The position numbers were made by a program, and so were the translations under genes. Positions 1 to 58,397 of a DNA stretch of 58,397 bases are shown piece by piece (position 1 is the first letter of the stretch; every line of letters starts with the position of its first letter). The stretch is from Folioceros fuciformis (lineage: Eukaryota). The DNA lies in contig JBNGIO010006294.1 of NCBI GenBank assembly GCA_049999805.1, positions 65,711-124,107 on the forward strand, in the 5' to 3' direction. Below the pieces are notes generated by a model, which saw only the letters and a list, made by a program, of their open reading frames with translations, was not told the origin of the DNA and searched no databases.

Positions 1-3
1 CAG

Positions 4-1056
4 GTCCTTATCAAGACGGCATCTGGAAGATTCGAGTCGAGCTGCCTGAGGCCTACCCTTACAAGTCTCCGTCCATTGGTTTTGTGAACAGGATCTATCA
101 TCCCAATGTGGATGAGATGTACGTCGTTTTCTGCACTTCTGTTTGTACTTTCAACCTGCTGGGCAGCTTGTGTGTCGCTTAGACCTGGGAGGATTGTGTG
201 TGTGTGGTGTGGCTTGTCATTTACCTCGGTATAGGTGTGACCACTCTGAGCTTGGGCCTTTTATGGTGGGATACGGGGGAATCGAAAGTAGGGTGGGATG
301 ATTCCTATTACTCTGCAAAAGAATGGGGGGCCTGCCTGATCGGTTTTGTGTTACTAGTTGATCATACGAATCGGGGTCTTGTGATCCTGGTGAAACTAGG
401 CACAACAAGCGTGCACTGTTAGGTCATCGAGACTGCCGTGCCATCCTTCTGAAATGGTGTGGATTTTACATCCTTAAGGACGTTGAGTTGAAGGGCTCTC
501 TCTGTGCTGTGCATGGTGGTCCATGCAGGTCGGGCTCTGTATGCTTGGATGTCATCAACCAAACCTGGAGTCCTATGTTTGGTGAGGCATCTTTTTGATG
601 TCACCTTTGTTAGTATTTGTAACCTTGTCGGTAGTTGGTAGTTGTTTTCGTCAAGAGTTTCTTGGGTGCTTCTGAAGCTGTTGCTTGGTTCATTTGCAGA
701 TTTGATCAATGTCTTCGAAGTGTTTCTACCTCAGCTTTTGCTGTATCCAAACCCGACTGATCCGTTAAATGGAGAAGCTGCAGCCCTCATGATGAGGGAT
801 CGTGAGCACTACGAACAGAAGGTCAAAGGTAACATGCTCACCGTCGAAGTCACCGCTGTTGCCTGGATTGTTTTCACTTGCAGCTGCTGACTTGCTGTTG
901 CTGGCTGTTCGGGTGGTGTCTGCTGCCGCAGAATATTGCGAGAGGTATGCGAAGGCAGAGGATGCTGGAGGGCAGCCCGAGGAAGATACCAGCGACGAGG
1001 AGGGGAGTGATGAATACAGCAGTGACGAAGAAATGGCTGGTCATGCTGACCCTTGA
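4..1056 (+). CDS. Ubiquitin-conjugating enzyme E2 (plant UBC4/5/6 / E2-H type), 5' end outside window
   Basis: Exons ~4-118, 529-581, 700-828, 932-1056 with GT-AG ends give [90 protein letters not shown]..., HPN motif, catalytic Cys, acidic tail. Confidence 0.95.
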
Positions 1057-1494
1057 ATGGTCCCCTCTGTGCTGTCCGTCGAGGAATTAGCTCGCATAAA
1101 GGCTGTGGTAATAATCATTTTCAGGCTGCTGGCAAGTATCCTCTCTTCGGACAAGCTGGGTTGCTGGGATTGAACAAGTACAAAGAATAAGCCAGCTTTT
1201 TGAAGATGGTCGGATTCTTCACTGCACGAGCCCAATTGTACATACCATTTCGGGCTGGTATAAACTGTGGCATCTGAAGTTATCATTCTTTCCTTAACCG
1301 TGTTAGCGCGTTGTAGGTAAGTTGCTTGTCCCATATTCCTGGGAAGGCAGGTGTCAAGATCTTTTAGGTTTATGTGAAACGGTTGTGAGGATCTAAACGG
1401 TCTTGTGATTTGTGGATTTCCATGTCTTGCCTTGAGACGATTGCCTTGAGACGAGCATGAAGAGACGAATGCAACCACCAACCGGAGAGAAAGT

Positions 1495-2439
1495 TCAAAG
1501 CTTTGTATACAGCAATCGGTACAAAGTTTCCCCTCCAGCCAGAGCATGCACTTCTCGTTCGGTGGGAATTCCTATGGGGTTGTCCCGCAGCCAACCATTT
1601 TCATAAACGCACGCGGGATCATCCTCATGGGCAGCACGAATTGCAACTCCCAGCAAATCATCAAACTGCTGCCTCATATCCTCCGCGACCTCCTTCACAT
1701 CAGACTGCAAAAAAATTTGGCCTCCGGGTGCCAGGTGCTTGACGACGGCATCGACCAGCGTCTTCTGCACAATCCGCCTCTTGTGATGCCGTTTCTTAAA
1801 ATGCGGATCCGGGCACAAGATGGAAATTTGCGTGACCGAGCCGGGGTAGGTAGACAGGATGGAGTCCAGCATGAACGTCGCATTCGCAAGCATGAAGTGC
1901 ACATTTCTCAGGTGAAGTTCCTGAGCCCACATCCTGGACCTGTCCACCAGCTTTTCCCGCACATCGAGCCCCAGGAAATTGAGGGATTCCGGATTCCGCT
2001 TGGCCAGCATCAAGACAAACCTGCCGCTCCCGCAACCTATGTCCACGGCCAGCGGGAGTGCAGGATGGTCGTACACTTGCTCCCACCTGGGGGGAGTGAC
2101 CGGAGCCATGAGCTTGGCCTGGAGGGGATTCACATGCTGCCTAACCCTCACTCTCCCGACATGATCCGCAATCTCCTTGATATTCAGCTCCGCAAAGGGA
2201 TCCTCTGCCTCTTCGGCATCCGTTTCGCCCACGGCCAAGCTCTCGCGCACCGCCTTGCTGCATAGCTTGCTCCGACGTGAGTGTATCGGAGAAAACAGGA
2301 ACAGAGGGGTCAGCTGCAACAGAGACGTCACCTGCTCCCTCGTGGCCTTCACTACGTGCCAAGCTGGATTCCCGAGCTGCCCCGAATAGCCGTGAGGCAC
2401 CCGTAGCCTTGCCACTGCCATGTTCACATTGAAGCTCAT
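1495..2439 (-). CDS. trmB: tRNA (guanine-N7)-methyltransferase, TrmB-like, with N-terminal organellar targeting extension; single exon
   Basis: 314-aa ORF with RVRQHVNP, VDIGCGSG (SAM motif I), CPDPHFKKRHHKRR, QSDV, PTERE motifs; start may be ATG 2439 or 2421. Confidence 0.92.
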   Translation of the reverse strand: MSFNVNMAVARLRVPHGYSGQLGNPAWHVVKATREQVTSLLQLTPLFLFSPIHSRRSKLCSKAVRESLAVGETDAEEAEDPFAELNIKEIADHVGRVRVRQHVNPLQAKLMAPVTPPRWEQVYDHPALPLAVDIGCGSGRFVLMLAKRNPESLNFLGLDVREKLVDRSRMWAQELHLRNVHFMLANATFMLDSILSTYPGSVTQISILCPDPHFKKRHHKRRIVQKTLVDAVVKHLAPGGQIFLQSDVKEVAEDMRQQFDDLLGVAIRAAHEDDPACVYENGWLRDNPIGIPTEREVHALAGGETLYRLLYTKL

Positions 2440-2449
2440 CCCGTACAGC

Positions 2450-2686
2450 CCTAAGACGCCATCGCATCACAACATACCACTGGACATTTTGTCATCGCTG
2501 GTGAGAAGGTCGGCAAGTCAGGAGTCGCCTAAAACGCCATCGGATCACAACACACCACTGAACATTTTGTCAGCTTTGGAGGGAAGCTCGGCAAGTCACG
2601 AGTCGCCTAAAACGCCGTCGGACCACAACATACCACTGAACATTTTGTCATCGTAGGTGGGAAGGTCGGCACGTCAGGAATCGCCT
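2450..2686. repeat. 78-bp tandem repeat, 3 units, between divergent genes
   Basis: CCTAARACGCC unit starts at 2450, 2528, 2606 and partial at 2684 (exact 78-bp period); core CACAACAYACCACTGRACATTTTGTCA conserved. Confidence 0.9.
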
Positions 2687-2868
2687 CACTCCGCACTCAT
2701 TTCATGTAGCCTAACAGTTTGCAGCCTAATTCGGCCCCATCCAGCCTAACAACTTGCATGGTGGATTTGATTGTTAAAACCTGCCGCAATTTGGGCGCTT
2801 GGTCTTCACCACTTCTCCACGAGACAGATTGCAGCTCTCGGCTGAGAACCAACAGCACGGCTTGTAAG

Positions 2869-4268
2869 ATGGCTGACAAACCAGCTCGTGCTCTGCTCAT
2901 CTATGGCGATGGTCTGGCGGGGGTTCTGGGGTCTGAGCACACCAATCTTCATGCTCTGGCATCAGTAGGATGTTGTGGGTTTCTCGCGCTTCGGACAACT
3001 GCTTCATCAGGTTGGGATGGATGAGCCCTGTCATGTCGTGTCCTGCGTGCGGCCACTGGAAACATGTGATGACCTAAGTTGATGTCCAACAGAAGTAGAG
3101 GAAGAGCGTGTGCTCTCTGAAATGGCACAGCTTCTTGACGTGCAGGAGGTTTATTCGGTGAAGACCGGACTCAGCTGTCTTGGATGCGTGTCAAGTCACA
3201 CTGACACAGCTTGAAGCTCATGGTGGAATGTTCTTGCTTGTAGGATACTGCCAAAGCCGAAGATCTTGCTTCTTGTGGAGAAGGAACTAATGCAGACAGT
3301 GATATGCCCTCCCTTTCTCAGAAGTGCGTTGTGCATAATTCCGGAATGCTGCTTTGCTTAATGTGGGATGCCGAGTTGCTGCTCATTTGATGGGCGGTTG
3401 TGTCAACTTTCCAGATTCATGGGAATCAAGGCTTCCCTGATCACCAACTCTAAGCCTGCTGCAGCTCTGGGTGTCCGAGCAGGCTTCTCTGTGAAGGCTA
3501 TGCACGGCAGCAAAGATGATGGCACAAAACTGCCGGATCCGGCAGCTCTGGCATCTGCATCTTTGCAGATGTTGAACCTTTCTGAAGAGCTTACAGGTGC
3601 TGCTGATTTCGACCTCGTCCTTTTGCACGTCCACGGCATTCATGAAGACGATGCTGCACCACAGGGAGAGCAGCATTCCTACCTTTCTGCAGCACAGGGG
3701 CTTGCCTGGGTGGATAATCTGGTTGGGAAGTTGACACAGCTGTCACAACCTGGAACAAAAGCTTCCAACCATTTGTATCTTGCTGTTGTCCTGGGCTACG
3801 GCACACAGAGTTTGTCGGCCAACGACTATCCATCCCTGACGTCCATAGGCAGCTTCCCTGAGGAGCTTTCCAAGTTCCGCCCAAGGCAGAGCTACACAGT
3901 CAAGGGCGGGCATGTTGTGGAGGACATCAGGTGAGTCCCCCTCTCCGCCAAACTTTCGAGGCATTGTCACTCACTCACCTTGCCTGCTGAAGCCTGGTAC
4001 AATGTTGGTGCAGGCAGCAATCTCCCTTGCTCGTGGTCCAGCATCTGAATGCAGTTACACGCCGTGACAAAGCCAAGAGCTTCAGTTTCCAGGAATTCAG
4101 CAAGGTAAGCCTTGTTCACGTGAGTTAGAGATGTTCTCAAGCAGCATCGTAGCTTTCTAAGGTCTTCATACCGGTATGCAGCACGGAGGGAATCTTGCCA
4201 TCCTTGCAGACCGATTTCTTCATGAAGTGGCGTTCAAGCTTTGGAAAGCCCCCAAATATGGTGCTTGA
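2869..4268 (+). CDS. Conserved plant uncharacterised protein (MADKPxRAL... KAPKYGA family), distantly ApgM/alkaline-phosphatase-superfamily-like
   Basis: Multi-exon; start MADKPARALLIYGDGLA at 2869, large exon ~3415-3931, last exon HGGNLAILADRFLHEVAFKLWKAPKYGA-TGA ending 4268; GT-AG introns. Confidence 0.8.
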
Positions 4269-5010
4269 TTGGGGCTCAAGCCAGGTGCTCACCTTCACCA
4301 GGAGTTGCTCAAGCCAGGAGGGGGTTGAATAAAATTGCTCAATGTATGACCTTTCTTGCCACATTTCCTGAAGGGAAGAAACTCAAGGCCTTCGAGGGGG
4401 GCGGGGGGAGAGCAGTTGCAAAAGTGGCGGCTTGAAGCCACTTTTGAGCTTAAGCCAGTCCGGTCAGGGGAGCAACCCGCAGCAAGGACTGGGGGATTGC
4501 CAAAGTGGGAGCCTATGAACACAGTTGTTGATGGCTCTTTGCCACGCATGTTTGATGTCGTGTCGTCTAGAGGTGGCCTGGATGTGGAAAACAATGGTCC
4601 CAACTTTGCTGCTGATCGATGACTGTCCTGACTGAAATACTGACATGTATGGGGCGCATGCTAGTCAGTCCAGTGTGACGTTCGACAGGGAGTGATCGTA
4701 GCAGGTGAAAACATATTTTTGGCAGATGCCGTTTTCTTTCTGAGCACAAACCAGTTACACATTTCAAGACGTGATGCTCCAACACTGGTCTGCACATGCG
4801 AGGGGGGAGACATGTGAAGGGACGAGAGTTGGCAGCTGGAAGCGGACGTTGACAACCAGCAACATATTGCCAACGCGAGGAGGAACCCGGATCGCTGCGT
4901 AGATAAAGTGGGCAGAGATGCAGCTGGAAATGCCGGGCTGCGGCGAGGAGAGGCAGGCCGTGACGGCGCGCGCACAACATCCGACCGCCATCTTCAATGA
5001 AGCTAGTCCG

Positions 5011-7077
5011 TCACGGCTGTTGCACAACAATGTGTTGTACCTGCTGCTTGTGGTTGGTAGAAGCAGGCCGTTTCCCGTAAATCGCCTGGTAGACCGGACG
5101 AGTACGGGAGATGAGAACGAGATTGAGCACCACGCCTAGGAGGCAGACGGCAGTCATAAGCAGGAAGGTGAAGCGGAAGCAGACGGCGCCGTGGCACAGC
5201 AGGGAGTCCTCTGCAACAAAGTAACCGCCGCTCTGCTTCTCAGCCTCGTAATCGTAGATGCGGCCCGCAATGACACCGGAGAAAAGCAGCGAGCCCAGGG
5301 GCATGGCGACGGTGATGAAGTTGTAGATGGTGCCAAAGTAACGCAGGCCGAAGAGCTCGGAGGCGGTGGCGGGCACGATGGACCAGTGCGCGCCGTAGCC
5401 GAGCCCTACCAGGAGGCAGCCGACGTAGAGGGAGCCGGGGAAGGCGAAGGCGAAGAGGAGATGGCCCACGGCCATGACGGCCTGCGCGACCGCTAGTACC
5501 ACGGAGCGAGGGGAGGCATACTTCTGCACCAGCCGCTCCGATACATACCCGCCCCCAATGCGGCCGAGGAAGTTGAAGATGGAGATCATGGAGACGAAGA
5601 TGTGCGCATTAGGGTATCCCTGCGCCTGCCCCATCTGACCCAAGTTGTCGATGGCGGTGAGGCCGGACCCAGCCCCGCACCACAGCCCGAAGAAGAGCAG
5701 CCAGAAGTCCGCCTTCCGCAGCGCCTGCAACAGCGTGAAATCCTCTCCGCGGTGCGGCCCGGGCTTGCGCCTGCGCACCTTCACGGCTCCCTCCGAGATT
5801 GCCTGCAGGAGCCGATTATAGCTGCGCTCGATCCGGCGCAGCCGTTCCTGCTCATCCTCGGGCTTGCGGTCGTGCGCGTCCTCGAGTTCGCTGAACTCCG
5901 CAGCCGCTTGCTGGTGATGGATGTGCACCTCGTATCCGGGCCTGCTGCTCTCCTCCACTGCCTTCGTCTCCGCGGGAAGCAACGCAGCCCCGAGGGACCC
6001 GGAGTCTGCCGGTTCCAGCTCCGAGTTTGCCGCGGCACGGATGGCCGTCACCAGCGGGAGCAGCAGCAGCGCCAGGAGCAGCACGGCGAAAAGCACGCTC
6101 ACGGCCCCAGCAACCGTCACGAGATCCTGCAGCAGCATCACTCCCATGAGGTACGCCGCCAACGCCAGGCATACCCCGTAGATGAAACTGAAGTTGGAAT
6201 CCTCCACTGGATCGAGACTCGCCATGACCGCCGGATCCCCGACGGGACGAATCACCGGCGCGAACAGCACAGCCACCAGAGCCGGCCCGACCGCTACCAT
6301 ATACACGAACGCGGCCTGGTCCGGGGCGTACATGGCCGTGTAGAGCACAGTGAAGATGGCGCCGCTCAACCCTGTGAAGCCCTTCAAAATTCCCACGATC
6401 GGACCCCGGCTCTTGGGAAAGTTCCGCACACAGGCCACCAAGGCTGCGGTGTTGAAGTATGTCTCCCCGTTGGTGCCGATGAAGATGAGAATGCAGATCT
6501 GTCAAGTCACATCAGCGCACACACAACAGACAACCGTCCTCAGTATCTCGCCGTGTTTTGCCACACTTGCGTCACCTACTCATCATGACCAACTCCAGAG
6601 GGGAGGGAAGTGGAGGAGGAGTGGCAGAAAAAAGGGAGAAGGACGAGGGGGCCGAAGACACATCATGGGCTGCAAACGACAGAAGAGACACCACTCTAGG
6701 ATTGAGGAGGAGAAGGGGGAGGATGAAGGTGAGTGTGTGAAACGTACCCCCCAAAAGGGAAGCGGACCCACTCTCCCCGTGAGCATGAGCCAAAGCCAAC
6801 CATAGCCGACGAGATTCTGCGCCGCGCCGAGCAGAAAGAGCGCCCAGATGGGGAGAACGTCGCAGAGGAGGCCTGCGAACAGGCCGACGCTGTCACCCAT
6901 GTCCTTGGCCACGCCCAGCCCGCTGATCTGCTTCTGGTTGTACCCGAACTCGGACTTGATGATGGGGGAGTAGTTGCCGAAGACGTAGCCGATTCCGGCG
7001 CAAGCCTGCACCCAGATGGCGGCCACCAGCACCAGCCAGCGGCTGTTCACCACGGAGCGGAGCGTGGTGGCGGCCAT
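5011..7077 (-). CDS. Nodulin-like MFS transporter (NFD4-like)
   Basis: Exon1 7077-6748 (RWLVLVAAIWVQACAGIGYVFG..KDMGDSVG), exon2 6498-5011 (GTNGETYFNTAALVACVRNFPKSRGPIVGILKGF, GEDFTLLQAL, SELFGL). Confidence 0.95.
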
Positions 7078-8250
7078 GGTGCCCGGCCTCGAGCTCGGGA
7101 ACAAGCTCCGACTCCGGCTCCGGCTTCCGGCCCTGGATACCGCTGCTTCTTCTGCCTCTGCTTCTGCCTGGGCTGCTGCTGGAGGTCTTGATCATCGCTG
7201 GTGGCGCCGAATGATGCCTGCCTCAGTTGCTTTGGAGTAAAATACAGGAAGCGGAGCACAGACGACACCGCAGATGAGCCCGGATCGAGTGCTAGGAGAC
7301 TCCATGTCACCGTCAGGCAGGGAGGGAGGGGGCCACGGATGGTTACCGCCTCGCCTCGCAGCGTGGTCCCCACCATCCACCGCACCAGTGGAGCGGAGCG
7401 GGAGCGGAGCGCAGGTCACGGCTCCTGGCCCAAGACAGTTCCGGCAACCCCTCCTCGCCCCCACTCTCTTGCGAGCTTACGTGTCACCCACTCCAGCGCT
7501 CGATTTCGTCATCCTCGGGTCGGGCCAATGGGGAAGCAGCTGTATAAGTGAAGATGGCGCGCCTCAATACCTCTCTTGTGGCTGCTGCTTCCGCAGCCGC
7601 ACATGTCCCACATGTATTGTATCCCAGGCTCGTCTTCCAAAGCAGAGCATCCTCCATTGCATCCCTTCCATGTACACATGCTTGGCCTTCGCTCGAGCAA
7701 GCTGACCTGGACTATCTGCAGGCTTTGCAGCCGGCATTCCTGGCCACAGCTAGCATTCCAGGCACCACATGGCAACTTTACAGGTCCTTTTTGTCGGCTG
7801 GAAGCTGGATCAGCAACTTCCTTGCCCCCTTCGCACTGTACTGGCCTAAACAGGCCAGGCCTGGCCTGGACCGGACTGGCGGACTGATCTGATGAGGGGT
7901 GCTGAAACCTGACCAAACCACACCACACCACACAACCAAAATTTCTAAGATGTTACTTCCGCTCCGCTCCACCATCTCTGAACACACACATACGTACACA
8001 CGTAGGGAACCACCCTGCTCGCTGAAACCCGGTAAATCCGTTCTCTGCAACGCCGAACATACTCTCCTCTCTTCGAAGAGGAACATTCCCTCCTCCCTGC
8101 CACGCAAGAGGTCCTCCCTCTCTGCCACACAGGATATCCATCCTCTCTCTAGAATAGTATACTCACAACAACGCACGCATGCTCCTGCAGCCATCTTCTC
8201 TCCACGGCCACGCATACTCCCTCCACATCCTAGCTTGGCACCAAAATTTG

Positions 8251-9597
8251 TCACACCGCCAAGGACGGCTCTCGTCTTGCGGACCTGGAAAATCGGGAAG
8301 GGTCGAAGGGGGATAGATCCACTGAGCTGGCAGCGCCATCTGAGATGAGCTCGGACAGAGAGGCTCCAGTGACCGGCCCATTGAGGATGCCCCAGCAGCC
8401 ATGGCCTGTTCCCACGAAAAGCCTGTCCACGCCAGGTATTCTGCCGATCAGCGGGATCCCGTCCTGGGAACATGGGAGGAAGCAGGCTTGCTCTACCACG
8501 ACCTCCGCTCCCGCCAACTTGCTAGACACGGTGGACGCCACTCTGTGGACAAACTGCAGGGCCTCCGGCTCCGGCCGGATTAGGTCAGGGTCGTCCGGAA
8601 CAGCCACCTTCTCCGATATCCCGCACACGTACACCTCTCCGCTGCCTCGAGGGTATATCTCCGGCTCCACCGTCCGGCCATCCTCGGTTTTGTACTCGAG
8701 GAACAAGCAGTGCGCGGAGATGGCATCCGGTTGCTGCGGGAGGAGCACCACGCTGTGCGCCTTGAGCCCCGTAATGGTGGTGAGCCGGGACAGCAGCTCC
8801 ATCTTCCCCGACCAGGGCCCCAGGGCCAGCACAACGCCGTCGGCTGCCAAGAAGCTCTCCTCCCCGTCCCTGGTTGCAATCACCACTCCCTCAGCCCGCG
8901 CATTCGAGGAGGATGAGGAGTCCCACGAGGCCTGGCCACCGAGAATCCTGACCTCCTTCACCTCACCGAAGACGAGCCGTGCCCCAAACTTCTCCACAGC
9001 CGTGTCCAAAACCTTCCTGGTGAAAAGTTGCGGGTGCAGCTGCGCATTCGTCTCCGGAGTCCCAATCACGTCAACCTTCCCTACCACCGGCCCGTCCACC
9101 CACGCCGGAAGCGAGCTCCTAATGCCGGAGCCGGGACTCTTCGACTCCTGCATGCCGAAGCTGAGAGCTCCCACCCGCCGGTATCCGTAGCTCTCCGCTC
9201 CTCCGAGCTCCTCCGCCAGCTGCTCGTGCATCCGGAAGCTAACTCGGGCCAGCTTACCCAAAGGCCCCGAGTCGCACCAGTCCAGCGCCAAAAATCCGCC
9301 TGCCTTCCCGGATGCCGCGCAGGCCACGCTGCACTTCTCCACCACCGTCACCCGCACTCCCTTCTGCGCTAGGAAGTAAGCCGTACAGGCTCCGATCACT
9401 CCCGCCCCGCACACCACCACGCTCTCTGCCTTGCCCTCCTCCTTCACTTCCGCCATGGCCGAAGCACACTTCCCTCCTCCTCCTCCGAGTCTTGCTCCCT
9501 CACCCCTGAAGCCTGCCGCGATAGCCCCACACCGCGAACTCCAAGCCTGGCCGACACGCAGGCTGCTCATCCCGGCGCAATGCCTCCCGAGTTGCAT
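8251..9597 (-). CDS. FAD-dependent oxidoreductase, DAO/glycine-oxidase family (TDA3-like); single exon
   Basis: 448-aa ORF with VVVCGAGVIG Rossmann motif, AASGKAGGFLALDWCD, C-terminal GHGCWGILNGP; N-terminal extension before MAEVK could be a transit peptide. Confidence 0.92.
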   Translation of the reverse strand: MQLGRHCAGMSSLRVGQAWSSRCGAIAAGFRGEGARLGGGGGKCASAMAEVKEEGKAESVVVCGAGVIGACTAYFLAQKGVRVTVVEKCSVACAASGKAGGFLALDWCDSGPLGKLARVSFRMHEQLAEELGGAESYGYRRVGALSFGMQESKSPGSGIRSSLPAWVDGPVVGKVDVIGTPETNAQLHPQLFTRKVLDTAVEKFGARLVFGEVKEVRILGGQASWDSSSSSNARAEGVVIATRDGEESFLAADGVVLALGPWSGKMELLSRLTTITGLKAHSVVLLPQQPDAISAHCLFLEYKTEDGRTVEPEIYPRGSGEVYVCGISEKVAVPDDPDLIRPEPEALQFVHRVASTVSSKLAGAEVVVEQACFLPCSQDGIPLIGRIPGVDRLFVGTGHGCWGILNGPVTGASLSELISDGAASSVDLSPFDPSRFSRSARREPSLAV

Positions 9598-10176
9598 ACC
9601 CTTCGCCTTCCCGGCATCCGCTCACGAAACTTCGCCCGACCTTCTCCGTTTCCACTCATAATCAACTGCTATTGTCAGTTCATCACTTTCTATCTCCCAT
9701 CAAGGCAGACCTTGGGCCAAGGAGGATGAAGAAGCATAAATCCAAGCCACCCCATAGCACCAAGCCTTTTATTTTACCTCCGAAACGAAGACGGCGCTTC
9801 GGTTCGTGATAAGTTGGGTGGGATATTAATGAAGTAATATATGCCTATATGTATCCTTCCTCTTCTACGTACGCAAAGTACAGTCGGAGGAAGAAAAGGC
9901 GTAAGCCAATGCGGTGTAGATGGCATGGCCTCATTTCTTGCGGGACTGGATTCGTTGTGTGAGAAGGTGAGATATAAGCGCATGCGAGGATGCCCTTGTG
10001 TCCAAGCCTGGAGGGAATGGGCAGTGATTCGGATGCAGAGGAGACGTGGGCGGAGGGAATCTGTGCATGGGCCAAGCTTGGAATAGTACCTCGGGACAAG
10101 ATATGCCGATTTGGTATTAAGCTACTGTTTTGTGACGCATGAGCGGGGCAAGCTTGTCTGCGGCCTTGTGCCTATT

Positions 10177-11385
10177 ATGTCCCTCTGCCTCGGCGGTGGC
10201 GCGCTCTTAGGGGGCCCTCTCGGCAGGCTACTCCCTCCCACTCTCCATGGCATAAGGCAAATCGGGCCAAGTGCACAGAACCGCTGCCGTTGTCGAGGCC
10301 TTGGTGCTGGCACTTGCAACTGCGTATGCTCGGCGGGCAAGGGGGAATCTGTGGACAGCGCACACCTGAGGGCGGGAGCGGCGGCCCCGTCATTGCAACG
10401 GGGTCCTACGATGACTGTTGAGGCGACCAAGGAGAACAGCGGCCAAAATGAGGGAGTCAAGCTGCTGCTCACCTTGGTCATTGTCGAGCAGGACGGCAGG
10501 TTGCTGCTCGGCATGAAGAAACGAGGGTAACGCGATTTCGCCATGCTGCTTGTCTGCTCCCATGCTCCAAACACGTCAGTTGGGACGAGGGAGGCTGACG
10601 GTGCCTCCGCCTGTTGGCAAGATTTGGTGAGGGCTTCTACAATGGGTTCGGTGGCAAGGTGGAAGCGGGGGAAACGATTGAGGAGGCAGCGGCAAGGGAG
10701 GTGCGGATCTGGAGCTGTTCGTTTTCGTTGCCTGTCTCCTGACTTGTTTTGTGCTCTTCAAACTTTTTTCTGGAACGGGGCTTTGTTGGCAGCTCGAGGA
10801 GGAAGCTGGGATTGCTGCCGTTGAGATGGTTAAAAGAGGCATTCTGACCTTTCACTTCGATGATAAGCCTGTCCCTTGGGAGGTAATGCTCTTCTCTTGA
10901 TCGTGTCATGATATGGGTATGGCAACTCTCTTTGTTGTCACTCTAGGTCGTGACGCTTCCGCGCCTGTCTCTGCAGGTGCATGTGTTCCATGTGCGGGAG
11001 TTTACTGGTGAACCCTGCGAGACAGAGGAGATGTCTCCCATCTGGTTTTCCTTGGCAGATATTCCTTACGGTGCGTTGATGTACACGTTTGTGCTGGAAC
11101 CACCCAAATGTATCACTGCTCAGACAATCTGTCTCACCGGGTGGGTATGTTTTATCTGTGGATCCAGATAAAATGTGGAAGGATGACGTTATTTGGTACC
11201 CGCCGTTTCTGAAAGGTGAGCACTTTGTTCCTCCTCGTTGTACTCTTACGGAATTGAGGTGGCCACGTTATTGTCTTCCCAACCTGAGGTTTGTTCACTT
11301 TACAGGTCACTCCTTCCGCGGAGAATTTTTTTTCCAGTCTCGTGATTTGATTTCCCACTCTCTGCAAATCGTACCTGTTCTGTAA
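10177..11385 (+). CDS. Nudix hydrolase, MTH1/NUDT1-type oxidised purine nucleoside triphosphatase
   Basis: Six short exons join to [42 protein letters not shown]...VHVF...ETEEMSPIWF..IPYDKMWKDDVIWYP; Nudix box intact; start either ATG 10177 (presequence) or 10411. Confidence 0.9.
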
Positions 11386-11699
11386 CACGGCGATGCCTCT
11401 CTTTTCATTTAGGGACATTTCCCTGCTTTCAAAGTAGAAGCCCAGCAGAACAATGGCGGTCAGGTTGTACTCTGTGCTTAGCAGATCTGCGACAAACTAA
11501 TCTTCACTCCTGGTGCTCTGGGAACAACAATTAAATTAATCAATTTCTCTGTCCTCGAGAGACTAAATGATCGTTTCCTGCCGAATCTGGAGAAGACAGT
11601 ATGAAAGGTCCTACCTAAAGTAAGGACAAAGCCCAATTTTATGATGATCAAAAACTCAATTTCATGACTTTGGACACGCATTCTAGTCACTCCGACTCG

Positions 11700-14250
11700 G
11701 TTCCACGAAAGGATAACCCACTGCATCAAACCATGTTAATTGTGATATGGACCCGGAGGATAGATTCCGTGACCTAAAGGTACAAGCAACCCTTTGGGCA
11801 TCTCGGCTGCGAGAGCGGACACGCGGTCCCCACTTTAGCCGGTCGAACCACGGACTACAAGTTGATGGCAGACTCGAGCCCGCTTTCCGGGTCAAGCGTG
11901 AGATAATAGGAGTATATTATAGACATATACTTAGTTGCCATTGCTAGGTTTCCTTTGAAAGGTGGGGCAACTATCCCAAGGGACTTGTGGGACCTTCCTC
12001 CCTAGGAAGAGGCAATCAACCTTCCGCGGATTTATGACAGGCATTAGGTTTATACGCACATGGGTTTGGTAGAGATATGTTTAAGTAGTTGCAATTGACA
12101 GGAGACTAGTCCATTAACTGTTAGGAATGTGAGGACATACCCATAAGGTTAAACACTTCACAACATCTGGACGACATTTGGTCTTCCTCACAGTGAGGAG
12201 GGAGGATCTGCAAACAAAAGCCAAGAAGGGAAGTGAAGGAGGGTGGAGCTGTCCTATCAAACAGAAGCCAAGGGAAGCGGGCCACAACCTTAGATGTCGG
12301 TGGAGGCTTTGATACTGATGATAGGAGGAGGTGGATGCCAAGATCATGAATGGATGGAGGACAAATAATTTGGTAGACCCTAAATGAAAGCTCTTAACTA
12401 GGATAGTGTTAGGTTTGTGTTGCCAAAGTACAACATACTTCATCAATACTTTCTTCCACTTCCAACAAAAGCTAAGACAAGGTGCTCGACCAAATTGTGG
12501 GGCAATCACTTTGGCTATCTATGAGCATCACAAGAACAAGCTCTAACTAAGTGGATAGTGATGGAGCTAAACACATCCACATCAACACCTATCTTGTACA
12601 TTTGTGGGGTGCTCACGAGGTACTATCGGAGGAGGAGTTGGAGAAGTCCCACCAAGTGTTTGAAGAAGTGCCACTAAATGATGGGACAAGAGTGTTCTTG
12701 CAAAAGTACAAGGCCAAGAAGGGGAGCAAGAGTGCCACCTTCTTGTAGAGTGAGGGGGTGGGTGGGGGGTGTCCATTAAGCAAACGACTTTGGGATGGAA
12801 GGACCCATTGGGACAACAATGGAGGCAAGGATGCCAAAGAAGGAGACAACAGCCTGCTATATGGATAAGGGGAAGAGCATATGGCTAGAGGTAGCAAAAG
12901 ATGAGGGAGTAGCACCAATAGAAGTTCAAGGGCCTTGTGTCGTGCAAGGTGATCGTTGAACTGCTTAGTGTTATTAGTCTCCAAGACTGTTGGAGACTTG
13001 CGTTGACGTAACTAGAGCCTAGTAGCTTAGAGCACGTTAAGCAATTGGGTTTAAGGGAGCATTTTAAGTAGTTTTGCTTACATAGTTATTACGAACTGTT
13101 ATTAGCCTAAGCAGCAATTATAACCGTGATATGCATTGCTATAAATACGTTTCGTTATCAATACAATTTATCCTTTTGCCAAATCCTGCTTCCATTACAA
13201 ACACTAGAAATGTAGTGAGTATGGTGAGAGCCAACACTGTCCAATATATATGAGTAATCATATCTAAGACAAACATTAGAGTCAAAATAATATGTCCATG
13301 CATAGGTGTAAACTCTTGCCTTTGCTTCACTATCACTTGTATGATAGTTAGGACAAAGGGTGTTTCTGAGATGCAATGACTAAGCCCATCTCCAAGGCAT
13401 GTCACAAAATGCAAGGTCTCCTAGTTGTTACTTCCATGACACTTGTCCAAGGTCATATGTAAGGAATGAGGCACCCATCTAGAGAAAAGGAGGGAGCTCA
13501 AGCTCTCAACAAGGAGGACATGACCACTTGCACGTTAAGAAAGACCTATTGACATTATAGTCTATATTGAAACACTTTTGTTGACCAATTTGAGAGACTC
13601 CCCTCCAGCTATAGTTAGGCAACACCGTTTGTCCTACTAGCTTACAATGTAAATTGTAAGCTAGTATTGAGAGTGTATAGCATGTCATGCCATACACTCT
13701 CAAATCACACCTCCTTTTGCCATTACAATGACCTCAGGTATTCACTGCATTGCAAACGCCATACAATCCTCCTCCGAATTTGATTGCTAGCCAACACCTA
13801 TCCTTCTCTACATTAAACTCCAACACCACTTACTCCTAATACTGTCCTACTAACTCCCCCACCTAGCAAGAGCTTCCTAGTAGGTACTATCCTAGAGACT
13901 CCCCCTCTGGAGGAAGCCTCCTAACAAGTTGACACTAAGAGAAAAAGAAGGAGACTCACTCATTCTAAACACTACACCCTAACATCCTACCCTACCACCA
14001 GGGTGTCATAACATCCTATCACCAGGGTGTCATTTTGACTCCATTTCGAGCTCCGTGTCGATCCCCAGTGGAGTAAAAGAAACCTAGGACCAAAGGTTTC
14101 CGGTCTTCAACCTTGGTCTCCTTTTCTTTTCTCGAGATATAAGGTTCAAAAAAGGTTTGGTTTACAATTAGTAGAATATCTAGTGGTATATCCAAGGATT
14201 TATCACTATTATGGATACGAGGACCCATCTTATAATTGGTATTGTCATAA
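11700..14250. mobile_element. Decayed repetitive/retroelement-derived region
   Basis: No spliceable gene; stop-riddled + frame at ~12200-12750 (NGWRTNNLVDPK*..., HINTYLVHLWGAHEVLSEEE) and LTR-like non-coding DNA at ~13400-14015; boundaries uncertain. Confidence 0.4.
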
Positions 14251-14494
14251 AGTCACTTACCTCATGAGAGGCTCTTCTCTTTTAGTTCCCCAAGCGCCGA
14301 GGGCTACCCGCCTTTGTTCGTGGCACATAAACTCCCTCTTTTAGCGTGTCTTTTAAGGCCATGATCATGTTGTGCTCACTTGGCTACCTGATCACTTCAC
14401 CTACATATCCACTGTACATGAAGGCCACGAGGAGAGTTGCGCGCAGGTGAAAAATCTGTATCAAAGGTGACATGGTGCCATTACCCCTGATTCC

Positions 14495-16449
14495 TCATGT
14501 CGGTAAATCGAGTAGCCTGTCTAAGTCAGGAGTAACAATCACGCGCTGTTGTACATCCCCTATAAAGCAGCAAGTATTTGATTGGGTATTCACTGCAGCA
14601 AGTTCCTGAGAGAACACGCACTCAGCACCGGGAGAGGCCTGCATGCACAATCCAGCCAAAGTTATACGAAGAACTAAAAGAACATGACACGCAGCGAGGG
14701 CACCCTCATCAATCTCACATCCAGTATAACGTCGCCAATCTTCAACTTCACTGCTCCACTCTTGTACACAAGTAGCTTCCCCATCAAGCCCTCAGGCATT
14801 TTGTCCAACGTAGTGTAGAGGCTGGAGCTGCCGCTGGTAGAACCCTCCGCCTCGACAAAAGGTAATGATGATGGGATCTGGAAGAAAATAAGTCTATCCT
14901 CCTCATGTCTGGTCTGCATGTAAAACGCAAAGGCCGCTGAGCAAAGCAGAAAACGCTGAAGAACGTTTTGCAGTCAAGCACATTGGGAGATGAACAGAAG
15001 TCGCACCAAGAGAGACAGCTCGCTTGCAGGATTCACAACATCCTCCTCAAGGTCCATGGCTGAAGCTTCACCAAACTCCTGCGCATCCAGATCCTCTGAA
15101 GAGAGAATTTAGGGTTAGAAAAAAACTATCAGTTCAGGGCCCTATGATTGCAAGACTGTCTACGGATCATAATTTTGCTTGAAATTGGATACCTATTCTG
15201 CCTGAGAATGGTTCTCGTAGAGGAAGAACTGTTGGATAGTACTCAGAGTAATTCTGAAGGAAGACAGAGAGATTCTTAGATATGTGCTACAGCATCAGGG
15301 AACGCACTTTCCTGGAGACTTGCATAGTGTGCAAAGTACCAGAGAATCATCAAAGGGTCTCTTTTTTGGAATGTCCGGTTTCTCGTCCGAGAACTGAAAC
15401 CCTGCAAGGACACATTTGAAGAGACAGCACTCAGCAACAGACAGTTTCATCAATAACTTGCTAAGGAATAAAAACATTGAGCAACTATACCTTCTCGTTN
15501 NNNNNNNNNNNNNNNNNNNNNNNNNNNNNNNNNNNNNNNNNNNNNNNNNNNNNNNNNNNNNNNNNNNNNNNNNNNNNNNNNNNNNNNNNNNNNNNNNNNA
15601 ATCCCTTCCTTGTTTGACCAGCAGCAGGTCTAGCAGTGGTGCTTGTGCCATAGCCAAAAGCAACTCGGGCTGGCACCCCACCTATTGGTAGCGGAACACA
15701 ACCACACCACATCCTGCAGCTGGTGAGGCCCATGACTTTCGTGCACGAAACAGCTAGGGCACAAATCAAGCGCACAAATCAAGCGCATAACGCAACAATA
15801 TCTTACCCTTCTGATCCCGCCTCCCTCTTGGATCAAGCGCACTCTCCTGCAAACCCACAAGGTGCTGCTCAATAAAGGGAACTTTTCTGAGAAAGAGCAA
15901 ACGACTACTAAACTTCAAACTACAATAAGAAAAGACCTTTATGAGCTTCTGCAAATCAGCTGATAGCTCCGCATCACCAGCTCCAGACTCTCTGCAAAGA
16001 TAGCCTACTCGTGTCACCAAAGGCTCGGGGAGTCCTCTATTATTTCCTCCAGGAGGCTTGCACTACAAAAATCCCCTTAAAAAACTGCTCTCCCAACCCT
16101 ACAGCAAACCCATACACTGCAATCTATTCCAAATCCAAAGCCAGAAAGCACTACTCACTTCTTAACATCCGCAAGCTTCTTCAGCCTTCGAGCAGGGACC
16201 TTCGGCTCAAATTTCGTCTGTCAACACACCACAAGTCGGACATGAGAAACATGAACACCTTGACCCAGCCCCAAGCACAAGCTATCAAATCACCAAAACA
16301 AGCGAAGACAACTTCAAATTGCAACCGAGCTGGCCTTCCAGAGAATCAGAGGGCCATACCTTGCGCACACCTCCAGTCGTGAAGCCTGCAGGAGGCCTTG
16401 GTGCCAAACCGGACTTGTCCCCGTCCCCGCCTCTCGACGCTTCGGCCAT
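14495..16449 (-). CDS. RPC4: RNA polymerase III subunit RPC4 (C53)
   Basis: Start MAEASRGG at 16449, KFEPKVPARR in exon 2, C-terminal LIFFQIPSSLP..PEGLMGKLLVYKSGAVKLKIGDVILD..PGAECVFSQELAAVN..IGDVQQRVIVTPD; spans N gap 15500-15599. Confidence 0.9.
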
Positions 16450-17165
16450 CGTCGCAATACCAGGAAAAGCTTAACGAGAATGGCGCAGCCTTACTCCATG
16501 GCTGTTAACAGGGATCAGCTGTTATGTTAGTAGGGTTCGTTTCTTCTTGTGAATTGGCCATCTTCAGGTAGGTGTCCTGCAAATATAGGCTGTCTACCTG
16601 ATGACGCATCTGAAGTAGATTACATACTCGATACTTTCCAAAACGGACAACATCGGGTGCCTGAGGCTCGGAGTCGGCGGCGGAAGCTGAGCGCAATCGG
16701 GGCGGGTGCGGTAAGTCCTGGGAAACTGCGGATTGCTTTACTGAATTGCTGAATTCTGCTTCCATCCTGCACAGTCAGCTCGCTGGCTCTGCGGTGCCTG
16801 TGCCGAGAACATACTTCAGCTCCAGCTGGACACCGCAGATTATAGAATCAGAGTAACAGAATTCTGACAGTTTTGCAAATTTCCATCTTTGTCGTGGATC
16901 GTCGTGAATCCCTGCTTTTGTAGACTGGCTGCGGTTTGGGTCCTTGTCAGTCGAGAGGAGGGTTTGATTGTGGTTGAAGGAGTTTATTGCTAAGGCAGGT
17001 TGGAATTGGTGTTGTCACAATCTGGATTTTGCGATTCCTGTTGCTTGAGAAGGTTGCATCCGTCTTCTGAGTTGTGGAGCTAGTGGAGAGTGGAATCTCC
17101 AGCTTTGTTGTTACGCCTCGTGTGGTCGCTCAGGGCGAGGAAGGAGTGTGGCCGAGCTCTCCGCC

Positions 17166-18983
17166 ATGGCGTCTGCAGTTCTGGAGAAGTCCATGGCTGC
17201 CGCCGCCTCCCTGGCAGCTGGTCATCAGGGTGGTGCGGCTCGTGAGGAGTTAGGCTGGACGAGCGTGTCCTTCGGTGGGATGAAGCTGGGAAGGAGAGTG
17301 TGCACTGGAGGGTACTGCTGGAGTCGGGAAACGCAGCGATTGGTTGTCAGGGCTGGGGAGCAGAAATCTGCTTTGAATCCAGGTTTGCTGGCATGCCAGG
17401 TTCACGGTGGCGGTGAATGGAGCTCCTGTTTGCAGATGTATCGGCTGGGGAGATGGATTGACATGATGGGCATGACGGTGCAGATTTGCAGGATAACCTT
17501 AAGCGTGCTGTTGCCAAAAAGGCAGTGGAGCTGGTGAAACCTGGCATGATTGTTGGACTGGGAACTGGGAGTACATCGTCCATGGCCATAGAAGAGTTGG
17601 GTAAGCTTATTACACAAGGAAAGGTGAGGGTGCTCTTCGAAAGAGCCTTGCGGGTACTGAGTACCTGGATGCTTTCACCGTCCTGTTTGGAGTGTCGTAC
17701 GTGCAATAAACTGGTGTGGTTCGGTGTCCGCAGTTGAAAGACGTTGTTGGTGTTGGGACGAGTTACCAGTCACGTGTGCTGGCACGCCAGTTTGGTGTGA
17801 AAACTGTAAGCGTCTGGGTGGGGTACTCTCTTTACCGGAGCTTGATCTATTGCTTGCAACGCTGACATGAACGGAGTTTCCTTTATCTCAGGTGGATTTG
17901 AACGATGTTAACAGGATCGATATTGCATTCGATGGAGCAGATGAGGTTGACCCATCCATGAACCTGATCAAGGTGTTCATTCAACGCTCCTCAAATTCTT
18001 GTATGGTGACCGGGATCTGCAATGCAGTGGCATCTTATCCAAATTGACTTCAATCTCTCTGGTTTGTGGTCGCAGGGCGGTGGCGCAGCACACACGTTGG
18101 AGAAGGTAGACAGTGTGAATGGGGTTTTCCAAAGACGTCACACCCCTTGCGGGAATCACAGTGAGGGTCGACCTAGGGGTCTGGGCCATCAGCCTGATAC
18201 CTTGTGCCTTGCAGGTTGTGGACACCATGGCAGAGAAGACTGTGATCTTGGTGGACCAATCAAAAGTCGTCTCTGAACTGGGGCTGACCTTTCCTGTGCC
18301 GGTCAGATGCTGCGAAACCTTGCATGCTGTTTCCTGTTCCTTGATTCTCATCTGACATGATAGCAGTTTGTTTTGGGAATCAGGTGGAGGTTCTTCCACC
18401 AGCAATCTCACCTGTCCTTCGGTCTCTAGTTGGTCTTGGTGGAGGTAAGGCACGCGAAACTAATATTCCACGTGACCCAGATTTCAGGTCTGCAGGCAGT
18501 GAGATGACGAGTCGGGCTGGTTGGCAGTGCCCGAGATCAGAAGTGCACTGAGGAAGGACGGCCCTGTCATCACCGACCTGGGCAACATGATCGTGGATGT
18601 TAGGTGTGTGCTTTCGAGGGATTTTCTGAAAAAGAGTGTGGAGACAAAACGGTTTCCCCAATGCATCCTCTGCTGATTGCAGGTTTCCGGAGGGAATAAA
18701 AAATCCAGGCGCTTTGGAACGGGCCATCAACATGATCCCAGGAGTGGTGGAAAACGGTACAAACCTATCCTCATTTCTCCCGCCATTTCCTCGTAGGTGA
18801 ATCTCTGGAAGAGCTGAGCTGAATTTCACAAACCTGGAGGCACTCCCCCCTGTTCCCGCAGGTCTCTTCATCGACATTGTGAAAGTCGTGCTCGTCTCCA
18901 CGCATGATGGAGATGAAATAGCAATTGTGGAGCTGGCAGACTTCGTGAAGAGCCTGAAGGGTGCCAAGGAATCTGTTGCCTGA
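17166..18983 (+). CDS. RPI: Ribose-5-phosphate isomerase A, plastid-type, multi-exon
   Basis: Exons give DNLKRAVAKKAVELVKPGMIVGLGTGSTS, DIAFDGADEVD, IKGGGAAHTLEK, FPVPVEVLP, PVITDLGNMIVD, IPGVVENGLF; N-terminal transit-peptide-like exon. Confidence 0.92.
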
Positions 18984-19721
18984 ATCTAGAGCGCGGTCAA
19001 GCATGAATCCACTCAAGGAATGATGCTGAAGGCACAGTGCCTGCGGCGTGGATGTTGTGTGGCACAGTTTTGCAGATTTTCCCAAGGCCAAGGCCAGAAG
19101 AGAGCATTTGTGATAAGTCGAGGCATCATAATCTGTACTAGAGGCTGCATTTGGACCGCTTCTTGGATGAAAGCGCCTTCCTTAAGTATTTATAGTTTGT
19201 TAATCCGATGCCGTTGCCGGAATCATGATAAGCTAATGTGCTTGCCGCTCAACCTCACCTTCTTGGTGTTTACCTCGTGTTCATTGTTTTCGGGGGAACC
19301 CCAAGCCGAAGCCCAATCATTGAAGCCAAGAAGCTGCAATGGGCCCCATAGGCAGTATCAAACTCGTTTGTGTAGAATGTTCACCAATGGAAACGCACAC
19401 CCCAAGTCGTAAAACCGCATCCAACGGCGACATGCGAAGCCTCTACGAGTCTGACAAACGTAGCCAGAAATGAATGTCGATTGCGGCGCATTGAAGAGCC
19501 TGGCTTAGCCTTGCGGATATACATATTTGCCTGCCGAAGCTTTTAGCCTGCCATTCCCTTCGCTTCCTCTCGTCCTCTCTTCTCTTCTTGTGCTCTCCTC
19601 CACGACGTGTTCTCGGCGTGTGCTGCGGATTCGAGTCAACTCTCGCTCGCCTTCGTTGCTCACGAGTCAGGAGCGCCTCTCCAGTTGTTGAAGCAAGTTC
19701 TGTGATTAGCTCATATCCGAG

Positions 19722-20127
19722 ATGAAGAAGCTGGCGAGAGCCAAGGCCAAAGACCGGCAGGCCACCAGCTCCGCCACCGGCAGCATGCAAGACCACGACT
19801 CTCACGACGACGATTCCTCCACCTCGGTCCCGGTGCGCTTCCTCTCTCTCTCCCTCGCTTTCTTGAATGCCGTCAATTCCAAGCGTCGTCTGGTTCCGTC
19901 ATCGCTCTGTGGCCAGGCGTCTCACCTCTGCTGGCTCTCCGGTTGCTGTGCAGCAGATGAGGACCTGCGGGCCGCACAATGCCAACCCGCACCTGGTGCA
20001 CTATTCCGACAGAAGCGAGCTCCGTCGCATATGCGTGGTCTGCAGTAAGCGGCAACACTTCTATTGTCCTTCTTGCAACAGCTTCATGTGCCTCGGCCCC
20101 TGCTTCGTGAAGCATCACTCTGGTTGA
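19722..20127 (+). CDS. Small (~93-94 aa) two-exon protein with piggyBac-type C-terminal Cys-rich zinc finger
   Basis: Exon1 19722-19832 (111 nt, phase 0), GT donor 19833, CAGCAG acceptor 19951-19956, exon2 to TGA 20127 encoding RRICVVCSKRQHFYCPSCNSFMCLGPCFVKHH. Confidence 0.65.
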
Positions 20128-20597
20128 TCCACTAGCGGGCTTCCTACCATCTCCAATTCCTCTTTCCCTCTTCCAGTCGCACCGGAGCGCTCTCCGCCTC
20201 CATTGCGTGTTCTTGCGTCACCGACACACACTGCCGATCGGCTTGGGAGGAATTTCGGAAGCTAGCGCACTCAACCTGGCGCTGTGTTTTTGTCGCCGCT
20301 GGAATTATCCATGCAGCAAATGCCCGACCATGATCTTGGCCGGGGCAGGTGATCTTCCATGGAGAGAGCATTGTGTTAAATCTGCTTGTCGAGTGCAGTC
20401 GCTGCCTCCAGACACACTCGCTGTGCTGGATCGTAGTCGGATTCCCGAGGAAATTCCAAATGTAAGACACAATTTTGGTTTGGTCGAGCAGAATCTCCAG
20501 ATTTAGTCGGTCTACCAGCGTTTGCCTGCATGTACATACTTAATCCAGGGCCTTTTCTACAAGTCCCTCTCCTGTGAGTGAAATCGAGAAGAGTTGT

Positions 20598-20990
20598 GTT
20601 CCATTGCCACTTCCGATTCTTGCTATCCTGCAGTTCATTCTGGTTTGCACACACACATCTGCTCATTCCGTTCAATTGCCATTTCCAATTCTTGCAGTAT
20701 CCGGCAGTTCATTCTGATTCGCACACACATCGGCTCAGTCCTGATCTTGAAGGCAAACACTATACTATGACACTCTTTCCTCCTCTTCGCAGAAAGCGCG
20801 CTCGAGCGGTCTTGCAGGGTTCAATCTTCGGACGTCGAGTCTTTGAGAAGGATTGTGTTCGATTGCCACTTCCAATTCCTGCAGTATCCCGCAGTTCATT
20901 CTGATTCGCTCTCGCAACTGCACATATCCTGATTCTGTAAGACAAATGCCGTACCATACCGCTCTTCCCTCCGCTCCGCAGAGAGCGATC
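20598..20990. repeat. Three degenerate direct copies of a ~70-130 bp unit
   Basis: ATTGCCAYTTCCRATTCYTGC..TATCC.GCAGTTCATTCTG at ~20603, ~20675, ~20862; copies 2 and 3 extend to ...CTCTTYCCTCC.CT.CGCAGARAGCG. Confidence 0.75.
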
Positions 20991-21539
20991 TGACAAGCTC
21001 CCAGAGTCCGGAGTTCATCTTCTACTGTGGAGTTTGTGAGAAAGCAGTGCTCAACGGCGGCAACATTAACTACGCCCTCCTCAAGTCGAGGCAAACAGAG
21101 AGCAACGCAGTCAACCTCAGTTGGAATTAATCACGGCCGCCGACCAACAGATATGTACTTACTCTGTGTACGTGGGCTGCAGGCTGGACTCCTGGGAGGT
21201 GCAGGCTGGAAAACCCGGCACTGCCGCAGCCCATACATATTTGGGTGCCTTCCGATAATGCAAGCAGTTAATGAAGAGCCTATTTCCGGTAACCGGAGGT
21301 GGCATTAACCGAGTTGCAAGCTCCAACAAGGAGTACAGGATGAGCAGGCAGCCGCCAGCCGCCAGCCGCCGACTGAGAGGATGCACATAAAGGCCTCCCG
21401 TCGGACACGCCCCGCTCGCCGCCGACACTTTGTTTGGCGATAACAGCCAGCAGCTGGCCAATCCTCACCGCTCACTGCGTCTTCCCCCTAAAAGTTCATA
21501 TGCAGCAATTCTATGACGTGTCCTGAACGCAGTCACCGG

Positions 21540-23720
21540 TTGTAGTCTAAGAATTATTATTTCTTATACATTATATAACAATATAAAAATGAATAAAAAA
21601 CATGCCACGCACATTAATGGTCGATTCTGTCACACTTAACTCTCCGGCTGCAAATTCCAACCACAGCCATAGACTAAACTACAACACTCTTTACATCAAC
21701 ATGGATACAGATTCATGAAATCTTGGAGTGTCCTTCATTCAAATCAGTTTTCTTTGTGGGATTTTCTATTCCTCCATTTGCTTGTAAACAGTGTCTCATT
21801 TCCAACCTCATTCTCTAAACAATCCATTCCTCTTCTCAACAACATAACTACAGCTTTAGTAGTATATTACTTATTAAGTTTATAGAGATAGAAGTTCGAT
21901 TTTCATCACATTTGATGTTTATCATAAAATAAACAACAAACTTACATAATTTTGAAGGAAGGCCAAGTCATGACAGCTCCCTAAAAGCGGTTAAGAATAG
22001 GTGTATACATTTAATATTCAAGATTGATGTTACATACAAAATATAAAGCTTTATGATGCTATAAACTTTTAGCACCTTTTGATATCATTGTCCCCATAAC
22101 GTTTTCAAGACCCCCTTGCTTTCTTTAGATGTGCTTCTATTCTAGAGATATTTATGTAATAATCATTCTATAGAATTCATAAAATTAAATATGATATTAT
22201 TCATTATTTTTCTTAGTTATTTATTGTACAAAGTTTAAAAAATAATTGATATAATATTTAATTTTCATTCAATGTAGAGGATATAGAGGAACTTCATAAC
22301 ATCACTCTTCATTTTATAAACTAAATTGATATTTTTTATTATTAAAAAAGAGATGGAAAGTCCCATCTACTTCAAAGATTGGACAAACAACACAAATAGG
22401 GCTAAAGACCAAAAAAAGGATACTAGCCCGTTTGAACATCATTTTCAAAAACTACCTACTACTCCCAAAACGTCATGATGTGGAAAAATAAAAGGCCTAC
22501 TAATGACCTATACAAATGCTCTTTTGTAAAGCAATGGATATGCGTTGTTGACAAAAACGTTGTCGAGAGAAAGCTAAACGCCATTGCCGATAGAAACGTT
22601 GTCGAGAGAAAGCTAAGTAGAGGAAAGAGGGAGAACCTCATTCATAGTCTTGGGGCACTCCTTGATGAATCTTGAAAGGTCCTTGCTTATAGATAGACTA
22701 ATGAGTCTCTTGAGGGGATGAAAGTATTTCGTCTTGCAAGGGGGAATACTTATGAACTTTGGGCACTTGTACAATCCTTTGGTGCCCATGTAGTGGGTTG
22801 ATGATGACGTTCTCACAAATTGAATGTCTAATGGGCTGCATAACGACCACATCAGCGAAACAAACCTATTCCTCAACAATGAAAGAAAAAAAAGGTCGGC
22901 TCTAAGTGAAACCCCTATCCACAGTATACGAATGCTCCCACATGGAAGAAACCCATATTTTAGAGTGAGATGAACAAGGTTGAACATACATGTGAAAACA
23001 CAAGAAAAGAACACTTATCTAACAATAGTTAGAGCTTTAGATTTAGACTTAAGTTAAAGTAATACGTCCAATTGGCTTCATACAAGAGTGTGCTCCTATC
23101 TTACAAAAATGAGCAATCTCTTGCCATGTATCACACTATCCAGTGTGAGTACAATATAAGTCATAGCCACCTAGAGGAACCATGAGAAGAAAACCACAAG
23201 AATGTTCTTAGCTTTCAAGAGGAAGTTCATTTTGCTATATACTAAGACAATGCTATTGCATGGTTTCAACATCTCGAAGCCGTGATTAGCTAGAGAAGGT
23301 GAGTGGAGCGAATATTAATAGATTGGTGATAGAGATTTGTATCTTGGGTGTTGGATGGGAGTCTTGGTGTTGTAGTTAGTACATGTTACTAGTAGTGATG
23401 TGGGCAACCAAGACTATTCTGGAATATAAGAGAATCATATCAATATATTTTAAAATAATATTAGTAATAATAAATATTATCCCAGACTTACTTGGATGGG
23501 ATGCACGAGGGAGTGGATGCCCAGGGTGCTAGTAACTTAAGCCACATGATGTGAATATGAAAGAAAGCGATGTGAAGTACCAGGAGGGATGGAAATGAAG
23601 GGAATTCATTCGTCCTTAGCAGTAAGGCGAATGTTTGCACATCATTCAATACGATAGTATCGGGATCTGAATATTGGTTAGGAATTCACTTAAATTTATA
23701 ATTATTTGGTACGGATGCTG
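21540..23720. other. AT-rich intergenic block, probably old TE debris
   Basis: Sharp drop in GC versus flanking genes, no credible ORF, short duplication AAACGTTGTCGAGAGAAAGCTAA at ~22555 and ~22594. Confidence 0.45.
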
Positions 23721-24608
23721 AATGCTTTGCATGTAGGTACCTACTTCGAGTTCACAGGCCTTTTTGTGGCGGATTTGCAGCTACAGCTCCAGCTCCAGTT
23801 CCAGCTCTAGCTACAGCTACAGCTGTTAAGCCTGGCTTCGTGATGGCTCTGGCCAGGTAATCCTGGGCGGGTTTTTTATGCACCTGGCCTGGCCTCCGCA
23901 CTGCACTGCTCTCTTCTGTCTCTCAATCTGTTCAACTTGCCATTCTTTGTGGGAACGGCAGCGCGAGCCAGGTCTGCGCTGGCAAATCGAGCTCACACAC
24001 ACGCGTGATCGCCAGCTTTGGTTTGTCTGCTTCTTTGGTTTGTGGCGGGAATTGAGGCATGGCCGTCCTCAAGCCCTGGACTATAACCTTGTCGCCACAT
24101 CTGCCTTGCTTCTGTTGGATCAGGGAATGGTGAGGAGCTGTCTTGATCCCGTCGGACAGCACGATCTGGATCAGTGACATGGCCCCTCGTCGCTCCTGAT
24201 TCGTTGGTCCACTCCCATTTTGTGACCCGTGAGCATGAGCAGTTGCCTCTTTTTCCTCCTCGGTGTGCTGGGTATTGGGTTTGTGGTACGCTTCTCACAG
24301 ACGGCCAGTGGTGGTTGATTTGGTATCCAGGCGGGAAGAATTCGGAGGGGTGGCTGGATCTGGTGGCAGAGTCGTCTGGCGCCTGTGCACTGAATGCGAG
24401 CTCTCGCCACGGGATGAGAGCGTGGCGATGCCATCGCTGGGGGCAGGGTTAACACTTCCCCGAAAGTGTGTGAGGATTGACCGTACTGTCACACGGACTG
24501 GAACTTCCGAGCAGTAGGCAGATCATGCTGCTCCAGGCTGAGATTGGCAATTTAGTATGTGAAACAGGGGGCTAGATCTGCGTCTGACAAAGCAGTAGGC
24601 GAAGGGAC

Positions 24609-25239
24609 ATGGTGAGCAGGCAGTCTTCCTTCTCGGCTCCGGCGCCGGATCTTTCTGCCACTGCCAGCCCTCCTCCACAACACAGCTACCTCATCGGGCG
24701 GAGCAATCAGAACTATGTGAATGTGGTCTCTTTTGGCTTTGTTGCTTCCGCTATACTCATCTCCATGTTTCTTATCATGGCCATCTTTGAAAGGCTCTTG
24801 CGACCAAGAGCCACTTTGCAGCCGATTTTATCCGTATCGGAGAGGGATTCTGACCACGTGGCGATGCTGCCAGTCAGATCGCAGTTGACGTCACGCATAC
24901 CGAAGTCGGAACCGGCGGTGAGTTGCTTTCCACTGTTTCCGTTGTTTCAACAATGCTTGTTTGCTGCCATGGAGGGGTTTGGTTTGGAGGGTATTGTGAG
25001 CTTAATAGAGTTGGTGATGCTGCCCCCAAGCTGCGATTCTGAGGCTGTGGGTGTGTTCATTCATACAGGTGAACAGTAACCCAGAAGCATTAGGGATCCC
25101 TGTCTTGATGCCTGGCCAAGATAGCCCCTCTTTCATCGCACGTCCTGCACCAATTCCAGAGTTGCCGCGAAATCATTCAGTGACTACAATGTTGGGAAGA
25201 TCTCATCTGGGATCTTCCAGCAGCTCCACAAGTGTTTAA
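24609..25239 (+). CDS. Small single-pass membrane protein (plant family with VSFGFVAxAILISMFL TM and VLMPG..P.FIA.PAP tail)
   Basis: Exon1 24609-24917, exon2 25069-25239, phase-0 GT-AG intron; TM segment followed by FERLLRPR. Confidence 0.85.
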
Positions 25240-25906
25240 AGCCACAGCAAACCTCCACATTCAGTGTGTACATGTTGTGTGTCCTTGGTGTGGTCAGCAG
25301 GTGAAAGCGCAGGTAGGGTTTCGTGAGGCGCGGCAGCTGGTGGAGGTGTTTCATGGAGGGCGTTCCGACGTGATCAATTCCCGGGGTCGTGCCTTCCATG
25401 TTTGGGACCACAAGTGTTAGTTGTGGACAGTGTGCCCTTCTAGAGTTTGCGTTGTTGTGCGGCCACTATCTGGTCACGGTGTTCCTGAAGATAAGGTCAC
25501 CTATCTCGCTGACAACTTTTGGGAGCAGCAAAAGATGTGCGAAGCCGTCTGTCAGCATCACGCCCATCCTCGCCCATTTTGACATGGGTAGGAAATGGGA
25601 CAGGCACTACCGTTATCTTTCAGTACGACTAAGCAGGAACTTGGAGTACACATCCTGCAATGGATGGAACAATGGCAGATTAACTACCGACTCTGGCACA
25701 ACTAATGTGTAGGCGTCTGCTATCCGACATGAGTGCTGGAGTTTCAACAGCTTTGACAGGTATACATTGCGTGGCTATCTGCAAGCGCAGGAGCAGTGGG
25801 ATGCACGCATCTACGTGTCTCTGGGTGAGACGCGAAGAGTGCTACAGCAACAGTATAAAAAAGGCTTTTCTTGGTTTGCTCTCAGATGGAAACTAGCTTC
25901 CTTGTA

Positions 25907-28900
25907 CTACAAGGCTTCCCTGGTACCCTTGGAAGTAGCCTCCGGCCTGATAGTGTTTTGAAGCGCAGGCTTTGTCCTGTTGATGCATGATCTGGCACTG
26001 TAACGGGCTATGAGCAAGCGTATCGGAGGTTGGACATCTTCGTTTACTTTGATGCACACGAAGAAGAGGAGGCGGTAGATGAGGATCATGAGACAAAGAA
26101 CTCCCAAATCCCACCACTTGCTTCTGTCCATGTCGATCTGGTAGTTGTCTCTCAGAATTTGGTCTCCTTTGATGTGCAAGCCTGGGAACGGGCTGTCGAA
26201 GGTCACTCCTCGCAACTCGTTTTGATACATCCCCTGCATTGCCCACCCTGTGGATTTACCAGCTACTTGTTCCTGACTGAAAGGGGATGTAGCTGTGACA
26301 GGAGGGAAAAATTGACGGCATACCTGAAGAGCGTACAAGTGGAAGCTGAGGTAGGACATAGGATAGCGCCAAAAAGGCTTCGGGAGGTCATTGGGCAGTC
26401 GAAAAAATCCTGCAAGAAGCATATAGATTCCCTGTGTGGCCACGGCCGCACATTGCAGTATTATATGGCCGCACGTCATCAGGCATATGCATCAGGCAGG
26501 CAGTCAGTCATGTTTAACGCCTGTACCTGGATTCCTGCCCCAGTGATGATGCCCATGAGGAAGTTGGGGACCACACTTGCCACCGCCATCATCAAGCTCT
26601 CCACCACGGTAACACAGGCAAACAGGCACAGCACGAAGTAGGCAAAGTAGGAGAAGCCTGGATGCAGCTCCACCATGAAGTAGCAGATGGAGGCGGAAAC
26701 AGCACTGATGAGAAACAGGAAGGGCAGAGAGGAGATGGTGTTGCCCACCACAAACGCCACCACGCCGTAGTGCCCATTCAGCCTCTCCCGGTGATACACC
26801 TGCCAGTTTAATACTTCGCGTGTCAGGTTGGTGCGAAGTTTGCCCCGTGCCCAGGGCAGGAGATATGCTGAGGTACCTTCATGTCTTCCACGAAGGAGGG
26901 GAAGCCACCGATGGACATGAATGTGAGAAAGCCTGTCACGTACGACATGCAGGAAGCTCTGGCCTGCAGTATTATGTTACACAAAGCCGGTTACTTGAAC
27001 TTCGAGTGGATGCATGCATCTGCGCTCTTGAGAAGAAGTGGAGCAGGCGAGTGAGTAGAGACGGTTACCATGATTGCCCTGTAGTCGTTGCCTAGTTTGT
27101 AGTAGATTGTGCCGATGCACAGGCTTAGCAAGACGTAGATGGCAAGACGGAGCCAGTAGTAGCCCATGTCCCGGAACATGTTGGTGAACGATCTTCGGGT
27201 GAGGGTCAAGGACTGCATGAAGAAACTGGCTTGGCTGCTAGCTGACTCCAGCACGGTGCCCCTCTGTTTGGGACAGACATGGAGAGGCCAAGTGACAAAA
27301 AGGATGAGTGGCAAAGCCTGTTGGAGATGACGGTTTGAATTATGCACAGTTCAGTTGGACTGTACTATACCCTCTGGGACAGTTCGGCGACTCTGGCAGC
27401 CGCCAGCATCGCAGCCTCTGATGTTTGATAGGCATCCACCAGAACCTTGACAGCCTGATTTGCAGTCGTGTTTTCCAACGGATCGCTGTGAGATGCCTCG
27501 CTATCCGCCTGAAGAAGGCATTCCACAATGATCATTACATTGGACCGCAGGGCAGGTATACAGACGAAGCCAGCAAAGTTAAAGGCAGGTTGGATCCAGA
27601 GCACGCAGCATCGAATCGGATGATGAACATAGCACGTACCTTGAGGTTAAAGGAGCCAACTCGGAGAGTGACCTTCACCCTGTCGAAATCGGCGTTGATG
27701 GCACGAAGAAAATGGTCGGAAGGATTGCGGAGCGGAGGGCAGGGGAATCCGGCAGCGGCAAAGTGCTGCACGATGCATTGCCAAGCAATTCAACGACTTG
27801 TTTGCAACAATTTCCAGGCACATAATTGCATGGTCTGGTACCAGGTGCAGGCATAGGCAAGATAATTGGACCCGGTGATTCGGAAGGAAGCAGAGGTCAC
27901 CTCGCACGCTGAAGGGGCATCGCCGAAGTATATTAGCTTCCCTCCGGAGAGAAGCGTAAGATGGTCGAAGAGTTGGAACACCTCGCTGCTAGGCTGGTGA
28001 ATGGAGGCGATCACGGTGCGCCCGTCTCTTGCCAGATTGAGCAGCGTAGTCGTCACAAAGAAGGCCGAAGCACTGCAATGTGCATTTCATCGTCCAGTCA
28101 CGAGGGAGTCTGACAGATCTCATCGGGCCATTGACAAGATTCAGCCTGCTCACCTGTCCAGCCCGCTGGTGGGCTCGTCAAGAAATAGCAAGCGAGGTCG
28201 AGTGAGAATTTCCAGAGCGATGCTCACGCGCCTCTTCTCCCCTCCGCTCAGGCCCCGTAGATGCCAGTTGCCGACGTAGGTGTGGGCGCAATCCTGCAGC
28301 CCCATCTCCCGAATTGTGCTGTCCACGATCGCTCCTTTCTCCGCATTGCCCATGCTGTCGGGCAGCCGCAGCTGCGCCGAGAAGAGGATGGTCTCCCGCA
28401 CCGTCAGCGTCCCGATCAGGGAGTCCTCCTGCGTCACATAGGCCTGCAGCAGTAAGACGAACGATTCACCGTCATCGCCGACAACACAAGTACGTACACT
28501 CTTGCACCTCAGTCACGTCCGGGTCACAAGCTTGACGAAGGTCGTCGTCTCTCACCACAGTGCCGTAAGAACGCTGCGTGTGACATCCGTTGATGAGAAT
28601 GTCGCCCGTCTGGGTGGTGTTCCTGGCCAGTCTCCCCGCAAGCGCGTCCAACAAGGTGGACTTGCCGGAGCCGGAAGGGCCCATGATGGCCATGATGCTC
28701 CCGGGCTCGGCGTAGCCCGTGAGCCCATGCAGCACGGTGTGCGTCTCCCCCTTGGCGTTGGTGACCCGCACCCACACATCCGTCCACGTCAAGGTGGCGT
28801 AAATGCTGGGCCCGTCCTCAGCCTCCTCCATCTTGCTGCTCCCGCCCACGCCAGCGGCCTTCGCCCGAGCTTGCTTCAGCGCAGCTGCAGCAGGTCCAGA

Positions 28901-29080
28901 ACGCGGTGCTCCCTCTCCCGCACCCGCCGCCTGGTGCTTCCAAAGCAGCTGGCTTAGCGGGCTCATGCCGCCCCATTTCACGCCTCCCTCCTGCGCGGAA
29001 GGCACTGGCACCGGCAACGGTAGCGGCACAGCCTTGGCTGCAGACGCTGACGATCGGGTCGACGTGTTGGATTCTCTCAT
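25907..29080 (-). CDS. ABCG half-size transporter, ABCG11/WBC11-like (cuticular lipid exporter clade)
   Basis: Walker [14 protein letters not shown]-loop YVTQED, signature [24 protein letters not shown]-loop [39 protein letters not shown]; about 9 exons. Confidence 0.95.
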
Positions 29081-29894
29081 TCTCGTGCCCAGTCTCGGCC
29101 TGGGGTGACGCTCCGGTCCGGACACTGGACAGGACTTTGGTCGATGTGTTTCACGCTCCGAACCACCGCCTGTTCAAATTTCGCAGTTTCGCGGTCCGTG
29201 CTGTGGTGCAATCGACGCCCCGTCGTGAGCTCGAAACAATTTCAGCTCCTCGCAGTGCCACTGGCTCTGCCACCATGACCCGACTGGCCTGCTGCTGGTG
29301 CTGGTCTAGGACCTAGAGTCGGGTCGTGAGAAGTTGGGTCCGAGTCTTCTCCTGGAATTGGACGAAACTTCTCCTTCTTCTAGTGGGTGTGTGTGGATGT
29401 ACATTACATCGCTGGACTGAGGCGAGGAGGTGGCCTCGATCGAGCGGAACGCATTCATGTCACGGGCACTGACAACCGTGGCATCCTAGACCCGGAGGCC
29501 CCCGAGCGAGTGACACGAATTGCAACACGGTGCTCACCGTGTACAAACCATGCGGCCACCAACTACCATGATGAGGCAGCGGATACAAGGGGGGTGAGTC
29601 ATGGACCGTGATCCTGCAACACCATGCTCGGCATTCAAGGCTAGGCACGCGAATGCACGTCACGGCGTCCCCGTGTGTTCCCGTCTCAGGCATCCGCCCG
29701 CACTAAACGGTGCACGATTGCGCAGGGTGGGATGCCATTGAACCCTACCTAGCTGCCATTCATATTCAAAGCCAGGTCCAGATCCAGGAGCAGGACTTTA
29801 GTACACAGCCTTCTCTTTCCTTGTCTGATTGTCATCAGTAGGCGGCAATGGGGAAGGAAAAGAATCAATTAGACCAACAATACATCCCCTCCTC

Positions 29895-32800
29895 CTAGGA
29901 AAGGCACACGGACAAATTCTGCTTCCTCATGGCCCGCACCATGTCGACAAGAAATCGGAGCACCTCTGCCAGGACCAGGGACAGGAACAAAATGATTCTA
30001 TAACCCACAGCTATGCCAGCTAAGATTAACAAGCTCACCCACTTTCCGTGGAACGAGTCCAGTTGAAACACGTCCTTCAGAACCTCCTGGCCCGATAGAG
30101 CAGCGGGAGCCGTGGAGTTGATTCCGGAGAACTCGTTCTGGATCAGGCCCTGCACATTTTTTGGTGCACCAGGTTCAGCCAGCAGCTGCAGCAGTAGAAA
30201 TGACAAGAGATGGAAAAGGTCAGCCAAGAGATGGCTGTCAGGGCCCGTGTGTAGGTACCTACCCCGACTGCGTATGAGTGGAAGGAGATGTAGGAAGCTG
30301 GATATTTCCAAATGGGCTTGGGCAGCTCACCTGAGAGCTGAAAGTACCCAGCCACTAGGAGGAAGAGGATCTGCAATGCCATCCATCACGAGAGGTGTGG
30401 TGAGCATCCGCCTGGGAAACAAAAAACAAAGAGGAAAGGGGATAAAAAGCACCGACGAAAAGGGGCGAGAAAAATACCTGCACCACAGCGATTAGAAGAA
30501 TGCCTTCGTACACTTTGGGCAGGAAAGAGGCCACCACCAGCAGAAGGCCCTCCACGATGGTGAGGCAAAGGAAGATGGTCAAGACGAAGTACATGAAGAG
30601 GCCAAACACTGGCCGAAGCCCGATCAAAAAGTACACGATTCCCGAGCATATGCTCGATAGCAGGAACAAGAAGGGGATGGAAGATAGCAGGTTTCCCAAA
30701 CAGAACATGACAGGACCGGTCTGCATATGCGATCGTTCTTGCCAATACACCTGCAACCGCCGTGGGTTAGAGTTTCAGTAAAAACAACGAGTGCGCAATC
30801 GACTCGAATCTGGATGTGAGGCCAGAACCAACCTACCTTGAGATCCTTCACCACGGCAGGAAACCCACCCGACGCAAGCAATGATATGAGCGAGACGCAC
30901 AGAAAAATTGCCGACGCTCTGGGCTGTCAATCTCAAATGCTGACTTGTTACGACTGATCGTGTTTCAAATTCAAGTCCGCACTCGGAATCACTGTCATGT
31001 CAACAAGAGGAGGGATTTGATCCGTGTACTTACCCGGACATTGTTCGGTTTGTCATCGATCTTGTAGAAGGCCGTTCCAATGCTTATCATCAGCAAACAG
31101 AAGACAGCCAGGCGCAGCCAGTAATACTTGAAGTCCCTTGTCATGTTCACATACGATCGCCATGTCATAATCCCCACTCGGATCAGGGTTCCTGCGGTTT
31201 TCCGCTCCTCCAAAGGTGGCCTTTCCTGAGAAAACCATAACAAGGTCACCGTCATGCTCCCAGGAGGGAAGGTCACTGTCAGCCGACTGTGAGCTTGGAG
31301 AAGGGAGCGTCTTGTCGACACTCGTTACCTGTTCTGCGAGGTCAAGGACGCGGGTTAGAACTGTGCTGGCATCAACCGAAGCCTGATAGGTGGTCTCCAG
31401 AGTACGAATGACCACCGAAGAATCCATCCTTTCGCGGAACAGGTCTCCTTGCTCGTAGTCCTGCATCAAGCAACGGCAATTTATTCACCAGTTGGATGGG
31501 TCCGGCTTCTGGAACAAACACCTTCGCTGGCGAGGATTTCACACTCTCACATCTCAAGATAAGATACCTGGCCAAGCCTTAGTGACATGACTGCCTTGTC
31601 GAAGTCGGGGTTGATGGACCGCAGGAAGTGGTCCGGCGGGCTCTGCAGTGCTGGGCAAGGAAACCCAGCCAGTGCAAAATGCTGTCAAGAAGCACATGTG
31701 GTGGTGAGGAAACCCCTGCCGGCCGACCGCAACACCTGTGCTACACCAACATGCAAACGGAGTCCACAACATTGAGCTGGATCCAGGGAAGATCGATCAC
31801 GTACTTCCAACGCCCCCACGGCTTCACCGAAGTAGATGGTTCTACCATGAGAGAGCAGCAATAGGTTGTCTAAGATGGTGAAAGCCTCACTACTGGCATG
31901 CTGCAGACTGATGAGCACTGTGCGACCCTTGTTAGTCAAGTTCTTCAGAGTGGCCATGAACATCAATCCTGCCACACTGATAGCAAGACATCGATACCCA
32001 TACGATGTCAGCGATTGCAGGAAGAAAGAACGCAAGTCCAGAACATGAGCCGAAGCAAGAGCATGGACTTGCGCAAGACACTGAGAGCACCACAATGTTT
32101 GTACCTGTCAAGGTTGTAGTTAGGCTCGTCTAGAAACACCAATCGAGGCTTGGTTAGTAGCTGTACAGCGATGCTCAAGCGCTTTTTCTCCCCCGTCGAA
32201 AGAGCTGCGATCCTGGACGTGGCATATGCAGTGAGAGAAGTCTCGGCAATCGCTGCTTCCACTAGGGAAGATTTCTCCACGCATGAAATACTGCATTCTG
32301 GGAAGCGGAGTAGCGCCGAGTAGTGCAGAGCTTCCCGGATGGTCAGAGTCTCTATCATGTCCTCCTCCTCCTTTTGCACATACACCTGAACATCACAACA
32401 GACATGACATGAGGATCCACAAAACTGCAGCAAAGGCAGCACGAGGACACAATGGGCCAACTTGGAGCACATCGTACATATGATCCAGGAGGAATGAACT
32501 GTGGACGCCCATTGAGAATGATCTCTCCATACACTCTGGCGTACGATGGCAGAGTCCCTGAAGCAACACACGGACGAAGCAAGCGTGAACGACATGTACA
32601 GACAAGCAAGGGGAAGGACACGAAGAAGGACGGCTCACCCGCCAGAGCCCTCAAGAGAGTCGACTTCCCACACTGTGGCGGACCCATCACGGCCAGCAGC
32701 TTCCCGGGCAGGGCATACCCTGTGAGGCCCTGCACCACCTTGTAGGGATGGCTGCGCTTCCCACCATACGCTACGGTGAGGTCCTTCCACACCAGCACAG

Positions 32801-33377
32801 CCCCGCGGTCCTGCTTCAGGGCCTGCCGTCTCTTGTCGGACTCCGACCGCAGCAGCGAGTCGTTCTCATCGTTGGGCTCCTCACCCTCCTGCTCGACCAC
32901 TGCAAACCCGCTGTGCACTAGTTTGAGGTCCTGCTCTCGGGCCTGGGACTGGGACTGGGCCAGGGCCTGGGCCTGGGCAGCCGCCTCCACCTCCTCCTCC
33001 TCCTGCTGGAACCTTTCGAGGTCCGGGACGTAGTAATCGGACGCCCTGGGCCCCTGCTCCTCCCACAGCGCCAGATCGCCCCCGGGCAGCTGCTGCATTC
33101 CGGGAAACGCAAACTCGGAGTCGGCGAGAAGAGCATTTTGCCTGGCCGACTCCCCCCACCTAGCATCCTCCCTGAAGGTGACGGGAGGCTCGTGCGCCAA
33201 GGGCACCGGCGGAGGAGATGCTTCCGCCACGCGCGCAGCCTGCCCCAAGGGACTCGGCCCCGGGCTCCGCTGCCGCCGGACGGAGAAGGGAACGCGCACG
33301 AATGGCGACTTGACCGCCCCGATGCTGGTGCCTGACAACTGGGACTCTGTCACTTCCGGAAGAAAGGCGGAAGCCAT
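29895..33377 (-). CDS. ABCG half-size transporter, ABCG3/WBC3-like, degenerate nucleotide-binding site
   Basis: GPPQCGKSTLLRALAG, YVQKEEED, LSTGEKKRLSIA, VFLDEPNYNLD, ISLQHAS, QSPPDHFLRSINPDFD, TWRSYVNMTRDFKYYWLRL, KPIWKYPASYISFH; long acidic N-terminus. Confidence 0.88.
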
Positions 33378-35787
33378 GTCGCAGCGGCTTCACCCGGGGG
33401 TAGCCGGGCTCCACGCGGCCATGAAGCTCTCTCCCCGAATTTCACCCACGGACGATGCTGGTACTACAACAGCACATTGCAATGCTCACCTCACCTCAGA
33501 GCTGAGCACGACCCACCTCACCTCCTCCTACTTACTGCCCACGACCCGCTTCTGCAATGCCGCAGACAACAACGTGAGAAAAGCTTCCACTCAACATTAC
33601 GCGTCCTTCCTCCACGCGACCCACTACACACCCACACGGACGCACCCGGGGGCGGAAGAAGAGGAAGACGCCAGAAATACCCAACCCAACAGAAACCAAC
33701 CAAGGCCGCATGTGGAATGCTCGTACGAATGAAGGAATCCGGCAAGAGCACTGAATTTGCTTGCCCCCTACAATCCCTCTTCACTCACAGAGAGGCAAAT
33801 CCCGGGGTGGCATTACCGTTCACCGCATTGACACCCGGGTGGGCGTTGGCGTTGACGTTAGCACTTCAGTCCAATCCCATCCACTCCAATCCGGTGCACG
33901 GTGACAACTCCTGCGCCCCCCCGGCGAGCGTCAGGGCGATCGAGCATGGGCGCAAATTTCACAGCAAGGAATCTGGAACTGGGACGACCCTCCCCAGCAA
34001 GCGGCAGCAGCAGGTTCAAAGCACAGGCAGAGTGAGGAGGGGTGGGGAAAGCCTCCGACGAGAAGACAGCCAGCGGCGAGAGCGGGACAAGAGCACCGGA
34101 CCGCGTGCAGCCGATCGTGACGAGTAGCGGAAACAACGCGGCAGAGACTGGCCCTGACTCTGGCCCTGCTCCTGCCCCTGCCCGCAGACGCAAATGCAGC
34201 TGGCTACTGGTCCAAAGGCTGGAAAGCGGAGGAGCGAGTCGGACACCAGCAAGGAGGAAGGGAGGAGAATGTTCAGTCTCACACCCGACCGGGGGCCCAC
34301 CACTGCCCAACATCCAGCCCCACCTCAGTCTCTCACTCTCCTTTTGCACTTGCCACTAAACCATTAAATGTGGACATTAATCTCCCACTCTGTGCCTGCT
34401 GCAGTGGCAGCCAGCCGGGCGGCCGGGCCTGGTCCCGAAGCAGGTGAAAATCGGAATCCCGTCCCCAAACCTTGCTCCATTACTCCACCCTCCTATCAAA
34501 CCGGCGGGGCGGGGAGGAGAGGGGAAGAGAGAGCCGGCGCGGCCCACATTCGGCCTCTCGCATGTCTGTACTTCCGCACTAAAACTCGTATCCCCTCTGT
34601 CGTTTGCACATATGGGGGAGCGAATAATGCACTGGCCTGCACTGCACTGCACAATATATGCAGGTACACGTTTCATTCTCATGTAATACCATGACATAAC
34701 ATGATTCTCAATTCACTACGTAATCACAGGCTTAGGCCTCTCTTGCACACATTCCAAACTTCACAGTGGATTGTTGGTTTTGCTTGTTCTGGTCCTTCAC
34801 AGTGGGTTGTTCCTTCTGGCTTCAGCATTCACGGTAGATGAGTTTTGCTATGATTGTTATGTGATAGTACGCGGGATTCAAAGTGAATTTAGGAGTTGAA
34901 ATCCGGAGATTTTACGGCATAGTTTAATGTACGCAAGTTAGTTTGTGATGCGGTAGCGTGTGGTGCCTGATGTGGTCGCGGGCGCCGGAGCCGGGGTCCG
35001 GGCCCCGGGCCAGGGTCCAGGGCCAGGGTCGCAGAAAGATATTGCGGAGTGAGTTTTTGAGAGCCGTTGGGCTACTTAGATCCGTTGCGCAATAATTCCG
35101 GGCCCTTTTGTTTATGTCTAAATTTCAGAGCCGGTCGGAGTCCCTGTTTTGACTGCTTTTTACCGTGTGCGACTTTGATTTACTGAGAGACGGCGGGTCA
35201 GCAGGGTAGAAAGTTGAAACGGACCCGGAAACGGACACGGACACGGACAGACAGCCATGATGCGCAAGCAAGGCAAGCTAAGGCAAGGCAAGGCAAAGCA
35301 AGGCGAGGAAAGGCGAAGCGGTTGAAGTTGGAAGGAGGCAGGAAACGCTCGTGAGTGAGTGGGAAGGGGGACCTTTGGCCTCCCGCCACTCTGGGTGCCC
35401 GCCAGCCTCCTGCTTCTCCTAGTTGCCTCGTGCTCCTTGTGTCGACTTCTCTTCTCGCGCCTCCTGCTGCGGTGTGGCGCAGGAGGGGGAGACCGCGCTT
35501 TGTCTTCCACGGATTCCGACCAGCAGCTGGGCTTTGATTTGCAGACGCGGTAGTGGTATATGGAGACTGATCCCGGGTAAGGCCCTACTGGTGAAAGAGC
35601 AGTGAGCGGGCTGTCCTGTCCACGCCTTTCGGGGTGGAGACGGAGGGTGGAAGGCAAGGAAGGAAGGATCGGAGGTAGGTTTTAAGGGTTAAGGATATGT
35701 GGTGGAGGATTCAGGGGGTTGTGGTTTCGGAGCTGAGGTGGGCGATTGCTGATTTGGGTTTCACAGGGTTGGGTCTGTATCGGGCAC

Positions 35788-37059
35788 ATGGTGCGACGAG
35801 AGGAGGAGGACTTTGAGGTGGCGTGGGAGGTGAAGGACTGGTTCAAGCTATGGGTTAGCCAAGTACCGGTGGAGCGGCTGATCGTGGGGCCGTACGAGGA
35901 GTATGGGGATGACGCAGTTCCGTTGTGCAGTGAGTGTGAGGAAGTTTGTGAATGGGTGTACTTCTCCAGGTATGGGTCGAGCCAGATCACCTGCCAATTG
36001 GCATGGCAGGATGTGGTGCTGGGAATGTTAGCAGTTCGGGAGGGAGGATTTTTGTCAAGGTTGGTTTGGGGCTGCTGGCTGATTGTTTCATTTGATTCAG
36101 GATCTGCTGTTGTGAATTACAGGAACCAGGGTGTGATCGGGGAACGCATTGTGTGTGGGAAGTGCGTGGATCTAGTTCAGCGTCGGCCTGGCACTAGGCA
36201 GTGGAAGACGTTTGTCAGGGAAGGGCTGGAGCAGCACATGGAAAACTGTAGAAAGCTGTCGAACCAAGCTGGACAGCTTCTTGTAGGAGCTCCTGAACCT
36301 CGCCGCTTAGCTCCTTCCCAAGCTCCGCCTCCACATGGCCTCGAGCTTGCCCTAGTCCCCGTGCCTTCTCCTGCCCACCTTCCCCCTCAACGTCCTCTTC
36401 ACCTTGCTCTAGCGCCGCCCAAACTTCCTCTTGCCCAACAACCTCCGCCTCTTAACCTTGCTCTAGCGCCTGAACTTCCTCTTGCCCGACACCCTCCTCC
36501 TTTTCAGTTTTCTCTAGCGCCTGAACTTCTTCTTGCCCAACAACCTCCTCCTCTTCAGCTTGCTCTAGCGCCAGAAGTTCCTCCTGCCCAACAACCTCCT
36601 CCTCTTCAGCTTGCTCTAGCGCCTGAAGTTTCTCCTGCCCAACCTCCGGCAGTGCCAGGATTCCTCGAAGCTCCCCTTACTGCCCAACCCCGACTTGTTC
36701 TCCAACCAGGCCGAGGACCTACCAGAATGGACAACTCAGAACTCAAGCGGTACGAAGCAATGGAGGTCAGGAATCGAAGGTGGGCAGATCAGCTGCGGCC
36801 CATTATTTATGGCTACTTTGACGTGGGTCCTGACCGGGAATGCACAACACTCGACATTATGCTGCGCTACAGGGAGCTTCACAACCACGATGCTGATCCC
36901 ATCAATCTCCCTTCCTTGTATAAAATTCTCCCAAGGCTGGGCTTCGAGGTTGGGCCGGCTTCCAAATCACAACCTGGGAATCGGGCGTATCGAAAAGTTG
37001 GTGGTCTGGCACCGAAGTCTGTGTACGCGCTTCCCGAATCCGAACTCCTTGATATGTAG
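35788..37059 (+). CDS. Orphan protein: CxxC..CxxC finger, Pro-rich repeats, C-terminal winged-helix-like domain
   Basis: Stop-free 423-codon frame from ATG 35788; likely in-frame intron 35970-36122 (GTATGG...TTACAG, 153 nt) giving ~372 aa. Confidence 0.6.
   Translation: MVRREEEDFEVAWEVKDWFKLWVSQVPVERLIVGPYEEYGDDAVPLCSECEEVCEWVYFSRYGSSQITCQLAWQDVVLGMLAVREGGFLSRLVWGCWLIVSFDSGSAVVNYRNQGVIGERIVCGKCVDLVQRRPGTRQWKTFVREGLEQHMENCRKLSNQAGQLLVGAPEPRRLAPSQAPPPHGLELALVPVPSPAHLPPQRPLHLALAPPKLPLAQQPPPLNLALAPELPLARHPPPFQFSLAPELLLAQQPPPLQLALAPEVPPAQQPPPLQLALAPEVSPAQPPAVPGFLEAPLTAQPRLVLQPGRGPTRMDNSELKRYEAMEVRNRRWADQLRPIIYGYFDVGPDRECTTLDIMLRYRELHNHDADPINLPSLYKILPRLGFEVGPASKSQPGNRAYRKVGGLAPKSVYALPESELLDM
36403..36645 (+). 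repeat. 51-bp coding tandem repeat (LALAPEVPPAQQPPPLQ) x~5
   Basis: Units start 36403, 36457, 36508, 36559, 36610. Confidence 0.9.
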
Positions 37060-37308
37060 ATCAGGGTTCTCCTACTGGAGAACCCTGGTCCGTTTCTGTG
37101 CTGGCCTATTGACAGCAATCTCTTCTCCCGGCATTTAGCGCACGAGAAAGATAATCCGCTTTTTCCATTTTCCTACGACCTTGGACTTTTGTACATAAAC
37201 CCTGAAGTNNNNNNNNNNNNNNNNNNNNNNNNNNNNNNNNNNNNNNNNNNNNNNNNNNNNNNNNNNNNNNNNNNNNNNNNNNNNNNNNNNNNNNNNNNNN
37301 NNNNNNNN

Positions 37309-37387
37309 GGCTCGGAAGGCTCGTCGTTGTCTAGACACACGGGCTCGGAAGGCTCGTCGTTGTCTAGACACACGGGCTCGGAAGGCT
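37309..37387. repeat. 33-bp tandem repeat abutting assembly gap
   Basis: GGCTCGGAAGGCTCGTCGTTGTCTAGACACACG twice plus partial, immediately after N run 37209-37308. Confidence 0.85.
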
Positions 37388-37518
37388 TAGGTGTTGTTCG
37401 GGCTTGTAAGAAGTAGGCGCTTTGATTCAATCTGCCAATACCTCACACTGCCTTCGCGATGTTTAACGTTCTTGGAGGGATGAGCCCGCTACACATTTCA
37501 CGGTCATCAAGTATGCAA

Positions 37519-38786
37519 ATGATGGATTTTAGTTTACCAGCAGACAGAACCATGGAATGCAGCCAAGACATTTTGGAGGTCCCTTGTACCATTCCAGCCC
37601 AACCAAGACATTTTAGAGGTCCCTTGTACCATTCCATCCCTAGCTTTCGAGGACTTCGCTCTTCTATGGAGGCTTCAAGGAAACGAGTTTTATGGAGTGA
37701 AGCTAAGATCTTGGTCCTCCAAGCTGAACGAAGGATGATCTACAACGATTGCTAGCAGGCAGCAATAAGGAGAAATACAAAGCATGAATTGAACAATGGG
37801 CTATCTTAACACAAAGCATGAACTGAACAATGGGCTAAGATAGCCAAAGCTATGTAGAAGAGGGATATTTAGCGCATAGCAAAGTAGTGTCAAGACAAAT
37901 GGAGTCTCTCCACGCAGATTGGAAGAAGATTTTTGACCACGAATGCCACATTAGTTCTAGAAAGAGTTTGTATTGCAACCTTTCCATCTAAGATAAGAGG
38001 GCCAAGAAGCGGCCAACAAATGTCTATACATCTGTCTACAATTCTAGTCTACAATTCTATGCTGTCATGGTTGTTGGAGGGAAGAGATGTTGATCTAGGG
38101 GATCTACTAATAGACTCCTCATTTCAACAAAGCTTTACCATGCCTACGCCTGGTGTTTCAATCTGTTAGTTTGTTAAATTTTAGGTTTGTTATTTTGTTA
38201 CGGTTTCATGTCTGAATGTAGGTTTTCATTTTCAAGTCTATTAGTTTGTTAACGTTTCAAGTCCATCATTTTGTTATGGTTCCATGTCTGTATTTAGGTT
38301 TCAATTTTCTTTTAGAACTACAATCTAAGCAATACTCTTTAAGTTGCTTGTTCTGATATTGTACGTGGTCGATGCACTCCTCCATAAGCAAGTCTTGGAG
38401 CCTTAAGTTAGGAGCAATGTAGAAGTAATTCTATCTCGACTTCAGCTTGTGAAGAAGCTATTTCGCCTTCCAAATCTCTAGGTATGTGGCGTAACAAGAA
38501 ACATCATTCCAGCGGGGCTACTCAAGGTATTCTATCACAACTAGAGAAAAATAACAAGATGCTTTTAGCTAGTTTTGCCAACGTTGAAAGAGGGATATTG
38601 TCAAGGCACTTTCAAACTTTAGCATTTGAGAAGTCCAAATTGAAGGTAGCTCAACAATTTGAGAGCCAAAAGATAGAAGTATCAAATCAATTGGGCTATG
38701 TGTACATAGACGCACTAGTTGGTATTGGTGATGGCATCAAGATGCTCAGACAAGCAATCTTACAACAACAGCAAATACAAAAATAG
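37519..38786 (+). pseudogene. Decayed Myb/SANT-like (trihelix) ORF of a PIF/Harbinger transposon
   Basis: RKRVLWSEAKILVLQAERR, EQWAKIAKAM*, *CQDKW, DWKKIFDHE fragments with stops/frameshifts; coiled-coil-like last exon 38484-38786; convergent with a Harbinger transposase. Confidence 0.65.
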
Positions 38787-38859
38787 AATGTCCCTTGCCA
38801 TTCTTCTACTGTACAGTCCTTGTTATAGAGCTATGCACTTAAAAACATCTTTAGAACCT

Positions 38860-39930
38860 CAATTGTAGCTTGTCCCGATGGATCTCTAGGTCATCTCTCC
38901 ATGCTGGCTCCATGTTGTGGATGAGTGTAATTCTCCATGCTGGCTCCGTGTTGTGGATGAGTGTAATTCTCCATGCTGGCTCCATGTTGTGGATGAGTGT
39001 AATCTTGAACAAAATACTCGTCTATCAAGTCTATGTTGTCAATTTTGATGTTGTGGAGTAGGCAACATGCATATGTTAACTCACCTAAATACTTTACATT
39101 ACATCGCCATGTTTTCCTGCCTAATATACCCCAACACCCTTTCAAGTCACCAAAGGCACACTCAATCACCATTTTGGTGAACGAGTATTGGAATGAAATT
39201 GGCATCAATTGGACAGAGGCTTGTTCCTACAATAGGCACAACCAACCATGGCATGAGTGTGTATCTTGCATCCCCTAGCATATATTCTCCTATCTCATAT
39301 CCTAGAATATCTTCTTTAGGCCCATTGAGGCGAGTCTCTACAACTATTTCTCGGTAAAAACCAGAATTGATCAGAATTGTACTATCATTGACCTTTCCCG
39401 ACCAACCAGTCACTACATAAGGAAGCGTTTGTCAAGCATTGTACTATCATTGACCTTTCCCGACCAACCAGTCACTACATCAAGGAAGCGTTTGTCAAGC
39501 CCTACCACAGCTTGCATAGCCATAGTTAGGCCCTTATGGCCATACCAGATGAATTTTTCCTCCCCTGCAAGTGTTTCTATGAAGCAATGAGTTGCATCAA
39601 TGGCTCCTAAGCAATTAGGGAAGCCTTGTTGTTCTCAAAATCCTTGCTTTATGATCTCCTATTGGGTTGAGTTTGGCCATTGTAGATGGTGCCTACCACA
39701 CTTTAGAAGTGCCAAGATGAAATGCCAAGTACACTTGAATGCTGTGGGAGCCTCAATTCCAAATTGTTCACCCATAGTTTTAAATGAATCGCCGAAAGCA
39801 AGGCAACAAAGAGCAATTGCAACTTGCTCTCTGACGAGCATAATTCTTCCCACAATCTAAGAGAAACTTGGCAGTGGATTGCAAGTCATCATTCACTAGC
39901 CCACAAATGTACTCAAAAGTGGTAGGAGTA
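38860..39930 (-). pseudogene. Decayed PIF/Harbinger DDE transposase (DDE_Tnp_4 / HARBI1-like), 5' part missing
   Basis: TPTTFEYIC, REQVAIALCCLAFGDS, GFPNCLGAIDATHCFI, GWSGKVNDSTIL, YMLGDARY, VIECAFGDLKGCW, ACCLLHN; frameshifts, ~62-bp duplication at ~39377-39500 and 36-bp x3 repeat at ~38896-39003. Confidence 0.88.
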
Positions 39931-39999
39931 GTGTGGGCACAAGGTTTGGTGTACTAGATAAAGTAACAAGTACCATTATGCTATATGTGCGACACATGC

Positions 40000-42900
40000 C
40001 ACTCGAACCAAATATTGAAGAATAATTGGAAAAAAATTTTGAAGTTCTCGAGGCTAAGCCAACTGACACCTAAGGACTTCCAGCAAAATAGTCGGTACGC
40101 AGGGCGTGAAGGTGCAGACCATGCCCTGAGCTCATGAGCTAGGCAACGAGTCAGGGGACAACAAGCAGTTCGAGGGTGGATTTTTCTGGCAAGCAGAGTG
40201 AACCTAGGCATGAGGGCTTCGTGCGGTTGTGATAAGGTAGCCATGAGCGTGACACCGCGATTGAAGGCTAGGCAAGCACACAATGTCACTGTGAGCATAT
40301 GAGCTGCAACGCCACCAGGTACAACAAACAAGCCAGGTTTTAAGGACCCTTTTTAGTGACCACATTGCCTAGGGGAACTACAGCGTTGTCGAGGTAGCCA
40401 TAAGGTCCCTACCATTACAGGCTAGGCAAACACATAGTGTCACCCTGAGCTCATAAGCTACAACTCCACCAAGGACAACAAACAAGCTAGGTTTTGAGAA
40501 CCTTTTTTGGTGACTAGATTGCACAAGGGGAATTATAGCGCTATCAAGATAGCCATGAGGTCCACATGATTACAGGTTGGGCAAGCACACCGTGAGCAAC
40601 ATATAGGCCTTGCTGAAGAGGACGGCCAGGCAAATTGCTACCAGCCTACGTCCAAGTAAGTCTTGGGCAATTTGACAAGAGCAAACAGATATGTCTGATG
40701 ACTCTTGTTTCTTTTGTGTTCTTGGTGCTCACTAGTTGCTACCACTGACCATTGGCTATGCATGTCGCAGCTTGGCACATGTCTCCAACTTCAGTACCCT
40801 GCAAGGTTGATGACTCCCTTCCCTCTAGAAACCTTCAATCTTGGTAAGACTTGGTGCTTAGTTCCTTGTTTCTTTTCTTTCCTCTAGGTTTTGGGGCTAG
40901 CACATCTCGTATGTTGCTCTGTTGTTGACCTTGCCCATTGCTAGCGCACTCAGGGTTTCAATGGCTCCAAAGCCGACGTTCAAGGAGGCCCGAAACGTGA
41001 AGCGACAAGTCAAAGCTCAGCAACAACGGGTTTTGCTGATCAATGCCTTGTTGAAGGACACACCCACCTTCCGTGCTAGGCATTGGAACTGGCATGATGG
41101 AGCTCGAGAGTTTCGGAAGGAGGGACTGGATGTCCGCAATGAGAAGTACTTAATGGGCTTGAAGGAGAAGCTAGGAGGGGTAGAGGTGCTATGTGATGCA
41201 TTTGGCTTAGTGCACAACTAGAACATGGGTTTCAAGTGGCAAGTCACTGACACCTTGACACAGTAGGAATGGAAAAATGTAGATGACCTTGTTTACCTTG
41301 TGTATGGCAAGCACCCAAGCCGGTGCAATTCTCAGCGAGTGCCAAGCTCAATGGCACTAGGTATCCTCGTGGAGAAAAAAATGTTCAAGTGTGTAAGTTG
41401 GGCTAGCTTTGCAACGAAGACTGAGATGAAGAAGGAGGCTGAGGAGGCTAGGGAGACCAAGCCAGCAGCAGCTGTGGATGATATAGAAGAGCAGGTGAAG
41501 GTCAATGGCGATGACAAGTTGCAAGACCAAGTGCTTGAGGCTGGGTCGCTTTGGGGAAGGAACCCTCAACCAGCATTGGCCCTGTCAGATGATCGCAGAG
41601 CCGGAAGAGACTGTGCTCTCCAACCCCTTGCAAAAGTGGTGATGGCAGGGCTGTTTTTGTTGAGCATGATGATGGCCTCGATGACGTTGCAGACTTTGGT
41701 GGAGTTGACTCCACATCAAAGGCTAAGGACTAGGGAGATTGCCCAGCACCAACAGATACAAGCGAAGGCACTGTAGCGAAGGGTATGCTACCTTCATTTT
41801 CCTTGGGGTTTTAGTAGGGGTGTGGTTTGCAGAGCTTGTGTGGAATTCAGTGGCTGGCTGGCTGGCTTCAACAAGTGGGCTGTTGTAGATGCATTGGGCA
41901 ATCGTTTTTACCACAATAATCCAGGGTTTCGTCCCTAGTGTTTGCTGCCACTACGAAAGGGTGGTGAGCAAGAACCAGCAGGTCAGTTGTCCAGGAGCTG
42001 GATTCTGCAAGGTTGCATCAAGATGCGAGGGCTAGATGGACTAGAGCTGGCCACCTGAGTTGCTGGCTAAGTAGGGTTGTTTCTGTGATATTGCCGATTT
42101 CCTCTTCCAGCTGTCATGATACATAGGGTGCTTGCCTATTGTCCTGTAGGGTTATGTGGTTGTTGGAATTCATTGCCATAAGCCTAACAACTTCCCGGCT
42201 TTGCAGGCCATCCTTGGCTCACACTAGATGTTGCAACTAAAGTGAAGGGTGAGCTTGCCTTACTCCTTGCCCAAGCTGCGGAGGAGGAGGAGGCTCAAGT
42301 AGCCCAGGCATTTGAGGAGTAGAACAAGCTAATAGCAGCACGGTTGGCTGTGGTTGATTTTGTCATTGCCAGAGTGGTAGGAGAGCAGGCACTTGACCCT
42401 CAGGTTCGTATACATCATATGTTCATTACAGCAAAATGTAGTTGCAGAAGGTTCCAAACAACCTTGACAAACCTAGTAGCGCGGTGGTTTGATGCAGGCT
42501 GAGGACGCTACGGTGGCTCAAGTGGAACACCAAGTACAATGTGTAGCAGAAGCAGAAAGTGCCCTCTAAGCATTGCAAAAGAAACACGAAGAGTTGGGCC
42601 GCAGGTGCCTTGTGGTGCACGAGTACTCAGAAAAACTTTGTCGATTGTATGGCTTGACGTTGAAAAAGCAGCCCGTGCCACAATGGGTGCCCACGCCTTC
42701 TCATAGCAAGACCTATAAACCCTAAACCCAAATAACTATTTGCTCAGTCTGTGGGAGGTAACGCTGGATTTGGTGTTCCGCGCTCATGCTTGTTTTGTGC
42801 ATTTGCTCACTACTCACTTTGTCTTGTGATTGTAGGTGGTTTTCGTGCAACGACTTTGTTTTCCTTCCCTGTGGAATAGCTACCATGATGCCTGTCTGTA

Positions 42901-43946
42901 CCAAGCATTTCAACTTGCTGTGAGTTGTCCAAGGGTTGTTTGCAGGTTGCAAGTGCCCCCATAGTGGTTGAAAGCCAAAGGGTGGCCATTCATAAGTGTT
43001 GTACCGCAGCTAGAACATTGGCAACTAGACCAGGAGCTGGAGTGGATAGGGGAGTACCATTAGCTATTGCGGGACTTCAAACACTTGAAGGATTGCTTCA
43101 CGGGAGGGGCTATGTATTCAAGTGCCCAAAATCGAGCCCGTGCATGCCAGCCATCGAGGAAGTTGCTACGTGACTCTCTAGGTGAAAGACGTGTGTCGTG
43201 TGTCTATCGTTTATGAAACTTGAGGAGTTGTTGTCATATGCTCTAACTGGTGTGTCCTTGGCTCATGTGAAGGCCCATACAGTTGCCTTCCACTCTTGTC
43301 ACTGCCAAGGCACACTCTTGGACCAACCAATGTGGAGATCACTCCTCCAAGGACAGCCCTTACTCATCACGTTAAGCCACAAATGTTAAATTGCCGACAG
43401 ATGCAAAATTATGTGCTAAACACACCCGACATTGTTGTTTCGAGGACGGAACCAGTCCCTCTCAATCAGGACGATGTTCGCACAACAGGAAACAGTGTGA
43501 CCAGGTACTTAGCGTTGACCCCTAGCAGCGTGCATGTGCAAGCAGAGGTGGAAAAGGGAGCCCGAACTGTGCTAGAGACAATGTTGGACATGCCAACCGA
43601 GCTCCCTCCTATGGACGAGTGGCTGTTAAGGGCATTTCCCTCTCAAACATTGACTGATGCAAGTGCACGGGTCGTGGAGAAGGAGCCTGCTTTCAGGATG
43701 GCGGCACCAAATCCAAATGAGATTCAAGCTGCTGGTGCCAGGTTGGCCGTGGGCAACCCACAGATCTCGGAAGCGCCTGGTGTAGCAACTGACTCTATTG
43801 CCACTGTAGGCGACAATGACGTAGTGGCCCACTGCCAAAGATATGCCGTCTGATGGCAAAGTGGCAGTGGACGGTGATGTGGAATGGGGCGGCGTTGTGG
43901 CATTGGACGGTGATGTGGAATGGGGCGGCGTTGTGGCATTGGATGG
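40000..43946 (+). mobile_element. Decayed unclassified element (left part; continues at 57532-58397 beyond the nested copia insertion)
   Basis: Stop-riddled + frames 40961-41780 and 42925-43946; 18-bp repeat GAYGGTGATGTGG resumes in register after the outer copia. Confidence 0.5.
40120..40600. repeat. ~156-bp degenerate tandem repeat, ~3 units
   Basis: AGRTAGCCAT anchor at 40235, 40392, 40547; shared GGCTAGGCAA.CACA and ACAACAAACAAGC.AGGTTTT. Confidence 0.8.
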
Positions 43947-44139
43947 TGTTTAGCTATCTAATGTACACAAAGTGCACATAGGTGCCTAGAATAAATTACA
44001 TTGATAAGAATACCAAGTGTCTTATATACAAAATTGTTCCAAGGGTCACGACCATTTACTTAATCTAAATATAAGTAACTAACAACTAACATTTGGTTCG
44101 TTTATAAGTAACAAACCCTAACGGGGTTCTACTTTAACA
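43947..44139 (-). repeat. 3' LTR of outer copia
   Basis: Matches 57334-57526 with 7 substitutions in 193 bp by manual comparison. Confidence 0.95.
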
Positions 44140-44585
44140 CACCCCCATAAACAGAGCACGCTAGTTACCTCGGCAAAGTGACAGACATGGCGGGCTCACT
44201 GGTACAGTGTCTAGTGCTTTGCTCCTTTGTAATTGTCGTCTGCCTGCTATACCAATATTGGCATGAAGAACAAAGACGGAGCAGGCGGAGAGCACGCACA
44301 ACATCCAGCCAGCCATCGCATGGCCACCAGAGAAGCTCACGACGGAGCAACGGTGGCAATTCGCGAGCTGGGAGTGCCTGCTTCAGATCTAGCTTTCTGT
44401 GAGCAACACTGATGGCACTTCGGCGCCCCACCCTGAGGATGACGAGCTGCAGGCGCAATTTGGATTCGCCACTGCGAACCCACTACCACAGGATAGCTAA
44501 GTGACCTGTCAGTTGCAACATGCGATTATGTTGAGCTTATTACTTCATCCACCATACTCTGCAGCTTGGTAGTGTAACACAGGAG

Positions 44586-45296
44586 CTAGGGCAAAGGATC
44601 AGGGCAAGCCTGTAAGCCCATTGCCTCCATATGCCGGTAGTGCTTACTAGCAGGTAGATACTTCGTCAAAAGGTCTACTGTGTTTAGGTCTGTGGACACA
44701 TACTGAATTCTGACATGTTTTCGTTCCACAGAGTGCCTCATAAAGTGGTGGTGTACTTCGATATGCTTGGTGCGCGCATGGAAACGTGGATTGGCGGTCA
44801 TGGCTATCGTGGACATGTTATCACATTAGATTGTAGTCGGCTGTGACTGTTGAAAGCCAAGGCCTCCCAGAAAACAACGCTCCCATACAACCTCCTTGGC
44901 ACCCTCAATTAAGGCTTTGTACTCGGCCTCAGTTGATGATAAAGCAATAGAGGCTTGCTTCTTGGAGTTCCAGTGAATGGCAGCATTATTCAGAGTGAAA
45001 CAATAGGCTGATATGCTTCTCCGAGCATCTGGGTCGGTAGCCCAGTCTGCATCGGCATACCCACACAAGGTAGGCTCAGTATTTTGCCCCTTGAAGCATA
45101 AGCCATGAGTCATGGTGCCTTTCAAGTAGCGGAGCACACATTTAACCGCACTTCAGTGAGCCTGTCCAAGGTTGTCCAGAAATTGAGAGACAGAATTGAC
45201 TGCATACTGGATATCCCTACGAGTCCAACAGCTGATGTAATTAAGGCAACCCATGGCATGGCGATACAGAACCTGAGCCATAGCCTGGCGTTCCGC
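44586..45296 (-). pseudogene. Outer copia pol, 3' part (end of RT, RNase H)
   Basis: YRHAMGCLNY..TRRDIQYAV, LRYLKGT, GYADADWA, WNSKKQ..LSSTEAEY, FHARTKHIEV, DLLTK. Confidence 0.92.
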
Positions 45297-45558
45297 TGTG
45301 TAAATATGATAATGGTGTAAACCAATTGAGTATTTATCAATTACATTGTTGTATATGTTAATATTTTCATAAAGACATAAGTGAGTATTTATTGTAGCAA
45401 CTAGACTTATTCTAGTAGCCAAGAGACATGGATCTTTGGCCTAGGGACGCAACCCTAATGAAAGGGTAAGCTATTTAAATAAAACTATATATATACACAT
45501 ACTATATAACCAGATATATTAAAACTCTAAGTAATAACTCAACGCCCTATCTTCAATA
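45297..45558 (-). repeat. 3' LTR of inner copia
   Basis: Matches 52279-52516 with 5 substitutions and two 1-bp indels over ~240 bp; right end inferred from adjacent PPT. Confidence 0.9.
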
Positions 45559-45813
45559 CTCCCACTTGTTGATTATTGCATAGTGTACAATCTTCTTCTT
45601 TGCGAGCACCTTGTGAAGACTGCAGCCGTTGAGCTCGAGTGTGTGTGTACAAGGTTGACAACCCCAGGCAACCGGCCCCAACAAAGCGGAATGGAACAGC
45701 TTTGTGTGAAGGCAGTCCCTTACAGATGTGCCATGAGCATATTAGCGTGCTTTTACGTTCCCGTCTTCATTCTGTCACGAGTCCTGGAGCGTAGACTGAG
45801 GTGCCTCGCCAGG

Positions 45814-46792
45814 ATGTCTTCATATTCTAAGTCTGCCGATCTGAGTCCACTTGCAAAACGCCGTGTCTACCAGAGGGATGCTCTAGGCAGGTCCGCACCT
45901 GCGCCTAAGACAACTGCCTACTCCGCATGAGCTGAAGTGAAGAGCGTAGCGGCTCGGGCATCAAACGGAGCTGCAACTTCTAGCGGCACTGGCTGCCCTA
46001 GGGGCAGGCCTAAAGGAACAACAAAAGTTGTGCTTGAGGAGCGGCGCAGTGCAGCTGCATCAGTCGCTGCAGGCGAGGCCAAGACCTCAGCAGCAAGAGC
46101 TGAGATGGGAGGTCCACCCCGTCGTCCTGCACCCCAGCAGCCTGTAAGCCAATTGTTTTCTCGAGATACATTTGATGCCCGTAGGTGTGAGAGAGGTGAG
46201 TTTCGCTATGCCTCTAGAGAACCACACCCTCCTGCACCACCCTGATTTCCCGAGCCCAAAGGTATTTTGTCAGAGACGAGAATAGTCACCCTTGGCTCGG
46301 CTCGGTGGCCAGGAAGCCCAATTTGGTACAAGTGCATAACCACAGGTCTGAAGATGATACGAGTACGTGTCCAGAATTTCCCAAGCTTTAACAATCACGT
46401 CGTCAGTTTCTACAGTAAGTTGCCTGAATCATTTGTGGCAATCTTCCCTGTTGCCTTATTTAGCTTAAACAAGCTCATTTCTGCAGCCCCCGTTTGGATC
46501 CTTGTGTCAGTACCTAACCATGTTTGTGTGCTTGCTCCCACTCACTTCAACAGCGTCTGAGGAACGCCTTGATGAAGAGGAGAGCAAGGAGACCAAGGAG
46601 AGGATCTCCTACAAGGAGAGAAAGGCCAGAAATTCACCTCGCTCTGGTGGGGAGTCTTTCAGTTTGGACTCTGTTAGACCTGCCTCATGGGAGCAAATTT
46701 CAGACTCTCCCTCTTCAATCAGCATGAGATCTCCTATGGATTATGGCAATGATGGTTCAGTTGATGACAATAACGATTGGGGCTGCACCTAG
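45814..46792 (+). pseudogene. Antisense, intron-containing accessory ORF of inner copia (AT-hook protein, ~279 aa, two TGA lesions)
   Basis: ORF-track segments 45583-45930, 45937-46245, 46267-46560 share one frame separated by single TGAs; GTAAGT donor 46415, CTAAC branch ~46514, CAG acceptor 46553; phase-1 join to 46554-46792; PRGRPK motif. Confidence 0.65.
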
Positions 46793-46801
46793 CTTTATAG
46801 G

Positions 46802-49800
46802 CTAGGGTTTGGTACGTAGGGCCTCTAGGTAGCCTTCATGGCTGCCCATGCCCAGACTTCTCATATGTCTGTAGTGTGCATCCCTACTGAGGGGCTTAGT
46901 GAACACATCTACTGGATTTTCTGCGGTTGGTATATATTCCAGCATGATTTGTCCTGACTTGATGAGGTCCCTGATAAAATGATACTCCACCTCCACGTGC
47001 TTCGTGCGAGAGTGGAATACAAGATTTTTAGCCAAGTTCATTGACACCTGGTTGTCCGTCTTTATCATGGTACATGTTGGAAGTGGCAGCCCAAGTTCCT
47101 TGAACATCAATTTGCACCACGCAATCTCCTTGGCTGCAGCTGTAAGAACTCGATATTCAGCCTCGGTGCTTGATGTAGCAACGGTGGGTTGCTTTTTGCT
47201 GGACCAGCATATAGGTCCTCCTGCTACCATAACGACGTACCCTGAAACTGATCTCTGTGTATCAACATCTCCTGCGTAGTCAGAATCTGTGTATACGTCC
47301 AGCTCTAGTGGCACACCAGAAATGTGTCGGAACTTGATGCCTATGTTTGATGTTCCTTTTAGGTACCTAACAACTCTCTTAACCCCTGTCCAGTGGGTCT
47401 GACCACGATTATCAAGATATTGCGAGAGTACGCTAGTGGTGTAAGCAGCATCAGGTCTTGTGGTGTTGGCTGCATAGATTAGTTTCCCAACACCCTTCTT
47501 GTAGGGGACTGACCTCATTTCATCTATGTCCTTTTGTGTTTCAGGACTCATCGACTTGCTAAACTTCAGTCCAAAAGGCAATAGCATCGCTGCTGGTTTT
47601 GCATCCTTCAAGCCAAGCTGTTCAGCACACTCTAACAGATATTGAGGCTGTGTGAGAGATATAGATCTGTTTTTCCTATCCCTCTGGATAAGGATTCCTA
47701 GGCAGCTCTGAAGTGCTCCAAGGTTAGTCATTTCAAACTTGGTAGATAGCAGCTTGTTAACTTTTGGGATGAATGTGGGGCTATTACAAGATAGAATCAG
47801 ATCATCAACGTATACTGCGAGATAGCACACAACATCACCAGATCTGTAGACGTACAGGTTGCTGTCTGAAACACATTTCACAAATCCAAGTGCACGCAGT
47901 TCTTCGTCCAGGACAGCATTCCACTCTAATGCTGATTGCTTTAGGCCATAGAGGGTTTTTATAAGGCGCAAGACATGATCTTCCTTGCCCTTTACTTCGT
48001 ATCCTGCAGGCTGCTGCATATAGATCTCTGTGTCCAACTTGCCGTGTAGAAAAGGTGTTTTCACATCAAACATATCTAGCTCATAGTCTTGATGTGCTGC
48101 CAGGGCACAGATTGTGTGAAAAGTGGCCAACTTCATCACAAGAGCATATGTATCGAAATAATCAAGACCAAGCACTTGCGAAAAGCCACGAGCTACGAGT
48201 CGTGCTTTGTACCTGTCAAAAGTTCCATCAGCCTTTACCTTCAGTTTGAAAACCCACTTACAAGACAACACCTTGCGACCAGGAGGTAACTTGGCTAGTT
48301 CCCAAGTTCCATTTTTGATCAGCGAATCATATTCTAATTGAATTGGCTTTTTCCACTCTGCAGCATCAAGACGGCTAAGAGCTTCTTCATAGGGTTGAGG
48401 ATCGATAGGATCCAGGGAAGTAGCTGCATTAGCTGTTGGTTTTCTAAAGTCCTGTGACTGGTAATAATTTGGTGCTCGTCTTTCTCTTGCAGGATAACGG
48501 CGCTCAAGTTGTGGTGGATCTTCAGGATGTGGGGGTAAAAACTCAAGTTCACCCTCTGCATCGCTAGCATCGTCCTCAGCATGATTCTCATCAATGTCTG
48601 GATCGGGGTCTGGTGGATCAGGTTCAGGTAAAAGGTCAGCTGGTTCAGGTTCTGGAGGAGGTTGCTGCTGCTCATCTTCAGCTTCATCTGCTTGCTCTTG
48701 ATCATCGTGTTGCTGTTGTTCTTCCCCCCCTGTAGGAGCAATCTCCTCAAGAGCAGAATCATAAAAAACAGTGACGTCAGGCAAGGTTGAAAGATCAAAG
48801 TCCTCCTGTGTGGGAGTAGCTCCCACTTGCTGCCAAAATCGACCTTCATCAAAGGTCACACTGCGTGCATAGACCACCTTGTTCTGAGGTACATCATATA
48901 GCTTGTAGGCTTTTATACCTTCAATATACCCTAACATAAGGTATTTCTTGGCTTTGGGAGCTAACTTAGTCCTCTGGACCTTAGGGATGAAGGCATAGGC
49001 GATGCATCCGAAAGTGCGAAGATGTTGGATAGCTGGCTTCCTTCCATAGAAAGCTTCAAAGGGGGTCTATCTTAGCACGGCAGTTGTGGGCAGTCTGTTA
49101 CATAGATACACAGCTGTCATAAGGGCTTCAGCCCAGTAGGATAGTGGCAAAGAGACTTGGTGAAGCATAGAGGAGAGCATCTCCTGTAAGGTCAAGTTCA
49201 AGCGCTCGGCAACGCCATTCTGTTGCGGCGTATACACAACTGTAACTTGTCTACCTATCCCTTCGTCCTTGCAGTAAGTTTGAAATTCATTGGATGTGAA
49301 TTCTCCACCATTGTCTGAACGTAGGACTTTCAGCGATTTCCTTGTCCATCTCTCTGCAAATTTCATGTAGTCTTTGAACAAAGAGAAACATCCACTTTTA
49401 GCTTTTAAGATGTAAGCCATAACAAATATCGTCTTGTCGTCTATGAATGTAAGGAAGCATCTGCCACCACCAATTGAGGGCTGCGAGAGTGGCCCACATA
49501 TGTCAGTGTGCACGAGTTCAAGCACTTCTGAAGCTCTGTTAGGAGCCTTGTTCTTGAAGGCTGCTTGATGACGTTTGGACAGCACACAGGCTTCACAGAG
49601 AGGTAAGGGTGGGGAAAACTGCCAATTTTACCATCACTGTATAGGTCACTAGCAGCTAGTTTTTGCAACTTTGTGCTGTGAGGGTGACCTAAGCGTACAT
49701 GCCATAACCTAGCCTGTTCTTCCTGCTTTGCAGCTGTCTCAGGCGACTTTGAAGCTAGGCTAGCATTGGCATGACTGATGTGAGTGTGCAATCTAAACAG

Positions 49801-51154
49801 ATCATGGTCTGATGATCCATAGGCTAGGATTTTATGATGATCAAAAGCATCTATAATCCTACATTATGTCGGAGTGAAGAGGATGTGACTATGATTATTC
49901 ATATTCAACCTCCTAACAGAAATCAAGTTTCTGGTCATTTCAGGCACATGATACATGTCTGTAAGCAAGAGCGTGATGCCTGAAGGAATTGGCAGCTTGA
50001 CTGTGCCAACACCAAGGCACACAAGCTTGCTATCATCACCTAGGTAAACAAATCTGTTTTGAACTAACCTGTATGTGATGAATGAACATCTGTCAAAACA
50101 AATGTGCGCTGTTGCACCTGTATGAAGGAACCACTCCTGAATGGGTTTGCCTTGAGTATTTGCAAACAAGCATATAGGGTTAGCAAGAGGGTGAGAAGAA
50201 AACTCCCTGGTCCCTACAGTGAGGGCTGCTACCGAGCCTTGTTTGGTCACCACAACGTGTGTCTGTGAAGTGGAGTTACCCTCCTTGCGAGGTACTCCAG
50301 ACTGCTTCTTTCGACACTCAGACTCCCAATGGCCTGGAATTTGGCACCAATGGCATTTTCCAACCTTCTTGGGCTTCTTCTGTGTAGAAGCTCCTTGTGA
50401 GCTGCTAGCACTTGAGGTATTCTGTCTACTTCTGAAGTTGGGCTTTTTGCCCTTTCCTTTGTTGTTGGTGTGCAAAGCTTGTTGTTTACCAGAACGCTTA
50501 AACTGTCCTCTTGTTACTTCTTCTTGAAGAAGTGCGCCCACTAATTCTGCAAACGTGGTTTTGGGGAGGTCAACACCTGCACCCTTGGTGATTTTTCGCC
50601 CTTGTAGTTGCGAGGTGTTGAAAGAGGTCACGAAATGTGACCAAGACTCCGGGAGTGACATCAGAAAATGAAGGATGAGAGCCTGATCCCTTCACACTGT
50701 CTAGTGCTGCACTTTCAAACTTGGAGACTAGAGATCTAAAGGTAGTCAAGTGTTTTTCAATAGATTCTCCTTCTTTCATCTTCAAGTTTTGTATGTTGCG
50801 AAGTGCAGTCATTTGACTTGTGTCATCTGTTCTAGCAAACAGGCTTTGAAGCCGCGTCCGGATATTGGTTGAGGTCTTGCAACCAGAAGTCTATCTCAAC
50901 ATGTCAGTCGACAAACCACTCCGAAGAAGGAACTGTGCAGCTTCATCCTTTGTATTCCAGGTGTCGAGTGCCTTCTGTTCAGCAGCTGAAGGGGTACCAA
51001 TAATCACAAGGACTTTTGATGTTCCGCTTATCCAAGACCACAGCTGCGTATTTTGAAGTGCTCCCCGCATCCTAAGGACCCAGATGTCATAGTCTGTACC
51101 CCCGAATCTACCCTTTTCCCTAAATCCCTCCCCAGCTAGATTAGTGTCACCCAT
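46802..51154 (-). pseudogene. Inner copia gag-pol (few stops/frameshifts)
   Basis: gag MGDTN at 51154, Zn knuckle CHWCQIPGHWESEC, protease WFLHTGAT (catalytic D lost), LWHVRLGH, IN VHTDICGP/RSDNGGEF/PQQNGVAER, RT YKARLVARG/YVDDL, RH YTDSDYAG/SSTEAEY. Confidence 0.95.
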
Positions 51155-51313
51155 GTTTTGGGACTTTTCTCAGTCCTCCTCACAGTGAGGATGTGATGGA
51201 TGAATTACTAATGCACCTGTATGTTCCTTTGTAGGTTAACAAGTGTGAGGATTCAGGGAAAAGCAATGATGCTACAAGTGCATCAAGGGTAGGCTGCAAC
51301 TGCAGCCTGTTCT

Positions 51314-51916
51314 TCACAGAGGTAAGATGGGTTTTGTACGCTGGTCAGCCCTGCGCAGGTTGACCAACTCCCTATCTACCTTTTCCTTTATGTTATGTTT
51401 CCTAATCTCCCAGCGATTAAAGGAATAGGTCATGCATGATGGACACGAATTTGGATACTCAAATTTATGATGCTTGTTAGTTTTTGTAGCATGCTTGCAA
51501 GCTGTCCCTCTGATTGCAGGGTTAGCAAGAAGAGCAGGCTTTAACAAAGCAAGCAATTTGAAATCCAAGTGACCAACCTGCTCCAGCAATGATTGTAAGT
51601 CCTTTGAAACAGCAGCAATTTTTTGACTTATGTTTTCAAAACGTCTGTCTACATGTCGCTATTGTGATTCTAGTCTAGAACATAAATGTGATATGCTAGT
51701 GTGCGGTGCTATGTTTGTGGTTAGGAAACCCCGAAGATTGCCTTTACCAACAATGGCAGGTTGCACATTTGGGAGATTTTGAGGAGTCCTCAGTGGAGGA
51801 ACAGGCGCATGTTGGTGAAGATCAGCAATTCTTCTTACTGCGTTCACTTGCGCACCAAGTTGTATTTGGCGATTGTGCCGTCCAGGCCGCATCTGCCCGT
51901 TCTGAGGATCAGCCAT
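51314..51916 (-). pseudogene. Extra sense ORF upstream of gag in inner copia (~200 codons, one TAG lesion)
   Basis: ORFs 51659-51916 and 51314-51589 are in the same frame, joined through a single TAG at 51661-51659 by RHVDRRFENISQKIAAVSKDLQS. Confidence 0.55.
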
Positions 51917-52278
51917 TCATTTGGCCAGAATTCTTGTATTTTAGAAAATTCCAAGAAACATTTTGTAATTCTATATGATTTTTATAAAGATATTTGCTGC
52001 TTCTGGTAGCCGTTCTAGCATGCCTGATGACATATTGCTTTGCAACAATCTGGCAATAGATGCGCTAGAACGGGCTTCTAGAAATGCAAAAATTCCTATA
52101 AACAAATCAAAAAAAATAACTACAAAAGGGTTTCTCAAACATTTTCTTGATTTCCTATTAGAAATTGTTTTCTAATAAAGAAACAAACACAAAGAACTTC
52201 TATATGCACATCTATATGTGCACAATTTAATGTGCATTCTTGTGAATGCAATCTACACCTAGCATGGCTCTGATACCA

Positions 52279-52516
52279 TGTGTAAATATGATAATGGTGC
52301 AAACCAATTGAGTATTTATCAATTACATTGTTGTATATGTTAATATTTTCATAAAGACATAAGTGAGTATTAATTGTAGCAACTAGACTAATTCTAGTAG
52401 CCAAGAACATGATCTTTGGCCTAGGGACGCAACCCTAATGAAAGGGTAAGCTATTTAAATAAAGCTATATATATACACATACTATATAACTAGATATATT
52501 AAAACTCTAAGTAATA
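52279..52516 (-). repeat. 5' LTR of inner copia (truncated by N gap)
   Basis: TGTGTAAATATGATAATGG start identical to 45297; adjacent PBS. Confidence 0.92.
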
Positions 52517-52616
52517 NNNNNNNNNNNNNNNNNNNNNNNNNNNNNNNNNNNNNNNNNNNNNNNNNNNNNNNNNNNNNNNNNNNNNNNNNNNNNNNNNNNN
52601 NNNNNNNNNNNNNNNN

Positions 52617-55600
52617 ACTAGTCAAGGGATAGCTTCATGCCTGCAACTCCTAGAGTGGAAACAGGCTTGGCAGTGTCCAGATGGAAAAGATGCAAGGTCT
52701 CTGCAATATACTTGGCTTGATGAAGCATAAGAAGAGTATCATCAAGATGGCGCACAAGTTGAACTGCGAGAACGAAGGTGAGTGCCCCAATATCCTTCAT
52801 ATTGAATTTTTGGTGCAGCATGTCTGTGACCCATGATAACAAACCTGGATCGTTTGATGCCAGGATGGCATCGTCAACATATAAAGCAAGAACGACGAGT
52901 TTACCATGCTGGGAATAGAAATATACGTTTGCATCACCAGGATTCTGGATGAAGCCAATAGATTTAAGGTACTTGTCAATGGTCTTATACCATTCCTGAG
53001 CTGACTGCTTCAAACCGTATATGGTCCTCTTGAGATGACAGACCCAATCCGGGTGCTCGGGGTCAACAAAACCTTCGGGTTGTGACATATATATGTCCTC
53101 TTCCAGTTCACCATACAGGAATGCAGTACACACATCCATCTGCTGGAGATCCCAGACATTGGCAGTAGCAAGAGCAAGGATCATGCGGATGGACTGGGTT
53201 TTTACAACAGGGCTGAAAGTTTCAGTGAAATCTATTCCGGAAACCTGGGTAAAACCCCTAGCAACGAGCTGAGACTTGTATCTGGCAATCACGCCCTAGG
53301 CATTCAACTTATGCTTGAAGACCCATTTACAGCTTACGACCTTCCTACCCTTGGGCAAGGGACACAGCTCCCAAGTATCTTTCTTTATCAAGGAATCGTA
53401 TTCGTCCTTGATGGAAGGGATCCAATGCTCGTTGTCAGCCCTAGTGATAGCCTCTGTGTACGTCTTGGGTTCTGGTTTAATAAAAGGAGGGCTATCCACT
53501 GAAAACTTAGGTTGTGGAAGGGTAACCCCAACTCTAGGACGTTTGAAATCAATGGAACAATAAGGTGGTTCTACCCATTGAGCAGGTGGGTTCCTAACAC
53601 GCTGTGGATAACGACGCTCTACAGGTGGCTCATTAACAAGTTCATCAGCAACTTCGTCGTCAGGGACATGGCCAGGTAGGTGTTCATGTAAATCTGAATC
53701 AGCAGAGTGAACAGAAAGATTGTCTGCCATTAAATCATGATCTACCTCATCCTTTGCGGCAGGAAGGTCCCGAACTTCGACTGTAGCATCATCAATGTCG
53801 GGACAAGGTAGACAAGCATCCATCTAGGCAGGGGAGGCTGCCTGTGCAGCTGGGGCAGGTGCAGGTACTGCTGGTACAGGGTTCTGCACAACTCCTTGGA
53901 TGCCAATAGGACTAACTCCTGGTATGTCATTTTGTGGAAACTCTATAGAATCGTTCAGATCAGTGAGGTCCACATGGGTGATAGTCTCTTGATCGTATGA
54001 CAGATGATCGAAATATGGCTTCGCAGGATGCACAAGCTCCTTGAAGGTCACACTCCTGGCAAAAAATGCAGTATGAGTAAGTGGATCCAGCAACTTGTAG
54101 GCTTTGGCCTCTTCACCATATCCCACAAAAATAAGTGGGCGAGCTATGTCTTCTAATTTCCTTCTCTTCTCCGCAGGGATGTATGCGTACAATGGAGAAC
54201 CAAAGACTCATAAGTGTGACAAGCTGGGCTTCCTGCGCCGAATGGCTTCAAACGGGGTCTTTCCATCCACTGCGCTCGTGAGGAGCCTGTTAAGAATGTA
54301 AGTTGCTGTAACTACCGCTTCGGCCCAGTATGCTTTGCTCAGCCCTGACCACTCTAACATGCTCCTTATCATGCCCAGCAGCGTCTGGTTACGGCGTTCG
54401 GCAACACCGTTCTGCTATTGGGTATAAGGCACAATGAGCTGGCGTACAACACCATTGTCCATCAGGAACTGGTTGAAGTGAGCATGTGTAAATTCTGTGC
54501 CATTGTCAGTTCGCAACTGGTGGAGCAAGCATCCTGTTTGCCTCTATGCCATGACTAGCCATTCCTGGAAGACCTCAAAGGTATCGGACTTTAAATGGAT
54601 GGGGTAAGTCCAAGAATATCTGCTAAAGTCATCAGTGATGGTAAGATAATACAATGCACCACCAAGGGAGGGAACATGGATCTTGTCTAAAATATCTGCA
54701 TGTACTAGTTCTAGTATCTATGATGCACGATGGGCAACTGACTTAGGAAATGGAACGTCTTTCTGTTTGGCTACAACACATGCATTGGAAAGTGGCAAGT
54801 CTTTGAAACATTTAGGCAGGGGCTCTCGATAGCAACTTAGGTTCGACATTTCTATCAACTTATCACGATTAGCATGACCTAATCTAGCATGCCATAGACT
54901 AGCCTGGGCAGACTGTGACGACTGGACAGCATGCATAGACTCAGGAGGTATGCAGATAAGATCAAACTGGTACAAATCATGAACAAGATGTCCTTTCGCT
55001 ACGACTTGACTATCCTCGCCTCGCTTCTTAAGCTCGCAACTAGTAGAAGTGAAAGTAAGGTCGTACTGATGCGAGGAGATCAGCTAGCTAACCAAAAGTA
55101 GGTGTTTGGCCATGAGCGGAACGTGCAAGACATTATCAAGGTGGAGGTCAGTGCCATCATGCAATCTAGAACGACATGTGCCTGAGCCTGCAATCTGAAG
55201 ACCTGTACGTATAAGTTCATCCCCCAACAACACCTTATCATATGTGAGTGAAGGCCAGTAGTGACTAAGCAAATTTCTGTCATTACAGATGTGGGAGGTG
55301 GCACCAGAATCTAAGTACCAACTGTGGGGAGACGAGAGAACGGAAGAAGATGCAAAACAAACCGTCATCAACAAACACAACTAGAGGTTTGTTAGTAGAT
55401 GAAGTTGCCTTGGCGACAGAGTGGGCCTCAGCCTACTTGGGCTTCTCGACTTTTCTAGCTTTGCCAGCCTTCTTTTTTCGATAGTCTCTCTCCCAATGGC
55501 CCTTGATGCCACATCAGTTGCAAGATCCAGTTTGCTTTGTGGAGGCAGAGCGAGATTGCCCTGCTCCAGAGGTTGGTTTACCTTTGGCATTCTGGCCTTT

Positions 55601-56396
55601 CGTGTAGAGAACTTTATCTGTTTTAGTTTTACCACCATGCTGGGTGGATGTCAACCTGCTTTGCTCCTCTTGCAGGAGAGCCCCAATCATGTCTACAAAA
55701 CTGATCTGGGGTGCCTGTCCTACAGCCACATAGCCTTGTCTGCTGCACGTATGGAAGCACCAAAGCCAGAAACAAAGGTCTGGTAGCTGGCAGGTAAGCA
55801 GGTAAGGAGCTGAGCAACTACGTCCAACTTTGGAAACTGTGAACCGAGGTTCAAGAGTTGAGCCCTCAGTTGTCGAAAATAAAGGACGAAGGGACCGACC
55901 TTCTTGCCTTCTTTGAGCCTCATGGAAAACAGTTCTCCACGGATAGCACACTGGGTAAGAATATTCTTAGCTTCATAAGTCTGCAACAATTGAGTCCAGA
56001 TCTCATTCAAATTTTGTAGGTAAGCTATATCGAGCAGGAGAACTTTGTCCAGGCCGCTAATTAAAACTACACGAGCGACATGATTCAGGTTCTCCCATTT
56101 TTCAATTTCATCCGCTGGAGCTATTGAGGCTGGTTTAGGAAGTGTGCCACTAACAACTCCCCACACGTGCCGAGCTTGCAGGGCAGCTGTCATGCGCACA
56201 CGCCATCCATGGAACTTGGAGCCATTAAACCTGTCACGCTTTTTAAATTCCATTGAGTAGGATGGCTGAGGTATCTCGGGCACTGGAGGAAGGGGAAGTG
56301 AATTACCCCCGCCCCCACCACCTCCAGCACCACCAACTCCTCCTACACCACCCCTCCTCCACCACCTCCACCCCCACCTCTGCCTCTTGTAGCCAT
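52617..56396 (-). pseudogene. Outer copia gag-pol, 5' part (gag, PR, IN, most of RT)
   Basis: ATG 56396 with Gly-rich start, FNGSKFHGWRVRM, decayed Zn knuckle CN*CGIKGHW, WYLDSGATSHIC, LWHARLGH, RTDNGTEF, YKSQLVARGF, YVDDAIL; many in-frame stops. Confidence 0.93.
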
Positions 56397-57333
56397 TCTA
56401 ACTTACTTTGATGAGATTATCAGGTGGTCACGGGTGATCAAGCCTATTGCACAAGGTACTGTTCTCGAACTAGGTCGAAATGCTGAGGGGAAGCTAATAG
56501 ATGGAGCGCAGAGAGAAGGACAGCAAGGGTCGGTGAAGAGGTATGGGCTGAAAGTCAGATGCCACCAGACATCATACACTGTGTCGGTTGGCGGTTAATC
56601 GCTGACGTGGGGGTGGGTGTGCGCGTCATTCTGCAGGGTCGGGTCCCGTGAGCACCTGCTGTGAGCAGGCACCTCCAATGCGAGGCGCCTCATGGCAGGA
56701 GGCGCAGGGGACGCGCAAGCTGCAAGCGCGCCCTCCTACCGCGCTAATGGCGACGCTTGAGATCTTGGCTTCTCGCGAGCAGGGGCCATCGCCTGAAGCA
56801 AATCTGTTGCTGAAAGATATGGGCTCAAATTCAATGCCGCTTGCCTCTGTGAATCGGTCACCAAATTTGTGGGCTCGTCCTGTCGATAGAGCACGGTAAG
56901 AAGGGCTGCCTCAGTGGTGTACAATCTGTAGTTGTGCACCCTTCTTGGTAGTATCGCACAATCCTGGAAGGCTCCTGACGTCTTGTTGTTTATCGATTGC
57001 AGGGCACTTGATGCGTTTGCTCGACGCAAGAATGTCCCCGTCGAGTCATCTTTGTTTCAAAATAGCATGATCTGCTGCATTGTAGCCACCAGATTCGCAT
57101 AGTGGAAGTCTTTCATTTGCTGTTATGCAGATCATAAACAATAGCCCATCTCTAATGTTGTTGTGCAGGTAGTAGGGAGGAATTTTTGACACACGACCCG
57201 GGAGCCACAAATTTGTGGCTGCTGGATTTTGTGGCCAACAATCCCTTTTTGCTACTTGCATGTACAACAATAGACTAGGATTATTGCAGACAGAAAAATG
57301 AAAAGTATATCAAAGCCTGGTGCTTTGATACCA

Positions 57334-57526
57334 TGTTTAGCTATCTGATGTACACAAAGTGCACACAGGTGCCTAGAATAAATTACATTGATAAGAATAC
57401 CAAGTGTCTTATATACAAAATTGTTTCAAGGGTCACGACCATTTACTTAATCTAAATATAAGTAACTAACAGCTAACAGCTGGTTCGTTTATAAGTAACA
57501 AACCGTAACGGGGTTCTACTTTAACA
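57334..57526 (-). repeat. 5' LTR of outer copia
   Basis: TGTTTAGC...TTTAACA, flanked by PBS and TSD GATGG. Confidence 0.95.
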
Positions 57527-58397
57527 GATGGTGATGTGGCATTGGGCGGAGGTGTGGCATTGGATGGTGAAGTGGCATCAGGCGGCGATGTAGCAAACCA
57601 GTGTGAATTGGCAAGTCGTGATGTAGTGGACAACACACTAGAAGTGCCATGTGCTGAAGGAGATGTTGCCCGATATGGAGATTTGGCAGTCATCGGTGAA
57701 GTGGCTAACGAGATGTTGTAGCTGATGGTCAAATGCTAATGGGACCAAAGGTACAACTGACCAAGTAGATGGTGTTCTAGTGATAGACAATGCCGGGGGT
57801 GGTGAATTGGACAAGGATGGTGAATTGGCCACAGATGTGCACAAATCCTCTATTGTAGAAGATGGCCAAGCAGTGGGGGATGGAATGCCCACGGGTGGAG
57901 ACTGTCGCCATGTCATGTCACCAAGGTGACCTGTGTGCCCATGGAAGAGGAAGAGGGTGTAGGGCGCCGGAGACAAACCAGGCACATAGCACAAGGTTAT
58001 TAGGAGCCAAAGCGTGGACCCCTTAAACGTAAAGGCGGTAGATCTCGAGGACAAAGCCGCTTGAGGAAAGTTCGTGTCCCGGTGGAGCAAGTGGAGCGCC
58101 CCCGTGAAGTTGAGGAGGGTGGAGAAAATATAGAAGTTGGTGACATGTTCATGGTGCTAGCTGATGAGAATCTGTAGCTCTTAGATTGGAAGAAGAAACA
58201 ATGTAAGTAATTAATGAGTAAAGTACAAGCCTTTAAATAGGCTGGGTAGTTGGGTGGTTACAACCATAAATGGTTGCAACCATAAGTAGTTGCAACCGTA
58301 AGTTGTTGTAACTAATATAACTACTAACTACCTAAATAACCCTAGGTAGATAATAATGTTTAAGTTATGAGGCCCTAATGAATAGTGCCCTAATCTA

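Follow-up and report, generated by a model that had tools for sequence, protein, structure and literature searches.

A candidate spliced antisense reading frame between pol and the 3′ LTR of a degenerate Ty1/copia element in Folioceros fuciformis

The Ty1/copia element and its 3′ spacer

The window, the whole 58,397-nucleotide stretch of Folioceros fuciformis DNA analysed here (contig JBNGIO010006294.1), contains a degenerate Ty1/copia element on its minus strand, and an open frame occupies the opposite strand of the spacer between the element's pol and 3′ LTR. The features are listed in Table 1 with positions counted from the first letter of the window. The surroundings are plant-like and include a Nodulin-like/NFD4 transporter ORF, an FAD oxidoreductase and a methyltransferase. 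The element itself interrupts another copia, the outer one, within its RT/RNase H region; the pol-LTR spacer of this outer element measures just about 470 bp.

Table 1. Positions of the two nested elements and of the antisense features in the window
Feature	Position	Strand	Description
Outer copia	repeats 43870-44139 and 57334-57595; RT 52618-53295; gag 55720-56397		
Degenerate Ty1/copia element	45297-52516+	minus	
3′ LTR, inner Ty1/copia	45297-45558	minus	262 bp, 29% GC
TATA-like motifs in LTR	45486-45509	plus	Candidate antisense promoter, use presumed
Candidate 5′ leader	45538-45690	plus	Open in frame, no three-base periodicity (chi2 4.4, df 6)
PPT candidate, weak	45559-45569	minus	ACAAGTGGGAG on element strand; adjoins 3′ LTR; assigned by position only
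Candidate exon 1	45691-46414	plus	ATGs 45691, 45733, 45814; TGA 45928-45930, 46243-46245
AT-hook-like core PRGRPKG	45997-46017	plus	From translation; no Pfam match
Aromatic-rich segment	46285-46371	plus	Residues 158-186; three short beta strands predicted, block pLDDT 33-51
Candidate intron	46415-46553	plus	139 nt, phase 1, GTAAGT donor, CTAAC 46514-46518, pyrimidine tract, CAG
Candidate exon 2	46554-46792	plus	78 residues, acidic and Ser-rich, TAG 46790-46792
gag-pol	46802-51154	minus	Three in-frame stops and two frameshifts
Primer binding site	52262-52278	minus	TGGTATCAGAGC... on element strand; abuts 5′ LTR
5′ LTR	52279-52516	minus	Truncated at 100-N assembly gap 52517-52616

Pfam searches of the minus strand return, in order, DUF4219, Pol_BBD (3.9e-20), rve (8.7e-09) and RVT_2 (2.9e-55), of which the DUF4219 (gag) match, at E 0.0033 and 17.6 bits, lies under its 27-bit cut-off. 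This domain order makes the element a Ty1/copia, and full-length copia polyproteins are colinear with it from 51154 down to 46811. The family assignment made in an earlier note on this DNA is thus upheld by the copia domain order, the paired LTRs, a target-site duplication with one mismatch, the primer binding site motif and a weak polypurine tract. The gag-pol frame is decayed, with in-frame stops at 50893, 49866 and 49069 and frameshifts at about 50690-50710 and 49600-49630, and the pol stop codon occupies 46802-46804. Among the 120 matches listed in each case, pol is 28-45% identical to long proteins and 33-48% identical to near-length proteins (5.8 billion proteins). The lack of a close relative among these listed matches points to a poorly sampled copia lineage.

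The two LTRs (45297-45536 and 52279-52516) are 97.1% identical over 240 bp, which puts their divergence since insertion at ~3%. As the 100-N gap falls where the 5′ LTR should end, the LTR length is unreadable from the window alone. It was fixed with a same-species DNA contig, which links 45558 to 52617 via 19 letters and so makes 45558 the last position of the LTR. In contigs from the paralogous site without the insertion, 45294 is linked to 52617 via 16 letters. The contig joint at 45558 rules out that the N gap conceals an LTR extending into the spacer. Given the 262-bp LTR, the spacer between pol and the 3′ LTR extends over 45559-46801 and measures 1243 bp, in keeping with the 1.24 kb proposed earlier. 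The target-site duplication is 5 bp long (TCCGC/TTCGC, one mismatch), its right-hand copy being taken from the same-species contig because the window has the N gap there. We take the motif TGGTATCAGAGC to be the primer site for initiator tRNA-Met that plant copia elements typically have, presumably matching the 3′ end of that tRNA.

A long antisense frame with coding signals

The antisense features that the earlier note described in this spacer are confirmed as present in the sequence, with five corrections. The frame that begins at ATG 45814 translates to 200 residues over 45814-46413, and it is indeed interrupted solely by the TGA codons at 45928 and 46243. The choice of 45814 as the start holds to the extent that this ATG is in frame, but the frame is already open from 45538, and the ATGs at 45691 and 45733 lie upstream. 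The plus strand has an ATG in no frame over 45459-45690; 45691 is the first ATG past the plus-strand TATA motifs, and it is in frame. The motif TATA[AT]A[AT] has three plus-strand occurrences (45486, 45488, 45503) and two on the minus strand (45495, 45493). It should be noted that the TATATATA part of this TATA-like stretch is palindromic, and thus may be merely the element's own sense promoter.

From 45538 to 46557 the frame is open but for the two TGAs, and the next stop in this frame (frame 0) is the TGA at 46558. Across the whole spacer the proposed frame has 11 stops, 9 of these downstream of 46557. Four of the other frames have 16-22 stops over the same 1243 nt and the fifth (minus-strand frame 2) has 13, the range for the three minus-strand frames being 13-19. 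Both the coordinates and the stop counts bear out the claim of an ORF that lies between pol and the 3′ LTR and runs opposite to gag-pol. Its assignment to the element is likewise sustained by position, since the region is enclosed by the two LTRs and takes up the spacer all the way from its LTR and polypurine tract side to the end of pol. The distance that separates its TAG from the pol stop, put earlier at 10 bp, is actually 9 nt. No direct or inverted repeats, as the trace of a later insertion, flank the spacer. A tandem array of the Retand type is absent from the spacer as well; the only repeat of this kind is a 9-nt unit present 2.8 times at 46578-46602, within exon 2.

The length of the frame was compared with chance using 5000 dinucleotide-preserving shuffles, with the best run over all six frames taken each time. 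When up to two stops are allowed, the run of 333 codons is matched by 5 of the 5000 shuffles; when up to one is allowed, the run of 228 codons is matched by 109. The longest stop-free run, 123 codons, is matched by 1576 shuffles, and the exon-2 frame by itself (108 codons) is shorter than this run. Thus the long two-stop frame is unusual, whereas the exon-2 frame alone is not.

Coding signals were examined through base composition, codon usage and three-base periodicity. GC3 is 0.44 in exon 1 and 0.51 in exon 2, compared with 0.44 in five copia ORFs and 0.76 in the three host ORFs of the window; the spacer has an observed/expected CpG ratio of 0.54, next to 0.40 for pol and 0.95 for one host gene. 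Under a codon model trained on the copia ORFs, the proposed frame scores highest of the six in exon 1, in the entire open stretch and in exon 2, whereas under a host-trained model it is not first for exon 1. Three-base periodicity is found in exon 1 (chi2 16.2, df 6; attained by 65 of 5000 shuffles) and in exon 2 (chi2 23.0, to which the 9-nt repeat may contribute), and is absent from the candidate intron (chi2 8.8) and the leader (chi2 4.4). In addition, the antisense ORF has 2 stops over about 0.96 kb, and gag-pol has 5 lesions over about 4.35 kb. This lesion density is on the gag-pol scale, as would be expected if the ORF was still intact at the time of insertion of this copy. Taken together, these observations support a frame that behaves like decayed coding sequence with the codon composition of the element.

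These signals have to be weighed against a non-coding spacer, in which the open frame and the splice-like signals arise from chance or composition and any transcript acts not through a protein but as antisense RNA, giving rise to dsRNA or siRNA directed against the element. A review discusses antisense RNAs with a regulatory role in retroelements (PMC7264820). The predicted product is a low-complexity orphan, disordered by prediction, the stop-free run is ordinary by the shuffle test, and as many as 224 GT-AG pairs are able to bridge the two frames. Furthermore, the case was selected out of a very large scan, and such selection favours chance extremes. Such a spacer would nevertheless have to produce a two-stop run that is rare among the shuffles, periodicity that is confined to the proposed exons, a preference of the element-trained codon model for the proposed frame in all three tests, and an ATG-free leader followed by a first ATG that is in frame. 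On balance, we consider a non-coding spacer improbable. Among the points that support a gene, however, the leader, the AT-hook and the intron signals were noticed after the fact, which counts against them.

Candidate intron, predicted product and same-species variants

The intron signals reported earlier are all found where they were placed: a GTAAGT from 46415, a CTAAC at 46514-46518 and a CAG that ends at 46553. The further statement that the two exons join in the correct phase is right in that the join is open, but it has little weight, since each of the 224 GT-AG pairs also bridges both frames openly and phase agreement alone proves nothing. The donor at 46415 is, however, the sole GTAAGT among these frame-compatible pairs. 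The CTAAC sits 36 nt ahead of the acceptor AG, and the pyrimidine tract, with a score of 0.71, is among the better ones. The candidate intron is 35% T and 45% GC, with 54% and 49% GC in the flanking exons.

Frame 0 is stop-free through 46415-46557, and over 46469-46557 neither frame contains a stop, which leaves room for an unspliced product or for a single exon with a frameshift. An intronless antisense accessory ORF would either end at TGA 46558 with a hydrophobic tail encoded by the candidate intron or have been split from a single frame by a 1-nt frameshift within 46469-46557, and one more frameshift is plausible in an element that already has two in gag-pol. Against this arrangement stand the consensus donor, the branch-like CTAAC, the pyrimidine tract and the CAG, and the stretch also has more T and less GC than the exons on either side and lacks their periodicity; we regard an intronless ORF as very unlikely.

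The alignment of a contig from the set X3 ends exactly at 46553, and was considered as a structural boundary. We read this end as a loss of alignment instead, because C>T changes (417 places) and G>A changes (379 places) dominate X3, and purines are abundant in exon 2. Two contigs were obtained from run X4, a guessed RNA run; neither falls on the ORF, and they count neither way for expression.

Translated from ATG 45691, the predicted product has about 320 residues, with Ser (12.5%), Arg (11.0%), Ala (10.3%) and Pro (8.2%) as abundant ones. The basic N-terminal part and the acidic, Ser-rich second exon that the earlier note described are both borne out by residue counts, with 39 K+R against 16 D+E in exon 1, and 18 D+E against 11 K+R with 16 Ser in exon 2. 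AT-hooks have an R-G-R-P core that is flanked by basic residues or proline. The predicted product carries this core of AT-hook DNA-binding proteins: the PRGRPK noted earlier is located within PRGRPKG (Table 1), a single RGRP is present where 0.0185 are expected from composition, and the flanks are basic (CPRGRPKGTTK).

Evidence for a fold was sought in the aromatic-rich segment and in the product as a whole. The segment had been called compact; three short strands are predicted in it, but all at pLDDT of about 51 or below. The AlphaFold check proposed with the original description gave no confident structure, as AlphaFold2 run on the single sequence returned a mean pLDDT of 42.6 and no residue at 70 or above. 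In Pfam, the product finds nothing better than E 0.17, and neither PF04195 nor SMC even at E≤10; sequence searches of the PDB give 0 matches at E≤10. A Tudor- or Agenet-like identity of the aromatic segment is unsupported in Pfam at E≤10, in PDB sequences and in Atlas features. For a stop-free stretch of 56 residues, the best Atlas feature score is 0.79, with low recognition (1185). A match to the Rfam family SCARNA7 was dismissed at 14.6 bits, the gathering score being 65.

Searches for relatives of the ORF were extended to protein representatives and metagenomes. Among the 1083 candidates that share sequence words with the exon-1 product, none matches at E≤1e-3. Against 1.84 billion representatives, the exon-1 product has one match (E 1.6e-5), to a repetitive protein of 1180 aa; we rejected it as compositional or due to chance, because the same 43 residues align to every repeat unit. 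In metagenome scans with the ORF product and with pol, 0 of 520 and 0 of 265 pattern matches, respectively, were confirmed. This silence says little about the ORF, since pol itself has no relative above 48% identity among the matches listed.

The window contains no second copy of the element. The sampled words of the region are recovered from two DNA runs of one sample at fractions of 0.79 and 0.74. Variants were taken from the rows listed of a same-species contig comparison with 2178 differences and 1359 pieces. One such contig of 859 nt spans 46163-47021 with 17 differences (98% identical), and thus the arrangement of the window, from the last part of exon 1 through intron and exon 2 into the last part of pol, recurs in a second sequence variant. 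Another same-species variant skips 45900-46121, between two similar short motifs and with one letter inserted. The resulting loss is no multiple of three, so that it breaks the frame, and the AT-hook goes with it. This deletion counts against the gene reading, as does the broken state of the copy in the window. Spacer depth in run X1 hints at one to a few copies. A copy number from that depth (about 8-39 in X1, with window-identical contigs at about 10) was set aside, as depth does not equal copy number.

It is also conceivable that the spacer holds passenger DNA, namely: a piece of a host gene or of foreign DNA (exon, intron, exon) that was captured by the ancestor of the subfamily, has no role for the element and remains open merely because the capture is fairly recent. 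Gene capture by plant LTR retrotransposons is documented, and captured ORFs usually occur in one or a few copies (PMC7264820, PMC11963269; see also Jiang and Ramachandran 2013). A retained intron fits capture from genomic DNA, and among the contig variants listed just a few extend over the region. The composition of the frame is, however, unlike that of the three host genes in the window in both GC3 (0.44-0.51 vs. 0.76) and CpG ratio (0.54 vs. 0.95), a contrast that is not strong because only three host genes serve for comparison. No host-type homologue is found among the 1.84 billion representatives either, so that neither a host-like composition nor a homologous host gene, the features of a transduced host gene, is seen here. 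In addition, leader, ORF and stop together take up the spacer from one edge to the other, and the first ATG is an in-frame one. A passenger origin, including the view that recent capture alone keeps the frame open, is in our estimation unlikely.

A decayed copy of a real antisense ORF that belongs to the element, whether spliced or unspliced, is the explanation we favour, with somewhat better than even confidence. We hold its more specific form, a pseudogenised two-exon antisense accessory gene with an AT-hook, spliced and binding the LTR, at a little under an even chance.

Comparison with known antisense ORFs and possible function

The earlier note set this ORF beside the antisense 3′ ORFs of Ty3/gypsy elements of the Tat/Retand type, and such ORFs are indeed described in three studies (PMC7264820, PMC4093653, PMC11963269). 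The antisense ORFs between pol and the 3′ LTR (aORF-3R) reported there include gene23 of maize Grande, those of rice RIRE2 and Silene Retand, and ORF2 of Phaseolus PvRetro13, and all belong to Ty3/gypsy (PMC7264820, PMC4093653). The same passages give the function of the products as unclear, with a suspected nuclear or DNA-binding role; the Grande product is nuclear and its gene is transcribed from its own promoter (PMC7264820, PMC4093653, PMC11963269). Retand spacers measure 2.9-6.6 kb, and TRP28 (PF04195) is encoded by 97% of the clusters, according to the sections of the survey that deal with them (PMC11963269). The present ORF has in common with this group its position between pol and the 3′ LTR and its opposite orientation. 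It differs in lineage and content, as the Tat/Retand elements are Ty3/gypsy with TRP28, whereas here a Ty1/copia element has a 1.24-kb spacer, no match to PF04195 and a proposed intron. Lacking the lineage and domain features of the gypsy aORF-3R, the ORF may work like the members of this group but is not one of them.

Extra ORFs are also known from copia elements. In the portion of a bean survey that covers them, 63 of 65 copia families have no extra ORF, and the other 2 have env-like ORFs in sense orientation (PMC4093653). The env-like ORFs of SIRE-type copia elements resemble the present case in that the extra ORF lies between pol and the 3′ LTR (PMC4093653). They are encoded on the sense strand, whereas here the ORF is antisense and the minus-strand frames of the spacer are the ones with 13-19 stops. 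The statement that no spliced antisense gene is known in copia agrees with our survey of open-access main texts, in which no antisense accessory ORF of a copia element was found. The text of the REXdb survey (PMC6317226) contains zero occurrences of antisense or extra-ORF terms.

The Volvox copia-like element Osser is said to have a short ORF of reverse polarity. PMC6696364 contains nothing on such an ORF.

In layout, the closest functional analogue, among retroviral antisense genes, is HBZ of HTLV-1, an antisense gene at the 3′ end that lies tail-to-tail with the sense genes, is driven from the 3′ LTR and encodes a nuclear regulator. The main HBZ isoform is spliced. The antisense promoter of HTLV-1 is placed in the 3′ LTR, and HBZ in the nucleus, in the parts of two papers that treat them (PMC7264820, PMC11963269). 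The likeness is one of arrangement: HBZ is a bZIP protein of an animal retrovirus, whereas the predicted product here has an AT-hook and comes from a plant copia, with no sequence or domain relation between the two. Promoter use and splicing are established for HBZ, whereas both would be deductions from sequence for the present frame.

HMGA proteins consist of AT-hooks, a basic disordered body and an acidic tail, and HMG I(Y) has been reported to support retroviral preintegration complexes in vitro. The predicted product is similar to HMGA-type proteins in that an AT-hook core lies in a basic disordered protein with an acidic tail. It differs in that HMGA has three hooks, whereas one is present here, with no detectable homology and with binding that is predicted only.

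Under the reading we prefer, the 1243-bp spacer would hold a small two-exon gene on the strand opposite to gag-pol, owned by the element and copied along with it, and the copy in the window would be a pseudogene through its two in-frame TGAs. Transcription would presumably begin where the 3′ LTR has its AT-rich edge with the TATA motifs and proceed into the element, through a leader of roughly 150 nt that is free of ATGs to the first ATG at 45691. The intron at 46415-46553 would then be removed from the antisense transcript; being antisense to the genomic RNA, it would survive retrotransposition. The protein of ~320 residues would combine a basic, largely disordered body rich in Ala, Ser, Pro and Arg with one AT-hook and an acidic, Ser-rich tail. 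Most likely it would act in the nucleus by binding AT-rich DNA in the minor groove, and the element's own LTR, with 29% GC and many A/T runs, would be the obvious target. Binding to the LTR could tune transcription of the element or aid its integration complex. Promoter, splicing, translation, DNA binding and any role of the protein are what we infer from these features, and the anti-silencing or targeting role suggested in the earlier note is likewise conjectural. The most far-reaching version is a deep-branching copia with an HBZ-style spliced antisense gene that is expressed from the 3′ LTR, the product of which would be an HMGA-like AT-hook protein that acts on the element's own LTRs and promotes transcription or integration. 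We think this version doubtful; if true, no spliced accessory gene in antisense orientation would have preceded it in the Pseudoviridae.

As the evidence comes from one decayed copy in a poorly sampled lineage, the frame is for now a lead and not a result. Antisense accessory ORFs are regarded as characteristic of the Tat/Retand gypsy elements, with no settled function so far. A search for antisense and spliced transcripts is explicitly called for in a 2020 review of such ORFs (PMC7264820). The frame described here may once have encoded a small DNA-binding protein in a plant copia. If so, a copia element would have independently acquired an intron-bearing antisense gene, and the retrovirus-like layout would have arisen more than once; an AT-hook product encoded beside an AT-rich LTR would, in turn, give a concrete and testable idea of the work that such genes do.

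Nesting of two copia elements

The studied Ty1/copia element, which lies on the minus strand, is nested inside another, outer copia element (43870-57595), within the part that encodes RT/RNase H, and the two elements differ. Among the same-species contigs, those from paralogues of the outer element span the empty site. The last of three assembly gaps, each of which is exactly 100 N, conceals the outer end of the studied element's 5′ LTR together with the target-site duplication next to it.

Host-type genes, open frames and repeats

Three host-type ORFs are clustered at 1495-9621. Their GC3 is 0.76 and the CpG o/e of the transporter ORF is undepleted at 0.95; the retroelements in the window contrast sharply with these ORFs in both measures. 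Three long open frames have no Pfam match at E<=0.001. Self-comparison of the window also identified short local repeats, with 77-100% identity among them.

Features of the window
Feature	Position	Strand
Assembly gaps	15500-15599, 37209-37308, 52517-52616	
Short tandem or dispersed repeats	2450-2686, 20586-20987, 36393-36643, 38896-39500, 40235-40589	
Methyltransf_4 ORF	1495-2466	-
Nodulin-like/NFD4 MFS transporter ORF	5011-6501	-
FAD-dependent oxidoreductase ORF	8251-9621	-
Open frame, 440 codons stop to stop	35737-37059	+
Open frame, 169 codons stop to stop	41267-41776	+
Open frame, 209 codons stop to stop	43224-43853	+
Outer copia repeats	43870-44139, 57334-57595	
Outer copia RT	52618-53295	
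Outer copia gag	55720-56397	
Outer copia pol end	near 44607	

Conversion-like differences in one DNA run

When X3, one DNA run from the same sample, was compared with 44800-53000, the differences were nearly all C>T (417 places) and G>A (379 places), with each remaining type found at 7-66 places. This pattern is the one expected of a methylation library prepared by bisulfite or enzymatic conversion, and X3 could yield the methylation state of the studied Ty1/copia element.
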